DNA of 64,000 nucleotides from Candidatus Poseidonia alphae (GCA_002505405.1 DAVD01000046.1:39534-103533); one strand, 5' to 3'; positions 1 to 64,000 are shown, counted from the first letter of the stretch. Notes: generated from the sequence alone by a model not told the origin. Translations and numbers: made by a program.

Positions 1-3000
1 GACTGCACTACTGATGTCCAAAACTTCATCCCTTCTCGCCCCCATCGTATCTGGGTTTGTATGAGAATCGGGAGCAACGAGTTCTAAACCATCGTCTTGG
101 AGTTCACCTGACCGTTTTACGCGACGGGCAACAACAGCCAGGGCAAGGATGACAACGCCAAGAATGGACACCGTCACCCCGGTGGATAGCCCGCTGAGAA
201 GACCTTGATTACCAACTGCTGCCTGTACACTCGCTTCGATAGCATAGGTTGTAAGCTGTTCATCTCCCGAATAGACCGTAATGGTTAACGAACCGATGGC
301 CCTTGAGACATTTTCTTTCGGAGATAGTTTCACGGTGACGGTCACGGAATCCCCAACCGCAAGGTCGGTTATTGAGTCTGGTGTGACAGCAATGGTCCAG
401 TCGCCCCTTTGCCCACCATTTTTATCCAACATCTCTGCTCCGAGAGAGCCTGTGAGAGGAACGTTACCATCGTTGAGGAGAACGAATTTTTGGCTTGCGG
501 ACCCATCCCTTGAAATCCCTTCAAGAGGCCTAATCGTCTCATCTTCAACCGTAAGATTAGCGTAGGTAGACTCCAACACACCGACCGTCAGCATTTCGGA
601 AGCCTCAACAATTCGACCTGCATTGGTTCCGGTTACGGACACAAGGATCTCAAAGGAGTTCGCAGAAGCGTTGGTTTGAACCGGTGGTGTGAGACCAAGG
701 CGAACCACTTTCTCTTCCCTTGGTTCCAGGTAAAGAATTGGATTTGCAAAACCTATTGACCATCCATCTGGTGTCAAACCGTGTGTCCATTCCAATCCGA
801 GTTCTGTATTTCCTGTGTTTTTGATAGAGAACTCGCAATATGTAAACCGGTCGCTGATAACCACGTCAAACTGACCGCTTTCGGGGCCTATCAATCTGAG
901 AGCCAATTCATCGCGAACGACCAGCTCGGTTGTATTGAGGCGGAAATTGGAGGACGAACGCTCCGTGCGGATGCTGAAGCTGTTTGAGTCACCTTCTGCA
1001 GCGGTTATTGGTACCGTGAACACGAGCATAACAACGGTGGATTGACCCGGTAAAATGCTGAAACCAAGTGTTCGGGTATCATTTTGGCCATCATGGCTGA
1101 CTCGTATGGCCCATAGCGGGTTGGACGGCTGAACACGGACATCCAAAGCCACAGCCAAGTTACCCGTGTTTTCAACAGTGAGATTCATGTACAATTTCTG
1201 GCCGCTGTCAACTGCATTGTCGCTGGCCAAATGTGAAGGCCCAACCCGCCCATTATCGTTGGAGAGATGAACATCAAAGGACTCTTGAGGCAGCACTTCA
1301 ATGGATACCGTTTCCGTGAAGTTCATGGTCAAATCAGTAAAAGAGGTGACGTAGCATGTCACCGTATCGGTGTCACTGGCAGCAGGAATACCACCTGCAA
1401 CCAAGGGCACGATGATTCGAACTGCCATGGGAAGATATTCCTGAATATTGAGTGGCTCAAAGTCCAGTTGGGAAGAGTTTGAACCCCCAAGCATGACCTG
1501 CCATCGGTGCTCTGAAAAACATTCCACACTGTATTGTGCTGGAGCATTGCCCGTGTTTTTCACGGAGATCGAGAAGAAGCTGGATGCCCCCGGTTCAGCC
1601 TCTAATCCGTTGGTTCCAGCGGCGACAACGCTCACTTGATCCAACTGTTCGACTTCAATGTAAATACGTTGACTGTGGGCAACTGTGGGTTGGAATTCAT
1701 AGCGCGCTGTGATGTCTACAACATAGGTGCCTGCACGGACGTAGCGTGGGCTGTCGGGGTCTGTCATGAGGTCTGCATCAATGTCCTCAAGGCGTAGATT
1801 GATGGTATTATTTGCATCTGGTGAGCCTTGGGCAGTGAGGATGAAATTCGTTGTTTCATCAAATGTACGACTCCACTGGTCTTGACTCGGCAAGAAGAAG
1901 TCCGCTCGGTCTGGGGAGGGAACCTGTACCATTGAAGAAGAGATGACTACGGATTGATTTCCCGTACCTTCATGGAGAACGACTAACGGTATGTCAATTC
2001 CAGAATCGTTGCGAACGTCGAGAACCATGTTGGCATTTGACTCCCGTTCTTCCGTAGTTTCAGGGAGGGTCCCGTTGCTGTTTGGAACAACAACCCGTAC
2101 GCCTAAGGCCATGACTTCCACATCAAGTGTGAACATGTTGTTGTCCGTTCCTGCATTTGCATCGTTCATTTCAACCACTTGATCGGTCGTGTCAATGGAG
2201 ATGCGAAGACTGTGAATTCCCGTTGTTGCAAATTGATGGTAGATGGTGATGGCGTCAAGTTGCCCGGCTTGCAGGCCGTTTCGTGAAGCGGTCGTCAGCG
2301 TTTGCTGAGTCGTCAAATCCTCAAAGAGTACATCGAAACCGCCAGACGGGCTCGTGCCTTGATTCATCCATGCTATACTGATGGCGATCAAATCATTGCG
2401 CAGTGGGTTGACCGATGAGGGAACGATACTACCGTCAAAGACAACGAGGTCTGCTTGAGGTGTTGGAGTAGCAAGGGCTGACAAGACAAGACCAAAATCT
2501 TGGGTCGTCCCACCACGGTGCAGAACCTTCACGATCCATTGACCCTGGCCAGCGGACAGGGCACCTGGGGGAATACGGATACGCTCGACGTTGTTGACAT
2601 CGTCAGCCGTCCCACCGGATGTGGTGACTCCAGCCGAGAAGTGATTCCCAATCCACTCAGCACCGTTAGGATCGACCAGAACCAAGTCCATGTTGTTAAC
2701 CAACCGAGGTTGATTTTGTGGTGCATTCGCACTGCCTGCTTCGTCGGTCCATGCCAGAGTTATATCAATACCGTGAGATGGGTCAAGTGAGAAAGAATAG
2801 AGCAGACCAAATCCTGGAGAGAGGGGTTTGTTATCGTCGAAGAATGTGTTCAATGGAGTCGCTCCGTCCATGGGTAGAACCGTTCTTGAGAGGTCAACTT
2901 GACCCCACCCTTCATTCGCATTTGGAATGTCTGGAGTTCCCAAATCTTGGGCTCCGTTAATCATTGCAGCTTTAACGAGAGAACTTGTTGGAGAACTCAC

Positions 3001-4626
3001 TCCTGCTTGCTCTCGGATGAACTCACGAGTTAATGCCGCAACGCCTGAGGCCACCGCAGTGGCTTGTGAGGTTCCCGACAGTTGCATGTAATATGAATTC
3101 CCGGTAGAATGCGACCCAGTAAGGCATGAAGGACCCGCAGGGAATTTCGCCTCTTCAGCCAAACCCGAACAAACACCGACTCCAGGGGCAACAAGGTCAG
3201 GCTTGATACGACCGTCGAGTGCTGGGCCATCGGATGAAAAATTAGCGACTGCGCCAGCAGCTACGCTTCCGTCAACGCCCGTTGTAGAGGCTCCGATTGC
3301 AATGGTGTTTTTTGCCGTTGCTGGAGAGGTGATTTGGGAGGCGCCCAGGCCACCTCGGTCGCCGATTGAAAAGATTGGAGTCAAGTCCGAACGGTCGTTA
3401 ACATACATATCTACTGAGCGTGCGTCGGCTGTGTATTGCCCGTAATTCCCATTAAGGCCCCAAGCATTTACGGCGATTCTTGCCGTCATTTGTTCTGCAT
3501 TGCTGAGAATGTCGTAGATTGAACCGATGCGCCCGAACACTCCGGTTGGGTCGTGTTCAAGAGCGTACATGACCATGTTTGCACCAGGAGCAACGCCCCG
3601 TGCAGATGAGTCACCCGTGCCGTTTCCGACAACGGTTACAGCGATGTGAGTTCCGTGACCTGAATTGGTATCGTCAGGAGAGGGGTCAAGTCCGAACTGA
3701 GTGTAGGTGGCAGCAACTCTTCCAGTCAAATCAGGATGATTTTTATCCAGTCCTGTGTCGGTTACTGCAATCATTTCACCGGAACCATCGAGGGTGAATG
3801 TGGCGTTGTTGTTGACGTCTTGAACACCAGCAATGGACCAAGCCAGAGCGTTGTGAACACGCAGTTCTGCAGAGGGTTCAGTCCAGATGACTCGGCCATC
3901 ATGAGCGATGTTTCTCAGAAGCGTTAGGCCTTCCCCGTCTGAAACAACGGCTCGACACAACCAGGCATCGCACCATGCTTCATCGGCTCCATAGCGCACG
4001 AGGTCTGTTGCAAGGGCGGGATATCCCCCGAAGCCTAAGTCAGATGCAGGGATGAAAGTGAGCGAGGGGGAAGTGATACCGTCTTGAATTAAATCGGGTG
4101 CAATCCTCCATTGCGGTTGTTGATGTCCAATCCAACGAATTCGGTCGTCGTTTTCGAGGAGTGTGAAGGTGTCCATGGGCGGTGAGGGGAGGCGAACCAA
4201 CCATCCCTCGTCATGGAAAAAATCAAGCACAGTGAGGTCGTATTCCGCGGTCAACGCATCGAAGGCATCGCGATTTCCGTCATGAAGTTGGACCATAGCC
4301 ATTCCAGTAAGTGCTGCATCGTGGTTCCGTGAAAACGATGAAAGAACATCAGGTCCGTTAGAAAGCAACGGATCAAAACTGCCCGCAGCCATATGGATGA
4401 TTCCACTTGCGGGCGTCAATTGAACCGATACAAGCGACGCTTCGGGCATGGAACTCCACATTTCCTTAGCAAGTTCCAGCCGCTCTCCTTCCGACATTTC
4501 ACTGGCCGTGAAGGTCGGATTTTGATCAAAGTCAATCTCCTTTTCGTTTGGTTGGTCAACCATGGTAGAAAGCGGCGTCAATACCATGAGCGCTAAGACA
4601 AAACCAAAGCCGATATTGGAGCGCAT
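1..4626 (-). CDS. Giant membrane-anchored subtilisin-like (peptidase S8) serine protease. The 3' end runs off the window, so it has no in-window stop and is absent from the supplied ORF track.
   Basis: My own reverse-complement translation from the ATG at 4626-4624 appears open to nt 1, in frame (at least 1,542 codons), though I did this by eye. It begins MRSNIGFGFVLALMVLTPLS, a signal-like N-terminus. S8 catalytic motifs are VTDTGLD (about 3745-3765), HGTH (about 3646-3657) and SGTSQATA (about 3061-3078). After these come repeated beta-sandwich modules with a V.N.GN signature (SISVKNTGNAP, LTVENTGNLA, FSIKNTGNTE, VLLNDGNVP), then a TM helix VTVSILGVVILALAVVA (about 125-185) and a cytoplasmic tail. 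Only short ORFs are listed in this 4.6 kb in any other frame. Confidence 0.85.
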   Translation of the reverse strand, partial: MRSNIGFGFVLALMVLTPLSTMVDQPNEKEIDFDQNPTFTASEMSEGERLELAKEMWSSMPEASLVSVQLTPASGIIHMAAGSFDPLLSNGPDVLSSFSRNHDAALTGMAMVQLHDGNRDAFDALTAEYDLTVLDFFHDEGWLVRLPSPPMDTFTLLENDDRIRWIGHQQPQWRIAPDLIQDGITSPSLTFIPASDLGFGGYPALATDLVRYGADEAWCDAWLCRAVVSDGEGLTLLRNIAHDGRVIWTEPSAELRVHNALAWSIAGVQDVNNNATFTLDGSGEMIAVTDTGLDKNHPDLTGRVAATYTQFGLDPSPDDTNSGHGTHIAVTVVGNGTGDSSARGVAPGANMVMYALEHDPTGVFGRIGSIYDILSNAEQMTARIAVNAWGLNGNYGQYTADARSVDMYVNDRSDLTPIFSIGDRGGLGASQITSPATAKNTIAIGASTTGVDGSVAAGAVANFSSDGPALDGRIKPDLVAPGVGVCSGLAEEAKFPAGPSCLTGSHSTGNSYYMQLSGTSQATAVASGVAALTREFIREQAGVSSPTSSLVKAAMINGAQDLGTPDIPNANEGWGQVDLSRTVLPMDGATPLNTFFDDNKPLSPGFGLLYSFSLDPSHGIDITLAWTDEAGSANAPQNQPRLVNNMDLVLVDPNGAEWIGNHFSAGVTTSGGTADDVNNVERIRIPPGALSAGQGQWIVKVLHRGGTTQDFGLVLSALATPTPQADLVVFDGSIVPSSVNPLRNDLIAISIAWMNQGTSPSGGFDVLFEDLTTQQTLTTASRNGLQAGQLDAITIYHQFATTGIHSLRISIDTTDQVVEMNDANAGTDNNMFTLDVEVMALGVRVVVPNSNGTLPETTEERESNANMVLDVRNDSGIDIPLVVLHEGTGNQSVVISSSMVQVPSPDRADFFLPSQDQWSRTFDETTNFILTAQGSPDANNTINLRLEDIDADLMTDPDSPRYVRAGTYVVDITARYEFQPTVAHSQRIYIEVEQLDQVSVVAAGTNGLEAEPGASSFFSISVKNTGNAPAQYSVECFSEHRWQVMLGGSNSSQLDFEPLNIQEYLPMAVRIIVPLVAGGIPAASDTDTVTCYVTSFTDLTMNFTETVSIEVLPQESFDVHLSNDNGRVGPSHLASDNAVDSGQKLYMNLTVENTGNLAVALDVRVQPSNPLWAIRVSHDGQNDTRTLGFSILPGQSTVVMLVFTVPITAAEGDSNSFSIRTERSSSNFRLNTTELVVRDELALRLIGPESGQFDVVISDRFTYCEFSIKNTGNTELGLEWTHGLTPDGWSIGFANPILYLEPREEKVVRLGLTPPVQTNASANSFEILVSVTGTNAGRIVEASEMLTVGVLESTYANLTVEDETIRPLEGISRDGSASQKFVLLNDGNVPLTGSLGAEMLDKNGGQRGDWTIAVTPDSITDLAVGDSVTVTVKLSPKENVSRAIGSLTITVYSGDEQLTTYAIEASVQAAVGNQGLLSGLSTGVTVSILGVVILALAVVARRVKRSGELQDDGLELVAPDSHTNPDTMGARRDEVLDISSAV

Positions 4627-4696
4627 GCATTAACCAACAGCACTCCACTTTTGAAGGATGCTCTTCTGTGCGTGAACAAACACAAATATTTTGAGA

Positions 4697-5731
4697 TTAA
4701 ATTCCGTTGTAAATTGCGATTGCCGCATCGGTTCTGGCCACTGAAACTCTCCAATCATCTTCCGTACCCATGAGGGCACGAATTGCATCGACATTTTCCG
4801 GAATGACATCTGATTCTTGGTGAATCGCTTGGAAGTAATAAAGCGTGTTTCCATCGAGTTTAACACCGTCTTCCCAAACAAAAATTTCGTGCAGGTCGCC
4901 CCACTTGCGGCCGATGTCCCGTGCATACTCCATGACTTCTGCAGTGGTTGTGATGTTGGTCTCACTGCCGTTCATAATGATGATTCGAGGGTTACTCTTC
5001 CACAAATCCAGTACCGACTGGGTCGTCATACCGTGACCTTCAGGCAAGGTGGCAACGATGGAATGGCAGTGCATGAGTGTGGTAGGCACCGCAACGGCCA
5101 TCGAGTTGATGGAAATTTCTGGCTTGACTGTCATGACGTCAGGACCGTGGTGAGATGGAACCTTCAATACCGGTTTTATGGCATTGATCGGGCCTTTTGC
5201 CGAATCCCCTGGATCCGCAGCACGACGTATCATGGTACATTCAACCGACAGCGAACCGCAGTGCTCATACAATGGAACCAATGTCCTGGAAAGGCCGGTG
5301 GTGTTGCATGATACAACACGAGTCCCTTGGACGTTCATGTTCTCCATGTGGTTGGCCGAGGAGGTGTACGACATTCCGGTCATGGCGTGCTTTTCTCCGC
5401 CCTGGAAGATATACTTTACACCCGCTGCGAGGTACTTCTCTTTGTTCGATGCACCAACCTTGCCCGGTGAGCAATCGACAACGACATCAGCTATTGCAAG
5501 GAGGTCCGAAAGTCCACCATCGCACTGGTAACCACCAGCAGCAAAAGCGGCGATCTTAGCCTCGTCATCATAGGTACAATACAAGGGGTATCCCTTCCTT
5601 ACGGCGAGGTCGCAACCAAAGGACGGACGGGTCTTGGTCACGCCGATGATCTCCATGTCGTCTTGGGCGTCAACCGCATCTGCTACACGCTTTCCGATGG
5701 TTCCGTATCCGTTGATGGCTACCTTGATGCT
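4697..5731 (-). CDS. gap: Glyceraldehyde-3-phosphate dehydrogenase, archaeal type II
   Basis: The ORF 4697..5803 contains MSIKVAINGYGTIGKRVADAV (Rossmann N-terminus typical of archaeal GAPDH) and VVSCNTTGL (active-site Cys region). I prefer the internal ATG at 5731 (MSIKV) because GGAGAGGG lies just upstream and archaeal GAPDHs normally start right at the KVAINGYG motif. The long form starts at 5803. Confidence 0.9.
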   Translation of the reverse strand, partial: SIKVAINGYGTIGKRVADAVDAQDDMEIIGVTKTRPSFGCDLAVRKGYPLYCTYDDEAKIAAFAAGGYQCDGGLSDLLAIADVVVDCSPGKVGASNKEKYLAAGVKYIFQGGEKHAMTGMSYTSSANHMENMNVQGTRVVSCNTTGLSRTLVPLYEHCGSLSVECTMIRRAADPGDSAKGPINAIKPVLKVPSHHGPDVMTVKPEISINSMAVAVPTTLMHCHSIVATLPEGHGMTTQSVLDLWKSNPRIIIMNGSETNITTTAEVMEYARDIGRKWGDLHEIFVWEDGVKLDGNTLYYFQAIHQESDVIPENVDAIRALMGTEDDWRVSVARTDAAIAIYNGI

Positions 5732-5884
5732 CATGACCCTCTCCATGCCTTGCTCATTGAGGCCCTCAATAAACACTTCTTCACTGATAGGGTCCAAATC
5801 CATGACAAACCCTCATCAAGAGAACGGTTATTTTGATGGGCAAAGACGGGAGGATATTTGAGCAGGAACCACGAGCATAGGAAC

Positions 5885-7462
5885 ATGGCGGATGTGTCTG
5901 ATGTGGTTCAGCGGTCGATGAGCATCAACGAAAAGTTGGGTCCTCGCTTGCAAGCCGCCGCAGAACAAAATGCAATTCTCAGAATCGGATGGACAAATGC
6001 AGGAGATGCTGTCCCGAAAAACGGGGAACTTGGACTCTGCCCCGGCCTTCCAAACGGTTCACGCATCCGTGCACTCGGTGTGTTAGGCTCTTGGGTTTCG
6101 GCCTTCGGAACCGGTGGTTCATTCACCATCCAAGGTGACGCAGGTTCCTTCCTCGGAGCAGGAAATGACGGCACAACCATCGTTTGTGAACGCATGGCTG
6201 CGAATTTTACGGGATACCGGATGCGCAGTGGAATCATTACCGTTCTTGACGGCTGTGGAAACGACACTGGGGCATGTATGGAAGGAGGAGTTTTGGTCGT
6301 AAGAGGTGCCTCTGGACAACGTATTGGCGGAGGCATGAAAGACGGCCTCATCGTAGTTCATGGTGACGTTGGCCCCGACCCCGGCGCAGGAATGGAAGGT
6401 GGCCACATCGTCATCAACGGACGATGTCCTACTCCACCCCCTGGTGTTGTTCTTCGACCTCTTAGTGCCAAGGAAGTGAAGGAGATCAACACCTTGTTGG
6501 ACGATGAAACCCTTCACGTGCCCGGTGACGCTGTTTGTCTCACGCCCCAAGATGGACTCAAAGTGGAATCCTTTGGCCATACTGTTTCAGCTGGAGACCT
6601 ATCACAAGTAGGATTGATGGGGTCCAAAAATCCACCACTCCCACGCTATGCCACGGTTGACACCGTCGCATTGATCGGGGTTTCGGAAGAAGTCCAATCG
6701 CTGGCTCTACCCCTACCGATGCTTCCCTATGTGGAAACAGCATCAAACATGGAACATGATGCTACGGGAGATGAAACAGCCACAGAAGTTCTCAACCGTC
6801 ATCCGGTCATGACCTCGCAACAACCACGGCCTGTAGATGTCCTCTTGGTCAGCGATTCAAATCTCTTAGACTTGGGCTCTGAACTTCCAACCGCTGGTGG
6901 ATTTGGCATTGACTTTGATAACCTTCCCAATATGAACGCAGAAGAGGTTGACGGTTTGCTTGTTGCTCTTCGCTCCCTTGCAAAAGAACATGCTCCCGTG
7001 ATCTTTGTTCAAGGCATCAGTCGAATTCAGTCCCTCCATCAACGGGCTCAATATCATTCGGTCGATGTTGCTATGGTTAGAATTGAAGATGGCTCAGGAC
7101 TTTCAGAAGCAGCCGCACTTCCGATGACCGGACGTTCAAAGAAGGCCCACATTACTACGCCAACAGTTCAAACTGGATTCCTACTCGGCTTTGCAGCAAA
7201 CGGACACGATTTGGCTGTATTGGTCGCATCGGGAGCCAACATCATCTCCTGCGAAGCACCGATGGCTGATGGCATGGACATTGCATACTGGCTGCAAGGA
7301 ACACAAGAAGAACTTGCTCAGCATCTTCGACGCATAGGCGTTGATAGCATCGACCTGTTGGATCGTTCTTACCTCCGTGCGCTTGACCACGAAACAGCGG
7401 CTGTGAGCGGACTACGACTTTCAGGTTATGACCGACCCCTTCCGCATTGGTTTGCACGTTAG
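5885..7462 (+). CDS. Glutamate-synthase-like GXGXG-motif (GltB domain 3 / FwdC-like beta-helix) protein with a degenerate TIM-barrel-like C-terminal half
   Basis: Gly-rich beta-helix rungs are visible: GDAGSFLGAGNDGTTIV, GIITVLDGCGNDTGACMEGGVLVVRG, GGGMKDGLIVVHGDVGPDPGAGMEGGHIVING. The C-terminal part (GHDLAVLVASGANIISCEA ... EELAQHLRRIGVDSIDLL) resembles the end of the glutamate synthase FMN barrel. The track start at 5858 is TTG; the first ATG (MADVSDV) is at 5885. Confidence 0.6.
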   Translation: MADVSDVVQRSMSINEKLGPRLQAAAEQNAILRIGWTNAGDAVPKNGELGLCPGLPNGSRIRALGVLGSWVSAFGTGGSFTIQGDAGSFLGAGNDGTTIVCERMAANFTGYRMRSGIITVLDGCGNDTGACMEGGVLVVRGASGQRIGGGMKDGLIVVHGDVGPDPGAGMEGGHIVINGRCPTPPPGVVLRPLSAKEVKEINTLLDDETLHVPGDAVCLTPQDGLKVESFGHTVSAGDLSQVGLMGSKNPPLPRYATVDTVALIGVSEEVQSLALPLPMLPYVETASNMEHDATGDETATEVLNRHPVMTSQQPRPVDVLLVSDSNLLDLGSELPTAGGFGIDFDNLPNMNAEEVDGLLVALRSLAKEHAPVIFVQGISRIQSLHQRAQYHSVDVAMVRIEDGSGLSEAAALPMTGRSKKAHITTPTVQTGFLLGFAANGHDLAVLVASGANIISCEAPMADGMDIAYWLQGTQEELAQHLRRIGVDSIDLLDRSYLRALDHETAAVSGLRLSGYDRPLPHWFAR

Positions 7463-7472
7463 GTGATTGATC

Positions 7473-9221
7473 ATGCCGACTATATCCGTCCCTCAATCCT
7501 TGCTAAGAACGCTCCTCAGCAATCATGGAATCGTCCATGATGTAGAAACGATGGGAGACCAACTTCCGTTGATGGGCACCGATATTGACACCTGCAACGA
7601 AGCGACGCTCGACATAGAAATATTCCCCGACCGCCCTGACCTGCTCAGTGGAGAAACATTGGCGTATGCAATTCGTCCGTTCCTCCATGGCGCTCCGGCA
7701 ATACCGGAGATTGAAACCAAGCCAAGCGGCATCACAATGCACGTTGAACCAAGTTTGGCCACCATCCGACCCATCGTGATGGGGGCGGTTGTGAAGGGGG
7801 TCGTCTTAACCGACGATGCTGAAGAACAAGAAGCGTTCATCAAAGCACTCATGGACCACCAAGAAAAGTTACACTTTGCACTTGGTCGTGGCCGGAAACG
7901 GGCCTCAATCGGTGTTCACGACCTTAATTCAATCAAACCCCCGTTTAACGTCATTGCTGCCCCTGGAAGTCACTCGTTCATACCGCTGGGAGAAGAGGTT
8001 CCAATGGACATGACCACCATTCTCACACAACACCCAAAAGGAGTAGATTATGCTCACTTGCTGGATGGCATGAACGCTTATCCGCTTATTCTTGACTCGA
8101 ATGAGGACGTACTCTCATTCCCTCCAATTATCAACGGCAACCACACGACGGTGACGACAACTACTCGAGACTTTTTCATTGATGTAACCGGATGGGACCA
8201 ACGTGCTTGTGAAGCGTCTCTCATGTTGATTTGCTTGCAACTTCAAGAGCGTGGTGGGAAGATCGAGACCGTTGAAGTTACGACCTGCGACCGTGAGGTC
8301 ATAACAACACCAAACGGCACTGGAAAATCCCACCTCGTACCTGAAGAATTGGTGACGGGCTTACTTGGCCGACACTTTTCAGACGATGAACTCAACCATG
8401 CAATCAACCGTATGGGTGGGTGTTTTGTCGGCAAGAAGGATGCACCTCCCGGTTCACCAAAACATGCAACAAAAATGTCCGAGGTATCTGAGGGGAATCG
8501 TTTCCTTGAATTCACCATGCCTCGTTGGCGCTTTGACATCCTCCATCCCGTAGATTTGGTCGAGGATATCGCGATTGGGCACGGGTATGAAGACCTTGGC
8601 GTAGATCAACCGGTCGCACAACTCACGGCTCAGCCACGCCCCGACCACAACATGAGGCGACGTCTACGTGAATCCATGCAAGGGCTTGGGTTGATGCAAA
8701 TTCAATCCCTCACACTTTCGAACGAGACGGACCAATTCACCAACATGCGCTGGAATCAAGACCACGCTGCTACCGTCATCACGAACCCCATTACCGTCGA
8801 CCACACCATGTTACGCCAATTTTTATTGCCTGGATTGCTTCGTTTACTCGCAACCAATCGCCACCACGACCTACCGCAAGGCGTCTATGAGCTTGGGACC
8901 GTCGTAAGAAACCATGCGAATTCGGACCGAATGGCCTTCTTGATGGCTGAGCGCAGTGGAGGCTTTGCGGCGGTAAGAGGGAGGATACAAGCCCTATGCA
9001 CCGACTTGGGCGTGTCAAACTGGCGTGCTGAACCTTTGGAAGAAGGAGATGGACCGTGGCTTGCTGGACGTGGATCAAAACTCATCATCAACGATTCATG
9101 GGTTGGTTGTTTTGGTGAAATTGACCCATCTGTGGCGATGAAGTATGAATTACGGGTCCCGATTAACGGTGCTGAAATTGATGTCACTGCCCTCGTTAAT
9201 CTTCTTGAAGATCCCGTCTGA
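7473..9221 (+). CDS. pheT: Phenylalanine--tRNA ligase beta subunit (archaeal type)
   Basis: MPTISVPQSLLRTLL..., the length, and the B3/B4 and B5-like regions (RKRASIGVHDL, FPPIINGNHT, ITNPITVDHTMLR) are typical of archaeal PheT. The ATG at 7473 is preceded by AGGTGA at 7461-7466. The track start at 7467 is TTG. Confidence 0.9.
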   Translation: MPTISVPQSLLRTLLSNHGIVHDVETMGDQLPLMGTDIDTCNEATLDIEIFPDRPDLLSGETLAYAIRPFLHGAPAIPEIETKPSGITMHVEPSLATIRPIVMGAVVKGVVLTDDAEEQEAFIKALMDHQEKLHFALGRGRKRASIGVHDLNSIKPPFNVIAAPGSHSFIPLGEEVPMDMTTILTQHPKGVDYAHLLDGMNAYPLILDSNEDVLSFPPIINGNHTTVTTTTRDFFIDVTGWDQRACEASLMLICLQLQERGGKIETVEVTTCDREVITTPNGTGKSHLVPEELVTGLLGRHFSDDELNHAINRMGGCFVGKKDAPPGSPKHATKMSEVSEGNRFLEFTMPRWRFDILHPVDLVEDIAIGHGYEDLGVDQPVAQLTAQPRPDHNMRRRLRESMQGLGLMQIQSLTLSNETDQFTNMRWNQDHAATVITNPITVDHTMLRQFLLPGLLRLLATNRHHDLPQGVYELGTVVRNHANSDRMAFLMAERSGGFAAVRGRIQALCTDLGVSNWRAEPLEEGDGPWLAGRGSKLIINDSWVGCFGEIDPSVAMKYELRVPINGAEIDVTALVNLLEDPV

Positions 9222-9230
9222 GGAATCGTC

Positions 9231-9908
9231 GTGTGCGGGCGATTTGCATTAGGACGGCCAATCGAAGAAATCGCAAGAGAGGTTCGCAGTGAACCGCTAT
9301 CGGATTTGACCCCCTTTGCACCTTCATGGAATGTATCTCCCCAACAATGGGTACCAGTCATCACCCAAACCGGTGTTCACAGCGAAAAGAATGTCCCTCG
9401 CCACATGCGTTTGATGCGGTGGGGCTTGCGCCCTTCATGGGCGAAAACGTCCCCAAGAGAACCCATCAACGCTCGATGTGAAACAGCTCATGAGAAGCCG
9501 ATGTTTCGCAATGCATGGAAACAACGCCGAGGGGTCATACCTGCTGACGGTTGGTACGAGTGGATGAGTACGCCACAAGGGAAAGCACCGTGGTACCATT
9601 TTCACATGGACGAATCAACATGCTACATGGCGGTTTTATGGGAAACATGGAACCATGAAGGTTCTTCATTGGAATCCTTTGCGATTTTGACAACGGAAGC
9701 CAATCAAGATTGCAAAGAGGTTCATCGGCGAATGCCCGTCCTGATTGAGACGCATGAGTTGAAATCATGGCTTGAGGGTTCACTGACGTTGACTCCAACA
9801 CCAGAAGGGCGAGTTGACCGACACCCTGTTTCACGACGCGTCAACAACACTACCAACGAGGGCCCGGAATTGTCAGAGCCCATCCCGAGGTTGTTCATTC
9901 AGGAGTAG
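9231..9908 (+). CDS. SOS-response-associated peptidase (SRAP; YedK/HMCES family) abasic-site processing protein
   Basis: The ORF starts GTG-TGC: (M)CGRFAL..., the hallmark SRAP N-terminus with the catalytic Cys at position 2. Other family motifs are present (WNVSPQQ, MRWGL.P.W, NARCET, F.N, ADGWYEW). Confidence 0.85.
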   Translation: MCGRFALGRPIEEIAREVRSEPLSDLTPFAPSWNVSPQQWVPVITQTGVHSEKNVPRHMRLMRWGLRPSWAKTSPREPINARCETAHEKPMFRNAWKQRRGVIPADGWYEWMSTPQGKAPWYHFHMDESTCYMAVLWETWNHEGSSLESFAILTTEANQDCKEVHRRMPVLIETHELKSWLEGSLTLTPTPEGRVDRHPVSRRVNNTTNEGPELSEPIPRLFIQE

Positions 9909-10291
9909 GGCACGTATGTACCGTCGCTGTCTTTGCTGTGCGGAGTGGGTTCGAAACTTCCATCAGCCTTCTTTTTGTAATGATAGCCATCGGTATGATG
10001 AACCCAACTGAATGAAGGCTCTTTGCTGGATTCGTCGGCTTGTGTTTGAACTGCTTCGCTTGATTGGTCTGTAACACCATCATAATTGACCGATTGGTCA
10101 GTGGCTGCCTCAACCGCAGAAGAACCATCACCAAACAATGCGAGTGCATCCTTGTATGCAGATGCATCAACCGTAGTGGAAGGTGCCCGAGCATTCGGGT
10201 CTTCTCCTTTTTTGTAAGTAATTGAAGGAGGCGGTGCTTCATCCAATTCGAGGACCTCTTGCTTTTTCTTGAAGGGCCATATCGGAGCCAT
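9899..10291 (-). CDS. Hypothetical small protein with a Pro-rich segment and a W/Y-rich C-terminal motif
   Basis: The ORF 9899..10423 would overlap the start of the next gene. The internal ATG at 10291 (MAPIWPFKKKQEV...) removes the overlap. There is no recognisable family. The C-terminus is FSWVHHTDGYHYKKKADGSFEPTP. Confidence 0.4.
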   Translation of the reverse strand: MAPIWPFKKKQEVLELDEAPPPSITYKKGEDPNARAPSTTVDASAYKDALALFGDGSSAVEAATDQSVNYDGVTDQSSEAVQTQADESSKEPSFSWVHHTDGYHYKKKADGSFEPTPHSKDSDGTYVPYS

Positions 10292-10366
10292 GGTGTTCCG
10301 AGCCTCATCCTGTTCAAGAAACCTGCGAACGAGCATTGAACAAAATAAGCAAGTCATTGAAAGGGA

Positions 10367-12862
10367 ATGTCCTTTCGGAGAACCATGCGATGGATGGGGT
10401 TGGCGCTTCTTGTCATGTTGCATACCCTAGCCCCTCTAGCTCATGCTGAACCCGAACCGAATGCAAGAGAAGGAGATATCGCAGGCATCACGGCGCCCAG
10501 TGAAGTGATTGTCCACCCGGGCGAAACCGTCAACGCTTACATTACGCTGCACAATCTTGTTACCGTCAATCAAGAGTTTACGATTTCTGTTGCATCCATG
10601 CCATCAATGCTGAATGCTGGAAACCTACCCCTCTCTGAAGTGCTTGTACCAAACCATTTGAGACAAATGGTCTTTGGAATATCAGCCGACATGAACGCAG
10701 TCTTTGCAACCCATCAAGTCGAATTTAGTGTGACAACTGATTATGACATGACCTATTCTGAATCCGTGTGGATGAACGTCACCATCGCCCCTTATTCCGA
10801 TCTTAATTTCGGCTCAGACAATACAACGAAACTTACGGTGGATGAACTGGTTCGAACAGGAGTGGCTGTCAACATCACCAACAATGCTTCGCTTCCAGAT
10901 AACGTCACGTTTGATCTGTACAGCCCCTCTGGTTGGAATTGGGGTTGGAGCATTGAATCAAATCCCGATGGAAATGCCTACCTTGACCTCAATCCAAACA
11001 GTCTTGCCTACGTCTATTTTTGGATTGACGTTCCCGCCGTTGTAAATGGAATGCCTCTAGCTGGTACTGGCCCGAGGTTTACCTTGACAGCGATATCGGG
11101 CCTGGACAAGGCCATGGTTTCGTGGTCTTTTGACCTGCATATGAATGAAAAACGTAACGTAAGTATCGATGAAGTGGAAGAATACATTGAACTCGCCCCG
11201 GGAGAAGATGGTCGTTTGCTCGTCTCTGTGCGAAACGTAGGAAACACTCCAAACCGATTGAACCTCACGCTCCAAGGGTTGGACGAACAAGGAGAACCAC
11301 TGCAAGGCTACCCTGCATCGGACCGATTCAACTACACCGGGTGGACAGTAGCCCTTTTCGGAGGACTCGAAGAATTGTTACTCCAACCCAATGAATCCCG
11401 AACGGTTGAAATTGGAATTCAGTCACCGAACATGTTCAGTGGCGAATTGAATGTTGAGTTGCAAGTTTTTGCAAACGGTGCTCAAGAACTCTCCAAGGCG
11501 ACAAGAGTCAAAGCAAGCATTAACCGAACGACCAGTGCAATCCTTTCATACACTCACGAGGGATGTTTAGCGCTGATCTCTGACATACCCTGCATGAACA
11601 GTTTAACCGTCAAAAACACAGGGAATTCATACAATTCGTTCAGCCTTCGCATCGATGATGTTTCGGATGAATTTACGGCGTCAATCGCCCAAGAGTCCAT
11701 CCTAACTCAAGCCGGTCAAACAAAGGCATTCTCAGATGTCTTCATCAACGTGACTAAAGGTACTTTGGCCTTCACTCAAGGTGAAGTAATAATCGAACTG
11801 CTCGGTGATGAACTCACAGTTCTGGACAGCGTTAGCATTCCTGTCAAAGCAGCACCGGTAGTAAATTGGTCCTTGGGTGGAATCGTTGAAGATATTAGTG
11901 CTAAAAATCGCTTATCAATCGCTTTTGATGTTCGCAACGACGGAAATGCAATCGACGGTTTTGTTGTTCAACTCCAATCCAGCCATTCAGCCCCCATGGG
12001 TTTGATCCCGCCCCAAGGAGCAGTCTATGAAGAGGATATTGAGTACCCACGGTCCTTCCAACTCAACGGTGTTCCGTTGGGCTCGAACCTAACCATTCGG
12101 GCATGGATTGACTTACCAACCGACCAAACAAGCAACGGAACGGTGTTCATCAACACCACCATCACTTCGATTTTTGCCTCCGAGGAACAAATGTTTTTGC
12201 ACACATCACAAGCTGATTATTTGGGCACACCATGGCAGGATTCAAAGGAAGTTGATGAAGGGCGTAATTGGAACCAGATTGCAGCCACCGCATGGGCGTA
12301 CACAAAGGCTTGGTCGGGTGTGATTTTCGCCATCATCTTTTCCGGCTTGATCATCTACAAAGCCCTGACAGACCGCCAACGTAGAATCCAAAACGATGCA
12401 ATTTTGCCTTACCAGAACGTTGAATCCGATGCATCGGATTGGATGAATAAATTCCAACCCGCAACGGTCCCCGCAAGTGAACCCACACTCATGAACGATG
12501 CCCCTCAAGTACCCAAAGAAGCTTTTGAAGCAGTGTTCCGACAACAAGCTGGAACTTCGCATCCTTCCGCACCACCTGTGGACGAAAGACTCAGGGTCGC
12601 CGCCACATTGGTTCTTGACGCAAGGACAACCCAGGCCAGTTTGGAAAAAGCAGATTCTCTACTCGGAGAGATTCAAACAAAAGGAACTGCTCAGCCCCAT
12701 CCACTCAACCAGAAATTAGAACCACAAAACCACTCGTCCACCCTCACCGTTCGCCAGGACCCGCACAATGTCATGCCTGCCCCGCCAAGCAGTCCAACAG
12801 AAATGGCTCATGTCCCGCTACCAGACCTGAACCAAGAGGCTGACGACGACCTGGACTTTTAG
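10367..12862 (+). CDS. Type I membrane surface (glyco)protein with repeated CARDB/NEW3-like beta-sandwich modules
   Basis: A signal peptide is present (MRWMGLALLVMLHTLAPLAHA/EPEP). Module signatures repeat (HPGETVNAYITLHN, LLVSVRNVGNTPNRL, LTVKNTGNSYN, FDVRNDGNAIDG) and there are many N-x-S/T sequons. A TM helix (WSGVIFAIIFSGLIIY) is followed by a tail of about 170 aa ending in an acidic stretch (EADDDLDF). Confidence 0.7.
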   Translation: MSFRRTMRWMGLALLVMLHTLAPLAHAEPEPNAREGDIAGITAPSEVIVHPGETVNAYITLHNLVTVNQEFTISVASMPSMLNAGNLPLSEVLVPNHLRQMVFGISADMNAVFATHQVEFSVTTDYDMTYSESVWMNVTIAPYSDLNFGSDNTTKLTVDELVRTGVAVNITNNASLPDNVTFDLYSPSGWNWGWSIESNPDGNAYLDLNPNSLAYVYFWIDVPAVVNGMPLAGTGPRFTLTAISGLDKAMVSWSFDLHMNEKRNVSIDEVEEYIELAPGEDGRLLVSVRNVGNTPNRLNLTLQGLDEQGEPLQGYPASDRFNYTGWTVALFGGLEELLLQPNESRTVEIGIQSPNMFSGELNVELQVFANGAQELSKATRVKASINRTTSAILSYTHEGCLALISDIPCMNSLTVKNTGNSYNSFSLRIDDVSDEFTASIAQESILTQAGQTKAFSDVFINVTKGTLAFTQGEVIIELLGDELTVLDSVSIPVKAAPVVNWSLGGIVEDISAKNRLSIAFDVRNDGNAIDGFVVQLQSSHSAPMGLIPPQGAVYEEDIEYPRSFQLNGVPLGSNLTIRAWIDLPTDQTSNGTVFINTTITSIFASEEQMFLHTSQADYLGTPWQDSKEVDEGRNWNQIAATAWAYTKAWSGVIFAIIFSGLIIYKALTDRQRRIQNDAILPYQNVESDASDWMNKFQPATVPASEPTLMNDAPQVPKEAFEAVFRQQAGTSHPSAPPVDERLRVAATLVLDARTTQASLEKADSLLGEIQTKGTAQPHPLNQKLEPQNHSSTLTVRQDPHNVMPAPPSSPTEMAHVPLPDLNQEADDDLDF

Positions 12863-12872
12863 GTGGAACACC

Positions 12873-13613
12873 ATGTGGGAAATTGGAGTTGATGAAGCCG
12901 GCAGAGGGCCAGTTCTTGGCCCCCTCGTTGTCGCAGCATGTGCAATTCCAACAAAGGACATACCGCTTCTAAAGGCCATAGGTGTCAAGGATTCGAAGTA
13001 TCTCAGTTCCAAACGTCGAAAAGAGATTGAAACATGGTTCAATGAACAAGCAGAAGAACGGGGATGGAAGAAATCGCTCATCAACTGCACTCCAAGACGA
13101 ATCGATACGGCTCTTATGGCGGACGGGCTCAATTGGTTAGAAGTACGAGCATTTGGGGAAGCATTGACCGGATTACAAATACGAGAGTCAGTGAACATCA
13201 CCAACGACGCTTGTGATGTCAATGAACAACGCTTCACTCAACGCATATCCGATCAACTTCTAACTTGGCCCTGGAAGGATTCCCAAATGCAAAGTTTCCA
13301 CAAAGCAGACGAGCGTTTTCCGATAGTGAGCATGGCGAGTATACTGGCGAAGGAAGAACGAGATCGGTGCATTGCAGAACTCGCTGCAATGATTGGTCAA
13401 TCGGTGGGCTCTGGCTACCCCAGTGACCCGAACACAAAGAATGCACTTCACCTCTTGATTTCCAATGAAGGAATTCATGAGGATGTCCGTTGGGGGTGGG
13501 CTACTGCGACCCGCTACTGGAACAACAATTGCATAGGCGACGTTCCCGTTCGAGGGGCACCTCGGACCGTTCAACACTCCCTGTTTGACGAAGATGATGC
13601 AAGCATTTCATGA
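12873..13613 (+). CDS. rnhB: Ribonuclease HII
   Basis: MWEIGVDEAGRGPVLGPLVVAAC (the DEAGRG catalytic motif), KDSK and SILAK motifs. AGGTGGA lies upstream of the ATG. Confidence 0.92.
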   Translation: MWEIGVDEAGRGPVLGPLVVAACAIPTKDIPLLKAIGVKDSKYLSSKRRKEIETWFNEQAEERGWKKSLINCTPRRIDTALMADGLNWLEVRAFGEALTGLQIRESVNITNDACDVNEQRFTQRISDQLLTWPWKDSQMQSFHKADERFPIVSMASILAKEERDRCIAELAAMIGQSVGSGYPSDPNTKNALHLLISNEGIHEDVRWGWATATRYWNNNCIGDVPVRGAPRTVQHSLFDEDDASIS

Positions 13614-15376
13614 AGGGATGCGACCAGGGCGGCTTGAGCGCCATGGACTGGACACCTGATGAAGACACACTGGACTTAATCCGTCATGTAGCCATCCAAA
13701 ACGCCATCGAATACGAAGGAAAAGGAGCCATTGGTTCTGTCATTGGCCGAATCATGGGCATGCGTGCCGACCTCCGCCAACATGGAAAAATCGTCACGGG
13801 TTTGGTAGCTCAAGAAGTCAACAAGGCAAATGCATCAGCCGCAACTGACGGTCTCGAATCGCTCCGAGAGATTCTTACAAGTGAGGCACCTCACCTCTTG
13901 GAAAAAAGGGAAGTGAAGGAACGCAGGACAGGGCTTCCCGAACTCAAAGACGCCGAGAAAGGCAATGTTGTTCTCCGCTTTGCCCCAAACCCCAACGGCC
14001 CTCTTTCATTTGGCCACGCACGAGGTCTTGTCATCAACAGCATCTATCGTGAAATGTACGATGGCGTCTTTATCCTTCGCTTTGATGATACCGATACCAA
14101 GGTCAAGCCCCCAATGCTTGAAGCATACGAGCGCATTCAAGAAGAAACTGCATGGCTTACTGGGCGTAAACCAGACCGCGTCGTCATTGCATCTGACAGA
14201 ATGGATGCGTACTATGAGCATGCAACCATGATGCTCGAGAAAGGGTATGGGTATGTTTGCCAGTGTTCTGCTGAGGCATTTAAGGAACATCGAGTTGGAA
14301 AGACTGAATGCCCCTGCCGTAACCAAACGACGCATCAAAATATTGAACTCTGGCAGCAAATGCTCAATCGTGAATTCAACCCAGGCGACGCAGTCGTTCG
14401 GGTAAAAACGGATATGACGCTGAAAAACCCTGCACTCCGAGATTGGCCTGCACTGCGCTTACAAGATACTCAAGCTCACCCACATCCACGGAAAGAAGTG
14501 GGCTCAAAGTATGTCGTATGGCCATTGCTCGATTTCCAAAGTGCCGTTGAAGACCATCTTCAAGGCGTCACTCACATCGTCAGAGGAAAAGATCTCATGG
14601 ATTCAACCCGAAAGCAAACGCTTCTCTACGAATACTTCGGTTGGAAGTATCCAGAAACCATGTACTGGGGTCGAGTAAAGGTCCATGAATGGGGTGGATT
14701 TTCCACATCGAAAATGAGATTGGATATTGAAGAAGGCAGATATCCCGGGTGGGGTGATCCACGCCTGCCTACGCTTGAAGGGTTGAAGGGACGGGGAATC
14801 TCCAATGCAGCGTTGAGGGCGTTTTGGCTCGAACTTGGAATCACACAAAAAGACATATCCGTCCCCCTCTCAACCCTCTATGCACACAACACGAAAGTAG
14901 TGGATGCGAAGGCACCGAGGCTCTCCTTCATTCGCGATGCAGTTTTGTGTTCACTCGAAGGGGCCGAGGTACCGGAGTCGGTATCCCACCCCGTCAATCC
15001 AAACGATGAATCAATGGGCTTACGCACCTGGGACATGACGGATGGAGCCGTTTACATTGAACAGGAAGATTGCGAAAAAGGGTCCCTCAGGTTGAAGGAA
15101 TTCGCAGATGTTGACCTCCACGGCTCCAAAGCCATCATTACTTCCTTTGAACGAAGTGATAAACGTCCGATCGTTCATTGGATTACAGAAGGAAACAGTA
15201 CAGAAGGCACGCTCGTATCGACTTCTAACAATGAAATTCACGTGCAAAAAGGGCGAATTGAGAAGCACAGCCTCAAAACAGGGACCATCGTTCAACTCGA
15301 ACGAATTGGATATGCCCGTATTCAAGAGGACGGTTCGTTCATCTTGTGCCATGAAGCATCTGCTGAAGAGAAGTGA
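13610..15376 (+). CDS. gltX: Glutamate--tRNA ligase (archaeal/eukaryotic-type GluRS)
   Basis: VVLRFAPNPNGPLSFGHARG (HIGH-type motif), VTHIVRGKDL and FSTSKMR (KMSKS-type motif). The start ATG overlaps the rnhB stop (ATGA at 13610-13613). An alternative ATG lies at 13643. Confidence 0.9.
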   Translation: MKGCDQGGLSAMDWTPDEDTLDLIRHVAIQNAIEYEGKGAIGSVIGRIMGMRADLRQHGKIVTGLVAQEVNKANASAATDGLESLREILTSEAPHLLEKREVKERRTGLPELKDAEKGNVVLRFAPNPNGPLSFGHARGLVINSIYREMYDGVFILRFDDTDTKVKPPMLEAYERIQEETAWLTGRKPDRVVIASDRMDAYYEHATMMLEKGYGYVCQCSAEAFKEHRVGKTECPCRNQTTHQNIELWQQMLNREFNPGDAVVRVKTDMTLKNPALRDWPALRLQDTQAHPHPRKEVGSKYVVWPLLDFQSAVEDHLQGVTHIVRGKDLMDSTRKQTLLYEYFGWKYPETMYWGRVKVHEWGGFSTSKMRLDIEEGRYPGWGDPRLPTLEGLKGRGISNAALRAFWLELGITQKDISVPLSTLYAHNTKVVDAKAPRLSFIRDAVLCSLEGAEVPESVSHPVNPNDESMGLRTWDMTDGAVYIEQEDCEKGSLRLKEFADVDLHGSKAIITSFERSDKRPIVHWITEGNSTEGTLVSTSNNEIHVQKGRIEKHSLKTGTIVQLERIGYARIQEDGSFILCHEASAEEK

Positions 15377-15414
15377 AAGCAAGTTAGATAGAAGACTTCC
15401 ACCGTGGGACACAC

Positions 15415-15825
15415 ATGGGCAAGACAGTTTCCAGTTTGCAACTTGAGGATGAACACACTACAATCGGGGGTCAAGACACCCTTCAAGAGGGTGCAAAACG
15501 GCTCCTCAGCATTTCAGGGGGAATCTTGATCGTCCTTGACGATGATAACCGTGTCCAGGGTGTGATCGGTCAACGCCAAATGATCAAAGCTCTAAGTGAG
15601 GGGGTCGATGCATCCACGGCGTCCTGCCATGCCCACATGGAAATGGACTTCATGCTCGTCCACCTCGATGACCAACTCAAATCCGTTCTTGAGAACATTA
15701 AACTTCGCAGTCCACAAGCCGTCGTCGCTGTTGACGAGAATGAGGAATTTGTGGGATACTTTTCACCCAGTGATTATCAAGACGCAGTTAATTTGGTTTC
15801 AAACCTACAAGACCTCAAGCTCTAA
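15415..15825 (+). CDS. CBS-domain pair protein
   Basis: There are two CBS-like units: ILIVLDDDNRVQGVIGQRQMIKAL and AVVAVDENEEFVGYFSPSDY. The protein is small (136 aa). Confidence 0.8.
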   Translation: MGKTVSSLQLEDEHTTIGGQDTLQEGAKRLLSISGGILIVLDDDNRVQGVIGQRQMIKALSEGVDASTASCHAHMEMDFMLVHLDDQLKSVLENIKLRSPQAVVAVDENEEFVGYFSPSDYQDAVNLVSNLQDLKL

Positions 15826-17859
15826 TCAAGCTTCAAGTCGGATCACTCGCTCGCAACCAGCACAGGCAAATCGATGCGGACGTTCAGTTGAGGTGACCGG
15901 GTTTGACACCTGACAAGCAGGACACGGAATGACTGGATAGGAGTTCTGAGGCTTGCGTGCATTACGAGGACTCAAGCGAGGACTCGCAATAGCCGTAACC
16001 CACCAAATCAAGGAACTTGCAATCACTGCCCCACCGACAAAAATTGCCGGGTAGCCAAGAACGAGAACGAGTCCAACGACGGGGACAAGAACGAGTTCAG
16101 AGTACATGACCGTTCTTTTTCGCTGGCGAGTGATTCGCATCCCCATCATGAACGCCCCAAGTAAACCAAACACAGAAAGAAGTGTTAGAGGCATCGGCGT
16201 GAACGACACTGCTGAAGTGGGCACTGAGTTCAATCGGAATGCTTCTTCTTGGGAAATTCCTTCGCCCTCTAAGGTGATTTCATCGCCCCATGGCATTCGG
16301 AGAACGGAGAGTTGAAACTCCGTTGATTCTCTCAATACATTGTTGCTAAGAGAGGTGAAAGAAGATGTTTTTGCGGTAAGCGATAATGAAAAGGAACTCC
16401 AAAGGGGGGCCGGCTGAACTACGATGAACCGATTGATTAAATCCACTTGAGTCCCCTCTGCAACGACTTCGATTGTAGAAAAGCGAAGGGTGACGGGATG
16501 ATTGACTACTGCATTCTCACCGTTGAGGTCCAAGTCCACTTTCAATGAAGAGAATTCCCGGAATGTTCCAAGCAAATCTTCCGCTTGAATCCCAAGTCCA
16601 CCCGCGAGGTACATGGGCCCAAGGCTAACCATTTGTCGCTCAAACTCTCCAATTTCAGTCTCCTCAATTAACCGGCTCACACGGTCCTCTTCGGAAACTG
16701 CACCTTCTGAAAAGGCACGGAGGGTTGAGGACAGCGCAGGGTTCTCGTCCCCGATGTGGTCCATGCCCCATCGCATCCAAAAGGCCATTTCATCACCAAT
16801 CGTCAGCGTAGTGACTTTCCTGAGGAGCAATGTATCACCATCCTTTGAGAGTTCCATTTGGATGTCCACGACAAGGGAACTCCCATCGCCGTTGGTGCGT
16901 AGGGGTTCATCTGGAGGATAATACGTCCCGGTTCCAGAATCGGTGTCAAAGGTTTCGATCTCAAACGTCGTCGAACCATTGAGTGCGGGCTGTTCAGGTT
17001 GGAATTTCAACGAAACTTCGACATTAATGGATTCGATCCCTCCAATCGCTTTGCTCCATGTCCATGTGACCCGAACAGTGTCACCAGATGCTGTTTCAAT
17101 GGGGTCACCGGTGACTTCCGCCCCGTTGACATTGAGGGATATCGATTCTGCAAGAGCCAGTGTAGAAAGACCCCAGGGGGAATCCAATTTTACGGCTAAG
17201 TAAACGTCCGACCCTTCAACTTCTGGTTCAGGCATCATGATATCGAGCAGAGGCAGTGTTCCCTCAATTGAAGACGGGTCTTCTTCTCCACCCCATAGGA
17301 ATTTGATTTCGGCATCGGTTCCTTCAGGGAATGAAAAGATAAGCGTCTGTGCTTTGAGTTCGAGGACGATGGTTGAAGATTCAGCTAGCGTAAACGATTC
17401 GTCTACGTCAATTGAGAAATCAAGAGAACCTTTCCCCTGATTGAGGAAGGCTCCGTTTGGTTCCGTTTGGGCACTGTAACTCTTGGAACCAATTGCGATG
17501 GAGGCTGTAGCGTTAATTGTTGCACCTGCTGCTCCCGAGACTTCATACTCCATCGAGAAAGACCAAGTTGAACTGGGCACTTCGCCTCCCCACGAATTGG
17601 AAAGCGTCCATTTACCGATGGTTTCTTGAGATTGGATCGAGTTTCTCATTGATACCGTTTGGGATTCAGTGCTTAATTCAGCAAAAAACGGTGTTAATTG
17701 CTTGTTGCTGTCGCTCCCAAGAAGATACAATTCAACGGTAGAGGCCTCGCAGCAAACGATGACATCGTCTTCTTCGTCAGCAGCCTGCACCGTTGGTGAA
17801 ACAAATGGCAGAACCATTGTTGCAACAAGGATGAAGATGATGAATGATGCTGTACGCAT
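15826..17859 (-). CDS. Secreted or membrane protein with a large ectodomain, three C-terminal TM helices and a cytoplasmic zinc ribbon
   Basis: The ORF is 15826..17892 (GTG start). The ATG at 17859 gives a clean signal peptide, MRTASFIIFILVATMVLPFVSPTVQA/ADEEDD. C-terminal TM segments are present (LTLLSVFGLLGAFMMG, LVLVPVVGLVLVLGYPAIFVGGAVIASSLIWWV), followed by CPACQ...CAGCE. Confidence 0.65.
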   Translation of the reverse strand: MRTASFIIFILVATMVLPFVSPTVQAADEEDDVIVCCEASTVELYLLGSDSNKQLTPFFAELSTESQTVSMRNSIQSQETIGKWTLSNSWGGEVPSSTWSFSMEYEVSGAAGATINATASIAIGSKSYSAQTEPNGAFLNQGKGSLDFSIDVDESFTLAESSTIVLELKAQTLIFSFPEGTDAEIKFLWGGEEDPSSIEGTLPLLDIMMPEPEVEGSDVYLAVKLDSPWGLSTLALAESISLNVNGAEVTGDPIETASGDTVRVTWTWSKAIGGIESINVEVSLKFQPEQPALNGSTTFEIETFDTDSGTGTYYPPDEPLRTNGDGSSLVVDIQMELSKDGDTLLLRKVTTLTIGDEMAFWMRWGMDHIGDENPALSSTLRAFSEGAVSEEDRVSRLIEETEIGEFERQMVSLGPMYLAGGLGIQAEDLLGTFREFSSLKVDLDLNGENAVVNHPVTLRFSTIEVVAEGTQVDLINRFIVVQPAPLWSSFSLSLTAKTSSFTSLSNNVLRESTEFQLSVLRMPWGDEITLEGEGISQEEAFRLNSVPTSAVSFTPMPLTLLSVFGLLGAFMMGMRITRQRKRTVMYSELVLVPVVGLVLVLGYPAIFVGGAVIASSLIWWVTAIASPRLSPRNARKPQNSYPVIPCPACQVSNPVTSTERPHRFACAGCERVIRLEA

Positions 17860-17925
17860 ATGACCGACATGACGCCGAAAGTTCTCCGGCACATAACTTG
17901 AACTCTTATTTGGGCCGAAATATGC

Positions 17926-18318
17926 TTAAAGCGCCTTCTCAAGTAGGGCGCCGAGTTCTTTTTCAAACAAGGTGACCAAGGCTTCTCCAACTTCGCCCTG
18001 CAGTTCATCGGGTAGCAACCGTAGCCCAAGGCGGGTTGCAGCACGAGTTGCTTTGAGTTCGGCGTAAATGCTCCGAGCTTTTGAATGGAAATAATAGGCA
18101 ACGGCTTCTTTTATTTCTGCTTTCAAATCGGGGTCTTCGTCAACCTTTGCACGGATGTGGGTCTTGAGTTCATCCTTCACCAGATCACGAAAGGCTTCGA
18201 TAACAAGGTCTTCCGTAGACATCAGTTCTTGTATCTGATTTTGGATACTTCCAGTCAACAATCGTTCAATGGCCATGGTAAGGGCATGGGGGGATGATGT
18301 TTCAACCCGTCGCTTCAA
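17926..18318 (-). CDS. Hypothetical small helical protein, last gene of the rps15 cluster
   Basis: 130-aa ORF with no recognisable motifs and a helical, charged composition. An alternative ATG at 18276 (MAIERLL) would remove the 17-nt overlap with the upstream gene. Confidence 0.5.
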   Translation of the reverse strand: MKRRVETSSPHALTMAIERLLTGSIQNQIQELMSTEDLVIEAFRDLVKDELKTHIRAKVDEDPDLKAEIKEAVAYYFHSKARSIYAELKATRAATRLGLRLLPDELQGEVGEALVTLFEKELGALLEKAL

Positions 18319-19225
18319 GTTCCAGATCCAAATGGCCCGTTTGAAGCCACTTGTCGATCAGTTTTGATGCGTGTAAGCGTTCTTCGTCGAGCCCCTCTGG
18401 CCATGTGTGCTGCGCTGCAAAGATTTGACTCGCCAAATCGACTTCAACATCACCAACCAGCATTCTATGCCACAACAATTCCTCAAGGCGAGGTGTTGAA
18501 AGGGTCATGTCAGCCAAGCAAGGGAGTGCAAGTTCGCTTAGGGCTTGAGTTCTCTGTTCCACATCCATTCCAGACCACGCACCTTGCAATTTTTTGAGGC
18601 GACGTTCGGCGAGCCCGGGGATCATGTTAGGTTGTGGGGTTTTTACTTCGGGAAGAGCCACCATGCGAACGCTTCCTTCCTCTTTGAGGTGCATATTGAC
18701 TGCGGTGTAAATGGGATCGATGGTGGTATCAAGCGAACCTCGCAACCAAAGTCCGAGGGATGAAAAGGGTCGTATTTGGCGTACTCGTCTACCGTTTGGA
18801 GCCAAGCATGAGGCGAGGGCTGATGCTTGAATGACACAATCCAAGGCTCCATGATGAATTCTGTTTTGGGCGCCAAGTTGTACTTGGGCTGCTAACGGCA
18901 CAATACGGACCAAATCTTCCTCGTTCAAGTCCTCTAATTGCCATGTGTCTTCCTCAGGGAGAATAACAATGCCCAAACCCGTTGTGGGAGTTTCTATGGA
19001 AAGCAGTTCATCGCGTGGGCGATGATGTCCAGCAGGATAGAATCTGCGGCGATATTTGAATCCTGCATCAAGACAGGCGGCTTCCAATTGGCCGAGTGCT
19101 AAGATTCCAATGAGCGTTGATGGGGCATGAAGGTGAATCATCTTAGCGCTTTGAATGCGAGCAACCTGCTTCATGAGACGATCTTTCGATTCAACGAAAA
19201 ATGACGTTTCTAAGAGGCTTCGCAT
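18302..19225 (-). CDS. Hypothetical protein, possibly a degenerate DHH/RecJ-Cdc45-like protein
   Basis: 307-aa ORF immediately downstream of rps15 on the same strand. The N-terminal segment MIHLHAPSTLIGILALGQLEAACLDAGF has the spacing of DHH motif I/II regions but lacks the acidic residues. There is no DHH or GGGH motif. Confidence 0.55.
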   Translation of the reverse strand: MRSLLETSFFVESKDRLMKQVARIQSAKMIHLHAPSTLIGILALGQLEAACLDAGFKYRRRFYPAGHHRPRDELLSIETPTTGLGIVILPEEDTWQLEDLNEEDLVRIVPLAAQVQLGAQNRIHHGALDCVIQASALASCLAPNGRRVRQIRPFSSLGLWLRGSLDTTIDPIYTAVNMHLKEEGSVRMVALPEVKTPQPNMIPGLAERRLKKLQGAWSGMDVEQRTQALSELALPCLADMTLSTPRLEELLWHRMLVGDVEVDLASQIFAAQHTWPEGLDEERLHASKLIDKWLQTGHLDLELEATG

Positions 19226-19296
19226 GGTGGTCCCGTAACTCTTAGGTTGCTACCCCTCATCAAGTTGACCTTGAAGGAGTTGATTCCAATTCTGCT

Positions 19297-19755
19297 TCAC
19301 TCAACCATGAGGCGGAGTTCGTCTCGCTTGTAGCGCCAGTCACTTGGGAGGCGACTTTCGCCTTTGTAGTAGTTGGCCAAGCGGCGAATCTTGGATTCTG
19401 TGATCTCCAAGGCTCGCTTGTTGTGAATGTCTTTGTGGTTTCCAGAACCAAGGTGGTTGATGATGGCGACAGCCTGGCGCATGAGGTTCATCATATCCTC
19501 GGGGTAGCTACTGGTCATGTCGTTTTCTTTGAGGACTTGGCCGATGCGCATTCCAAGGACCAAACGGACGTCGGGAACGGCGTGCTTGTCCCGTAGAATT
19601 GTACCAATTTCTGCTGTGGACTTACCGGACTTGGCAAGGTCAAGAATGAGGGATGTAACGGCTGATTTGTCCGTATTGGACCAATCAGGAGCTTCGTTTA
19701 CATGGGGTCGGGAGGAGCCACTTTGGCCTTTACGGGACTTGAACATTCGTGCCAT
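19297..19755 (-). CDS. rps15: 30S ribosomal protein S15 (uS15, archaeal S15P/S13e type)
   Basis: MARMFKSRKGQSGSSRP..., AEIGTILRDKHAVPDV and HNKRALEITESKIRRLANYYK are typical of the archaeal S15 N-terminal extension plus the S15 core. GGTGAT lies 5 nt upstream of the ATG. Confidence 0.95.
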   Translation of the reverse strand: MARMFKSRKGQSGSSRPHVNEAPDWSNTDKSAVTSLILDLAKSGKSTAEIGTILRDKHAVPDVRLVLGMRIGQVLKENDMTSSYPEDMMNLMRQAVAIINHLGSGNHKDIHNKRALEITESKIRRLANYYKGESRLPSDWRYKRDELRLMVE

Positions 19756-19839
19756 TTACAATCACCAAGCGGCCTTCCGACTAATCTCCCCTTCTTAACC
19801 ACTCCGCAACACCATGGCGCAGAACCTTGTCATGAAGGC

Positions 19840-21612
19840 TTATTTTTTGCGTTGGTGAGACTTTGCAAGTGTGCCGGGAGTACCCTTCCATTCCCATCCT
19901 GCGGCAACTGCCCGAGCAAGTCCCAGAACCTTCTCATCCTGGACGACAAGGAGGTCGTCCCCTTGACGAATACTCGGATCATATGCAGCAACCATGTGGG
20001 AAAATACATCCCCTTTCCATGTGAGACCGCTCTTGATTTCAATTTTAGGCAAGGCATCATGTTCAAAGAGGAGGTCGATGGAGGATTTAGAGAATGAAAA
20101 CCCATTGCGATCAATGGACCATACCGCAACTTGTACGCCCTCTTGTTCCAAACGCCAGCGAGGGACCTTACCTCGTACAGCCACACCCTTGAGCCATTCA
20201 TCACTGCGCATGTTTTTTCGAGCAATGCTCATGTAATTTGCACGAAGCCGAAGCGAATTCTTTTGGTTGCGTAGTTCATAGGTTAGGACGGCATCCTTGA
20301 CGGCCAATTTCAAATCGTTCAAGGCATCATGGGAACCGGCTCCACGACCTTGTCGTGTTTCAACCACTTCGCATTCAAGGAATGAGAGGTCCATATCGGT
20401 GTGGTTGATGACCCGTTTGTAGCCGGTCCGTTCAACAAGATTGCGAAGCATTCGTTCAACACGGGCCAATTCATCACGATTCCAATCTCCTGTGACTGGA
20501 ACGTCATATTGTGAGGCAGGCCATACATCCTCGAGGTCCCGGGGTACCAACCCTAACGGCGAGGTCATCATGACTTCATGACATGCTGTTGACTGAATGG
20601 CCTGTATGAATCGGCTGTGAGAACGAGAAAGACGGTACGGCTTACGTGCTGAACACGGAAGCAGAATCATGACTTCACGGACTTCGGAAGGCGTTTCGTA
20701 TTGTGTTGTCATAAAACGTTCCCAATCCGTCACAAGCGGTTCTTCAAGCATGGTCGTCGAATAACATGGGAAACGCACATCGCGAGACACGTGTGAAGAA
20801 AGAAGCCCTTTGACCTTTGACGCAGCTTGGTCATGATACCTGAGGTGCTCCACGAGCCGAGGGCTGGAGAGCGACTGGCGTTCAACGAGAGTACGTAAGG
20901 TCCCGGTTTGAAGGGCTGAACGAACCTCGTCAAGAGACTGAAGCCAATGTCGGCTTTGGGCCTCCATGTCAGCAGTTTCATGCCCCAAAGGATAGCGTGG
21001 CCCTTGTACTGTTAACAGAACTCCAGAAGAAGATGCTTCGTGACTTCGACCCATGTCAAACAAATCCACTCCCATCCATGTCAGTACTGCTGCGTTGTCC
21101 GGTCCGCCTAAACCAGGTGTCCAAATCAATGCACCAGGGAATTGTTGTTTGAGAACCATGAGTGCATCAACCAATTTACCGGGTTGAGCCGCCAGTTGAA
21201 CCGCATCTGTAAGAACAACAATTTCTGGATTCAAGTCATCATCCATGAGCGATGAATCATGATTCATTCGCTGCCAGGAGACCGGAAGCAGCGGGGAAGT
21301 TCCTTGTTCTTCTCCAGCATTAGCCTCCTCAAGAGATGGAGGGAGAACGTGTCCGATGTTCACATCATAGACCGGTGAATTGGCGCTGAAATCAGGTGGC
21401 GATAACGGGCACCGTGCTGTGAGTTGTAGGCGGGCGGGAAGTTCGTTTGTTTTTTGAGTTTCAAACGATGCATATGCGATGTCAAGCGAAGGGTCGCCCT
21501 CCATGAGCACAAGGCATGGCGTGGTACTTGCTGGTGCCTTTCGGTCACCTAAGCCCCATATCCGAGCAAATCGAAGCCGGTGAAGGACTGTGCGTGCAAG
21601 AGGGCCCGTCAT
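19840..21612 (-). CDS. arcS: Archaeosine synthase ArcS (TGT-like domain + DUF5591 + PUA)
   Basis: A TGT-like region is present (IWTPGLGGPDNAAVLTWMGVDLFDM). The ArcS signature PC-x3-KPY-x2-S-x2-H appears as LLPCSARKPYRLSRSH (about 20620-20670). A C-terminal PUA-like region follows (IRQGDDLLVVQDEKVLGLARA). The track ORF extends to 21882, but its first roughly 90 codons overlap the divergent gene. The ATG at 21612 (MTGPLART) gives about 590 aa, a typical ArcS length. Confidence 0.85.
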   Translation of the reverse strand: MTGPLARTVLHRLRFARIWGLGDRKAPASTTPCLVLMEGDPSLDIAYASFETQKTNELPARLQLTARCPLSPPDFSANSPVYDVNIGHVLPPSLEEANAGEEQGTSPLLPVSWQRMNHDSSLMDDDLNPEIVVLTDAVQLAAQPGKLVDALMVLKQQFPGALIWTPGLGGPDNAAVLTWMGVDLFDMGRSHEASSSGVLLTVQGPRYPLGHETADMEAQSRHWLQSLDEVRSALQTGTLRTLVERQSLSSPRLVEHLRYHDQAASKVKGLLSSHVSRDVRFPCYSTTMLEEPLVTDWERFMTTQYETPSEVREVMILLPCSARKPYRLSRSHSRFIQAIQSTACHEVMMTSPLGLVPRDLEDVWPASQYDVPVTGDWNRDELARVERMLRNLVERTGYKRVINHTDMDLSFLECEVVETRQGRGAGSHDALNDLKLAVKDAVLTYELRNQKNSLRLRANYMSIARKNMRSDEWLKGVAVRGKVPRWRLEQEGVQVAVWSIDRNGFSFSKSSIDLLFEHDALPKIEIKSGLTWKGDVFSHMVAAYDPSIRQGDDLLVVQDEKVLGLARAVAAGWEWKGTPGTLAKSHQRKK

Positions 21613-21697
21613 GGTACGGCGTGCCGCCTTTGCTTCTTCAAGGGTTTGAACAACATTTAGCAGTGAATTTGAAAGACTTCGCCGCTGCCCCAAAGCC

Positions 21698-23914
21698 ATG
21701 AGAAGAATGAGAACGCCATCGTTGGCCCTCTTCCTTGTGGTTCTTTTTGCCACGTCCACCCTCCCAGTCGTCGACGCTTCAAACCCTGAACCAACAATCC
21801 TTGAAGGGCGAATTTTTGTTGTCGCTTTGGACCAAAACACCTCATATGAAACTACAGTTGATCTTGATGAAAACAGTTTCATTCAACTTACGCTCATCTG
21901 CCGAGCATGCACAGCGAGTTTGACTGGAGACAACATGAACGCATCAGGAACCGAACGAATCGAATTGTTCTCTGTGAACACCACTTCAATCGCCCTGAAC
22001 ATTGTTACTACGGAAACAGAGACCGTTCAATTCACCCTCCACCACGATGTGATGGATTCCTTCCCTCATGTTAGACCGGGCCCGCCTGATGCCTCACCGC
22101 ATCATCCAATCGGCGTCTGTACCGATGCAGTGGCTTGCATGGATACGTTACGAGGAACGTTAGCTGCGGTCGTCGATGACAGCACCGACCTCGATGTGTT
22201 GCAATCCGGTGTTGTTAATTCAACAGCCGATGAATACATGTCGATTGATGTGAGCAACGGGGACACTCTGGAATGGCAGTGGCTCGACACCACTGAAGAA
22301 ACAACCGTAACCGTTTACTTCCAAAACATGACGGGTGAAATCATGTTTGAATCCACCCTATCAAGTACATCGGGACACACCGAACTTAACGGTTTGCCGC
22401 TGCCGGTGGAGTGGTGGACTGCACCGGATTACGGGCGATTTATCGTGCGGATATCAAGTCCAGTATTCCCTGCTATTTGGACTGCCCACGCCATGATCCA
22501 TACCAATGCCCCGACAACCCCGCTCATCGGTCAAGACCTTATTTATGGAGCAGAACTGCTCGGGCACGGGTCCACAATATCTGCTTTTGATTGGAATGAA
22601 ACCCAAGCCCTTGAACTTCACAGTCGCTTAGGCCAAATGACTCTACGTGTCGACCAACTGCTCAACGGGGCGTGGGTTACAGGTCAAACTGATACGTTGG
22701 AGAAAGGGGATTCAAGGACCATCTACCCCTACCCTGGAAACGTTGGGGGCCGAATCGTCATCAACGATGTTTCAGTGTTTTCACTGGAACTTCAAACCAA
22801 TGAATACTCGGATAACAATGCCGGGCTTGATGCACCCTCATACCTTCCCGCCTCACTCGACCTTGACAATACCTCATGGCCAGCCATCGAACTGACCGAA
22901 GCAAGTTCGGGAGAACTGACGTTGGCCGTCCATGACACCGTTGACACCTATCGGTTCGTCGTTGACGGGTGGGAAGATTCTGTTCACTTCATTCAATTTA
23001 CCATCACAGGGAATGTTTCAGAAATTGAAGCACAACTGTGGGATGTCGACCAAATGACATCAGAAGTCCTTGATACGGTCCCTTCAGTGGTATCGGGGGA
23101 CTCACTTCGAATCAGCATGCAAGTAGGAAGAGGAACACATTATCTTCAAATCCGAGCCATCAACTCTAGCAATGTCACCCAACATGCATGGGGGAGCGAG
23201 GTCCCATCAATTGACTACACGCTCTCGCCCAGTTATTCCTTAATTGATGAAGGAGAAGAGCCTTGGTTCCCTCCAAGCGAAGATGCTGTGTTTTGGGGTG
23301 GAGTTGCTCGGTGGGTTCTGGGAACTGCGTTCCTCATCCCAGTTGTATACCTTCTAGCACATCTCCAGCGGAGCCGTAACTATGGCCGAGAGATCTTTTC
23401 CAAGAAAGAACGACTTGAATGGTACAGAACACGATTGGATTCTGGCGAAGCAAATGTTACCGCTTCCCAGAAAGACCTGGTGCGATCGCTTCATGCTGTT
23501 GCACAACTCGAATGGAACGATGGATTGAACACATGGGGTAAGCCATCACTCCACCACCGAACCGAAGGTTTGGATCTCGCAGTTTGGAGAATTGATCGGC
23601 GAATGGCCAAGACACCCGGGACTTGGCCTCTGGTGCTCGGGGTTCACGTCCTCGAAGGTGAATGGGACCTTGCGGCGATTCGTTTCGATGCCCCCGGTGG
23701 CGCAGCTTACACGATACGTAACGTTGAGCCGAGGTTCTTATTCCAGGGAGAAGAAGTCTTCCTTGACACCCTCAAACAGGGACATCGTATGTTCCTCATG
23801 GTCGAATTGGAAGGAGATGCGCCCGCAGTTGATATTGAACTCAACGGTCGAATGAACACCATACCCTTTGCATCCCGAATCCCTACGACCTTCACTCGAG
23901 ATGAAGAGGAATGA
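21698..23914 (+). CDS. Type I membrane protein with a roughly 540-aa ectodomain and a roughly 170-aa cytoplasmic domain of unknown function
   Basis: A signal peptide (MRTPSLALFLVVLFATSTLPVVDA/SNPEP) and a single TM helix (VARWVLGTAFLIPVVYLLAHL) are present. There are no recognisable catalytic motifs. Confidence 0.65.
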   Translation: MRRMRTPSLALFLVVLFATSTLPVVDASNPEPTILEGRIFVVALDQNTSYETTVDLDENSFIQLTLICRACTASLTGDNMNASGTERIELFSVNTTSIALNIVTTETETVQFTLHHDVMDSFPHVRPGPPDASPHHPIGVCTDAVACMDTLRGTLAAVVDDSTDLDVLQSGVVNSTADEYMSIDVSNGDTLEWQWLDTTEETTVTVYFQNMTGEIMFESTLSSTSGHTELNGLPLPVEWWTAPDYGRFIVRISSPVFPAIWTAHAMIHTNAPTTPLIGQDLIYGAELLGHGSTISAFDWNETQALELHSRLGQMTLRVDQLLNGAWVTGQTDTLEKGDSRTIYPYPGNVGGRIVINDVSVFSLELQTNEYSDNNAGLDAPSYLPASLDLDNTSWPAIELTEASSGELTLAVHDTVDTYRFVVDGWEDSVHFIQFTITGNVSEIEAQLWDVDQMTSEVLDTVPSVVSGDSLRISMQVGRGTHYLQIRAINSSNVTQHAWGSEVPSIDYTLSPSYSLIDEGEEPWFPPSEDAVFWGGVARWVLGTAFLIPVVYLLAHLQRSRNYGREIFSKKERLEWYRTRLDSGEANVTASQKDLVRSLHAVAQLEWNDGLNTWGKPSLHHRTEGLDLAVWRIDRRMAKTPGTWPLVLGVHVLEGEWDLAAIRFDAPGGAAYTIRNVEPRFLFQGEEVFLDTLKQGHRMFLMVELEGDAPAVDIELNGRMNTIPFASRIPTTFTRDEEE

Positions 23915-23915
23915 A

Positions 23916-25046
23916 TCAAGACCGAGTCCTTCGGTCAATTGCATCATCGAGAATGCTTTGTGTAACATCCTTTGGTGAGAGGCTTTCTTTGAGTGCAGCG
24001 AGGGCTTTCTTGGTAGCCTTGGGTAATTTCTTGGGCATGTGAAGTTTGAGAAGAACGATCACGTCACCACGCCCAGAGCCTCGCTGACGCGGCAATCCAC
24101 GCTTACTCACGGTGATGGTTTCTCCCGAATTGGACATTGCTGGTATTTTGATGTCCAATGTTTTGCCGTCCATATGATCAATAGAAACCGTGGTTCCGGA
24201 CACCATGTCCGTGTATCCAAGAGGAAGCGACATAATCAAATCCGAACCGCTCCGTTCAAACCAAGGGTGTTGTTCAATCTCAAGTTCAATGAACAGATCT
24301 CCAGGCTGTCCCTGGCCATGAGGGGCGGGTTCACCGTTCCCACGCATGCGAAGGCGAGTGCCATCTTCAGCACCGAGTGGAACACTGAAGCGAAGCGTCT
24401 TGCTCTTCATATCTTGGCCTGAGCCACTGCAATCCCCACATGGATTGTCGCTGATGTTGCCTCGTCCCGAACATTCGTCGCATGGTTGGACCGATTGTTG
24501 AATGAACGGGCCGACTTGTTGACGAACACGGACTTGACCTTGTCCACCGCAGCGTTGACATGAACTCATTTCTCCGTCCATCGCCCCTGTCCCATCGCAT
24601 GAACCACAGGCTTCGGGCAAATCGATGACGACCTCTTTTTCGGATTGGTTGAGAACGTCTTTGAGGTCAATCGAATGGCGGATAAGAATGTCGCTCCCTC
24701 GGCGTTCACGCCTTCTGCCTCTGCCCCCTCCACCAAACATGTTCGAGAAGAAATCTCCACCGAGCAAGTCTTCGAGATTGATATTGAACCCTCCGCCACC
24801 AAATCCGCCGAACGGGTTACCCTGTGGACTGTCATGACCAAAACGGTCGTATTGGGCTCGTTTCTGTTGGTCTGAAAGTACAGCGTATGCTTCTTGAAGT
24901 TCTTTGAAACGGTCCTCGGCATCCTCTTCAGTACTGCGGTCAGGATGGTATTTCCTCGCCAGTCGCCTGAATGCGTTTTTGAGGTCGCTTTCGCTTGCAG
25001 AACGTTCAACGCCCAAGACATCGTAATAGTCTCGTTTGTCAGCCAT
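23916..25046 (-). CDS. dnaJ: Molecular chaperone DnaJ (Hsp40, type I)
   Basis: J domain: KRDYYDVLGVERSASESDLKNAFRRLARKYHPD. A G/F-rich linker follows (GGFGGGGFN...FGGGGRG), then four CxxCxGxG zinc-finger repeats (CGSCDGTG, CQRCGGQG, CDECSGRG, CGDCSGSG). The likely start is MADKRDYY at 25046; the track ORF starts at 25064. Confidence 0.93.
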   Translation of the reverse strand: MADKRDYYDVLGVERSASESDLKNAFRRLARKYHPDRSTEEDAEDRFKELQEAYAVLSDQQKRAQYDRFGHDSPQGNPFGGFGGGGFNINLEDLLGGDFFSNMFGGGGRGRRRERRGSDILIRHSIDLKDVLNQSEKEVVIDLPEACGSCDGTGAMDGEMSSCQRCGGQGQVRVRQQVGPFIQQSVQPCDECSGRGNISDNPCGDCSGSGQDMKSKTLRFSVPLGAEDGTRLRMRGNGEPAPHGQGQPGDLFIELEIEQHPWFERSGSDLIMSLPLGYTDMVSGTTVSIDHMDGKTLDIKIPAMSNSGETITVSKRGLPRQRGSGRGDVIVLLKLHMPKKLPKATKKALAALKESLSPKDVTQSILDDAIDRRTRS

Positions 25047-25103
25047 AGCCTCGCCCCAACCCATGACGAGAACAGGACACCTTTGAATCTCACGGAACAG
25101 GTC

Positions 25104-26072
25104 TCAAAGATCTAACCCGCAGTTTGCGCAAAACCGTTCACCCGCGGTGACGGAAGAATTGCAACCTCTGCAGACCAAACCTGAAGTGGTTGCAGGACGG
25201 GATTGAACAACCGTAGTTCCGAGCATGGCCATGGATTCATACGATTCTGATGGACTCTTTATTTGTGCCTGAGTTGTCGGTTCGCTGCTGTTTTTGAGTT
25301 CCTTACCTGACGAACTGATAACGGTCTTAACGCCTCCAGAATCACTGTAACTGGTCATGTTAACTTCCACGTCATCCCGTGGACCTTCAATTCGGAGGGG
25401 CGCAACTGGACGTTGAGCTGTTACCGGTGATGAAGCGGCTGCCGCTGCAAGCCGATTTCTTCTTTGCTCTTCTCGTTCCGCTCGTGCATCTCTACCGAAC
25501 AGCGAGGAAATAAAATCAAAGATACGATCCATCGGAGTTGGTTTTCGAACGGCTCCAATCGTCCCTGTGATTTGCTCATCGTCAAATGAATTCTGGCCGC
25601 TCACTCTGGCGTTAGCCTTGACGATATGTCTGGCTTCATTGAGCATGCTGACTTCGATTTGGTTGTCTTCGGGGACCTGCATCTCAGGGGCCTCTTTGGA
25701 AAGATTCGAAACGGGCTGAGATAATCCAGCTTTTGTGACATTGTCCATTGTTGAATCCAGTTCGACTTGAGTGTTCCAAACACCACGCTCTTCTGCCTCA
25801 TAGACGTGCTTAATCTTTTTCATTGCCTTAACACGGTTGTATTCAAAATCCTTGACCACCCGAGTTTTTCTGAAAACAATAAGGCCGAGAAGGAGGGAAA
25901 AAACGTACCACCCATACATAATTCGAGGTTCAAGTTCAAACATTGCACGAAGCGGTGGAATGGAAAAATGGCAGGCTCCCATGATCAAGAGGGGCAACAA
26001 TGCCAAACCTCGGGAAGTGAAACTGCGTGGAGGTCCCATGTGATTCAAATTCCTGTCGGCTGCTGTATTCAA
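25104..26072 (-). CDS. Membrane protein (two N-terminal TM helices) with a C-terminal zinc ribbon
   Basis: TM segments are LALLPLLIMGACHF and YGWYVFSLLLGLIVF. A long low-complexity linker follows. The C-terminus is CRGCNSSVTAGERFCANCG. Confidence 0.55.
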   Translation of the reverse strand: MNTAADRNLNHMGPPRSFTSRGLALLPLLIMGACHFSIPPLRAMFELEPRIMYGWYVFSLLLGLIVFRKTRVVKDFEYNRVKAMKKIKHVYEAEERGVWNTQVELDSTMDNVTKAGLSQPVSNLSKEAPEMQVPEDNQIEVSMLNEARHIVKANARVSGQNSFDDEQITGTIGAVRKPTPMDRIFDFISSLFGRDARAEREEQRRNRLAAAAASSPVTAQRPVAPLRIEGPRDDVEVNMTSYSDSGGVKTVISSSGKELKNSSEPTTQAQIKSPSESYESMAMLGTTVVQSRPATTSGLVCRGCNSSVTAGERFCANCGLDL

Positions 26073-26094
26073 GTATCTATGGGCTTGTTGCGCC

Positions 26095-27132
26095 TCATTT
26101 ACGGTCCTTCGGCGGCCTTCCTTTACGGACCAAACCGTCAGCGAGACCGAGGGTGAAACTTGTATGCAACATCACCAAACATAACGGAACGCCAAAAACC
26201 GAAGTCAACGAACCTGCACGAACGCTATGCCGAATTCCCTCAATCATAAGCACGACGGAGTATACTGGAATTGGAAGCCACCACAGCGCCTGTTCGCTAG
26301 CGAATAATCCAACCAAAAGGACCAACCCAAAGAAGGGCAAAAACTCTGCTAAACTCGCCCGCTTTGGATGTTTCAAGAGCACTTTCGTCCGCCAGAAACC
26401 ATAGCGATGGCCCATCCTCCACCATTGCTTCAGTGATGTTCGCTTCACCATACTAACCGTTGGTTCAGTGTCCCTGTAAAGTGAAAAACCGGCATTGAGA
26501 AGGCGCATGGAAAGCTCACTGTCTTGACTGGTGATGAAGCTCTCATCCCAGCCGTTGACTGCTTCAACGCTGGTGCGGCGATGCATAACGAAGGCTGGTA
26601 TCCGAGTTGGTCCGTTTTCTGTAAATTGACTGAACTGACCATCGCTATGACCAAGAGGGGAGGAAAGGCAACCCTCAATCCACTGTTCCACGCCCTGCAT
26701 TTCTCCTTGGCGACGAACAACCCTACAACCGACACCGGCTAGGGTTGGACCTGCTTTTTGCTCGCATGTATTCCACGCATCAAGTCGCTGTTGAATGTGA
26801 GTGGGTTCTATGGTTGCATGTCCAATAAGTTCTATGATGAAATCGACCGAATCGGGAAGGTGTGAAAGTGCAAGGTTCCGGCCGTGGGCTACTGTTTTCC
26901 CCGGATTATGATGCAATTCAATCCGAGGTGTTGAGGAACCCTTGGCTTCTTCAATAAGATTTTTCACGAGCGAAACGGTTCCGTCGGTTGAGCCACCATC
27001 CATGACTAAAATCATGTGAGAGGTTTCAGGAACCGTCTGTTCGAGAAGGCCGTTTAAACACGCCTCAATATGCAATGCTTCGTTGAGTACTGGAATTACC
27101 GTGGCGATTATGGGGCCAGCGGATGTGTCCAT
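26095..27132 (-). CDS. Family 2 glycosyltransferase with C-terminal TM segments
   Basis: IATVIPVLNEALHIEACLNGLLEQT...VMDGGSTDGT is a GT-A N-terminal signature. The C-terminus is hydrophobic (LAEFLPFFGLVLLVGLFA, LWWLPIPVYSVVLMI, VFGVPLCLVMLH). Confidence 0.85.
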   Translation of the reverse strand: MDTSAGPIIATVIPVLNEALHIEACLNGLLEQTVPETSHMILVMDGGSTDGTVSLVKNLIEEAKGSSTPRIELHHNPGKTVAHGRNLALSHLPDSVDFIIELIGHATIEPTHIQQRLDAWNTCEQKAGPTLAGVGCRVVRRQGEMQGVEQWIEGCLSSPLGHSDGQFSQFTENGPTRIPAFVMHRRTSVEAVNGWDESFITSQDSELSMRLLNAGFSLYRDTEPTVSMVKRTSLKQWWRMGHRYGFWRTKVLLKHPKRASLAEFLPFFGLVLLVGLFASEQALWWLPIPVYSVVLMIEGIRHSVRAGSLTSVFGVPLCLVMLHTSFTLGLADGLVRKGRPPKDRK

Positions 27133-27221
27133 AACCGCTGGAACTCTGCATAGATTTTCACACTTCGCCTTCTAATGGACCTCCACAGCATCTTCTTGAA
27201 GGCCGAACCACTCGCCCGCAC

Positions 27222-27737
27222 ATGGATGGGCCAAGACTCCGGCTAACCGGTATCGGAGAAGGACTCAGCACCACGGTAATGACCGTATTATCTGGGGCTG
27301 ACTCTCCGAAAAAAGTCATGCAAGCCGTTCATTCATTTTTCCCGGAGGCGAAGGTTGAGACAATGCCAGATGAGCCTTCGTTCGGGTCTGCCGTTGATGC
27401 ATTGTGGTCTTTTGAGGGCCTCCCCATGCAAACTTTTCTAGCCGCCTTACACGAGCAACGAATCCTTGACACTGCTCTTGATTTCATGAGTCGTAATATC
27501 GTAGAGGAGCACACAGAATTTACCATTTCACGACAGGCTGCTGTTGTCGAGAAAGTGTCCTTCCCGATACCGGGCAAGGAACCGGTTGGTGGAGTGATCA
27601 CCGTCCGACTCGAAGGTTCTGGTTTGAAAGAATGGCTCGAGGCAGCAACCTGGCACAACGGTCGTGCGCAGGTTCCACGAACAATCAACGATGAACGCTC
27701 CATGCTTGACGATGGAGAGGCATCAACGTGGCTTTGA
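27222..27737 (+). CDS. UPF0201 / COG1931-like predicted RNA-binding protein
   Basis: The pattern matches my recollection of the family: EQRILDTALDFM, FTISRQAAVVEKVSF, GGVITVRLEG, EWLEAATW. Length is 171 aa. This is recognition from memory, not a search. Confidence 0.55.
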   Translation: MDGPRLRLTGIGEGLSTTVMTVLSGADSPKKVMQAVHSFFPEAKVETMPDEPSFGSAVDALWSFEGLPMQTFLAALHEQRILDTALDFMSRNIVEEHTEFTISRQAAVVEKVSFPIPGKEPVGGVITVRLEGSGLKEWLEAATWHNGRAQVPRTINDERSMLDDGEASTWL

Positions 27738-28769
27738 TTCATGCAGGGCAATGTATTCCATCATCTCCCCATCACGCCCCGTCCAGTTCAGTGGTTGTGG
27801 ATGTGAGGGGGTGTACCATTTTACGCCCCCATGTACCTTCGGGTCGATTTGAAGATAGCCACCTTCGATACTGCATTCAATCAAATGAATGCGAAGAAGA
27901 ACATCGTTTCTGAGATGCTCCCAAGTTCCAATAATCCGCTTGGCTGCAATTTGAACGGATAATTCCTCCCGTAATTCCCTGCCGATCGCCTCGTTCCAAC
28001 GCTCATCAGGCTCACACTTCCCACCTGGGAATTCCCACGTCTCATCGTCACTGCGTTGAGCAAGAAGCACCCTACCGTCTTCATTATGGATGAGAGCGGC
28101 GACAACATCAATCACTGAACCATCCCGCACGGCCAGCATGTTCTCCAAACATTGCATCGCTAAGAGTGAACTTGTTTCTACGTCGAGTCGGTCCTCAGTA
28201 GGGATGTGGAGAAAGAGGCATGGCGGTGGAAGGTTGCCTTCATGAAGTGATTGCAGCGCAAACAGCGTGTGATAATACGTCTCATTGCAGACAAATGAAC
28301 CCGCATCATGGGAGATGTCAACCGCAGTGGGGAGCAACGATTGCTTCCATTTCCCAAGGTCAATCCAAGCACCAAGATGACCGTGTCCCTCTATTTTGGA
28401 CGATGTTACTGCCCTACCACTGTTATCTTCAATACTCATGTCAAGGCAGTCCTGGGCCCGTTGTTCAAGCCGTGGGCGCTCACATGAGCCACACAAGCCG
28501 ATGTGAAGAATGGCATCCCATCGCTCACCAGAAAGAATCGCTTTTGATGTTTCAGTAGCACCGGAATGGTCTACAGAAAGGATCCTGGAGGTGATTTCAA
28601 ACTCCTGAGTCACCCGACCTGAGGAATCACAAACCTGGTGCATCCCTTTCAACCGAAGCGCTACTTCTTGACTCGGATTGGTGTTGTGGGTTCCAAAGGG
28701 CCCGTACCCTGTAACGAGAATTCGTTGAGTGCCCATGTATTTCTCAAGAGGGTTCAGTTTTTCATCCAT
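27723..28769 (-). CDS. Fusion protein: pyroglutamyl peptidase I (peptidase C15) + MutT-type Nudix hydrolase
   Basis: The N-terminal half has RILVTGYGPFG..NPS and the E/C/H triad contexts (RPRLEQRA, AGSFVCNETYY, LFLHIPT). The C-terminal half has the Nudix box GGKCEPDERWNEAIGRELREELSV (about 27958-28030). The track ORF extends to 29027. The ATG at 28769 (MDEKLNPLEKYMGTQRILVTGYG) avoids overlap with the divergent small gene. Confidence 0.8.
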   Translation of the reverse strand: MDEKLNPLEKYMGTQRILVTGYGPFGTHNTNPSQEVALRLKGMHQVCDSSGRVTQEFEITSRILSVDHSGATETSKAILSGERWDAILHIGLCGSCERPRLEQRAQDCLDMSIEDNSGRAVTSSKIEGHGHLGAWIDLGKWKQSLLPTAVDISHDAGSFVCNETYYHTLFALQSLHEGNLPPPCLFLHIPTEDRLDVETSSLLAMQCLENMLAVRDGSVIDVVAALIHNEDGRVLLAQRSDDETWEFPGGKCEPDERWNEAIGRELREELSVQIAAKRIIGTWEHLRNDVLLRIHLIECSIEGGYLQIDPKVHGGVKWYTPSHPQPLNWTGRDGEMMEYIALHESKPR

Positions 28770-28830
28770 CCGGCTCAAAACAGGGGTTAGATTGACAAGG
28801 AACGGTTTCCACCAAAAGGCAGTGGGACAT

Positions 28831-29178
28831 ATGGAGGAAGAATTGGTTGTCCAATTTTCGCCAGAAGCCCATGAACAACGGACCGGTTTCATGCCGTTTC
28901 GGCTCGTCAAAGAGATTTGGCGGGAAATCACCTTTGGTGTTGGGACGTGGGGGGCATTTCGCCCCCTCTTCGCAGCCCTTCTCGCCGTCGTCCCAGGGCT
29001 GTTTCTTGGCCAGCATTTTAATCGCAAGCACCGACGAGGTTTTGACTGGTTTCTTCTTCAAATTCCACTTGCATTGACCATCGTTTTGTGGATTGCCCTG
29101 TGGCTATGGTCGATTTTTGATGCGTGGCGAGATGCCCTCGCGTTTGACCCTAACTCCACAACTGATCCGTCACTTTGA
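28831..29178 (+). CDS. Hypothetical small membrane protein with two TM helices
   Basis: The internal ATG of ORF 28729..29178 gives MEEELVVQF... with helices FRPLFAALLAVVPGLFLG and FLLQIPLALTIVLWIALWLWSIF. Its 3' end overlaps the convergent protease gene by 29 nt. There is no family assignment. Confidence 0.4.
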   Translation: MEEELVVQFSPEAHEQRTGFMPFRLVKEIWREITFGVGTWGAFRPLFAALLAVVPGLFLGQHFNRKHRRGFDWFLLQIPLALTIVLWIALWLWSIFDAWRDALAFDPNSTTDPSL

Positions 29179-29935
29179 TTGAACCATCGGCCATTCCAGC
29201 GAGGTCAGCCAGGTCGTCATCATCAAAGTCATTGGGAAGGCTTCCAAAGATGAAATTCGCAAGGTCCGCCGACTCAATCGCCCAGTACATCACAGAATCG
29301 TCATTGTTTGAGTGTCCTTCATTGTTCTCATCTTCATGGTCAACTGGCGACTGGTAGACTAAATTGACCAATCCGAGAAGATGTCCGACTTCATGAACGA
29401 TCACACTGTTTTCAACGTCTTCAACAGAAGGTCGATTAAAAGGGCCATTTGCGGTTTGTATTGAATCACTGAAAAGAGCTACTGAGGACGCGTCTACGGC
29501 TACTCCAAGAACCGAACTGTCAGTATAGGTCCCTGAAGGGAAGAGGATATGCCAGGTCAAGATCGACCCTTCACGAGGAGAAGTGTCTTTGTTCTCCCAA
29601 GCCTTTTCTCGCACATCATTTGCAGACCAATCCCCGGTGTGGCCAAAGTCAACTTCCGTGAAATCGATGGAAATCCCGCCGGGTTTGTCGCAGACACTTT
29701 CCAGACGGTCTAGCAGCATATCCGTACTGCTGGTCATTGGCTTGTAACCAGCCTCGTAGTCAATCTCAATCACCATAGATGTGTACGCATCGTCTTGGAG
29801 ACAAGCAAGGGTTAATCCTCCAGGAATACCTTTCCGCTCTGGCAAGACATCAAGACGATCTCCGAAACAGCCTGATAAACTGGCTGAAAGCAGGGCGAGG
29901 ACAAAAAGAGTAACCTTCGCACGTTCAGTCCCCAT
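29150..29935 (-). CDS. Putative zinc metalloprotease lipoprotein (HExxH)
   Basis: A lipobox-type signal is present (MGTERAKVTLFVLALLSASLSG/C), along with the zincin motif VIVHEVGHLLGLVN and a downstream His/Asp-rich segment. It is not a canonical metzincin because the third ligand position is not H or D. Confidence 0.7.
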   Translation of the reverse strand: MGTERAKVTLFVLALLSASLSGCFGDRLDVLPERKGIPGGLTLACLQDDAYTSMVIEIDYEAGYKPMTSSTDMLLDRLESVCDKPGGISIDFTEVDFGHTGDWSANDVREKAWENKDTSPREGSILTWHILFPSGTYTDSSVLGVAVDASSVALFSDSIQTANGPFNRPSVEDVENSVIVHEVGHLLGLVNLVYQSPVDHEDENNEGHSNNDDSVMYWAIESADLANFIFGSLPNDFDDDDLADLAGMADGSIKVTDQLWS

Positions 29936-29972
29936 ACCAGTCCCTCAGCACGGTTGTTTTTGAATCTCATCC

Positions 29973-30419
29973 CTACCAGTCTTCTGGAATTTCAAGGGGG
30001 GAGAACAATTGTCCGGGTCCTGAGGCGAGAGAAAGTTGGGTTCTAGCCAATTGTTCCCATGCCCGCAAAGCAAGAATTCCATCGATAAGGGATACTTCAA
30101 TTTCGATGAGGGTCACACGGATAAGCGTTTCAAGAATGTCCATTCGTTGATGGTCAACAATGCTGAGAACCTTTTCCAGAGGAAAGTTCGACGGTGGAGC
30201 AGTTGAGGTTTCCGAAACCGGCCAAGGTTGAGAGACGCGTTCGGGAACGGTACCTCCAGTTGAGACCAAGTACTCATCAAGTGATTGTCCCAGGCCCTTG
30301 ATGTGCTTTTGAAGAACAAGTGAAACTTCGACGAGGGGCATGTTCAACTGATTGATGAGGTTCACCATTCGTTCCTGTAGGTTCACAAGACCGTCAACAT
30401 CTCCAGCAGAGGGTTCCAT
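29973..30419 (-). CDS. Hypothetical cytoplasmic protein, 9 nt downstream of the 1,798-aa gene
   Basis: 148-aa ORF with no signal peptide, TM helix or recognisable motifs. It is co-oriented and tightly spaced with its neighbours. Confidence 0.5.
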   Translation of the reverse strand: MEPSAGDVDGLVNLQERMVNLINQLNMPLVEVSLVLQKHIKGLGQSLDEYLVSTGGTVPERVSQPWPVSETSTAPPSNFPLEKVLSIVDHQRMDILETLIRVTLIEIEVSLIDGILALRAWEQLARTQLSLASGPGQLFSPLEIPEDW

Positions 30420-30428
30420 TGAATCATC

Positions 30429-33400
30429 TCACTTTGTGAGGGCGTCAATATACTGCCATCCATATGAATCCCATTGTTCCGTCGTCCACCCGTTGGGTAG
30501 TCCAGTTGGAGGCACAGGAGGTGGAACGGTTCGATCAAGTCCGGGCAAAGCAGTCATATTGGGCTGAGGTGAGGTTGGGGCAGGTGCTTCCGTCAAATCG
30601 GGAACAAGTTTAGTGTTCTGTTTCATTTCTTCGTCAACAACGTTGGTTTGGTCCGCTTCATCCTCTTCCTCAGGATTCAGGAATCTTCGGCGCATCACCA
30701 TGGCCCATAAGCCAAATGAAACTGAGATCAGGGCGATGAGGAAGAGCGTAATGCTGAAAATATCATCAGATACTTGCTGAGATAAAGCATCTCCATCACG
30801 TGCTGTTTCTTCCTTGACCATCAGTGAATCCACCGTATGGCGGTCCATTTCGACACCATCAACGAGAACAAGAACTCGGTATTGCACGGATTGTCCAGCA
30901 GGCACATCTGCAACAGTCGGCAAACTGGCCCGAAGGGTCCGGCCAGAAGTTGCTTCCAAACTCGCCTCAGAGGTGGTAGACCAAAATCCACCGTCGACAA
31001 GCCGTTGGAGGGCAAAGGTCACGCTACCATCGCCTGCGAGGTTGTCCGCAGTAACCAACATTGAAACCAATTCGCCTTCATTTGGGCTTGGATTGTCCCA
31101 CTGTAAAACAGTGGCTTCGTGTTGAAGGTCAACACGAGGTCCGAGAAGAGCCAGCGGCCAAGAGGCAAACGGGTCTGTCATTGAATTGCCCAAGGTATCA
31201 AATGGATTTCCAGCTTCATCAGAACCTGAAACCCATACGTCAACCGTGTAGGAGGGCAGCAAGGTCGTCGCACCCGAATCCGTCAGATCAAGATTACCAC
31301 TCCAGAAGAATTGGGATCCAAATGGAGCGATGTCCGGAAGGAGAACACTGCCTCGAGAAATCTCAGCTTCGCCGGCTTTGACTCTGTAATGTAACAGAGC
31401 CGGTTCACTGTAATCAAATCCATTTTCGTCGTTGGTCTCGAGCATGACCTTCAAATTGGATGCATCTCCAATGGACAGAGGTGCCCCTGGTAGAACGGTA
31501 TTGAGACCGATGCTTTCAATGGTCGGCCGAACACTGTCGACCGCCAAGCGAACACGAGGTTGAACGGGTGTTTCGTCGAAGGCAAGACCAGGCAGGTCAT
31601 CCATATTCAATCTGAGGTCGAGATGACCTGAACGAACTGCAGGGACGAGCAAATCAAGGCTGAATTCTCCGTCGGCTCGAGTGGACGTGCGCCAGTTGTT
31701 TTCAAAATCTCCAAAGACGACATCAAAGGCACCAGCGGGAGCGGGTGTCTCGTCTTCTGAGAACAACACACGACCGTTTACACGGAGGGCTTGGCCTGCA
31801 CCAATAATGGTCTCGATGTTCTCTGAATTGTAGTGGTTTTCGCTGTTGCGGAGTTCCACTGCACGAATGTGGCCATCTTCAGTATCAAATCGGAAGTCAT
31901 TGTCCAAACTCCACCAATCATCACCCATACCGAAACGTGTTTCAAAGCAGGGTTCGATTTCTCCTTCATTGCACGGCAAGTCGGCAACCAAGACCTTCGG
32001 TATGAAATGACTCACTCCATCGGTATCAAACGATTCAGGGAACTGCCAAGTCAATTGGAAGCGAGCCTGAATGACAACCACACTCTTGTTAGTCGCATCA
32101 AGTTCTACTGTTGAATAAAGGTTTGATACAGCGATGAAATCCGAGCCAGTCTCCATTACAGCAACGGGGTCTCCGTTTTCATCCGGTGCCAGACTGATGA
32201 ACAATGAGGACTCGTCATCGTCCAGATCTCCACCAAGCGCAACTTGAATGAATTGGATATCATCCCAACCGTTTTGGTCACTGATAAGAATTCGTGCGGT
32301 GTAAGGAATACCAGGGTGAAGTGGCTCATAGTCATCATGACCTAGAATTGACGAATTCCCCAGGTCGACCGTGGGTTCAAACTCTTGCCTGATGGTGTAT
32401 GTGGAAAGGTCTGCAGACCAATCGGGGAGAACTTCTCCCGGTCGGTCTCCGCAAACCACGTTGGTAACTGGACAGACGGGTCCTCCACCCATTGCAATGA
32501 GGTTATCTTGCTGGTCTTTTCCGGTGATGAAGTATGACACCCGTTGCTCGTGAAGCAACATTGAATCGTCAATGAGTCCCTCAAAGATGTTGAGTCCCCC
32601 AGCCCTTGTTTCAGGTGAGGAGAGGGTTTTACGTTCGTACTCATCTTCGTTGGGCAACCCATCGAAGTTGTAATCGTTGCAACCAATGGCGTCACTCGCT
32701 CTGCATCCCACCCAATAATTCAATGTGATTTGTTGTGGCGGGTCAACCGAATCTTGGACGACCAATGAAACGGCTTGCCCAACGCCGGTAGAACCTGCAT
32801 GGCGCTCTTCTCCATCCGAAGGAGTTGCAGACAGAACAAGGGGTGAATTACCGTCAAGAATCAAACGAATTGAATTATAACCGGGATTCGAATACGTTGA
32901 ACCGTTTTCTAAATCAACGGCTTGAACGTAGAATATCATTCCACCAGGAGCGGATTCGACCGGGGAAACAAAGGTTAAGTTATATTCTCCAAATGCAGGG
33001 TTAACCTCTTCATGAAGCAAAACTGAAGCCCCGATAGGGTCTCCGTCGTAAGTGACGTTTTGGCCGATGACTCGCAAACTAAAGCTACCTGCTGGAGGCA
33101 TGAGTTGTGAATCTTGGAAGTGAAGTCCTCCAGCGAAGCTAAGATTGAATCCTCCACGGACCCAATCCATGGGGTATAACTGTCGACCTGTTTCTTCCCA
33201 AACTTGAAGACCGTCCAGTTGAATGTCGTTTTCAATGACCAAATTCATGCTCGTAGTATCCCATCGGTCGACAGCGACACCGAGGTCATCTTTGACCGTG
33301 ATTGTGGCTTCAAGGTCTGTTTCATCGTCCCAACTCCAATTGACCAACGTCGGAATCCAAATTGAAACAACGCCGAGGGCATCAACTGTTGAGGTACAGT

Positions 33401-35825
33401 TTCCAGTGTCAAATACCACGATTCCACCGGCGTCACTGTTGGTGTTGCATGAATCGCCTCGCAGCCAAGTGAACGATGGATTCGCACCGTGGCTGTGGTT
33501 CAGTTCAATTGTAGCCTCGGTGACACGGTCGACATCGTCTCCCGGAGCAACTCGAGTAATGAGGTTTCGATAGGCCCCATCGGGTGAAGCCAACCCCCCT
33601 TCAAAGGAGGCATCAATTGCACGAGTTTGCATGGCGTAGGTCACGTCAATATTGGACACACGGATGCGTCCAGAGGTAGCTGCTTTGATTGCAATAGGAA
33701 TCTCAAGCATTCCTTCTCCGTTTTCGGGAATGTAATCGTTAAAGGCATCGATCAACGATGGAGCTTTCTTCACAATGACGCCTACTTGGGATTCATCTGA
33801 AGCTATTACGGCAGATTCGTTGAGGAAAATCATCGCTTCCCAATCGTAAACTCCATCCCCTCCAATATCGATCATTGGCCGGTCAGGATATCCTTCTTCA
33901 TACCACAGAATGAAACTGTCAACGGTTGGCGTGACGGCAGTGTTGTTGGTGGTCATGAAGATTGCATAACGCAAGGTATTCCCTGCAGCATCGGTTGAGA
34001 AACTTGTTTCAACATTGTTTTCGGCATCCAACCAAGTGCTTCCGTTGTCGTTAGAAACAGATACTTGAAGGGTCGTCCCAGCGGGGACATCCGCAACCCA
34101 TGCTGGCCGCACTTTACCGACCTTTGTACCCGTATTGTAATACGGTGAGGTCCAATCTCCAGTGGGAGCATATGCCGTTGCTGTATCAATATCAACCCAC
34201 CATGAGACTGCAGTTGAGCCGATTAATTGAGCTTTCCAAACCAATTCCTTTCCTGGATAATCAAAGTGAATCGTGGAATTGGAGACCACCTGTTCCCAGT
34301 GGGTCCCATTATCGGCAGAAATCCAGTAATCAACACGATCTCCAATCGATGCCGCAGACCAGTAGGTCTGAACGTTAGCAGACAAAACATCGTCTGCATA
34401 CTCGGTCACTGGACCGTACCATGTGGTGGTTCCTGGTGCAGGGGTTGTTTCATACATCCAACTCGTCCCGAATTCACGGTAGTACAACGAAGCCCCTGAC
34501 CAAGTTGAATAGCCGGAATCAACGGTGATGAAGCGGTCTCCATCAAACTGCAATCCATAACCGAGGCGTGAGATTTGGCGTGTGTTTGATTGTGGAATAA
34601 GTGCTTGAGCAGAGCCGGAGATGTCCCATGCTTCCAGTTGATCTTTGTCGTTGTAGTATGAATCCTTCTGGCAACGCATGAAAAACGTCGTTGAGTTGAC
34701 CTCTAATCCACGAACCATTTGATTGGATTGTCCGCACTCACGGCTGCTTGATGAGGACGATGTGAAGGTGTAGTACTTCTCATCGCGGTCCCATGTTGAG
34801 GTACCATCGCCACTGAAATCGTAAGATACAATCTTGCCCCCTTGATTGTGAACTACCCAGACCTTATCGGTATCTCTGTCGTAAGCAATTCCGGTATAAT
34901 CACCCGCACCTGCGGAAATATCGTATGAATCGATGCACGTCCAGACACTGTCCCTGGAAATGTCCATTTCCAAAACACGGTGGTAATTCACAGGCGCATT
35001 GGAACTGGAGATGGATCGGTATCCAGATATAATTCCGAACAGTCGTTCATCGTCCGTGACCGTCCAATCTCTAAATCCATAATATCCATAGTATGAGGAA
35101 GAATGTTTCTGAGGCAGATTGCATTGAGCCTCGTCAAGTGTGATAATGGATTCTCGGCTTGCGTTATTGGGGTAAAGCCGATGAACAACATTGTTGAAGG
35201 ATGAAGAGGACCAAGTTGACAGGAACAGCCAATCGTGGTGCTTGAGAATCGCTCCTTGACTTTGAGCCATGAAACTCGAGGAGGTTTTGGTTATTTGTTG
35301 AGAGAAGAGCCCTTCTGTTGCGTTTGAGGTGTGTGGTTGACGCAGAGCATAGGAACCGTTGTCCAACCAGGCATCGGAATTGGGGTCGGCTTCTTCATCA
35401 AACCCGTGGGGGTGGAAGGATTCGCTGATGCTGTCCATTGAAAGCGTCAAGTCGCCACTGCGGTCATCCATGTTCGTCTCTTGTCCGGCAACCCATTGTG
35501 CACGTGTGTCGGAAACCACTTGTGACCATCCGGTTGCAGAGGCCCCGGACAACGTCATGCTAACATCGGTAACCAAGGCGCCGCGCGGGAGGTTGACCTT
35601 TGCCCCATTGTCTGGATTGGCGCCCTGGTAGAGAGCAACATATTCCGTAGAACCGTCATGGAACTCGTACACGTGACGAGTACCTGCTGCCGCATTAGAG
35701 TCCTCCGAAATGAAGGAGGTGAGGGGGCTGAGAGGTGTCGTTACCATCAAAATAACGAGCAGCCAAAAAGCGCCGCGAGAGAAAAGTGTATGCGTATCGC
35801 TACCCTGCATACTTCGTAGACACAC
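30429..35825 (-). CDS. Giant type I membrane surface protein (1,798 aa) with BNR/Asp-box motifs
   Basis: A hydrophobic signal is present (FSRGAFWLLVILMVTTPLSPL). Asp-box motifs are SVSNDNGSTW (about 34031-34062) and the near-match SADNGTHW (about 34293-34325). Many sequons are visible. A C-terminal TM helix (IFSITLFLIALISVSFGLWAMVM, about 30680-30770) is followed by a 90-aa acidic, Pro-rich tail ending LPNGWTTEQWDSYGWQYIDALTK. An alternative start (MQGSD) lies at 35810. Confidence 0.8.
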   Translation of the reverse strand: MCLRSMQGSDTHTLFSRGAFWLLVILMVTTPLSPLTSFISEDSNAAAGTRHVYEFHDGSTEYVALYQGANPDNGAKVNLPRGALVTDVSMTLSGASATGWSQVVSDTRAQWVAGQETNMDDRSGDLTLSMDSISESFHPHGFDEEADPNSDAWLDNGSYALRQPHTSNATEGLFSQQITKTSSSFMAQSQGAILKHHDWLFLSTWSSSSFNNVVHRLYPNNASRESIITLDEAQCNLPQKHSSSYYGYYGFRDWTVTDDERLFGIISGYRSISSSNAPVNYHRVLEMDISRDSVWTCIDSYDISAGAGDYTGIAYDRDTDKVWVVHNQGGKIVSYDFSGDGTSTWDRDEKYYTFTSSSSSSRECGQSNQMVRGLEVNSTTFFMRCQKDSYYNDKDQLEAWDISGSAQALIPQSNTRQISRLGYGLQFDGDRFITVDSGYSTWSGASLYYREFGTSWMYETTPAPGTTTWYGPVTEYADDVLSANVQTYWSAASIGDRVDYWISADNGTHWEQVVSNSTIHFDYPGKELVWKAQLIGSTAVSWWVDIDTATAYAPTGDWTSPYYNTGTKVGKVRPAWVADVPAGTTLQVSVSNDNGSTWLDAENNVETSFSTDAAGNTLRYAIFMTTNNTAVTPTVDSFILWYEEGYPDRPMIDIGGDGVYDWEAMIFLNESAVIASDESQVGVIVKKAPSLIDAFNDYIPENGEGMLEIPIAIKAATSGRIRVSNIDVTYAMQTRAIDASFEGGLASPDGAYRNLITRVAPGDDVDRVTEATIELNHSHGANPSFTWLRGDSCNTNSDAGGIVVFDTGNCTSTVDALGVVSIWIPTLVNWSWDDETDLEATITVKDDLGVAVDRWDTTSMNLVIENDIQLDGLQVWEETGRQLYPMDWVRGGFNLSFAGGLHFQDSQLMPPAGSFSLRVIGQNVTYDGDPIGASVLLHEEVNPAFGEYNLTFVSPVESAPGGMIFYVQAVDLENGSTYSNPGYNSIRLILDGNSPLVLSATPSDGEERHAGSTGVGQAVSLVVQDSVDPPQQITLNYWVGCRASDAIGCNDYNFDGLPNEDEYERKTLSSPETRAGGLNIFEGLIDDSMLLHEQRVSYFITGKDQQDNLIAMGGGPVCPVTNVVCGDRPGEVLPDWSADLSTYTIRQEFEPTVDLGNSSILGHDDYEPLHPGIPYTARILISDQNGWDDIQFIQVALGGDLDDDESSLFISLAPDENGDPVAVMETGSDFIAVSNLYSTVELDATNKSVVVIQARFQLTWQFPESFDTDGVSHFIPKVLVADLPCNEGEIEPCFETRFGMGDDWWSLDNDFRFDTEDGHIRAVELRNSENHYNSENIETIIGAGQALRVNGRVLFSEDETPAPAGAFDVVFGDFENNWRTSTRADGEFSLDLLVPAVRSGHLDLRLNMDDLPGLAFDETPVQPRVRLAVDSVRPTIESIGLNTVLPGAPLSIGDASNLKVMLETNDENGFDYSEPALLHYRVKAGEAEISRGSVLLPDIAPFGSQFFWSGNLDLTDSGATTLLPSYTVDVWVSGSDEAGNPFDTLGNSMTDPFASWPLALLGPRVDLQHEATVLQWDNPSPNEGELVSMLVTADNLAGDGSVTFALQRLVDGGFWSTTSEASLEATSGRTLRASLPTVADVPAGQSVQYRVLVLVDGVEMDRHTVDSLMVKEETARDGDALSQQVSDDIFSITLFLIALISVSFGLWAMVMRRRFLNPEEEDEADQTNVVDEEMKQNTKLVPDLTEAPAPTSPQPNMTALPGLDRTVPPPVPPTGLPNGWTTEQWDSYGWQYIDALTK

Positions 35826-35880
35826 GACTTAGATTTTTAACCATGCGGTTAGGAGTCACACCAAAATTAATCCAAATGAA

Positions 35881-38800
35881 TCATTCTGTCGTTCTTGAAT
35901 CGTATCGAATCGGTGAAGAATCTCCTCGGACACCGTCTTCCTCATCGTCTCGAACTTCGAACCAATCGTTCATCCAATCACCATCTGTATCCCAATTTGT
36001 GGGGTCGCTTCCTTCTGCAAGGTGGTCGTCATCAAAGTCAAGGAGGTACCAGCCGTATTCGTGCTCTCCAACATTTCGAACAGGAGGTGTATTTGGGGAG
36101 CCTTGGTAGTAGATCTCCCATGCATCTGTGAGATTACCAGCCATAAGAATCACGTCATCGCTGCTATCTACAGTAAGGAAATTTGTGTCGTAATCATTGA
36201 CGATGTAACCGAACTGACGGTCGATTCCAGAATATTGGTCCAGTTTGAGGTAATTTTGAATCAACTCATCAGGCTGCCCCAATCCAAGAATCGCTGCCCT
36301 AAACTGCCAACCTTCGGTGACCGGACTCCCCTCAAAGGTGAGTCCACTCAATCTGACGGCATTCGGGGACGAATACTCTGAAAGTGTAATGGCGTAAAAC
36401 TCCTGGAAGTTCGTATACGGTTCGTAGGTGCATCCAGCCCCACTGCAGTCCCAGTTCCCATCTTGGTCCGGGTCTTGATTCGCATCATTGGGATCACTTG
36501 GATCCATTGTGAACCATGTAAATTCGATGTCGGGTCGGCCCAATGTACCGCCAGAGCCGTCCTGTGATAGAGGCAAACAGGAGTTGGTACTGGTATCGCA
36601 GGCTCCACCGGTAGCCACGTCAATCCAAACAACACGGATGGAAAGATACGAACTGAAATTGTCATTTGACTCATTCCAAGCCCGCTTGTATTCGTACCAA
36701 TCCGGGATCATGTCACCGTCTGAATCATTATCGCTTGGATTGGAACCGTACTTGAACACCTCTCGACCGTCAGAATAATTGAAATCTTGAACGTGAGAAA
36801 TCACAACACCGTTTTCCACCGTGGTAATGTAGGAAATACTGTCGCCGTCGCTGTCGTTGCTGTCGGGGCGTGTTTCATTCTCGAACTCCATAATATTCGT
36901 GAACGGTAACGAACCGATTCCGTTTTGAATGACTTGACCCGAAGGAACGAGGGCACGATCTACCCAAACCCCTTGGGTTGAAGGAACGTCAAAACTGGTA
37001 CGGTCGTACCAGCCATCATGGTCGCCATCATAGTCAACGTCCCATGGATTGATTGGATTAGCTGCCCAGTGATTGATGGTTGTGGGGTCATCCATAGCAA
37101 ATATTGCATAGCAATACTCCCAACCGTCGGGAATACCGTCACTGTCAGAATCTGGGTGGGTCGGGTCAGCCGCTCCACGTAGACTCCGATTGAAATTTTC
37201 AGCGTCATAAGTATTGATTTCGTCCATCCGGTCTTGTGAATCTGTACCTTTCTTGACGAAATCTTGGTAGAGGGCTTGTTGGGCCTGAATAGCAGTGAAA
37301 CCGAGTTCTTCGGTATACGCAGCCATAGCATCTTCACCGAAATCCACGAGCCCTAAATTTGCTGGAACGGTCCCTCTGTTGAGGTAATGACCGTACGTCC
37401 GAGATTCCCATTCACGAAGATTGCTAAAGGTTTCATTGACATCGATGGTTCCGTCACCGTTACAGTCGAAACTATCGCCGTCGGAGTCAAGGTTAACGTC
37501 GCCATCGATCAGTGGGTTCATGCTCCACCTGTTCTGATCCAAATCCCAATTGGTAAACCAGTATTCGAATCCATCAATCATCCCGTCGCCGTCCGTATCG
37601 GCGATGGTCGGATCGGTCATGCCCAAGATAACGTCAATGAAAGCGGTTGGAGGTTCACCTTGCTGCCAAGCGTTGAAATCATTGAGCAATCGCTTACCAC
37701 GGGTATCTTTTGTAATGAGGATATTGAACACTCGTTGAGCCTTTTCAGTGGGTTGTTGGAAATCTCCGTCAATGTGCATCAACGGTGCGTCGCTTGGATG
37801 GGCAATGCCGTTATCCGGTTGTGCTTCGGCGAGATTAAATTCTTGAAGGTCAATAAGACCGTCCTCGTCTCCATCGAAGAGCCCGTCTCCAGCGACGAGA
37901 GGATTGAGGGTCCATGTGCCTGCAGTTGAATTCCAAGCTGTGAATAGGAGTTCGACTCCGTCCAGCATTCCGTCACCGTCCGTGTCCACGTTATTTGGGT
38001 CGGATGTGAGTCCCGTCATGTTGATTTGGTCCTGCGTAATGAAACTACCAAAGGATTCCTCGGTGGTCACGCCTGGCCATTGTTGGAGGGCATATGCTTG
38101 GCCGATGGTGGTGACAAACCATTGCGGGGACGAGCGTTCATTATCGGTTTCAGACAATTCAGGTGCAATCACATTGTATTCTTCCCAATTTGTCATGCCG
38201 TCTTCGTCGGTATCGTCCCAACGGTCAGCTGAATCCAAGGGATTCAACGTCCATTCGTCATCAAGTAAATCCCACCTTGCAAACCAAATTTCCCATCCAT
38301 CGGGCATCCCGTCGTCATCGGAGTCAGAACTCAACGGGTCAGATGCACCGATGCTGTAGGTGGATTGCCCGGAGGTTACCGCCCCAGATGCCCGTTCTGC
38401 GAAGGTCGCTTCAGGAATACCATAGTCGCTGACATGGTCAAAGAGGTTGGTTGAAAACCCACCAGGAAGGGTTTGCCCGTCCAATGTTTGGTTGCCCAAA
38501 AAGAGGTCGCTGCGTAGATGATATTCGAGGTAATTGACGAAGGACTCATTGAGGTCCAAGACGCCGTCGTGGTTGATGTCGTATCCGTCTCCATCAGGGT
38601 TTTCAAATGCATCAGATCCGTTGAGCGGATTAACACCAATTCGGCTTGGATCCCATGAGCATAGACCCTTTGACTCCCATCCATCGGGCAAAGTATCCCC
38701 GTCGGAGTCAATCGCATTAGGGTCCGCAAGTGCCCACTGCTCAACGCTTTCAGGAGACTCGCCGTAAAGTTCCATCAATTCACCTGCAAGGCCCATGTTT

Positions 38801-41634
38801 CTCACGAGTGACCATTGATATTCACAGAGATTGGGCAGTCCATCGCCATCAGCATCCCAGTTTGCGTCGTCTGCACGCAGCGGATCGAGACTCCAGTTAT
38901 TACCGCCCGTGAATGACATACCCACCCAACGTCGGTGTTGAATTTCCCAACCATCGGGCATTCCATCACCATCAGAGTCTGGATTTGTTGGGTCGGTCCC
39001 TGAATCGACATTGGCTACATTGAGGTAGGTGGCGTTTGCTGATTGTCCTGCAGCATCGTCACAAACATAGTACAGTTGTACCGTGTAGTGGCACCACAAA
39101 TTGCTGTTCTCGTAAAAGAAGCCGAAATATTCAGCGCCGTCTTTGACTCCATCACCGTCAGTATCCCCTAATGACGGTGTTGTTGAATTATAACCATCGG
39201 GGGTTGTCTTGACGTATCGGAATTCATCGAGGTTTGTCCACAAACGGTCCAATGAAAAATCTCCAGATTGGTCCAAGTCAATTCCGTCGCCGTCGGTATC
39301 GTAGAATGCATCCCAGGGGTCAGTCGGGTCCAATCCATTGACGACTTCCCAGCCGTCAGGCATGCCGTCAGCATCTGAATCGTTTGCTCCAGGGTCAATC
39401 AGTTGGAGGTTAGCAAATCTGCCGGGTGAAGCGCCTCCGAAGACCGTTGTATTTCCGTTCATATCGAGGCTGGCTAGCGTTGTAATTTGACCGGGCAGAC
39501 GAGTCTGGTCTTGTTGCCCATAGACGGCCATGTAATCGCCGGCAATTGCCCAGAGACCCCAATCCGAACCGACGAGAATCTCATCACCCGTTGGTAGGAT
39601 GGCATAAACGTCATTGGTTTCTTGGGCAAGGGTTCCATCAATACCGGGGTGAACTAAAAGACCGCCATGGTCGATTGAACCGCTAACTAAATCCATTTTG
39701 TGAACTCCAGAAGGCGTCCCAAACCAGAGGGCTTGTGCATTTTCATCGGATGGACCGTCAAGCGCCATATCACGTACTTCGGCTGGATTGTCAACGACAC
39801 CAAGTGGAAGGCCGTGAAGCTGGCTGATGGAGGTTCCAATTGGTGTACTTTCGGTCGTGAAGAAGAACTGCCATTCAGCAACGGCTTCATCACGAGCAGA
39901 TGCAGTCTCAACCGTCAACAAGCCACGGTCGGTACCGACAAAGAGCGTGTAAGTCGAACCTCCAGCAGCTCCGTGTTGAATTACCGTTACCGATGCATTC
40001 GAGATTTCAAGAGCGTCACGGAGACCAGCACCGAGGGCGTATGTAGAAACGATCGACGCGTCTGGGCCAATTTCCAAAACTGCCCCTTCCCCTGCATGAC
40101 CGAGGGCAATGATTTGTTGATTACCATCCATTCCGGAGAGTTGTGCAACAGCACTGACCTCACCCATCATGCTCCAATCCCAGGATGAAAGCGGGCCGAG
40201 TGAGCCGTCAGCGAGCAAGGGACTTACCGCCACTCCTGCGCTTGTTGAAAGCGCCAATGCAAACGGTTCATCACCGTTGAAAACCAGTGTCCCGTCGTGG
40301 AGTTCAATACCTTCGGGCAACCATTGATGCAAACTCGTCTGTTGTTCAAGATTGAGGACACTCACTCCGTATTTTGTCATGACGTACAGATGGTCACCGT
40401 TCTGGTCGAGGGAACGTACATCGTAGTGATTGACGGACATTGCATCTTCTTCCGCATCATAAACGAGGGGATGAACAATGAATTCATCAGAACCGGTCAT
40501 GACTCCCGTAGATTTCAATCCAGGGTAAACCGTGTTTCCACCGTCATAGTGAACGAGGTATTCTTCCAGTGTCGACAACGCTTCACCCAGTTCCAGGGCT
40601 GTGAATGTACGGGCAAGATCGGGAGTGACAGCCCCATCTCGATTGAAATCCCAACCGTCCATATCTGGGTCGTCAAGAGCATTGGTTCGATTGAGGGGAT
40701 TCAAACCGAAATGTGCTTCCCAACCGTCGGGAATTCCGTCGCCGAAGGAAGGGTAGAGATTACGAATCGAGAACCCATCCCAATGATAACGGTCTGAATC
40801 GTCAAGCAGAGGGTCGGTACCCAACCAAAGGTCTTCCCCAATTGGAGCAGTGGAATTTGTTGTGCATGCGGGCAAAATGTTGTGGAAGGTTGCATTCGCC
40901 CCCGAGGGTAAGAACGGCCAATTTTTCAGCGGAGAGCCGCCAGGGAGTGTTGCATGACACCACAAGCCGTCGAGTTCAGTCGTGAAACTTGCCGTGGTTC
41001 CAAAGGCATATTCCTCTGGCGCTGTGAATCGTTCCGCAAGACTTAGCGTACCATCTCGGTCAACATCGAATCCATCGTTATCCCCGTCAAGAGTGAGGTC
41101 ACTGCCGTTGAGTGGATTGTACGACCCGCAATCATAACGAAGCGATGCGGCATCAAAACCACCGACTCTGAGGCACATGTAGGCCTCAAAACCGTCAGGC
41201 ATACCGTCGCCGTCTGTATCCGACATGCGTGGATCAAGGTAGGTTCGCTCGTTGTTCTCATCGAGAATTCCGGTAAGCCCTCTTGGAAACCCGGGTTCCG
41301 TACAATTTGCTGGATAAGGCCAACAGAATTCTTCGGTAGCGTTCAACCCATCCCGGTCAAAATCCATTGAGGCGTCCGATGCGTTGTCTTTGTCCATGCC
41401 TTGCATGAAGACACTCCGCCCATCGACTGCAGTCCAGTTCATCCATTCCTCAAACAGTATTTCATGAACGTCTGGAATCATGTCACCGTCTGTATCGGTA
41501 TTGGGAGGTGGGGACTGATCCGTATCATCAGGGTGAACGTTGGCAACGCTAGAAATGGATGGAAATTGAGACATGAACAGAAGGCTCGATATCACTGCTA
41601 AGGTCGTGAGAAGGGTTGTTTGACTTCTTCGCAT
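35881..41634 (-). CDS. Giant secreted protein (1,917 aa) with about 20 thrombospondin type 3-like Ca-binding repeats and a central Reg_prop-like beta-propeller
   Basis: Signal peptide: MRRSQTTLLTTLAVISSLLFMSQFPSISSVA. D-x-D-x-D-G-x-x-D-x-x-E repeats are present (DTDGDGMPDGFE, DSDADGMPDGWE, DSDGDGMPDGWE, DSDDDGMPDGWE, DTDGDGMLDGVE, DTDGDGMIDGFE, DSDSDGIPDGWE, DSDGDMIPDWYE and others). Propeller blade motifs are LFVGTDRGLLTV, LWFGTPSGVHKM and ILVGSDWGLWAI. There is no C-terminal TM helix. GGGTGAT lies 5 nt upstream of the ATG. Confidence 0.85.
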   Translation of the reverse strand: MRRSQTTLLTTLAVISSLLFMSQFPSISSVANVHPDDTDQSPPPNTDTDGDMIPDVHEILFEEWMNWTAVDGRSVFMQGMDKDNASDASMDFDRDGLNATEEFCWPYPANCTEPGFPRGLTGILDENNERTYLDPRMSDTDGDGMPDGFEAYMCLRVGGFDAASLRYDCGSYNPLNGSDLTLDGDNDGFDVDRDGTLSLAERFTAPEEYAFGTTASFTTELDGLWCHATLPGGSPLKNWPFLPSGANATFHNILPACTTNSTAPIGEDLWLGTDPLLDDSDRYHWDGFSIRNLYPSFGDGIPDGWEAHFGLNPLNRTNALDDPDMDGWDFNRDGAVTPDLARTFTALELGEALSTLEEYLVHYDGGNTVYPGLKSTGVMTGSDEFIVHPLVYDAEEDAMSVNHYDVRSLDQNGDHLYVMTKYGVSVLNLEQQTSLHQWLPEGIELHDGTLVFNGDEPFALALSTSAGVAVSPLLADGSLGPLSSWDWSMMGEVSAVAQLSGMDGNQQIIALGHAGEGAVLEIGPDASIVSTYALGAGLRDALEISNASVTVIQHGAAGGSTYTLFVGTDRGLLTVETASARDEAVAEWQFFFTTESTPIGTSISQLHGLPLGVVDNPAEVRDMALDGPSDENAQALWFGTPSGVHKMDLVSGSIDHGGLLVHPGIDGTLAQETNDVYAILPTGDEILVGSDWGLWAIAGDYMAVYGQQDQTRLPGQITTLASLDMNGNTTVFGGASPGRFANLQLIDPGANDSDADGMPDGWEVVNGLDPTDPWDAFYDTDGDGIDLDQSGDFSLDRLWTNLDEFRYVKTTPDGYNSTTPSLGDTDGDGVKDGAEYFGFFYENSNLWCHYTVQLYYVCDDAAGQSANATYLNVANVDSGTDPTNPDSDGDGMPDGWEIQHRRWVGMSFTGGNNWSLDPLRADDANWDADGDGLPNLCEYQWSLVRNMGLAGELMELYGESPESVEQWALADPNAIDSDGDTLPDGWESKGLCSWDPSRIGVNPLNGSDAFENPDGDGYDINHDGVLDLNESFVNYLEYHLRSDLFLGNQTLDGQTLPGGFSTNLFDHVSDYGIPEATFAERASGAVTSGQSTYSIGASDPLSSDSDDDGMPDGWEIWFARWDLLDDEWTLNPLDSADRWDDTDEDGMTNWEEYNVIAPELSETDNERSSPQWFVTTIGQAYALQQWPGVTTEESFGSFITQDQINMTGLTSDPNNVDTDGDGMLDGVELLFTAWNSTAGTWTLNPLVAGDGLFDGDEDGLIDLQEFNLAEAQPDNGIAHPSDAPLMHIDGDFQQPTEKAQRVFNILITKDTRGKRLLNDFNAWQQGEPPTAFIDVILGMTDPTIADTDGDGMIDGFEYWFTNWDLDQNRWSMNPLIDGDVNLDSDGDSFDCNGDGTIDVNETFSNLREWESRTYGHYLNRGTVPANLGLVDFGEDAMAAYTEELGFTAIQAQQALYQDFVKKGTDSQDRMDEINTYDAENFNRSLRGAADPTHPDSDSDGIPDGWEYCYAIFAMDDPTTINHWAANPINPWDVDYDGDHDGWYDRTSFDVPSTQGVWVDRALVPSGQVIQNGIGSLPFTNIMEFENETRPDSNDSDGDSISYITTVENGVVISHVQDFNYSDGREVFKYGSNPSDNDSDGDMIPDWYEYKRAWNESNDNFSSYLSIRVVWIDVATGGACDTSTNSCLPLSQDGSGGTLGRPDIEFTWFTMDPSDPNDANQDPDQDGNWDCSGAGCTYEPYTNFQEFYAITLSEYSSPNAVRLSGLTFEGSPVTEGWQFRAAILGLGQPDELIQNYLKLDQYSGIDRQFGYIVNDYDTNFLTVDSSDDVILMAGNLTDAWEIYYQGSPNTPPVRNVGEHEYGWYLLDFDDDHLAEGSDPTNWDTDGDWMNDWFEVRDDEEDGVRGDSSPIRYDSRTTE
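35960..41510 (-). repeat. Intragenic dispersed, degenerate repeats encoding the TSP3-type DxDxDGxxDxxE calcium-binding loop
   Basis: The repeats are also visible at DNA level on the plus strand as recurring ccgtc/ccatc-gggcat-nccgtc-nnc-atc units, for example near 38295, 38950, 39350 and 41195. Confidence 0.75.
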
Positions 41635-41823
41635 TGAATCACCCGCTACAAAGCATACGCTTCGCTACAATGGCACCTTGGAAAGATTGCTTATGAGGAT
41701 GATGGAACAATGTTCATACAAATTCAAATTCCCGCCACTCCGTAAACCTCGGAAAAAAGCATTTTAACAGCGGAAATTATCGGTGTATTCAAGTTCCTTC
41801 CGCGCAGGGGTTACAGCGTTCCC
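41635..41823. promoter_or_regulatory. Divergent intergenic region, presumably holding the promoters for the TSP3 giant gene (-) and the MBL/pilin-like operon (+)
   Basis: This is the largest non-coding gap in the window (189 nt). A purine-rich stretch plus AT box, GGAAAAAAGCATTTTAAC (about 41751-41768), lies about 55-75 nt upstream of the ATG at 41824. No tRNA-like or C/D-box pattern was found. Promoter element assignment is tentative. Confidence 0.3.
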
Positions 41824-42645
41824 ATGCCGATGACCATCACCCACCTTGGTACAGGAAGCCGCGGCAATGCCACGCTTCTTGAGACTCCAAAGGTCAAGGT
41901 TCTTGTCGACCAGGGTTTTAGCGGCACTCAATTAGCAAAACGCCTTGCTCGGCTCAACCTCGAACCTACCGATATCGATTGTTTGTTAATTTCCCACCAT
42001 CACGGTGATCACGGAGGTGGCGCTGCAGTATGTCAAAACAAATGGGAGATACGGGTTCTCGCCAACGAACGAACCGCCCTTGAGCTCGGACTCAACCCCG
42101 AATTAACCACGTTCTTTTCCTCACTCGATATCGTCCATATCGGAGACGATCTCGCCGTACTCCCCGTACCGGTCCCGCACGACGGATCAGATAACGTCGC
42201 ATTCGTCGCCAGTCATGCTGGAGAGCGTGCTGCAATCATCACCGACTTGGGATCATGGACCGATGAACTCATCGCTCATGTTCGTGGCTGTGAGCACATT
42301 TCAATCGAAGCCAATTACGACCATAACCGCTTGGTATCGGGGCCTTACCCCTACTCATTAAAAGACCGAATCACGGGCCGTGGCGGCCACTTGTCAAACG
42401 ACCAAACGGGACAATTCCTTGCGGAAGTTTGCACCGATTCCACCCGCAGCATAACGCTAACCCATTTGAGTGAAAAGAACAACCAGCCTCACATTGCCGA
42501 ATCAACGGTACTTTACTACATTGATGAAGTGTTCAATGGAGACCTCACCATTTCACTTCAAACGGGCCCAGACTTTTCTCTTTATGTTGGGAAAGAAGGG
42601 CATCATGAGGATGCGCCGAATGCCAAAAAACAAGTCACCAAATGA
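41824..42645 (+). CDS. MBL-fold metallo-hydrolase, YycJ/WalJ-like
   Basis: THLGTGSRGNATLLE, the HxHxDH motif ISHHHGDHGGG (about 41991-42025), YPYSLKDRITGRGGHLSN and ITLTHLSEKNN closely parallel bacterial YycJ-type proteins. Confidence 0.88.
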   Translation: MPMTITHLGTGSRGNATLLETPKVKVLVDQGFSGTQLAKRLARLNLEPTDIDCLLISHHHGDHGGGAAVCQNKWEIRVLANERTALELGLNPELTTFFSSLDIVHIGDDLAVLPVPVPHDGSDNVAFVASHAGERAAIITDLGSWTDELIAHVRGCEHISIEANYDHNRLVSGPYPYSLKDRITGRGGHLSNDQTGQFLAEVCTDSTRSITLTHLSEKNNQPHIAESTVLYYIDEVFNGDLTISLQTGPDFSLYVGKEGHHEDAPNAKKQVTK

Positions 42646-42690
42646 CGGTTTAACCTAAAAACAAGGTCAATGGCTAAATGATACCTCATC

Positions 42691-43764
42691 GTGTCATCAC
42701 TCGTGAACCGCCAAGCCGCCGCATTACGCTCCCCTCGCCTACGTCGCGAAGAGCAAGCGGTCAGCGAAGTATTGGGGGTCGTCATGCTCCTCGCAATGGT
42801 CATAACCATCATGGGCGGGGTGTGGGTTTTCCTCAACCCCTATCTCTCAGACTTTGAAGACAACACCAACTGGAAATCCGCAACAGGTCTTGCGGACAGA
42901 ATCGAAGACAGGGTCGAAGTGGCGGGAAATGCACCTGAGGGAACTGGATTTCGAAACACATTAGCCATGCAGTCCACCTCCATCCTCACCGTCCAGAACA
43001 TAGAACAGTGGACCATTTCTGCTGATTTCACTTCTCAAGAGCGTATCGAAATTCGCCAAGTCAATGACACCGTCATCGCTGTAACGGCCGCCAATGAATC
43101 TGCAAGGAGCATGACCATACAATCGCCTGCAATCACGGTTGAACGGACCGTGCCTACGACTTCTCAGGAAGTCTTCATCGACCACAATGCAACGCACCCT
43201 CATTGGATGATCGTCACCGTATTCGATGAACAAGGCGACGCCTTGCACCGTACAGTATATGCATCCTTATCGGGAATCCAAGTCACCACCTCACTTGGTC
43301 AAGGAACGCATGAAATCGTGATGATGAACAACGGTCGAGCGGAGCGGTTTCCCAATGGGGCATGGGATGTCACAGCCATGCCGCTTGTTGAATTTGACCG
43401 GATGGCTAACGAAGAACTCCGTTTGTCAATCCTGCTCACCGATATCATCGGAAACGGCTCAATTGGGAGCGGAACGAACATCGGGATGGAATTCGTATCG
43501 CTTGGCCCGTTAACCTTGTTCACTGGAGAGGCATTCAACGTCCGTTTTAGTGTCACCAATGTCCTCCATGATGTCGTGACTCCACAGTACCATGAAACAT
43601 GGCTGTCTGATTATACCATTCAACGCTCTGCAGGAACCCTTGATTCCTTCATCGGATTTTCACCCTATCAAAGAGCGAGTGGCTCTGATGGATTTACCAT
43701 CGCCTCCCAGGGAGCACCCCTGTACTTTGAAGTGGACTATCAGCGAGTAGAGGTGGGCAGATGA
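42691..43764 (+). CDS. Archaeal type IV pilin-like protein (class III signal peptide, Pilin_N/DUF1628-type N-terminus), 357 aa
   Basis: The N-terminus is charged, then ...LRREEQA/VSEVLGVVMLLAMVITIMGGVWVFL, which matches the archaeal prepilin pattern. The start is GTG (42691 or 42703); there is no in-frame ATG before the hydrophobic helix. Confidence 0.7.
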   Translation: MSSLVNRQAAALRSPRLRREEQAVSEVLGVVMLLAMVITIMGGVWVFLNPYLSDFEDNTNWKSATGLADRIEDRVEVAGNAPEGTGFRNTLAMQSTSILTVQNIEQWTISADFTSQERIEIRQVNDTVIAVTAANESARSMTIQSPAITVERTVPTTSQEVFIDHNATHPHWMIVTVFDEQGDALHRTVYASLSGIQVTTSLGQGTHEIVMMNNGRAERFPNGAWDVTAMPLVEFDRMANEELRLSILLTDIIGNGSIGSGTNIGMEFVSLGPLTLFTGEAFNVRFSVTNVLHDVVTPQYHETWLSDYTIQRSAGTLDSFIGFSPYQRASGSDGFTIASQGAPLYFEVDYQRVEVGR

Positions 43765-45995
43765 AGCACAACCTGCAGCGTGATGAAGAGGCAGTTTCCG
43801 CTGCAGTCGCCACGGTTCTCTTGTTCGGAGGTGTATTGTCAATTATCGGGTTGATGATGGTATCATTGATGCCGGTCATTGAGGAGTTAGAAGGCTCTGT
43901 GGAGCGTCACGACATGTCGGCCCAAATGACCCTTCTCGCTCATGAAACCTCAGAACTCAGCGAGCGAGGTATGCCCGGAGATTCCACACATTCCACCCTT
44001 GTCCCCGTTGATGGAAACCTCGTCTGGGACTCTTTACGAGGAGGAATGTGGTACTCAGCAACATGGCATGAGGACATGAGTCTAAGAGCGAGAGGAGCCC
44101 TTGATTTTGACGACTCGCTTGAAATTCGCCATCCAGAGACATTTATTTCCTCGGTGTGCATTTCTGACCTTCGCCAAGGACCGGACCGTCATTATTTCTA
44201 CACCGTTGACGCCCAAGTTGACCAAGCCCTTGTCTCGGTGGCTCCTGGTCTCGCCATGCCTTTGGGTCCAGTTGATGTCACGCTCAGCTCATCAGGAACC
44301 GAGATTTCGACGTTGGACCTTCGTGTTGATGAGTTGGAATCGTTTGATCTGTCAGCACTCGGCGTCGTCACCGTGTCATCAAGTCATGAGTTGGTCGTCC
44401 TCGCCCAAATTGGGACCGGTGGGACGACCTATCTTGAGCCGACGGACCGAGAGCCATCCGATAAGAGGGGCCAATCATGGGCAATCCCTATGGAAGCAGG
44501 GATATCAAAGGTTCACCTGTTGAGCGATAAGGCCAATCAAATTCAAGTCACCACTTCCAATGGAACAGAATTGTTCTACGCTCAACCAAGTGACATGTCC
44601 CGCACAGCAGTCACATTCACCCATGAATTCAATCTCACTTCCGATCAGGTTGTTCAAATTACAACAAGTGCTGCTTCAAGAATGATGTATCAATCAGAAC
44701 CAGCCAATACAACGGGCATCACATCTTGGCCAGCAACAACTGGGGCTTACCTAGGCCACTCGTTCACACCTCCTAATCTAGAAGGAACACTTCGCTTCAC
44801 CAATCCAGGTGATGCAATCGTAACGGTGACTTGGAGAGGTGGAGGAATATCGGTCCAACCCAATTCCATTGAGCAGGTAGCCTGGCCTCCGGAGGAGATT
44901 CTTGGGGCTCCGACCCTCGATGCAGACGGAGATTTTTTCGTCACATGGGCGGCATCGGGAACGACGAACATTACTGACGCAGTCTCTGGAATCACGATGA
45001 TTCCCGCTGATGATACCGGTTCAATTTCGGGAGCAGCCTTTTCTTATTACAATACGGATAACGCGGTCAATGAACACCTCAACATTGTTCTTGCAGGCTA
45101 CACGTCCACATGGAATGCGAGTGGAGTCGCCAACCAAACAGGAGTATTTTTGGGCGACAATAACCGATACAATCTAACGCTTAACGAGGGAACAACAGAT
45201 GTTGCGGTTGAGAAAGACCACCCTGTTCGCATCACACGCTTCAGCGGTGAAAACGGACTCTACCACCTCCCCCACGATGGCGAACAACGTTGCACCCAAA
45301 TAGCAACCCAAGCCAGCGGGTGGATTACGACAGAACTTCCTTGGGAACGAATGGGAGGTCGTGGAGAGATTGACATCCAAAAGGCTTGGAGAGAAGGCCG
45401 CCACCCCTCAAGTGTAGCCATAGAAGTCTTGGGGAGTGACGGAACATCAACACACGCCACCATCGGTACAGTTTGGGCGTTCCATCTTTCACGACTCGCC
45501 TATCAATTCCAATCATCAATTACTGGAATGGAAGTTGCATTCAGCGGAGGTGCTGTTGTGACCAACCACCCTGAATTCCAACCGTATGTGGTCGTCCCCC
45601 CATCTGACCGTGGTGGACCTGGCCCCCGCTTTGCAGCAACCATTCCGTCACTCCACCCCACGGCAGACAGTGCCTCTGGAGCCGGCACACTGGAACTCGA
45701 CATTGAACTCGTCCACCGTATTTCCCTTGCATCAACACCGGCATACGAAGTGAGGCGGGGCTGGTCGGAGCCCTACGGCGCAGCGATTGCAGACAGTGCT
45801 GGAATCGGACTCGAAGCCAGTGAAGATTGGACCGTATATCCAGGGCAATTGGACCTCTTGACTGATTATGTAGGCTGGGTGCCGGACCCAAGTTATGGTA
45901 CGTCCGAAGCCGTCTGGCACACCAACGGCCAAGCCATTGAATTCACACTTCAACTTTCATCACTGGACGTCACGACTCGGGAGGCGCTGACATGA
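43761..45995 (+). CDS. Large archaeal type IV pilin-like protein (class III signal peptide), 744 aa
   Basis: MKHNLQRDEEA/VSAAVATVLLFGGVLSIIGLMMVSLMP. The start overlaps the upstream stop (ATGA). Confidence 0.7.
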   Translation: MKHNLQRDEEAVSAAVATVLLFGGVLSIIGLMMVSLMPVIEELEGSVERHDMSAQMTLLAHETSELSERGMPGDSTHSTLVPVDGNLVWDSLRGGMWYSATWHEDMSLRARGALDFDDSLEIRHPETFISSVCISDLRQGPDRHYFYTVDAQVDQALVSVAPGLAMPLGPVDVTLSSSGTEISTLDLRVDELESFDLSALGVVTVSSSHELVVLAQIGTGGTTYLEPTDREPSDKRGQSWAIPMEAGISKVHLLSDKANQIQVTTSNGTELFYAQPSDMSRTAVTFTHEFNLTSDQVVQITTSAASRMMYQSEPANTTGITSWPATTGAYLGHSFTPPNLEGTLRFTNPGDAIVTVTWRGGGISVQPNSIEQVAWPPEEILGAPTLDADGDFFVTWAASGTTNITDAVSGITMIPADDTGSISGAAFSYYNTDNAVNEHLNIVLAGYTSTWNASGVANQTGVFLGDNNRYNLTLNEGTTDVAVEKDHPVRITRFSGENGLYHLPHDGEQRCTQIATQASGWITTELPWERMGGRGEIDIQKAWREGRHPSSVAIEVLGSDGTSTHATIGTVWAFHLSRLAYQFQSSITGMEVAFSGGAVVTNHPEFQPYVVVPPSDRGGPGPRFAATIPSLHPTADSASGAGTLELDIELVHRISLASTPAYEVRRGWSEPYGAAIADSAGIGLEASEDWTVYPGQLDLLTDYVGWVPDPSYGTSEAVWHTNGQAIEFTLQLSSLDVTTREALT

Positions 45996-46468
45996 AGCAG
46001 GTCAGATTGTCACGGGATACCCGTGCTGCTGCTACCGAACTTGGATACGTGTTTACGTTCCTCCTTGGCGTACTGTTGATGACGATTTTCAGCGTATGGG
46101 CCTGGGATATTGAAACAAATACTCGACTTCGATGGAACGAAGAAGCCGTTGAAGCAAATCTGAACGACCTTGCCGCTGCTGTAGAGCGAGCAGACGAAGC
46201 GAGCCGTATTGGGAATGTAAGCTATGCTGAGTCGGTCGCATGGCGACCATCGGAAGCGGATGAATCGATGTTTTGGCTACGCCTAAGCGATACTTCGTTG
46301 AAACTGATTGACAAGGGGGGACCTCTTGACATGACCGTGGCCTTATCCGGAACAGGCAGTGGTGAACATAGCGGTGAAATCCCACTTGCTGGAGCCCAAC
46401 AGATATGGGTGGTCCATGAAAACGGCACCACTACAGTGACTCTTGATCGGCCGCAAGCAGTTCAGTGA
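45992..46468 (+). CDS. Small archaeal type IV pilin-like protein (class III signal peptide), 158 aa
   Basis: MKQVRLSRDTRA/AATELGYVFTFLLGVLLMTIFSVWAW. The start overlaps the upstream stop (ATGA). Confidence 0.65.
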   Translation: MKQVRLSRDTRAAATELGYVFTFLLGVLLMTIFSVWAWDIETNTRLRWNEEAVEANLNDLAAAVERADEASRIGNVSYAESVAWRPSEADESMFWLRLSDTSLKLIDKGGPLDMTVALSGTGSGEHSGEIPLAGAQQIWVVHENGTTTVTLDRPQAVQ

Positions 46469-49003
46469 TCATCGACCCATAACCGCACGGTGGACCATCA
46501 TCTGCACTTCCTTCATACGAGAGCGTGCACCCAGTTCACGGAACACTGAAAGGGCGCGCTGAAGGTATTCCATGCGTCCTTGTCGGTCCGGTGCCGCACC
46601 GCCGAGGCGGGTGAGAAGTTCTCCGATTTGCATACGTAGGTCATTGGCTTCAGCAATAACGAGAGCTTCACGATAATGCTCCATCGCATCTTCAGTTCGT
46701 CCTGCGTCATGAAGCACTTCCCCAAGAAGAATGGTAATTTCGACCAAGGCTTGAAGGTCACCAGCTTCGTTCATCGCCTCCAAAGCAGCGGTATAATGGA
46801 ACATAGCGAGTTCTGATTGTTCTATCTTTGAATAGTACCGCCCAAGAACCGCTTGCGCACGTGCATGAAGTGCAGCATCACCCATTGATTCTGTTGCTTC
46901 ATGGGCATCCATTGCATGTTCACGTGCACGTTGAACCTCTCCGAGGTCGAGAAGAGCCCGGGCAAGCGTGATTTGACTGCTCAGCAGTTCATTGCCTTTT
47001 GACTGAGCAAGAATCGCTTCAACCTCTCCATATGCCTCTAGGGCCTTATTACGGTCGTTTTTTCTTCGAAGAAGGTAGCCAATGTTGTTGTATGTACGGG
47101 CAGCCCACATTGCATTGCCTTGGCTGATGTAGTGCTTGAGAGCTTGTTTGTGGCGAGCCAGAGCAACATCACTGTTCCCTTGCTTCCGACTTACGTCTGC
47201 AAGTGACGAGAGAATTTCTGCTTCAATTGAAGGATTGTTGGCTTCTTTCGCCCCTTCAAGCGCCTTGTTGAGAACCTCTTCAGCATGCGCTAACCTACCA
47301 AGAAGCGCAAGAATATCACCCTGCAATTGAGCGAGAAGAACAACGGTGCTTGACTCCAGATCTGCCGTATCAATTCGTTCCAACAGGCCAAGCAATTCCA
47401 TGTGTCCTTGGGATACGAGATGCCGTCCTTTGTCCATGATGAGTTCCGAGGCTGATTCAAATTGATTGGACTGAATTGAATGGTAAATAAGTTCAATCGT
47501 AACTTCGTTGGATTGAGGTTGTTTTTCATACCACTCCATGCATTTTGAGTGGAATTCTTCTTTAAGCGATGTAGAAAGGCTACGTAATAAAAACTCACGA
47601 ATCAAATCGTGGACGTCATAGGTGGTTGAATCTGCCTGACGAGCCAGGCCAGATTCCACTAAATTATCAAGTTCGTCGGTGTCCAACTGCTGCAGTGCAA
47701 GCGCCTCGAGGACCATCGGCTCTCGGTAAATGGAAAGGGCAGAAAGCACACGCTTTTGCTCAGCGCTTAATTTGGAGAAAATCTCTACGGTGACATAATG
47801 CTCCAAGGTTTCGTGGAAGGCACCGGCTGATGCCCCACGGTTGATGAGTTCGAGCACCAGAGGGTGGCCTCGGGAGAGCCCATGGATGTGAAGCCACTGC
47901 TCGTCTTCAAGATTTGAAAAACTGCTGAGCAACTTTCGGCCCGACTCAGGGTCGAGTCCGTCCAATGGAAGGACCAAACTAGCAATTCTACCTTCAGCGT
48001 CTTTCGTGGGAACAACTGGCTTGAATGAACGCGAGAAGATAACCAAGCCAATTTTTTCTTCACTTCCGAGTAAAGCGATGGACATGGCTTGGAACGTCTG
48101 ATGCAGTACCAAATCGGAAACTTTGTGGAAATCATCAATGACAATGAGTGAAGGTGAACCTTCAAGCGCTTCTATGAGCAAACGGGCAGCATCAGCCGGT
48201 TGCGGAATTGGCGTTGCTGCAAGGTAACTCGCAAATTCCGAATTGCCCATACTGGACAACCAATCAGCAATGGATTCAAAAAACGAACGAGAACCTTCCC
48301 AATCCTGGCAGCGATGATAGAGAAGGTTGCGACGATGCATAAATCTCTCAATCAATTTTGAGGCCACGGTAGTTTTCCCGATACCTGCAATTCCGGGAAC
48401 CAGAAGAGTTGTTGCCCGTGCTTCAATCAAATTACCCATGTTGTCCAGTTCGGTTGTTCTTCCGTAAAAGTGTCGAAGCCGAGGCAAATCTGCTAGAGAG
48501 GTCACCAACTGCTTTTCCACGTGTTTGGAAAGGTCACGCTCAATCAAATCTTGAGACAAGGAGCGAGCATCAAGACAACCGTTCTCGTCCATGTATCGAA
48601 TCACGTCGACGGGGCGCATTTCGAAGGGCAAAACCGACTTCACACCGCCAAGAGTGGTGTCCACTGGTTGCTCTTCGCCTAAGATACAGCGAAGAGGAAA
48701 TTCTGACAACCGAGTCCAAGTTTCCGAGGCCATGATGATGCCGCTGTCGGTAAGGAAATACGCTTTCCTCTTCCGAGAAACTCCCTTGACGTGAGCCTGC
48801 CGTTCTACCAATATACCTTGATCTTTTAATCCCGAAATTGCACGAGGCACATTTGACCTTGCAATTGCAACGGCGTTGGCAATTCCCATTTGGGACAAAG
48901 CAAAAGGTACCTCAATGCTATTTTTGAAATCCGAATAGTCAAGGAGGTGCAAGAGGATTCTCTCTTGTACACCTGGCTTAGGTTGCGCTGCCATTTGATT
49001 CAA
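46469..49003 (-). CDS. STAND-type P-loop NTPase with an N-terminal winged-helix DNA-binding domain and C-terminal TPR array (AfsR/MalT-like architecture)
   Basis: The wHTH-like N-terminus is ERILLHLL...LSQMGIANAVAIARSNVPRAISGLKDQGILVERQ...KRKAYFLTDSG. An AAA_16/NB-ARC-like lead-in FYGRTTELDNM is followed by Walker A LLVPGIAGIGKTT (about 48368-48394) and Walker B SLIVIDDFHK. The C-terminal roughly 350 aa have TPR-like periodicity (A..YNNIGYLLRR.....AL.AY, RA.A.LG.YY......A...Y..AL). Confidence 0.8.
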   Translation of the reverse strand: MNQMAAQPKPGVQERILLHLLDYSDFKNSIEVPFALSQMGIANAVAIARSNVPRAISGLKDQGILVERQAHVKGVSRKRKAYFLTDSGIIMASETWTRLSEFPLRCILGEEQPVDTTLGGVKSVLPFEMRPVDVIRYMDENGCLDARSLSQDLIERDLSKHVEKQLVTSLADLPRLRHFYGRTTELDNMGNLIEARATTLLVPGIAGIGKTTVASKLIERFMHRRNLLYHRCQDWEGSRSFFESIADWLSSMGNSEFASYLAATPIPQPADAARLLIEALEGSPSLIVIDDFHKVSDLVLHQTFQAMSIALLGSEEKIGLVIFSRSFKPVVPTKDAEGRIASLVLPLDGLDPESGRKLLSSFSNLEDEQWLHIHGLSRGHPLVLELINRGASAGAFHETLEHYVTVEIFSKLSAEQKRVLSALSIYREPMVLEALALQQLDTDELDNLVESGLARQADSTTYDVHDLIREFLLRSLSTSLKEEFHSKCMEWYEKQPQSNEVTIELIYHSIQSNQFESASELIMDKGRHLVSQGHMELLGLLERIDTADLESSTVVLLAQLQGDILALLGRLAHAEEVLNKALEGAKEANNPSIEAEILSSLADVSRKQGNSDVALARHKQALKHYISQGNAMWAARTYNNIGYLLRRKNDRNKALEAYGEVEAILAQSKGNELLSSQITLARALLDLGEVQRAREHAMDAHEATESMGDAALHARAQAVLGRYYSKIEQSELAMFHYTAALEAMNEAGDLQALVEITILLGEVLHDAGRTEDAMEHYREALVIAEANDLRMQIGELLTRLGGAAPDRQGRMEYLQRALSVFRELGARSRMKEVQMMVHRAVMGR

Positions 49004-49016
49004 CTCGATTCAACCG

Positions 49017-52000
49017 TCACTGATCCGGAGTGTAGTCAGGGTCAGGAGCCCACTGGTTTGTTCCTTCGTCCCAGATCCAGCCAGGATGCTGAGATGTCTC
49101 CGCGGGTACAGCCGCAACTTCAGGAGTTGCTACCGCTTGAGCCGTTACTTCTTGCTGGGGAATTTCTACCGTCTTCTTGGCTTTGGCCCATGCATAGGGG
49201 TCTTCTGCAGCAGCGAGGTTTTCATCGTCCTCTTCTGAGACATCTGGAATCTCTTCAAATTCAACGAAGAAGAAGGCTCCAACACCGAGGAGAACAATGA
49301 TACCGCCTACAATCAAGATGATGCTCAAGAGTGAAGAATCATCATCATTACCGCTTGAAACGACAATGCTGAACTCTCCGTTTTCAGTCTCTCCTGCAAA
49401 TTTGAAAACCTGACCGTCCATTTCGAAAATTATTTCTTCATTTCCTTCCATGCTGAGTTGGCTGTTTGTCAAGTCCATGGTCCATGTTCCATCGGAAAGA
49501 ACCCTCGTCGAGTTGAGTTTTGCGTTTCCATTAGCAAACCTGATGTTGACCGTACTACCAGGCAGTCCTTCACCCTGGAAGGATGCTGGATCATCTGGAG
49601 TGATTGGTCCGCTATCAACACGTTCAACGCTGAAAGCAACTGCTCGTACGAGGAAGTTTACCTTGATTGAATAGGCCCTGGATTCTTGGTCATCCTCTGC
49701 ATAAAACATCACTCCATTGAGTGACCATTCAGGTATTTCACTGGTGACCTGTGCAATCGAATCCATCGGATCATAGATCGCTTTTCCATCTGCAGTGATA
49801 CGGATGTACGATGAATAGTCGTCATCTTCAAGTGTTCCGGCATCGTTGTAAACATAGAAGGAAAGTGCATCGCTAGCCTCGCCAATACCATCAGGGTCAC
49901 TGAAAAATTGAGTCAGGTCTATCGTAGCCCCTCCACCGCATCGGTCAAACGAATTTGATTGAGAATCACAGAAGATGGTCACACTTCCAATCCAACCGGC
50001 ATCGTTGAAGACAGGGTCAATGTTGTTGGCGTCAATTGGATTGTTAATGGTCATACGCCAGACCGTATCCACAGAATAGTCCTCACCGTCGTATGCGCGT
50101 ACGGTGACTTCGTATACACCATCATGGTCAAGTTTGGAGGTATCCCAGGTCGCCGACCATGAGCCATCGGGATTGAAGGAGGTCACTGGAAGAGGTCCAT
50201 TGTTGAGAGTGATACTGGTACCGAGGTCTACGATCTCAATTTCCACACGAGTTACCTGTCCGCCGATGTCACGAGCAACACCAACAATTGTTGTATCATC
50301 GGATGCTCGGACTGTATCTCCATCAATACCGCCGGTCATTTGGTCTGCAGAACCAATCCAGGTGAGTTGCAACTGAGGCGGAGTGTTTTCATTGACGATG
50401 GTCAGAACTCGAGTCTCAATGACACAAACTCCACCGTCTTCTGGTGCTACTGCTACATCGATACAAAAGTCGCTATCCGATGCCCAGACCTCAAAGGTGT
50501 ATTCACCGGATGGAAGTTCAGAAAAGTCCCACTCGTGGGACCAGCTTGTTGAGCCTTCTTCGTAATAATGGGAAATGTAATCGTTTTCTGGACTGGTGAT
50601 ATGGAACCAAATCTTCTGAACGTCGCTACCGTATGTCCCTGCGTAGGGGTCTGCTGCTGTTCCTTGGAACAACACTTTTCCATTTGTATGAGTGCTTCCC
50701 GAGTTTGGAACATCAACAACGATGGTAGGAGGTACAAGATTCAGTTTGTATTGACGAACGGAAACAGGGGAATAGTCAAGTCCGTCGTAGGAGCGAACAC
50801 GGAATGTTACGTCTCCCTCTCCACCAGCATGCGCAGACATATCCCAAACAAACGACCAATCCTTGAACGGATGGTTTTCCATTGTGATCATACCGTTAGC
50901 ACCAGAGGTGTCAACTGCTGAATACCAATCATTGGTGCCTGGCGGTTGGACTTCAACAGCGGTGATCATACCAAACTGTTTCGTGCTGGCTGTGTTGTCG
51001 TTTGCATAAGGCCACTTGACGCCGTCCCACGCTTGTCCGGTGAGGTCAACCTTGGTTGCGAACGAAACACCGTCTTGCTGAGTTACGGTAACGCCCGGGC
51101 GTAGATTGTCAAGGTTGATGACGTCATCAATTGGGCCTGAGAGAACATATGAGAAGTCCTTAGTACCGCTTCCGAACTTGAACGCTTCAACCGTGTAGAA
51201 CGGCATTTCACGTCCGTTAATGCAGTCTGCGTCGTCGTCATCAATGAGTGTATCGCCATCGTTATCAATCCCATCCGCACAAGAATCTTCATCCATTGTG
51301 ATGGGCGGGTTGCCTGAGCCAGGGATGATAGCATTCTTGTCACCAACTTTGTGATTCCAATTGCGGTCAAGGAGGAAGTCCGAAGGAAGTGAAACTTGTT
51401 GCGTAAATCCGAATGCGTCGGTCGTCAACTCATACAAGGGCAAACCAGTTGCGTCTTTGATGATGACCGTTGCACCAGCAACGTTGCTGTTCTTAGCCTT
51501 AACTTGGTATCGAACGAGTTCACCTTCACGAACTTGTGAGCCCCATGCCGAGTTTTGGTTTTGGACGTGAATCATCGAAGAGTCAAAGTTCTGGAGGTCT
51601 GCAAAGGAAAACACGGTAGCATTTTCGATCAGTTCAATCGCGAGAGGCATTTGTGCAGGAGGCATGGTGGATGCTTTAGATAGCGACAAACATTCGACTT
51701 GCACGTAGGGGCATTCAGCGCTCATCCAGCTTATGGAAATCGGGTAGAGTTCATTGTTACCTGGGGATGGGATCTGCTCGCTTTGAACGGTGAGTCGAGA
51801 TTCTGTGACGTTGTAAACTTGAGAAACACCGGTCCAAGTATTGCCCGAAAAGTACGCCACTGAGCCGTACTTCATATTGGTTGTTGGGTCGTCATGAACC
51901 GAGATGTTGCCCGCATAGCCAAAGGCTGAGTCGCCAGTGTTTCCTTGGACGTTCACAATGCTACCTGTTGCTCGAATGATGTCACCCGTATTGCCAGAAA

Positions 52001-53462
52001 TCGTGTTGTCAATGATGGTAGCAGAAGCCATGAAGACGTGGATTGCAGGGCAAGCAAATTCTCCACCATAAATGACCGACTCGCACGTGCCGGAGTTGTT
52101 TTGGATGATGTTGTTAGCGAAATAAAGACGCTTTGCTTCGTAGTCCTTGCTTTGACCGTAGTCTTCGTGATGGTATTCCCCGATGTTAACGGCTTCCTTG
52201 GTCGTTTCTTTGATGGTGTTGTTTTCAGCGATAACATCTGAATCTTTTCCATAGATCCACAGTCCATTAAAACCGCCAATTGGTCCAATGGTGTTGCCGT
52301 GAAGTTCAATTTTTGAGGCACTTATTCCAACGCCAGATGCTTCACTTGCACCAGAAATAGTATTTCCTTCAGCGTAGACGTTTGCACCTTCATAGGCGGT
52401 CAGTCCAGCCCCTTCTGTGGTCGTGAGTATGTTGTTGTTAACGGTGAGCATGTGGTTGATGGTTCCCGTTGTTTTTACCGAGGTGGTATCAACTGCATTG
52501 CACTTGACAGTGATGTCCGAATTGGTCAAGGAACCTGAACTTCGCTCCATGAGAACTCCGTAAGATGAGTCTTTAATTTCGAGGTCGTCCATATCGACAT
52601 AGCTTTCCTCCACAACGAGGACCGATAGGCCACCGCCTTGGCTACCGCAATCTGCATCATCACCGGTGAATACTGAACTTTCCAGTTTGAACGTGGAAAG
52701 AATTCCTGCCCCGGCCCCGAAGGCTCCCACGGCTTCATAACCACTCCACATCCGTTCGTCAATGCCGTTCGTAAATTCGGATTCTGAAATCATTGGAGCC
52801 GCGAAATCCACCGCCAAAACGTTGGATGTGTTGGTGTCCTTGAACGACAATCCTCGTGCGGTAGTGCTCGAACCGTCAAAGACCAGAACTCCGTATTTTA
52901 TCGACTGGCTCTGGGTGCCTGCGCCCACAAAGGTAGGATATCCGTACCCGTTCTCAAAGTGTGCATAATTGATGGAGGTCAACGATTGGTCGATGGTATC
53001 ACGGATGATTAAACCAGAACCGCAAGCCGCATCGGGATTGTTGTTCGGCATGGTGGAATGGTTGCTCAGGCAACGTCCAGTTTCGGTGTATCCTTGTGCT
53101 GTTGGCTTGGTCCAAATGAAACGAGCCTGACTGGAGGAAGAGCCCGCACTGGCGCCACAAGCCGAATCCCCGATGCATATGGCTCCACGAACATCAATGA
53201 AATTACCGTACGGAATATTCACAGTAGTACCCGCATTGACAATGAGTTTTGCACCCTCTGCAACTTCAACATCGCCCTGGAGCGTCATGGTGCCTGACCA
53301 AGTCTCAACACCGGTTACGGTTCCTTTGGTTGTTTCATTGACGGCTGAGACTTCAGGCAAGGCAACTAGGCCGAGTAAGAAAGAGAGCAAAAACAGTGTT
53401 ACGATTGAGAAACTTTTGACTTTCAAATTTTGTGACATGAGGGATGCACCTATTCTCCCCAT
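49017..53462 (-). CDS. Giant type I membrane surface protein (1,481 aa) with a right-handed parallel beta-helix (PbH1) region and Ig-like modules
   Basis: Signal: KSFSIVTLFLLSFLLGLVALPEVSA. Beta-helix rungs are visible (NNILTTTEGAGL, AEGNTISGASEASGV, LHGNTIGP, AENNTIKETT, ANNIIQNNSG, IIDNTISGNTGDII, VQGNTGD). A DNDGD motif (DGIDNDGDTLIDDDDADC) is present. The C-terminal TM helix is LLSIILIVGGIIVLLGVGAFFF. The acidic, Pro-rich tail ends HPGWIWDEGTNQWAPDPDYTPDQ. An alternative start (MSQNLKVKSF) lies at 53438. Confidence 0.8.
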   Translation of the reverse strand: MGRIGASLMSQNLKVKSFSIVTLFLLSFLLGLVALPEVSAVNETTKGTVTGVETWSGTMTLQGDVEVAEGAKLIVNAGTTVNIPYGNFIDVRGAICIGDSACGASAGSSSSQARFIWTKPTAQGYTETGRCLSNHSTMPNNNPDAACGSGLIIRDTIDQSLTSINYAHFENGYGYPTFVGAGTQSQSIKYGVLVFDGSSTTARGLSFKDTNTSNVLAVDFAAPMISESEFTNGIDERMWSGYEAVGAFGAGAGILSTFKLESSVFTGDDADCGSQGGGLSVLVVEESYVDMDDLEIKDSSYGVLMERSSGSLTNSDITVKCNAVDTTSVKTTGTINHMLTVNNNILTTTEGAGLTAYEGANVYAEGNTISGASEASGVGISASKIELHGNTIGPIGGFNGLWIYGKDSDVIAENNTIKETTKEAVNIGEYHHEDYGQSKDYEAKRLYFANNIIQNNSGTCESVIYGGEFACPAIHVFMASATIIDNTISGNTGDIIRATGSIVNVQGNTGDSAFGYAGNISVHDDPTTNMKYGSVAYFSGNTWTGVSQVYNVTESRLTVQSEQIPSPGNNELYPISISWMSAECPYVQVECLSLSKASTMPPAQMPLAIELIENATVFSFADLQNFDSSMIHVQNQNSAWGSQVREGELVRYQVKAKNSNVAGATVIIKDATGLPLYELTTDAFGFTQQVSLPSDFLLDRNWNHKVGDKNAIIPGSGNPPITMDEDSCADGIDNDGDTLIDDDDADCINGREMPFYTVEAFKFGSGTKDFSYVLSGPIDDVINLDNLRPGVTVTQQDGVSFATKVDLTGQAWDGVKWPYANDNTASTKQFGMITAVEVQPPGTNDWYSAVDTSGANGMITMENHPFKDWSFVWDMSAHAGGEGDVTFRVRSYDGLDYSPVSVRQYKLNLVPPTIVVDVPNSGSTHTNGKVLFQGTAADPYAGTYGSDVQKIWFHITSPENDYISHYYEEGSTSWSHEWDFSELPSGEYTFEVWASDSDFCIDVAVAPEDGGVCVIETRVLTIVNENTPPQLQLTWIGSADQMTGGIDGDTVRASDDTTIVGVARDIGGQVTRVEIEIVDLGTSITLNNGPLPVTSFNPDGSWSATWDTSKLDHDGVYEVTVRAYDGEDYSVDTVWRMTINNPIDANNIDPVFNDAGWIGSVTIFCDSQSNSFDRCGGGATIDLTQFFSDPDGIGEASDALSFYVYNDAGTLEDDDYSSYIRITADGKAIYDPMDSIAQVTSEIPEWSLNGVMFYAEDDQESRAYSIKVNFLVRAVAFSVERVDSGPITPDDPASFQGEGLPGSTVNIRFANGNAKLNSTRVLSDGTWTMDLTNSQLSMEGNEEIIFEMDGQVFKFAGETENGEFSIVVSSGNDDDSSLLSIILIVGGIIVLLGVGAFFFVEFEEIPDVSEEDDENLAAAEDPYAWAKAKKTVEIPQQEVTAQAVATPEVAAVPAETSQHPGWIWDEGTNQWAPDPDYTPDQ

Positions 53463-53640
53463 GAACGGGCCGAATATAATACTGCTCCATGATTGTCGCC
53501 CTTAAGGTATCAATTAGGCTTAATAATATCAACGAATTCGCCGAATAAAGTAAGTTTTCTACCGGAAAAAGGTCATAAAATACGAAGGCAGTATTGTATT
53601 CCAACACTCCAAATCAAACATTGAGAGGGGTAAAACGCTC
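53463..53640 (-). promoter_or_regulatory. AT-rich intergenic region upstream of the beta-helix giant gene (putative promoter)
   Basis: This 178-nt gap contains AT boxes on the coding strand: TATTATATTC (plus-strand 53472-53481), GATATTATTAA (about 53520-53530) and TATTTTATGA (about 53574-53583). If the TATA box is at 53472-53481, the ATG at 53438, which has an upstream AGGTG, is the more likely start. There is no RNA-gene pattern. This call is tentative. Confidence 0.3.
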
Positions 53641-54870
53641 TTAGCAGGCGGCTCCTGGTTTGATTTCGTCGATCCAGGCTCTAGCATCAACTTGACCGTA
53701 GCCGGCATAAGGATGATGATCTTCCCCCTGCCCAATGGATTGGGCCGAATTCATCAGAGCCGTTTTGACGAGGTCGACACACGAACCATCGCTTTGACCG
53801 TCGGGGCGAAGTTGAGGGTGGGCTTCCAACAACAACGCAAGGGCGCCGGCGACAAAAACAGTTGAGTCAGAGGTACCGCTGCTCGTGTACCAAAGATTAT
53901 CTTCACCGGTGCTGATAATTCGGTGACCTGGAGCTACAATTTCGGGTTTCATGTGGGGGTGTTGGCGTGGGGTCTCGTCCCCAGTATCGCTACCAACAGA
54001 GGAATTCACCCACACTTGGCCCTGTCGAGTCGTAGCGCCAACCGAGATGGCTCTGGGGACGTTCCCCGGTGCAGCCACGTCTCCGTCATCACCGGAACCC
54101 CCGTCATTACCGGCAGCAGCCACGACAAATATTCCGCTATCGGTGGCTTGCCGTGTTGCTGATACTGAATCTCCTTCACGCTGGCCGTCCATATTCGGAG
54201 TACCACCTAGCGACAGGGAGATGATGTCCGCTTCGAATTGAAATTGACACCACCGAATGGCGTCTCCGACATCAGACTCCAATCCGCTGTTTTGTCCCGA
54301 ACCGTCATCTTGGAGTGCTGCAACCATTGCAAACGTCACGTTTTGAGCAATGCCGGCTTGATGGCTACCGGAAATCAATATTCCAGCCATCAAGGTCCCG
54401 TGGGCGACTGCACCGTATTCCCTAGGTGCAGATGAATCCCCAATAAGGTCGTGAAATCGGATATCTTTTCCAGCAAAGGCCTCATGTTGATTGTCAATCC
54501 CAGTATCGACCATGCAAAGGCGGATTCCTTCGCCACTCAGTCCGTCTTCATTGAGGCCTCGGACGCCTGTGGCCTCAAAGGCCCATTCTGAATCCGGTAG
54601 CGGAATGTCAACAACCAGGAGGTCATTTTGCCACAACAGCATGCTAATGGAAACGAACACGGCAAAACCAAGCATGTTCGTCGCAGTCAATGCCCGCCTT
54701 CTTGTTCGAACCACTGGCTGTGCAACCATTGGAGCCCATCCCATGACTTCAGAACGCCAACCGTCTTGATGACCTACAACTGCAGGATCCACAGCAGAAA
54801 CAATGCTCCGGTCATGAGGCTCAGGAAGATACTCAACGTGGTCAAGACCTTCCATAGTGGTGACTATCAC
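53641..54870 (-). CDS. Membrane-anchored subtilisin-like (peptidase S8) serine protease
   Basis: A signal-anchor helix is present (LTATNMLGFAVFVSISMLLW). The catalytic triad motifs are CMVDTGIDNQH (about 54493-54513), AHGTLMAGIL and SGTSDSTVFVAGALALL. Confidence 0.88.
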   Translation of the reverse strand: MIVTTMEGLDHVEYLPEPHDRSIVSAVDPAVVGHQDGWRSEVMGWAPMVAQPVVRTRRRALTATNMLGFAVFVSISMLLWQNDLLVVDIPLPDSEWAFEATGVRGLNEDGLSGEGIRLCMVDTGIDNQHEAFAGKDIRFHDLIGDSSAPREYGAVAHGTLMAGILISGSHQAGIAQNVTFAMVAALQDDGSGQNSGLESDVGDAIRWCQFQFEADIISLSLGGTPNMDGQREGDSVSATRQATDSGIFVVAAAGNDGGSGDDGDVAAPGNVPRAISVGATTRQGQVWVNSSVGSDTGDETPRQHPHMKPEIVAPGHRIISTGEDNLWYTSSGTSDSTVFVAGALALLLEAHPQLRPDGQSDGSCVDLVKTALMNSAQSIGQGEDHHPYAGYGQVDARAWIDEIKPGAAC

Positions 54871-54921
54871 ATCGTTTGCTTCATGAACCCTTGTTTGACA
54901 AGGGACGTAATTGTTCTAAAA

Positions 54922-57900
54922 TCAGAACTTGGAACCGGAGCGACCGCTACGTGCTGTCTTGACACCACCGTAGATGACGAGGAGTCCCAGAACTACTACA
55001 CCAAGTGTAAGCCAGATCGACTCTGAGCCCGATGAAGGTGCAGGGTCATAACGAAGTTGGAAATCAAAGGCACCGTTTTCAACGACCTTTCCATCATGCA
55101 TGATGGATTCAACATTGTTTGCCTCTTCTCCTGCGACTTCGATTCGTACTTCGAACCGATGGTCACCCTGTGGGTTTGTGATGTTATCAAACACCGCATT
55201 CACAGTCGTGTTAGCAGGGACTGAGATCGTTTGTTGCCGCTCTACAGTTTCTCCGTTAGGCAAGAAGTAAACGATAACAGACGTTGCATCTAGTAAACCG
55301 CTGTTCTTCACTGGAATCACGACATCACCTGCTTCACCTGCGATGTCATCAGATTCAGTTTGGATATCCCCATGGTCCACGGACAATTTGATTTGTGCAT
55401 ACTGGATGGTGACATCAACTTGCTGGGCCTCTTGTCCAAGGTTTTCGATGTAGACCCTGAGGTCAAAGCCATCGTCTTCGCTGAAGTTTGCTGGTGCAAA
55501 GACCGTGAATGGCTGAACCCGTGTCTCGCCCTTAGCAAGTGTGAGCGATGAATCCATTGGGGTTACAGACCAGCCTTCCGGAATTCCGCTTTCGAGGAGT
55601 TCAATGGTGAAGGTGTCTCGTCCGTTACCGTTATTGGTCACGTCAAAGCTAAATTCTCGAGAGACCAATGGGGAAATACCGATGACCTCTGTTGCCCCAG
55701 TAATCTCATACGCATAATCCGTTGGAACGACTGCTTTAACAGTGATCTGACTGGCTTCACCCAATTCGGTTTCAAGTCGCAGTGAGATACGATGTCCGTC
55801 GTCAAGATGCCAGGCATCTTCAACCGATGGTAGCGTAACACGAACGCTGATGTTACCACTGAGAACTGCGTCTGCACCGGTTTCATTTCCAATTCCAAGC
55901 GTCATCAAGGTGGATGCCTCCCATTCTTTGCTCGATTCATTGTAAAGTTCAACGGTCCACAGGTCTGAATCTTGAGCCAAGCCCATTTCAGCTGTAACTG
56001 TGAACACATCAAGGGTTTCAGTTCCGTTGTAAACCGCATCAACCGAGAAGGTGAATTGGTCATAGGCGCTGTTGTTCGTCGTTGACACGACTGCTCCGAT
56101 TTCAACATCGATTGCATTCACAAGAGTCGCTCCTTCAACACTGTTGAATTCGAGGTCCAAGTTTGAGTTCACACGTCGATTGTACTCAAGAGTAGCCGTT
56201 ATGGTTGAATCAGAAGCAACGGTCATGCTTTGGCCACCGAAGTATTCCATTTCCAAGTTGTTCGCATGTTGTGTTGTCATGAAGGTACTGTCAAAGACGA
56301 TGCTACCTTCCGGCATAAGCAGATTGAGCGTACCGCTTGCTGGTAGAGGGACCATCCAGGACATTCCGTCAAACGTAATTTCGAGTTCCGCATCAGATTC
56401 CATGACTTCCGCTTGAGCGTTGTCCGAACCAGCATGCAACGGTGAGGTTGCGCCGAGAGGATACCATTCGCTGTTAAGCACAAGGTTGCCTCCAAGAGCC
56501 ATCTCCATCGAGAGATTACCACCATTGGAAACACTTGCGTCAAGGATACCAACGGTGACACCGCCACCGTTTGGCGAAGGGTTAGCATCGGTGACGACGA
56601 CAATCCATTCACCCGGTTGAACCGAGGTGGACCATTCCAGTGTATCGTTAACAATCGTGCCCAAGACAAGTACTGAATCTCGCTCAACGCCAGATTTAGG
56701 ATGGAGTTCTATGGTTGCACCCAGCAAACGACTGGAGTCAACTTGATCCGTAATCGTACCAGAAACGTCCACCATACCAGCAATAACTTCAATGTCGGTA
56801 GATTGTGTGCTGTTGTAAACTGGGAAGCCTGATTCGTTGTCGTTCATGTAGTAGACTGTATCAAATCCTTCCTTTTCGACCGTAACGTTGTATACATCCT
56901 GAATTGGGACAAAGAGCGTCCAAACACCGTTTTCGTCGGTTGTAACGTTGGAGTTAACATCGGTGTTGTTACCAATTACGGTAACGTTGAATCCACCAAG
57001 GCCTTCTCCAAAGGAGGGGGCGCTGTTGTTGTCAAGGTCCCAATACACCTTACCACCAATCTCAACTTCCAGTTCGGCAAAGATTGGGTCGAGTGTCAAC
57101 GAATCGTTGACTGCGTCGGTCATGTCAAATGGATCTGCTGATGTGTCCAAGTACCAGGTTTGCTGGCCAGAAGACTTGTTTAGGTAGAAACTCCAACTGC
57201 CCGGCATGAGCATTTCGGAGGTGTTTCCATCAATGTCAGTTTTCTCAAGGGTCACGTTACCCAACCCATCTTCGCTCACTGCTACGAGGTTCATGTCAGC
57301 GAGGTTGTTCAGTGTCAACAGCTCCTTAAGTTGGACCAGAACGTTCACTGCTGGAACGGTCGTGTAGGTCTTGTTGAGTCGAGTGGATGCGTCATCGCCT
57401 ACACTTAGCGTAGCACGCAGGGTCTCGGTGGATTCTCCGTTCATGAACGGTGCGACGATCATCAACCAGTCACCGGATGGGACATAGGCTGAAAAAGTTC
57501 CATTTTCGTCGGAACCGATATCTGAGAACCAACGGTCTTCTTCTTCATTGTAGAGCAAGAATGCATTCATCAAACCTTCATCGGTAGAATTCAAGAGCGT
57601 ACCTGTGACACGATAGGTTTCCTTCAGCGGAACCGGAAGTGCCTCTTCAGGACCGTCAAGACCGATGTAAATCTCATCAAAGATAATTTCACCAATCAGG
57701 TCGTAATCTGTGGCGTTTTCGGAATCTGCTGTTGTTCGGTTGAACGTGAGCGTGTAGGTTCCTGGTGTTAACGAAACATTTGCTACACCGTTGCTGGTGT
57801 AGTTGTCTGCTGTGATGTAGAGATCATCTCTTGTTTCATCAAGAGGTACCAGCCGGAACTCGGGGGAGACCTTTGTTCCGTTCTCGAATGAACCGTCTTC

Positions 57901-60900
57901 TGCAGAGTTGAGGAAGATCTCAAACGAGACATCAACAGCAGCCGGCTGTGCGAAAAGTTCCATGAGTGACATTTCTTCACCCATCTGAGAACCGTTGCGG
58001 CTTCCGTTGATTTCAAGGCCGGTGATGGACTCAATGTTCAGAAGTTCTTCCTCAACACTTAGCGTCCATGTACCGTCTAACAGATTGATATCAAACTCAC
58101 CTACTTCATTAGCGGTGGTTGTCCATTGGAGTCCATCTTGATTCGTTGCTGTAATTTCGGGGGCCACCCAGCGAGGAATTGTGCTGCTCCATCGAGTCTC
58201 GTTATCGTAGAGGAAGATGATTCCGCTCACTTGTGTTGTTGGTTCAAGATACATGATGCCCATATCCAAGTTATCGGCCGTTGCGACATTGATGAGTTGC
58301 CCTCCACCAAGGTTGGTGAAAGAGGAACTTGTCGTCATGTGGTACTCAAATCCGGCAGGCACGCGAACTGAATAGTGTCCAGTTGTGTTGGTAACTGATG
58401 TGAACGAAAGTACTCCGCTTTGGAAGAGAACTGTTACTCCAGAAGCTGCATCACTTGTTTCGACCTTGTCTTCATCAGGCGATTCTAGCCACAAACTGAA
58501 GTCTTCAGCGGAGCCGGGGTAAGCACGCAGGCTCCCGTTGATGTAAACGGATTCAGCGTAGGTGATGTTTCGTTCAATGTCATCGGAACCGGGTTCGAGT
58601 TCAACTTGGTCAAAGAGCACGTAGTCACTGTTCACATCATCTCGAATGTCGTAGGTTCCAAACAACAATTCAGCATAAACACGACCGTTTTCGTCAGAAG
58701 TCACGTTAACCGGGTCGAGAATACCTGCTGTATTGTCAAATGTAATCATGCGGTTTGAGACGTTGAAAAGTGGTTCTTGAGTTGTTGGGTTGACTGGGGA
58801 CACAAGATGAAGTGTTACGTCAATGGTTTCAGGGACACCAAATGCAATCGTGATGTTGGTTGTATCATCACCAACGGTTGCTGTTTCGTTCAAATCATAC
58901 CATTCATCGTTGTCAACATCAATGCGGTAATAGTAATCGCCCTTAGGAATTGGGCCATGACTGAAACTAGCATTTTCATCGGTGTTGATTTCAGTCATGA
59001 AGTCTTCACCGAGATCAACATCAACAAACTCAATGGTTTGGTTTGGTAGAAGTTCTCCCGTCATGTCTTGAAGCACTCCCTCAAAGATTGCTCCAGGCAT
59101 GGTCATCTCCAGGTCATAGGTTGGATTAACTCCAATCACAACTGGGTCAGGCAAGAGAACGGATTTGTTGTTTTCAAGCAGTGCTACCATATTGTATGTA
59201 CCGGGCAAGAGTCCAGTTCTGTAAAACGAACCTGGTTCAACCATCGGGCCTGAGAAGGAACCTGCTCCAATGAACAATCCAGTACCGTTGAACGTACCGA
59301 TTCCTTCGTAAAATCCAGCACCTTCGAAGGTATCACCACTGCCGGAGTCGTAATCACCGTAGGTACGGGTGAGCGTTGTGACTCCATCTGAAGTGAACGT
59401 TCCTGAAGCATTAACTGCGCCTTCAATACGATAGTTCGTAAGTCCGTCTTCAATACCAATCGCACAAACGGTGTAATTATCCGGCATGATAGGCATTGAA
59501 TCGTTGTCAAATTCGCAGTCCGTTGAGTTCACAGATTCAATCCATGTGGCCTTGATTGTACCAGCTCCATCCCATGTACCGTTAGCAAAGAACATGCGGT
59601 TATCACCTAGTTCTCGGGTAAAGGTACCGATGAAGTTCTTAGCAACAGCGATACCGGTGCTTTGGAAGGTCCCATTTTCGGCAAAGGTAGCTTCTCCAGT
59701 TCCTTGGAGAATACGGCTTTCCTCGCTTATGATCGAGCCGCTTGTGGTCGTGACGGTATAATCTTCAGTCATCGACCAAATGTTACGCAGAACAAAGGTT
59801 GTTTCGGATACTGGGTCTCCACTGAATGCTTCGTCTCCCGCCCAAGTAACGGTTCCAGAAACACCGCTGCTCTTGACTGCAACATCAAGAGGTGCATCGG
59901 CAGGAACTTGTCGGTTGGCCATTGCTGCAGTGACGTTCATCACTGAATCGCCAAGCCAGGTCATGTTAGCAACTTGGCCAAGAAGCGCCGTGATAGCGTA
60001 TACGTCACGCTCACCGTTGGTTTCACTGGTGATGTCCAGGTTGTTGTTGTTCACCTGTGCATAAGAACCGTCCCGGATTGAGTCACGTGCAGCCACTGGA
60101 TCGTATTCACCAGCAAAAGCAGAGACACGGATTCGACCGGCTGGAAGCGTATATTCGTAGTTGCCGTTTTCATCTGCATCAACAAATCCAATCGGCACCC
60201 AATAGGTATCGGTGTCCAAATCCTCAGGGCCTTCGCCAGAGAATGCGTCACGCTCAACAAGGAGGCGGATCCCAGGGATTCCTTCGCCCGTATCACTCAT
60301 GGTCACTTGACCTGTTATTTCGCTTCCAGGATAGTATTTGAGAATCTTAACCTTGGTATTGGAATCGGTGATTCCAGATTCGGTTTCATCGTCGTACCAG
60401 TTCGCAATAACATAATGATTCATCATTGCACCGGGGAGCGGTAGAGCCGAAGACAGAACGCTACCAGGTGTTCCTGAAACCATAAAGTGTTGAGACGGTT
60501 GAGGATTTGACGAAGCAGTATCAAGACCTAAGGTTGAGGCGCCGTAACCGACGTAGGTTCGTGCAACCATGGTATCAAAGAAAGCAGGCATGTGGTCAAC
60601 TCGCACATCCTCGATCTGCAACGGGTCAATCACTGCACCAGATTGCTGGTTCAAGAAATCTTTTTGCATGGCGAGGTCGACTTCCTCACGTGTCATTTCG
60701 TCGGAGAAATCTCCACGGATGGTTTCGTAAACTTCATTCATGTAGGTTCCAGTGTCTTGTCCTGAAAGAATAGTAGGTGCTCCGAAAATACCCATTGGTT
60801 GACCGCCGTTGTAGTTGTAGTCTGCGGTGTAGCGACCTGCACGGGGGTAAAGGCGGTTGTCGACTGCAAAGTAACGAATCTCGTGGTCACGAGTGATTGT

Positions 60901-63900
60901 TTCTCCAGGAACTCCATTGTAATCCTGTACCCTGTAGTAACCCTCATCTCCACCAAGGTCGATAAGGTCAGCATACATGTCATGGACGGTTGCATCATCG
61001 TTTGCTGCGAAAGCCGCTGTTAGAAGTTGAGTCACCATTGCGAGACGGGCATTCTGCCGGTGCATAGCGGTTGAAACACTTTCATATTCATCGATTAAAT
61101 CCTCTGTGTACCAGTAATCGCCAAAGATCGTGTGAGTTGAAGCCACAACGGTGTCTTCACCGCTTCGAATACTGTTTTGGAATTCACTTTCCGCCGCACT
61201 CATGTGATTTTCTTTATCCCAATCATCACCGATGCAAACATCCGTGACGGTTGATTCGCATGGAATCTGGACGCCATCACTGTAGAGACGTATCACTGGA
61301 GTGGAGGTGTCAAAGATTCCACCATCATGATGGTAACCTTCAGCCATAACGATGCCACGGTTGGTCTTGATGACACTAAAGGAGCGATCTTGAATGAAGT
61401 CGATCGTAGCCTCACCAGTTTGCATGGTTGTAAATTCCCCGATTTGTTCTTCTGTGAGGTAATCTTCCAACACATTTTGGAATCCAACTGTGAACGGCCC
61501 AGGTTCGGTGGTGGAGGTAGAAGCATATGTTCGGTCTCCTTCCGAAAGTTGCCAGACGAACATTGCCGTCAGGTCATCTTGATTCCGGGCGAGCAACATG
61601 TTACCTGTTGCGGTAATACCGGATTGGAAGTTGTCGGAAACAGAGGGATGTCCACCCGTAGTGAGTGCTTGGAAACCGTAGTCCCACCATGAGACAAAGG
61701 CTGGGCGTTCGGAATAGGTAACGTTTGTATCCTGTCCAGCAAGCCATTCATAGCCCCTGTTCCATCCGTCGTCGTTGAAACTGGAACCAAAGTTGCCGAG
61801 GTACCAGCGGCCATCGTGGCTTGCACTGTCAAGGATGGAGAAACCGAGGCCGTCGAAACGAAGAATATCGGGGACGATATCGTAAATTCGTTCGTCAAGG
61901 TCGCCTTCTGCACTTGAAGAGGAACCTGGGATTGCAGAGTCAAGCCCGTATGTCATTTGCTGACTGAAGAGCATCAACATCACGAGGAAGATGGCGGAGA
62001 ATTGAGGTGTTCGCCAAACTGCCTTGCGAGCCCCTGCAATTCGGTCTGCAGGTGTACGGATTCCAAGCTTCTTCCAAGAGCGGACCAATCCACTCCAGTT
62101 GGCCCACTTCGCGAGTGCTGCGATACCGCAGGCTCCGAGAATGGCCATGATGGGTGTGGCGTTGAACATGAAACGTGCTGCGTTCCAGGCCATGAAGGTC
62201 GCCGCAAAGACCCAAACACCGAAGACAAGGTCAGTTGAGCGTCGGTGGCGGAGTCCTCGCCAAAGGAATGTGCCACCCATAACGAGAGCAAGCAGGAAGG
62301 TAATCGGTCCAAAGGACGCAAAGAGTTGTGCTCGATTCGGTGCGTTTGCTTCTGCAATGGTTCCGAAAACCTTGGTCTTGGCAAAGTACCCACTTCCGGT
62401 GAAGAGAACATCCCATGCGTCTGAAATTTCAAAGGTCTTGAGGACAAACAGCAATGCAAAGAAGATGGCTGCCAGACCTACAAGGGTTCCAAGAACAAGC
62501 AACCAAGGCTTGTCACGGTAACCCGTAGTGACGAATGCAATGGCGAGAGTGAACCCGAAGATGAACAAGAAGGGTTGCAGTCCAGTTGAATTAAACACAA
62601 GTGCAAGATGCGGGTGCCCATAGAACGGTATAGCCATCAGGAAGATGACGGAAAGCATGGTCAGGAACATGACGCTCAATGCGGTTGAGTCCCGGCGGCG
62701 GAACATGTTCAATGCAACTTGCAGTGCGTAGGCAAGGAAGAGAATCGAGGGTCCAACAACGAATCCTTTCCATCCAAGAGATGCAATACCGAAAGCGACA
62801 CCTGCGAGGATAGCGTTTGACACAGCAGCTTGTCGGTGAGTGAAAACGTCTCGGAAGGCACGGATGAAAGACAGCGGATGGGCTGATGTTTCTTTTGTGA
62901 TTCGAGCCGTTCCAGCGTACTTGACTGCTCGTAGCCAATACATGAAACCAATGCTGATGAACAGCATAACGAAGGAGTCGTGGTCTGCGAGAGCCCAAGT
63001 TGAGTGGGTGACGTGAGCCGGCATGAAAGCGATGAGCCATGCTGCGATGACTGCAGCTCCTTTTCCGAAGTGGTCCCTTGCTGTTGCTGCAACGGGCAGA
63101 ATGGTTAGAGCTCCGTAAACTGCAGGAAGTCCAAGCATGCTCCACCAAACAGCATCTTCAGGGTTCTCAAGGAAGGGTCCGAGGAGCATTGCTCCGACAG
63201 CCAACGACCACGTGAAGAGCGGTGGACGAGGATTGATTCCACCAATCGGGTAGAAACGGTCTGCATCGAAAACGAGGTGAGCGTTGTTGGCGAGGATGTA
63301 ATCCACAACTCGCTTCATGTACCAAGGGTCAGAACCTCCGGTCATGTCCCAGTTGCCGGTTCCAAAGGCGTTCATTGAGGGGACAGCATACCATTGGATG
63401 CGAATGGTGAGCCCGATGATGAAGGCAAGGCCAATCATCAATCCAGCGCCGTGTGCGTTCATGAAGAGCCGAGCGTTGGACGGTTCGTGTTCCCCACGGT
63501 TGGCCCAACCTCCGAACTTTTCATGAATTGAAATGTAGTAAATTGCAACGCAGATAAAGAACGTGATACCAAGCCAAAGCAATGCACCCCAAGTGCCTGC
63601 AAGGTTTTCGGTGTACCAAATCTTGTCTTCGTACCATGAGGACACTTGGTATAGAGTCCACATCGATCCGGTGAGCATTGCTCGTGTAAACCATCGTTCA
63701 GCAACCATTCCAGCCACAATTAGAGCGACAATACCGGTAAGGAACGCTGCCCAATAGCCTACATAGCCATGGTAGCCTTCTTCGGTTGTCAGTCGAAACT
63801 GGTCGATAAGTTCAACCGAGTTGAAGTGCCAAAGAGAACCTGCGAAAGCAAGGACCCAAACGGCAAGAGCGGAAATGAGCGGAGCAGAAGATGAATTCCA

Positions 63901-64000
63901 TCCACCTTTTTCACTGACAAAGGAAAACCATCCTTCGCGTCCTGCTGGGTTAGCAATACCTCGTGCAAGCAAACCAACAAGCAACCCAAGAGCTGTGAAC
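54922..64000 (-). CDS. aglB: Giant AglB/STT3-family oligosaccharyltransferase fused to about 1,800 aa of extracellular repeat domains and a C-terminal TM anchor. The 5' end probably lies beyond the window.
   Basis: The N-terminal roughly 1,200 aa form a polytopic membrane domain with an EL1 acidic motif context (LVFDADRFYPIGGINPRPPLF) and a canonical WWDYG motif (FVSWWDYGFQ). From about residue 1,215 (nt below about 60340) there are at least 8 prealbumin/CarboxypepD_reg-like units (GQVTMSDTGEGIPGIRLLVE...DENGNYEYTLPAGRIRVSA, TDENGRVYAELLFGTYDI, TNTTGHYSVRVPAGFEY, ANEVGEFDINLLDGTWTL, SDENGTFSAYVPSGDWLM, TDIDGNTSEMLMPGSWSF, TDENGVWTLFVPIQDVY). CARDB-like units follow (FSFDVTNNGNGRDTF, VIPVKNSGLLDAT), then a terminal TM helix IWLTLGVVVLGLLVIYGGV plus the basic tail KTARSGRSGSKF. 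The track start at 63984 is a TTG, and the frame stays open to nt 64000 (upstream codons read FTALG). Confidence 0.85.
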   Translation of the reverse strand, partial: FTALGLLVGLLARGIANPAGREGWFSFVSEKGGWNSSSAPLISALAVWVLAFAGSLWHFNSVELIDQFRLTTEEGYHGYVGYWAAFLTGIVALIVAGMVAERWFTRAMLTGSMWTLYQVSSWYEDKIWYTENLAGTWGALLWLGITFFICVAIYYISIHEKFGGWANRGEHEPSNARLFMNAHGAGLMIGLAFIIGLTIRIQWYAVPSMNAFGTGNWDMTGGSDPWYMKRVVDYILANNAHLVFDADRFYPIGGINPRPPLFTWSLAVGAMLLGPFLENPEDAVWWSMLGLPAVYGALTILPVAATARDHFGKGAAVIAAWLIAFMPAHVTHSTWALADHDSFVMLFISIGFMYWLRAVKYAGTARITKETSAHPLSFIRAFRDVFTHRQAAVSNAILAGVAFGIASLGWKGFVVGPSILFLAYALQVALNMFRRRDSTALSVMFLTMLSVIFLMAIPFYGHPHLALVFNSTGLQPFLFIFGFTLAIAFVTTGYRDKPWLLVLGTLVGLAAIFFALLFVLKTFEISDAWDVLFTGSGYFAKTKVFGTIAEANAPNRAQLFASFGPITFLLALVMGGTFLWRGLRHRRSTDLVFGVWVFAATFMAWNAARFMFNATPIMAILGACGIAALAKWANWSGLVRSWKKLGIRTPADRIAGARKAVWRTPQFSAIFLVMLMLFSQQMTYGLDSAIPGSSSSAEGDLDERIYDIVPDILRFDGLGFSILDSASHDGRWYLGNFGSSFNDDGWNRGYEWLAGQDTNVTYSERPAFVSWWDYGFQALTTGGHPSVSDNFQSGITATGNMLLARNQDDLTAMFVWQLSEGDRTYASTSTTEPGPFTVGFQNVLEDYLTEEQIGEFTTMQTGEATIDFIQDRSFSVIKTNRGIVMAEGYHHDGGIFDTSTPVIRLYSDGVQIPCESTVTDVCIGDDWDKENHMSAAESEFQNSIRSGEDTVVASTHTIFGDYWYTEDLIDEYESVSTAMHRQNARLAMVTQLLTAAFAANDDATVHDMYADLIDLGGDEGYYRVQDYNGVPGETITRDHEIRYFAVDNRLYPRAGRYTADYNYNGGQPMGIFGAPTILSGQDTGTYMNEVYETIRGDFSDEMTREEVDLAMQKDFLNQQSGAVIDPLQIEDVRVDHMPAFFDTMVARTYVGYGASTLGLDTASSNPQPSQHFMVSGTPGSVLSSALPLPGAMMNHYVIANWYDDETESGITDSNTKVKILKYYPGSEITGQVTMSDTGEGIPGIRLLVERDAFSGEGPEDLDTDTYWVPIGFVDADENGNYEYTLPAGRIRVSAFAGEYDPVAARDSIRDGSYAQVNNNNLDITSETNGERDVYAITALLGQVANMTWLGDSVMNVTAAMANRQVPADAPLDVAVKSSGVSGTVTWAGDEAFSGDPVSETTFVLRNIWSMTEDYTVTTTSGSIISEESRILQGTGEATFAENGTFQSTGIAVAKNFIGTFTRELGDNRMFFANGTWDGAGTIKATWIESVNSTDCEFDNDSMPIMPDNYTVCAIGIEDGLTNYRIEGAVNASGTFTSDGVTTLTRTYGDYDSGSGDTFEGAGFYEGIGTFNGTGLFIGAGSFSGPMVEPGSFYRTGLLPGTYNMVALLENNKSVLLPDPVVIGVNPTYDLEMTMPGAIFEGVLQDMTGELLPNQTIEFVDVDLGEDFMTEINTDENASFSHGPIPKGDYYYRIDVDNDEWYDLNETATVGDDTTNITIAFGVPETIDVTLHLVSPVNPTTQEPLFNVSNRMITFDNTAGILDPVNVTSDENGRVYAELLFGTYDIRDDVNSDYVLFDQVELEPGSDDIERNITYAESVYINGSLRAYPGSAEDFSLWLESPDEDKVETSDAASGVTVLFQSGVLSFTSVTNTTGHYSVRVPAGFEYHMTTSSSFTNLGGGQLINVATADNLDMGIMYLEPTTQVSGIIFLYDNETRWSSTIPRWVAPEITATNQDGLQWTTTANEVGEFDINLLDGTWTLSVEEELLNIESITGLEINGSRNGSQMGEEMSLMELFAQPAAVDVSFEIFLNSAEDGSFENGTKVSPEFRLVPLDETRDDLYITADNYTSNGVANVSLTPGTYTLTFNRTTADSENATDYDLIGEIIFDEIYIGLDGPEEALPVPLKETYRVTGTLLNSTDEGLMNAFLLYNEEEDRWFSDIGSDENGTFSAYVPSGDWLMIVAPFMNGESTETLRATLSVGDDASTRLNKTYTTVPAVNVLVQLKELLTLNNLADMNLVAVSEDGLGNVTLEKTDIDGNTSEMLMPGSWSFYLNKSSGQQTWYLDTSADPFDMTDAVNDSLTLDPIFAELEVEIGGKVYWDLDNNSAPSFGEGLGGFNVTVIGNNTDVNSNVTTDENGVWTLFVPIQDVYNVTVEKEGFDTVYYMNDNESGFPVYNSTQSTDIEVIAGMVDVSGTITDQVDSSRLLGATIELHPKSGVERDSVLVLGTIVNDTLEWSTSVQPGEWIVVVTDANPSPNGGGVTVGILDASVSNGGNLSMEMALGGNLVLNSEWYPLGATSPLHAGSDNAQAEVMESDAELEITFDGMSWMVPLPASGTLNLLMPEGSIVFDSTFMTTQHANNLEMEYFGGQSMTVASDSTITATLEYNRRVNSNLDLEFNSVEGATLVNAIDVEIGAVVSTTNNSAYDQFTFSVDAVYNGTETLDVFTVTAEMGLAQDSDLWTVELYNESSKEWEASTLMTLGIGNETGADAVLSGNISVRVTLPSVEDAWHLDDGHRISLRLETELGEASQITVKAVVPTDYAYEITGATEVIGISPLVSREFSFDVTNNGNGRDTFTIELLESGIPEGWSVTPMDSSLTLAKGETRVQPFTVFAPANFSEDDGFDLRVYIENLGQEAQQVDVTIQYAQIKLSVDHGDIQTESDDIAGEAGDVVIPVKNSGLLDATSVIVYFLPNGETVERQQTISVPANTTVNAVFDNITNPQGDHRFEVRIEVAGEEANNVESIMHDGKVVENGAFDFQLRYDPAPSSGSESIWLTLGVVVLGLLVIYGGVKTARSGRSGSKF
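61675..61689 (-). other. WWDYG catalytic motif of the STT3/AglB oligosaccharyltransferase
   Basis: Plus-strand accgtagtcccacca reverse-complements to TGG TGG GAC TAC GGT, in frame with the 54922..64000 ORF (residues 766-770 counted from the TTG at 63984). Confidence 0.9.

Follow-up and report, generated by a model that had tools for sequence, protein, structure and literature searches.

Pilin genes that lie away from the motor assembling their products have been documented in archaea (Makarova 2016, PMC4858521; Gaines 2025, PMC12448462). Among the closest described systems are the euryarchaeal clade-2 pili, modelled by Makarova, Koonin and Albers (2016) and including PilB3/PilC3 and PilA1-6 of Haloferax volcanii, whose ATPase/TadC modules use trans-encoded pilins and can share pilin sets (PMC4858521). 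In addition to an ATPase with PilB3-type termini and two TadC proteins, they comprise a small PilA-like major pilin and a large all-beta minor pilin with a class III signal, and S-layer-like or adhesin proteins frequently accompany them. A predicted minor pilin, FlaFind-positive and all-beta with 250–550 aa, is described as arCOG02911 (PMC4858521). In Cuniculiplasma divulgatum (Thermoplasmatales), the major and minor pilin genes of the CdiP pilus are found about 500 kb from the machinery operon (PMC12448462). In the Epd pili of Methanococcus maripaludis, as cited in PMC4858521, piliation requires several minor pilins (EpdA/B/C), and the gene for the major pilin, MMP1685, lies elsewhere. The Epd system has a clade-1 ATPase and a dedicated EppA peptidase with Gln at +1. 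Finally, uncharacterised archaeal pilin-like proteins make up the Pfam families DUF7289 (PF23960) and DUF7266 (PF23928). In bacteria, stoichiometric sets of unequal pilin-like proteins with one large member (GspI-J-K; PilVWX-PilY1) prime or cap the filament. To our knowledge, archaea have so far provided neither a demonstrated tip complex nor an established pseudopilus of the type II secretion kind.

The locus considered here belongs to an uncultured Poseidonia (marine group II) archaeon and lies in a 64,000-nucleotide stretch of DNA, called the window below, on contig C35. A sequence-only reading of the window had described three consecutive plus-strand ORFs of 357, 744 and 158 aa as a set of pilin-like proteins. 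All three are present in the expected places, and we refer to them as PA357, PB744 and PC158 or, together, as the trio. The features are as follows.

41824-42645, + strand: MBL-fold gene, 273 aa, 45 nt upstream of the trio (ORF and Pfam)
42691-43764, + strand: PA357, pilin-like, 357 aa (ORF, sub-cut-off Pfam match, AlphaFold2)
43750-43764, + strand: PA357/PB744 coupling junction, GAGGTG then an ATGA start/stop overlap (read directly)
43761-45995, + strand: PB744, pilin-like, 744 aa (ORF, sub-cut-off Pfam match, AlphaFold2)
45979-45995, + strand: PB744/PC158 coupling junction, GGGAGG then an ATGA start/stop overlap (read directly)
45992-46468, + strand: PC158, small pilin-like protein, DUF7266-like, 158 aa (ORF, sub-cut-off Pfam match)
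46469-49003, - strand: wHTH-STAND(AAA_16)-TPR gene, convergent with the trio at zero spacing (Pfam TPR_12, AAA_16, HTH_Crp_2)

The ATGA overlaps, which had been noted before and are confirmed in the sequence, occupy 43761-43764 and 45992-45995, and Shine-Dalgarno-like motifs precede both (GAGGTG at 43750-43755, GGGAGG at 45979-45984). All 75 related loci keep the 4-nt overlap between PA357 and PB744. Between PB744 and PC158 the spacing is -4 nt in 49 of 78 related loci when the longest ORF is called, and the other values probably reflect start-codon choice. Co-occurrence in relatives had been suggested as a check, and the three genes indeed travel as a unit across related genomes; the order MBL, PA357, PB744, PC158 and opposite-strand STAND is the same in all 73 loci that hold the five genes. 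Such a fixed, translationally coupled three-gene unit distinguishes the trio from the clade-2 pili described above, as it does from CdiP, whose minor pilin is a single small protein whereas the trio includes a 744-aa member. The design of the set recalls GspI-J-K and PilVWX-PilY1, but there is no homology beyond the general pilin design, and a tip location for the trio would be drawn by analogy.

At the N-termini we looked for a short charged leader whose last residue is Ala or Gly, with roughly 20 hydrophobic residues directly after it. This arrangement is present in all three proteins, each of which has a single hydrophobic segment, at its N-terminus. In PA357 the leader covers residues 1-23 (…RREEQA) and the predicted cut precedes V24 (…EEQA/VSEVLGVVMLLAMV); PB744 begins with the leader MKHNLQRDEEA, and cleavage is predicted ahead of V12 (…DEEA/VSAAVATVLLFGGV). 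The N-terminus of PC158 reads …RDTRAAATELGYVFTFLLG…, and its cut is predicted near A12/A13 (…DTRA/AATELGYVFTFLLG), the exact site being uncertain. The segments quoted in the sequence-only reading, which took each protein to be a charged segment plus a prepilin-type helix, are thus all there, and conservation leaps exactly at the predicted cut site. The majority-residue frequency in the trio families is 0.44-0.60 in the leader, 0.80-0.90 from +1 to +25 and 0.56-0.62 in the remainder; per column, the PA357 family gives 0.44, 0.89 and 0.61 for the same three parts. When the 1.94-Mb genome is translated in six frames, only four Pilin_N-style N-termini (charged residue, A/G, VS.., hydrophobic helix) are found, and they include PA357, PB744 and one bona fide Pilin_N pilin.

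The same helices might instead act as signal anchors, cleaved or not, of a pilus-independent membrane or envelope complex, a fixed stalk organising the envelope or the giant glycoproteins. We regard this explanation as unlikely. The tight 1:1:1 coupling would suit it, as it suggests a defined complex rather than a polymer. However, pilins typically show such very high conservation from +1 to +25, whereas generic anchors do not.

Similarity to known families is concentrated in the same region. PA357 matches DUF7289 with 21.2 bits and Pilin_N with 21.1 bits, PB744 matches DUF7289 with 21.9 bits, and PC158 scores 19.3 bits against DUF7266 in a match that runs from profile position 2 to 144 (of 145). 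All these scores fall below the Pfam gathering cut-offs (27 bits for DUF7289, 27.6 for DUF7266, 25.2 for Pilin_N), and a Pfam search yielded no Pilin_N match for PB744 or PC158. The Pilin_N search that had been proposed as a check therefore gives a divided answer: the window copy of PA357 misses the cut-off, but 25 of 29 PA357 orthologues match at E<=0.01 (best E 3.8e-6). DUF7289 is reached at the same threshold by 28 of 29 PA357 orthologues and by 31 of 37 PB744 orthologues (best E 1e-7), and many PB744 orthologues from other genera have a precomputed PF23960 match. The DUF7289 matches of PA357 and PB744 span just profile positions 2-69 of 238, that is, the helix and adjoining region, whereas PC158 matches DUF7266 over its full length. 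Among PC158 orthologues only two of nine match DUF7266 at E<=0.1. Homology is nevertheless likely despite the missed threshold, because hhalign links the PC158 family profile to a bona fide DUF7266 protein with a probability of 87% (E 3.9e-6, 95 columns). The family is narrow, with 57 matches among 1.84 billion representative proteins, and its invariant residues are D9, A13, E16, G18, Y19 and T22-G26.

A long N-terminal helix followed by a beta-rich part, a feature of pilins, is seen in the AlphaFold2 models of the two larger proteins. PA357 (pLDDT 87.3) is predicted to form a helix from 15 to 79 (65 residues) and then an all-beta ectodomain; PB744 (pLDDT 84.9, pTM 0.83) has a predicted helix from 9 to 69 (61 residues) that runs into beta strands. 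The ectodomain of PB744 is long and multi-domain and contains two invariant cysteines, C133 and C511. Archaeal type IV pilins are the best three PDB profile matches of PA357, though weak ones (E 0.03-0.24). Foldseek comparison of PB744 with the PDB retrieved generic beta-sandwich matches only (query-normalised TM-score <=0.13). Resemblance of PA357 and PB744 to known pilins is thus confined to the N-terminal 30-70 residues, and no similarity of their ectodomains to the DUF7289/DUF7266 bodies, or to each other, was detected; an envelope complex gains some credit because, past the helix, the ectodomains look like none of the known pilin folds. Nor was any sequence similarity detected between the trio and the Epd pilins. 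Judged by leader, conserved helix and predicted beta-rich body, the trio proteins are divergent type IV pilin-like proteins, as had been claimed. They are an unannotated, lineage-specific addition to the known archaeal pilin-like proteins. A large all-beta candidate minor pilin with a predicted class III signal is shared with the clade-2 pili, but PB744 is longer than arCOG02911, and the trio families are sequence-specific to Poseidoniales.

The sequence-only reading had also stated that the window encodes no pilus machinery and that the trio would be assembled by machinery encoded elsewhere. The first statement holds for the ATPase, since a profile search gave no T2SSE match on C35, and the only prepilin peptidase candidate found in the genome is on contig C30 (71740-72735). 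The second is supported by a genome search for pibD/flaK and pilB/pilC. The C30 candidate is of the FlaK/PibD type (Arc_PepC_II 32.7 bits, cut-off 29.9), with Asp27 and a GGADAK motif. One pilus module, on C9 (17361-21539), comprises a PilB3-type ATPase and two TadC genes, as in the clade-2 pili; the other, on C43 (219530-222194), has two small TadC genes and a 413-aa ATPase, with a PilA-like pilin nearby. T2SSF and PilB3_C domains are present in the genome, with T2SSF genes beside the ATPases on both C9 and C43, and an archaellum operon including FlaI/FlaJ is located on C32. Peptidase, assembly ATPase and TadC/PilC platform are therefore all encoded in the same genome as the trio. What does not stand is the impression that their distance is unusual, because trans-encoded pilin sets are documented in archaea. 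The CdiP pilus, from the same phylum, likewise has pilins distant from the machinery and a platform split into two proteins; its machinery, however, is Aap-like with two ATPases and has been studied by cryo-EM.

Although the trio (C35) and the PilB3-type module (C9) are not physically linked in Poseidoniales, related genes are linked to such a motor in two other Thermoplasmatota (L142; L146, the same place as L171). There, DUF7289-like/Pilin_N-type and DUF7266 genes, bona fide family members, lie immediately before a PilB3_N/T2SSE/PilB3_C ATPase and two T2SSF (TadC) genes. This outgroup motor is orthologous to the C9 module (53-58% and 31-45% identity for ATPase and TadC); identity to the C43 ATPase and to FlaI is 30-35%. 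The pair of DUF7266 and Pilin_N/DUF7289-like genes beside C9-module orthologues therefore makes the trio most likely a trans-encoded accessory (minor) type IV pilin set assembled by the C9-type module, an explanation that we consider more likely than not. It also tells against an envelope complex, as relatives of the DUF7266-like member adjoin pilus motors.

The distribution of the genes bears on the partner in a different way. The trio occurs in 32 of 41 relatives, and the nine others lack both pilus ATPases. The C43-type ATPase is present in exactly the same 32 genomes, and the C9-type ATPase in 30 of them. This identity of presence and absence speaks for the trio as accessory pilins of the Tad-like C43 module rather than of C9. 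So does the one PilA-like pilin that was found: its gene is 5 kb away from the C43 module, and its N-terminus (DDEAVSPVIATVLLL) is nearly identical to that of PB744. But both genomes without a detectable C9 ATPase (G013 and G034) are incomplete (an estimated 84% and 93% complete), a congener of one has C9, and the outgroup pair adjoins C9 orthologues and not C43. We find it distinctly unlikely that C43 is the partner to the exclusion of C9, and both modules might be partners, because ATPase/TadC modules can share pilin sets (PMC4858521). The presence/absence pattern itself does not separate C9 from C43. All trio-less genomes form one clade (100/100 support in the STAND tree), so that the co-occurrence of trio and pilus modules rests on a single loss or gain; the lineage concerned has, moreover, lost roughly one quarter of its genome.

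An envelope complex sits poorly with the disappearance of the trio together with both ATPase/TadC modules, plus the peptidase where the archaellum is absent. The peptidase distribution tracks "archaellum or pilus modules", and that of the archaellum differs from the trio's. The archaellum operon raises the question of whether the trio might be archaellum accessory proteins, like FlaF/FlaG or minor archaellins, since FlaF/FlaG-type proteins also have pilin-like N-terminal helices. This is contradicted by the distribution and barely credible: G026, G028 and G034 have trio and peptidase without FlaI or FlaJ, G035 has archaellum and peptidase without the trio, and candidates for FlaF and FlaG, by operon position and size only, are already present in the archaellum operon.

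If the trio is indeed an accessory pilin set of the C9-type module, the C30 peptidase would remove its leaders, a cleavage predicted from sequence, and the module would insert similar amounts of each protein into an adhesion pilus or at its tip or base. The bulk of the pilus would be the small PilA-like pilin, again as in clade-2 pili, and PB744 would be the likeliest adhesive or priming subunit. A bolder proposal, speculative and rather doubtful in our view, is that the trio forms a dedicated heterotrimeric priming/tip complex of a Poseidoniales adhesion pilus, with PB744 as the adhesin. If so, possession of the trio, the two pilus modules and a pair of giant proteins (~1,700-1,800 aa) would identify lineages that attach to particles or phytoplankton, namely every sampled member of the Poseidoniaceae and part of the Thalassarchaeaceae; a streamlined clade of Thalassarchaeaceae that lives strictly free would be recognised by its loss of the trio. 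Archaea would then have their first defined minor-pilin complex, and an archaeal group that ranks among the most abundant in the ocean would gain a genomic marker of lifestyle.

The neighbouring genes appear to have little to do with this. The 273-aa protein has an MBL fold (Pfam Lactamase_B_2, 50 bits) and its spacing from the trio is as first reported, but the YycJ label given to it is unconfirmed, with no NCBIfam equivalog above cut-off. Twelve Thalassarchaeaceae genomes keep MBL and STAND tail-to-tail (51-57% and 47-54% identity, respectively) and lack exactly the trio; they form a single clade, from which both pilus modules are missing too. In three of these, read over a wider region, the genes for the 1,917-aa and 1,481-aa proteins, the S8 protease and AglB are also found in the same order. 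Having been retained without the trio, MBL, STAND and the flanking giants do not need it, and these genomes do not support the earlier suggestion that the trio belongs functionally with the giants, or a tie to MBL and STAND. Gene order around the trio is conserved over at least 55 kb across three families, and for this reason synteny does not by itself point to a functional link. MBL and STAND are neighbours of the trio and not obligate partners; together with the giant surface-protein genes, they would be neighbours by synteny, outside the trio's system. The trio is embedded in an extensive block of genes for the cell surface and glycosylation, which would favour an envelope complex; the same genomes speak against one.

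The unequal sizes and the position between giant secreted proteins also invite comparison with a pseudopilus or bindosome-like device that secretes or holds substrate-binding or giant adhesin proteins, and one outgroup has a giant FG-GAP protein after its PilC genes. Yet the flanking giants persist without the trio, Pfam and NCBIfam searches found no solute-binding domain in the trio, Pfam found no ABC-transporter domain, and no ABC-transporter genes are adjacent. Such a device is very improbable. The phyletic pattern of the trio is shared by a surface protein of 1,798 aa and by a paralogue of it; this match could be read in favour of the device, but it reflects the same single clade event. 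Each of the three trio proteins is also raised in N-glycosylation sequon density, which agrees with the preferred accessory pilin set; PB744 has 0.94 sequons per 100 aa, the genome median being 0.41.

Three consecutive pilin-like genes, whose products of 357, 744 and 158 aa are called here PA357, PB744 and PC158, lie between an MBL-fold gene and a convergent STAND gene.

41824-42645, + strand: MBL-fold ORF, 273 aa, co-oriented with the trio
42691-43764, + strand: PA357 ORF, 357 aa
43761-45995, + strand: PB744 ORF, 744 aa
45992-46468, + strand: PC158 ORF, 158 aa
46466-46471: junction at which a wHTH-STAND-TPR gene (844 aa) converges on the PC158 gene with zero spacing

The sequence-only reading had described three co-oriented, overlapping pilin-like ORFs and this observation is confirmed, since the ORFs can be read as stated and both junctions within the trio are ATGA overlaps, each preceded by a Shine-Dalgarno-like motif. 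Across 80 related loci in public genomes, 75/75 preserve the PA357/PB744 overlap and 73/73 the order of the five genes. The cluster is also carried by CM001443.1, the first MG-II genome, and every source that names the three proteins calls them “hypothetical protein”.

The pilin-like character of the products emerges from several kinds of evidence. Against Pfam, PA357 matches DUF7289 (PF23960, an uncharacterised archaeal pilin-like family) with 21.2 bits and Pilin_N with 21.1 bits, PB744 matches DUF7289 with 21.9 bits, and PC158 matches a second such family, DUF7266 (PF23928), with 19.3 bits across its full length; all of these scores are sub-threshold. DUF7289 is nevertheless matched by 28/29 PA357 orthologues, 25 of the 29 also matching Pilin_N, and by 31/37 PB744 orthologues, so that the signal in these profiles is consistent across each family, though weak for the copies in the window. 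In the alignments, the majority-residue frequency is 0.44-0.60 in the leader, rises to 0.80-0.90 in the first 25 residues past the predicted cut and falls to 0.56-0.62 in the remainder; a variable leader followed by a jump in conservation is the classic pilin pattern. The cut is predicted before V24 in PA357, before V12 in PB744 and near A12/A13 in PC158. Each protein has one hydrophobic segment, an acidic pI and a sequon density two to three times the genome median. A Pilin_N-style N-terminus turns up at just four places in the whole genome, among them PA357, PB744 and one genuine Pilin_N pilin. The AlphaFold2 models of PB744 and PA357 are confident (pLDDT 84.9 and 87.3); after an N-terminal helix, 61 residues long in the former and 65 in the latter, they contain beta domains only. 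A Foldseek search of the ectodomains against the PDB returned nothing specific, only generic beta-sandwich or jelly-roll folds with a query-normalised TM-score of at most 0.19, while the best three matches of PA357 to PDB sequence profiles, all weak, are archaeal type IV pilins solved by cryo-EM. Paralogy of PA357 and PB744 past the helix was considered and dropped, as hhalign covers 47 N-terminal columns only. A literature search found no paper that mentions DUF7289, and the only one to combine Poseidoniales with “pilin” is an unrelated soil-community study.

A survey of the host genome (1.94 Mb in 50 contigs, the window being C35:39534-103533) revealed candidate machinery on other contigs. 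Contig C32 carries an archaellum operon that encodes FlaI, FlaJ and a pair of archaellins. On C43, a Tad-like module comprises two small T2SSF proteins and a 413-aa T2SSE ATPase, with a Pilin_N pilin 5 kb downstream (C43:227440-227934). The module on C9 combines a 515-aa T2SSE ATPase with a PilB3_C-like end, two T2SSF proteins (339 and 523 aa) and a pair of small ORFs whose N-termini look pilin-like. These two overlap and lie 3' of the second TadC gene (C9:21466-22421); their N-termini, …DDEGQ|IHILEMLTLFWLFF and …QRDGAQ|MLLATGVVLLMSLL, resemble class III signals, one of them has a faint DUF7262 match (E 0.048), and both could encode additional minor pilins belonging to that system.

A whole-genome search for a prepilin peptidase with the generic Peptidase_A24 model (PF01478) gave no match. 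Motif scanning and a match to Arc_PepC_II (32.7 bits, cut-off 29.9) identified the enzyme at C30:71740-72735; its first helix has an Asp, and the protein also carries GGADAK. It is recognisable only by the C-terminal Arc_PepC_II domain and its catalytic motifs; against Peptidase_A24 the protein scores 11.5 bits. Since that model misses it, automated surveys could falsely record Poseidoniales as being without a prepilin peptidase.

Which of these motors serves the trio is suggested by loci outside the order. A PC158 family profile, run against 401 Thermoplasmatota genomes, finds the family in every listed Poseidoniaceae genome and in some genomes of a second group of family rank, presumably Thalassarchaeaceae, and gives weak matches outside the order. 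At the outside places a larger gene always stands 5' of the PC158-like gene, and its N-terminus is of the Pilin_N type wherever it is readable. At two of them, from different families (L142 and L146), this pair lies directly 5' of a PilB3_N/T2SSE/PilB3_C ATPase gene and two T2SSF genes. The ATPase and TadC are orthologues of the C9 module, with 53-58% and 31-45% identity respectively, as against 30-35% between the same ATPase and that of C43 or FlaI. The outgroup DUF7266 protein beside the motor scores above the Pfam cut-off and is matched by the PC158 profile with 87% probability (E 3.9e-6). Because the outgroup pair adjoins genes orthologous to those of C9, the trio would represent the pilin set of a C9-type module that has become unlinked in Poseidoniales, and this linkage is the best evidence for such an assignment. 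The most likely reading, which we hold with moderate confidence, is thus that the trio is an accessory pilin set encoded in trans: the C30 peptidase would cleave the leaders and the PilB3-type C9 module, possibly also that of C43, would assemble the proteins, which may form a stoichiometric complex with a position in the filament.

The phyletic pattern is compatible with either motor. Among 41 relatives, the trio occurs in 32 genomes; a C43-type ATPase is found in the same 32, a C9-type ATPase in 30 of them, and the remaining nine genomes have neither. The peptidase is present wherever archaellum or pilus modules occur and is otherwise absent, bar one genome estimated 86% complete. An accessory role in the archaellum was rejected, since its distribution in these relatives differs from that of the trio. 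A STAND-protein tree unites the 12 genomes without the trio in a single clade (support 100/100), a lineage with genomes of 1.3-1.6 Mb. The shared pattern of trio and pilus modules therefore reflects a single event and does not discriminate between C9 and C43.

A functional tie of the trio to the MBL gene, the STAND gene and the flanking giant surface-protein genes, as initially proposed, did not find support. The 12 trio-less genomes keep both MBL (51-57% identity) and STAND (47-54% identity), and where coordinates were checked (e.g., G037:C1:86300-86333) the two genes meet tail-to-tail, about 30 nt apart, so that the trio acts like a neat cassette of three genes flanked by two that are kept. 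In three trio-less genomes read more widely (G029, G035 and G037), the 1,917-aa TSP3 protein, the 1,481-aa protein and the S8 protease are all kept, the AglB giant is seen in two while the third locus ends before it, and exactly the trio is missing. Moreover, three families of Poseidoniales share their gene order around the locus for 55 kb or more, housekeeping genes included, with proteins 25-60% identical; the shared stretch covers about 15800-64000 of the window and beyond (C35:55000-107000) and takes in the AglB fusion, dnaJ-region genes and the genes for the giant surface proteins. Synteny alone is consequently weak evidence for functional linkage in Poseidoniales, and a functional unit of trio, MBL, STAND and giants was rejected. 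Of the sequence-only reading, the pilin-like proteins and the machinery encoded elsewhere were upheld, while neither the tie to the neighbours nor the notion that absence of the machinery from the locus is unusual survived.

In the euryarchaeal clade-2 systems described by Makarova, Koonin and Albers (PMC4858521), the pilins for the ATPase/TadC modules, many of which have two tadC genes, are encoded in trans. The major pilins belong to the PilA family; they are accompanied by an all-beta minor pilin of 250-550 aa (arCOG02911) that FlaFind recognises, and S-layer-like proteins or adhesins are frequent extras. In a Thermoplasmatales pilus, some 500 kb separate the pilin genes from the operon for the machinery, which has a split platform (Gaines et al. 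2025, PMC12448462). The trio fits this kind of system. What sets it apart is its constant make-up of three genes coupled in translation, its 744-aa member and a sequence specific to Poseidoniales: word-based searches for distant relatives reached Poseidoniales only, and a full HMMER scan with the PC158 profile gave 57 matches among 1.84 billion representative proteins, nearly all of the same family.

The trio reveals no new kind of machine; what is gained is that three conserved “hypothetical protein” genes can be placed in the type IV pilus repertoire, that a likely motor, platform and peptidase can be named in the same genome and that a single streamlined clade lacks the whole set. Poseidoniales (marine group II) rank among the most abundant archaea of the plankton and, to our knowledge, have no cultured member. 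Annotators thus gain a usable label, and ecologists a presence/absence marker to test against an attached or free-living lifestyle.

The locus also turns up in runs labelled “metatranscriptome”, where one 2.1-kb contig links the MBL gene with those of PA357 and PB744. In two runs (X29 and X30), contigs of 10.7 kb and 27 kb run through window positions 40500-50000 (the whole stretch in X29, up to 46828 in X30) with flat depth over genes on both strands; these runs probably contain DNA and are unfit as expression evidence. Because of possible DNA carry-over, the labelled runs were set aside as proof of expression.

Some further loci deserve mention. In other Thermoplasmatota, L138 and L145 (G064:C86 and G043:C13) have the pair of a large Pilin_N-type and a PC158-like gene, and after it a conserved series of genes for membrane proteins (about 400-480 aa each), with no ATPase within 8 kb. 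In the window, a 1,798-aa surface protein (30429-35825, - strand) has no Pfam match; together with a paralogue of about 1,690 aa (C19:45914-49027), it is present in 11/11 trio-bearing genomes tested and in 0/12 trio-less ones. It may associate with the pilus as an S-layer-like protein or adhesin, and could equally be a further casualty of the same genome reduction, because the one clade event described above also underlies its distribution. At the place of L146 in GCA_019347805.1 (L171:17309-20579), two PilC genes are followed by a gene for a protein of >1,657 aa with faint FG-GAP matches; this giant surface protein is encoded within an operon for a PilB3-type pilus and calls to mind the adhesin or S-layer-like extras that Makarova et al. 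include in their models.

Follow-up and report, generated by a model that had tools for sequence, protein, structure and literature searches.

The window analysed here is the whole 64,000-nt stretch of Candidatus Poseidonia alphae DNA, which carries the 3' 94% of a giant aglB gene followed by two co-directional genes (Table 1). Translated on the minus strand, window:54922-63999 yields 3,025 sense codons that reach down to nt 54925 before the stop codon at 54922-54924, and the frame has not closed where the window ends, which bears out an earlier note on this DNA that had reported an uninterrupted ORF of more than 9 kb (>3,025 aa). A near-identical full-length counterpart of 3,206 aa exists (P0001), so all but the first 180 residues of the protein are encoded in the window. 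At 48-87% identity, more than 117 clusters of proteins 3,125-3,227 aa long align with the protein over 100% of the query, and the orthologues are collinear, of near-constant length and almost gap-free in the Poseidoniales alignment. Of the 80 loci that match best, all of them from Poseidoniales, 78 keep the frame unbroken; no natural two-gene split was found among these 80, none has a gene boundary at the junction of enzyme and array, and STT3 profiles are matched, so that the note's own refutation tests did not overturn the fusion. That an OST gene was joined to a surface-protein gene by chimeric assembly, or by overlooking a stop or frameshift, has a vanishingly small probability: the frame is interrupted in two of the 80 loci (L002 and L038), but L002 has indels throughout its contig, L038 has a single in-frame stop at ~aa 1053, inside the enzyme module and away from the junction, and the same collinear protein was recovered from independent assemblies of many studies. 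Misassembly and a split gene were therefore rejected on the end-to-end clusters and the unbroken loci; giant aglB is a real gene conserved as a single ORF, and the fusion of an AglB/STT3 module to a long extracellular array and a second, C-terminal anchor, as the note had claimed, holds in translation and among orthologues. This architecture is the standard form in Poseidoniales, shared by hundreds of species and not confined to one contig. Cultured carriers were also looked for, and all members with a named source were MAGs.

Table 1. Features of the giant aglB gene and its neighbours in the window (residue numbers follow the 3,206-aa counterpart)
Feature	Position (nt)	Strand	Basis or remark
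N-terminal polytopic membrane domain, C-terminal half (aa 181-360 of 3,206)	63460-64000	-	First 180 aa beyond window end
STT3/AglB transmembrane catalytic domain (P0001 aa 361-865, about 505 aa)	61945-63459	-	PF02516, TIGR04154, 3WAJ
D404 in GGSDPWY	63328-63330	-	External loop 1 acidic residue, counterpart of D47 of AfAglB-L
D519-H-D521 (LADHD), second metal-binding motif DxD/DxH/DxE	62977-62985	-	Invariant; compared with NDHH of 3WAJ
T727-I-A-E730, TIXE/SVSE motif, external loop 5	62350-62361	-	T727 and E730 invariant, within F.T..EAN
AglB periplasmic core, first half (aa 866-995), with WWDYG and DNFQ	61555-61944	-	AglB_core-like partial match
Insertion of about 220 aa splitting the AglB core (aa 996-1215)	60895-61554	-	Conservation dip; in silico deletion
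Conserved periplasmic domain (aa 1216-1480), starting with second core half HEIRYFAVDNRLYPRAGRY	60100-60894	-	Conservation
Extracellular array (aa 1481-3170)	55018-60099	-	Pfam matches, AF2, sequon count
C-terminal transmembrane helix IWLTLGVVVLGLLVIYGGV	54961-55017	-	Hydropathy 2.34; in all orthologues
Basic cytoplasmic tail KTARSGRSGSKF (nt 54925-54960) and stop	54922-54960	-	Conserved
S8 subtilase with N-terminal signal anchor, co-directional, downstream	53641-54870	-	Pfam Peptidase_S8, E = 4e-37
1,481-aa secreted protein, third gene of the cluster	49017-53462	-	Signal peptide, Beta_helix/Big_7, transmembrane-like segment near C-terminus

The protein opens with an orphan membrane domain (aa 1-360) in which 8-9 hydrophobic helices precede the STT3 match (counted in P0001), and searches of this domain against Pfam and of its profile and sequence against the PDB returned no match. 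A duplication of the STT3 transmembrane domain was rejected (hhalign probability 0.14%), and an archaeosortase-like identity was dropped because no Cys is invariant in the domain. It is specific to the Poseidoniales lineage and is absent from the relatives of 2,000-2,800 aa described below. The next segment matched Pfam STT3 (PF02516, GT-C fold, 44.8 bits vs. a cut-off of 24.5, E = 1.6e-11) and NCBIfam archaeo_STT3 (TIGR04154, E = 1.8e-49), in keeping with the STT3-type assignment proposed earlier. The latter match spans aa 188-677 of the window protein and profile positions 3-475 of 831 at 168.9 bits vs. a curated cut-off of 450, and on profile evidence giant AglB is related to this subfamily (archaeosortase A system-associated OST) rather than a member of it. 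A phmmer alignment with A. fulgidus AglB-L (3WAJ; E = 4e-10, about 410 residues) pairs GGSDPWY with GGNDPWY and ADHD with NDHH. Motif invariance was scored on an alignment of 39 orthologues, with motif coordinates checked by translation, and the catalytic residues D404, D519xD521 and TIxE730 proved invariant throughout, as did TGGSDPWYMKRVVDY around GGSDPWY. The FDADRFYPIGG loop singled out in the earlier note is present at P0001 aa 424-434. Its description of the first ~1,200 residues as one STT3 membrane domain has to be replaced, however, by an extra N-terminal membrane domain, which could not be recognised in the note, an STT3 domain and a soluble core with an insertion.

Within that core, translation places WWDYG exactly where the note had it (nt 61675-61689, minus strand), and the motif is invariant in the 39 orthologues together with the stretches WWDYGFQA and HPSVSDNFQ. 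The first core half matches the C-terminal domains of AglB-S (3VU0/3VGP, profile E = 1e-6), and alignments to solved AglB C-terminal domains end within the WWDYG stretch. The insertion that follows is conserved less than any other part of the enzyme module (column conservation 0.54-0.63); it carries two invariant Cys and is mostly missing from the shorter Thermoplasmatota relatives, few of which align there. Its in silico deletion gave an AglB_core-like match of 27.2 bits over profile positions 29-110 of 111 (cut-off 27), compared with 20.2 bits over positions 29-84 when it was left in. The insertion is also the best-predicted part of AF2 model 1, with mixed alpha/beta structure and 10-residue-block mean pLDDT of about 60-85. 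AF2 prediction of aa 866-1900 reached a mean pLDDT of 43 (13-sequence MSA), and a Foldseek search with this model returned nothing at E <= 0.001. The domain at aa 1216-1480 has a column conservation of 0.80-0.85, equal to that of the transmembrane domain, and past WWDYG no other part aligns with most of 85 tier-2 giant AglBs. A DK or MI motif completes the +2 Ser/Thr pocket of STT3/AglB; the candidate region here, HEIRYFAVDNRLYPRAGRY, is invariant and fits neither DxxK nor MxxI (mean pLDDT 43 in the AF2 model there). At the level of sequence, these data establish a complete STT3 transmembrane domain and an AglB core, with invariant metal-binding and catalytic motifs and an invariant sequon-binding WWDYG.

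A variable Asn-rich linker at about aa 1490-1510 lies between the conserved periplasmic domain and the extracellular array, which is about 1,700 aa long and acidic (pI 4.05). High conservation extends into the array, with aa 1216-1800 conserved as highly as the catalytic domain and a Gly-rich stretch at aa ~1612-1765 invariant. Pfam matches in the array comprised CarboxypepD_reg, CARDB, NPCBM_assoc and NOMO1-like profiles. The at least eight CarboxypepD_reg-type modules of the earlier note stand as to family, with an overall score of 62.4 bits (PF13620, cut-off 32.3), but not as to number, only about 2-3 stretches being detectable by sequence; CARDB (PF07705) scored 22.7-23.9 bits, right at its threshold of 22.7. 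The AF2 model of aa 2007-3206 (pLDDT 75, 82 strands) is all-beta over aa 2007-3170, where it forms about 10-11 units of beta-sandwich size, and ends in a helix. On this model, the array modules outside the CarboxypepD_reg matches are predicted beta-sandwiches, while aa 1481-2006, which include the most conserved, Gly-rich part of the array, have a pLDDT below 50. Foldseek searches with the aa 2007-3206 model returned only generic tandem beta-sandwich arrays at TM-scores of 0.08-0.14, with alpha-2-macroglobulins at the top. The array is a string of divergent domains and no recent repeat array, in a protein that stays collinear and of near-constant length among orthologues.

The ectodomain is rich in sequons, as the note had said, with 51 N-X-S/T sites in the array vs. 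20.6 +/- 4.3 expected (z = 7, about 2.5-fold). Eighteen sequon positions are conserved in at least 80% of the 39 orthologues, the conserved array sites including N1525, N1535, N1653, N1688, N1751 and N2428, and sequons are scarce in the enzyme's own periplasmic domain (1.5 vs. 4.6-6.5). Across 85 distant giant AglBs, the median enrichment in the array was 2.35-fold. Archaeal surface proteins are generally enriched in sequons, and the enrichment of the array is no demonstration of self-glycosylation.

The hydrophobic helix and basic tail that the note had located at nt about 54925-55020 resolve into a C-terminal anchor, seen as a helix at aa 3176-3198 in the AF2 model, and a conserved tail (Table 1). 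Conservation here extends beyond hydrophobicity to the sequence itself (a YGG motif, ARS and a terminal [KR/P]F), and the final Phe is kept throughout Poseidoniales. Against the NCBIfam CTERM models TIGR04126, NF033507 and NF045529, the C-terminal 70 aa of the window protein gave no match at E <= 1. A role of the tail as a shared sorting signal was considered and rejected, since no other ORF in the window (200 aa or longer) has a transmembrane helix and basic tail at its C-terminus. The Phe-ending tail and the Poseidoniales N-terminal membrane domain probably mediate packing or partner contacts.

Relatives of 2,000-2,800 aa occur in Thermoplasmata and Methanomassiliicoccales MAGs (e.g., P0148 and P0137), where databases auto-name them 'STT3 domain-containing' or 'carboxypeptidase regulatory-like domain-containing', and a version of giant AglB in this size range is widespread in other Thermoplasmatota. 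In the STT3 module and the domain at aa 1216-1480, these proteins are 28-38% identical to the Poseidoniales protein, and they likewise have a long CarboxypepD_reg/SdrD_B/CARDB array (eight CarboxypepD_reg stretches in P0148), sequon enrichment, C-terminal helix and basic tail. They differ in having no N-terminal membrane domain and little of the core insertion, in their gene neighbourhood, and in an array that is barely alignable with that of Poseidoniales past aa 1500. Some carry PGF-, Loki- or Heimdall-CTERM-type signals where the Poseidoniales protein has its Phe-ending tail; the Loki-CTERM (24.6 bits, cut-off 19.9) and Heimdall-CTERM (24.2 bits, cut-off 24) models were passed, and PGF-CTERM, at 21.6 bits, fell just under its cut-off of 24.5. 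Since nearly all of the 2,000-2,800-aa relatives end in a transmembrane helix and basic tail, we count this in favour of two-ended anchoring as a selected feature.

From these features, we infer with somewhat better than even confidence that giant AglB is an active enzyme of the AglB type and that its glycosylated ectodomain, anchored at both ends, is a component of the envelope. Like other AglBs, it would transfer dolichol-phosphate-linked glycans to Asn of exported proteins, and one of its main substrates would be its own array, glycosylated in cis or by adjacent copies. Still attached and tethered at both ends, the array would stand on the cell surface as a glycosylated arch or stalk; about 15 array domains, if extended, would have a contour of tens of nm. 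Such an arch would add to the glycocalyx or envelope and fix the place of the catalytic site within it. An aglB-annotated gene of a Poseidoniaceae MAG was among those enriched in metatranscriptomes when the genus was active (PMC9723583).

The neighbouring genes bear on whether the chain stays whole. The subtilase has a transmembrane-like segment at aa 61-87, preceded by RTRRRA, and its gene lies directly downstream of giant aglB in 68 of 80 loci and likewise in L081; a gene for a secreted protein of the 1,481-aa type follows the S8 gene in 64 of 80. The adjoining conserved subtilase may leave room for post-translational cleavage of giant AglB, and one alternative is accordingly that of a precursor, a single chain that is severed where the AglB module (about aa 1-1480) meets the array, with the S8 subtilase as candidate protease, to give a normal-sized OST and a C-terminally anchored, heavily glycosylated S-layer-like protein at 1:1. 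The conserved order of the three genes, the position of the variable Asn-rich linker and the resemblance of the relatives' C-termini to sorting signals of archaeal surface glycoproteins are all consistent with this. However, no cleavage site was identified, the one Thermoplasmata relative examined has no subtilase near its giant aglB and keeps the same fusion, and halves that act separately should undergo fission somewhere, whereas the 80 best loci contain no two-gene split. We consider cleavage unlikely, though with a real chance of being correct. We also regard as rather unlikely the stronger proposal that giant AglB builds envelope as a unit complete in itself, the cell's only N-OST being fused to its own principal substrate. 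The doubly anchored ectodomain would then be the main surface glycoprotein of Poseidoniales and of many other Thermoplasmatota, made at 1:1 with the enzyme, and the N-terminal membrane domain and C-terminal helix would replace the accessory subunits that eukaryotes make as separate proteins.

Known systems offer partial parallels to the array. Archaeal S-layer glycoproteins (Haloferax volcanii, PGF-CTERM) likewise have an acidic multi-domain beta-sandwich ectodomain with many sequons and a C-terminal anchor, but in giant AglB the 'surface protein' is covalently continuous with a predicted glycosylating enzyme, and Pfam and NCBIfam searches gave no S-layer family match. NOMO of the BOS complex has prealbumin/MG-like strings and a C-terminal membrane helix, with weak NOMO1-like Pfam matches here, and bacterial alpha-2-macroglobulins, the top Foldseek matches, are tandem beta-sandwich rods; these resemblances are generic, with profiles below gathering cut-offs, and the array, unlike alpha-2-macroglobulin-type rods, has no thioester or bait region. 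In the eukaryotic OST, STT3 is accompanied by ribophorin I/Ost1, OST48/Wbp1 and ribophorin II/Swp1 as separate polypeptides, and by analogy, in architecture only, STT3 is there too combined with extracytoplasmic beta-rich domains on C-terminal membrane helices. This analogy underlies a further alternative, in which the array and C-terminal helix would fold back onto the catalytic module, the helix packing against STT3 or the N-terminal domain, and would serve in cis like ribophorin I/Ost1 and OST48/Wbp1 to hold substrates, the translocon or the lipid-linked donor instead of building envelope. The sequence conservation of the helix and tail, that of aa 1216-1800, the fixed array length and the weak NOMO1-like and EMC7-type beta-sandwich profile matches of giant AglB and its relatives would fit such a role. 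Against it, about 1,700 aa far exceed what an accessory would need, the array beyond aa 1500 is barely alignable between Poseidoniales and other Thermoplasmatota, and neither Pfam nor Foldseek (TM-scores as above) detected homology to ribophorins or OST48 in sequence or fold; we judge it quite improbable.

Characterised AglBs, such as that of Haloferax volcanii, measure about 600-1,050 aa. The Poseidoniales protein is 3.7 times longer than A. fulgidus AglB-L (3WAJ/3WAK, 875 aa), with which it shares the STT3-type domain and the motifs D (external loop 1), DxD/DxH, TIxE and WWDYG at low identity elsewhere, and its WWDYG-containing periplasmic core matches the AglB-S domains. Beyond the characterised forms, the giant adds a ~360-aa N-terminal domain, a ~220-aa insertion, a ~1,700-aa array and the second anchor. 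It is very doubtful that its STT3 module is a dead membrane anchor of a surface adhesin, with a separate AglB glycosylating: the below-cut-off TIGR04154 score and the failure to find a DK/MI motif would suit a pseudo-enzyme, but the catalytic and WWDYG residues do not vary over 48-100% identity, no part of the protein is conserved more than the transmembrane and core domains, and about 22 membrane helices would be needless for a mere anchor. Because every catalytic motif is invariant, an adhesin anchored by a hijacked OST domain, one of three roles suggested in the earlier note, is likewise disfavoured; either of the other two, a scaffold that positions the OST within the envelope or a self-glycosylating envelope component, may apply. 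We retain the reading of an active, doubly anchored AglB.

A full-text literature search found no paper describing this architecture, in line with the earlier note, which was aware of no such description, and neither glycosylation nor an S-layer comes up in the main comparative-genomics paper on MGII. Annotation of the family is inconsistent, members being named STT3, GT39, carboxypeptidase regulatory-like or hypothetical proteins. Among the planktonic archaea of surface oceans, Poseidoniales (Marine Group II) rank as the most abundant; no cultured representative is known to us, nor any description of their cell envelope. No characterised OST reaches more than about a third of the size of their AglB, whose plan recurs across Thermoplasmatota; the textbook picture of a stand-alone AglB of 600-1,000 aa therefore misses a large natural class. 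Giant AglB offers a handle on what coats Poseidoniales cells, and bears on the physical coupling of an OST to its substrate or to built-in accessory domains, and on how single-subunit OSTs might gain beta-sandwich, single-helix partners of the eukaryotic type.

Translation of the minus-strand frame from nt 63999 yielded 3,025 sense codons ahead of a stop at 54922-54924, with no stop before the window end, in agreement with the uninterrupted ORF of more than 9 kb described in an earlier note made from the sequence alone; the WWDYG motif also lies exactly where that note placed it (nt 61675-61689). A protein search recovered a near-identical full-length protein (P0001; 3,206 aa, whose numbering is used below), so the window is without only the first 180 residues. 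Among the best 120 matches listed, 117 measured 3,125-3,227 aa (48-87% identity, 100% query coverage). We further scanned one genome per GTDB species and obtained 584 stretches that encode a relative; the 80 best of these were all Poseidoniales-type sequences (closest, a Poseidonia sp., 93% identical), including three in MAGs titled bacteria (L038, L054 and L059) that are probably mis-binned. The fusion was kept across these loci, with the frame unbroken to a stop or the contig end in 78 of the 80, and no chimeric join, frameshift or stop was seen at the enzyme-array junction in orthologous frames. The two interruptions, probably sequencing errors, occurred in L002, on a contig full of indels, and in L038, where a single in-frame stop (L038:6148-6150, about aa 1053) falls in the enzyme module, inside the AglB core insertion; for L038 alone, a natural split at this insertion may be another reading. 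The alignment of 39 orthologues was collinear and almost gap-free. The gene is real: it encodes AglB as one conserved ORF in which the catalytic signature is intact and the ectodomain, rich in sequons, has an anchor at either end, as the earlier note had proposed for an OST fused to a long array with a second, C-terminal anchor.

Features of the giant AglB and its downstream neighbours
Feature	Position	Strand	Remarks
N-terminal membrane domain	P0001 aa 1-360		8-9 hydrophobic helices ahead of STT3 match
STT3 transmembrane domain	P0001 aa 361-865		Pfam, NCBIfam, phmmer to 3WAJ
Periplasmic AglB module	P0001 aa 866-1480		WWDYG stretch and AglB_core-like match
Insertion in AglB core	P0001 aa 996-1215		less conserved; two invariant Cys
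Extracellular array	P0001 aa 1481-3170		acidic, pI 4.05
C-terminal helix	window 54961-55017	-	19-residue, hydrophobic; aa 3176-3198 in AlphaFold2 model
Tail KTARSGRSGSKF	window 54925-54960	-	directly after helix
S8 subtilase	window 53641-54870	-	signal anchor, membrane-anchored; directly downstream, same strand
1,481-aa secreted Beta_helix/Big_7 protein	window 49017-53462	-	downstream of subtilase gene

The window protein matched the Pfam STT3 profile (E = 1.6e-11) and NCBIfam archaeo_STT3 (TIGR04154; E = 1.8e-49), the latter at 168.9 bits, well under the curated cut-off of 450. In the phmmer alignment with A. fulgidus AglB-L (3WAJ), GGSDPWY pairs with GGNDPWY (D47) and ADHD with NDHH (D161/H163). 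Invariant in the 39 orthologues were TGGSDPWYMKRVVDY, LADHD, T..EAN (TIAE) and SWWDYGFQA...HPSVSDNFQ. The STT3 domain of the earlier note was therefore recovered, while the domain preceding it, only partly inside the window, could not be recognised in full there. This domain is moderately conserved (invariant E122, R193-G194, G203-W-F205 and E281-x-W283) and had no Pfam or PDB match; kinship with the STT3 transmembrane domain was rejected, as comparison showed no relation. In the periplasmic module, solved AglB C-terminal domains were matched only by the WWDYG stretch, and a search of aa 866-1480 did not locate a DK/MI motif. In silico removal of the insertion extended the AglB_core-like Pfam match from profile positions 29-84 (20.2 bits) to 29-110 of 111 (27.2 bits, reaching the cut-off), and aa 1216-1480 were as conserved as the transmembrane domain. 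For aa 866-1900 the AlphaFold2 model could not be relied on (pLDDT 43), and a fold search with it returned no matches.

The earlier note counted at least eight CarboxypepD_reg-type modules plus CARDB-like ones; the families were matched (CarboxypepD_reg, 62.4 bits; CARDB, borderline), the number was not, since by sequence only a few modules are recognised as CarboxypepD_reg, CARDB or NPCBM_assoc. The AlphaFold2 model of aa 2007-3206 (pLDDT 75) is all-beta up to the C-terminal helix, and its 82 strands would make roughly 10-11 sandwich domains; the proteins that Foldseek matched were all of a generic tandem beta-sandwich type (alpha-2-macroglobulins, integrin legs, hydin; TM-scores 0.08-0.14). 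Conservation within the array peaks in a Gly-rich region (aa ~1612-1765; window ~58710-59170, minus strand; AlphaFold2 confidence below 50) with two invariant stretches, QGTGEATF..NGTF...NGTWDGAGT and FEGAGFYEGIGTFNGTGLFIGAGSFSG, that contain conserved sequons. The expected sequon richness held: the array carries 51 N-X-S/T sites, where shuffles of the same composition give 20.6 +/- 4.3 (z = 7) and the reversed motif 18; the 39 orthologues average 44.7 versus about 19, and 18 positions hold a sequon in 80% or more of them. Sequons are depleted in the periplasmic domain of the enzyme itself (1.5 versus 4.6-6.5). This enrichment, together with the avoidance of sequons by the catalytic domain, argues for genuine N-glycosylation of the array. 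Of two neighbouring secreted giant proteins in the window, one showed no enrichment (9 versus 14.9) and the other did (28 versus 14.4). The hydrophobic helix and basic tail were found as described, and every Poseidoniales sequence has YGG at the helix inner end, ARS and a terminal [KR/P]F. The tail matched no known C-terminal sorting-domain model; its Phe ending may serve as a contact for a partner or as a sorting tag specific to this lineage.

When the STT3 module served as query in an exhaustive phmmer search, a second tier of relatives emerged (28-38% identity, 2,000-2,800 aa, STT3 domain beginning at about residue 20-130), named as Thermoplasmata, Thermoplasmatota and Methanomassiliicoccales MAGs, with no cultured carrier among those source-named. 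What they have in common with the window protein is aa 361-1000 and 1216-1480; the N-terminal domain, most of the insertion and the [KR or P]F-COOH ending are missing from them, and their arrays can hardly be aligned. Nearly all finish with a transmembrane helix and basic tail, and their arrays are sequon-enriched (median 2.35-fold; 92% above 1.5-fold). One has 8 CarboxypepD_reg and 4 SdrD_B stretches, and several bear xPGF-type C-termini that reach Loki-CTERM or Heimdall-CTERM cut-offs and come near that of PGF-CTERM.

The giant aglB gene lies downstream of purD, and the downstream order is kept in Poseidoniales (S8 subtilase in 68 and the 1,481-aa protein in 64 of the best 80 loci); these three genes may form a surface-protein operon. 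Directly after them, in the window (46469-49003, minus strand) and in L081 alike, lies an 844-aa MalT/STAND-like regulator (N-terminal HTH, AAA ATPase domain, TPR repeats). Farther on are a metallo-beta-lactamase-fold gene and, after it, three genes whose N-termini resemble those of archaeal type IV pilins (41824-46468, plus strand; weak DUF7289, DUF7266 and Pilin_N matches), and two more giant ORFs of 1,798 and 1,917 aa (30429-41634, minus strand) with signal-peptide-like N-termini, neither with a recognisable catalytic domain and one with a TSP3-repeat match and 2-fold sequon enrichment. The neighbourhood differs in a Thermoplasmata relative (L082/L083), where a 298-aa small CARDB protein gene (17071-17967), whose start overlaps the giant AglB gene by 4 nt, is followed by a GvpD-like ATPase and T2SSE/T2SSF (pilus/archaellum) genes.

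AglB/STT3 is a known kind of protein, so the giant form is not categorically new; family members carry inconsistent automatic names in public databases, and this architecture was found described neither in full-text literature searches nor in the main MGII genomics paper, as the earlier note supposed. A metatranscriptome study lists MGII aglB among genes enriched while the genus is active, passing over its size (PMC9723583). That the protein is cut into an OST and a surface glycoprotein, with the adjacent subtilase as a possible protease, is a minority reading that we consider unlikely. Less likely still, the array and C-terminal helix would be cis-fused accessory 'subunits', by analogy with ribophorin and OST48. 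A dead enzyme serving as an anchor, including the earlier suggestion of an adhesin borrowing the OST membrane domain, is improbable because the catalytic motifs are invariant in 39 orthologues. An assembly artefact has virtually no chance, misassembly, hidden frameshift and split gene being ruled out by the unbroken frames and collinear alignment.

The array sequence itself is not conserved between Poseidoniales and the second tier; the plan of an OST, a long glycosylatable beta-sandwich array and a second anchor is kept across a long evolutionary distance. From its motifs, the giant AglB is a predicted OST, and the reading we hold to be probable is an active enzyme whose own array would be glycosylated. 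Held at both ends, this array would form a glycosylated arch that may add to the envelope and hold the OST in place there.
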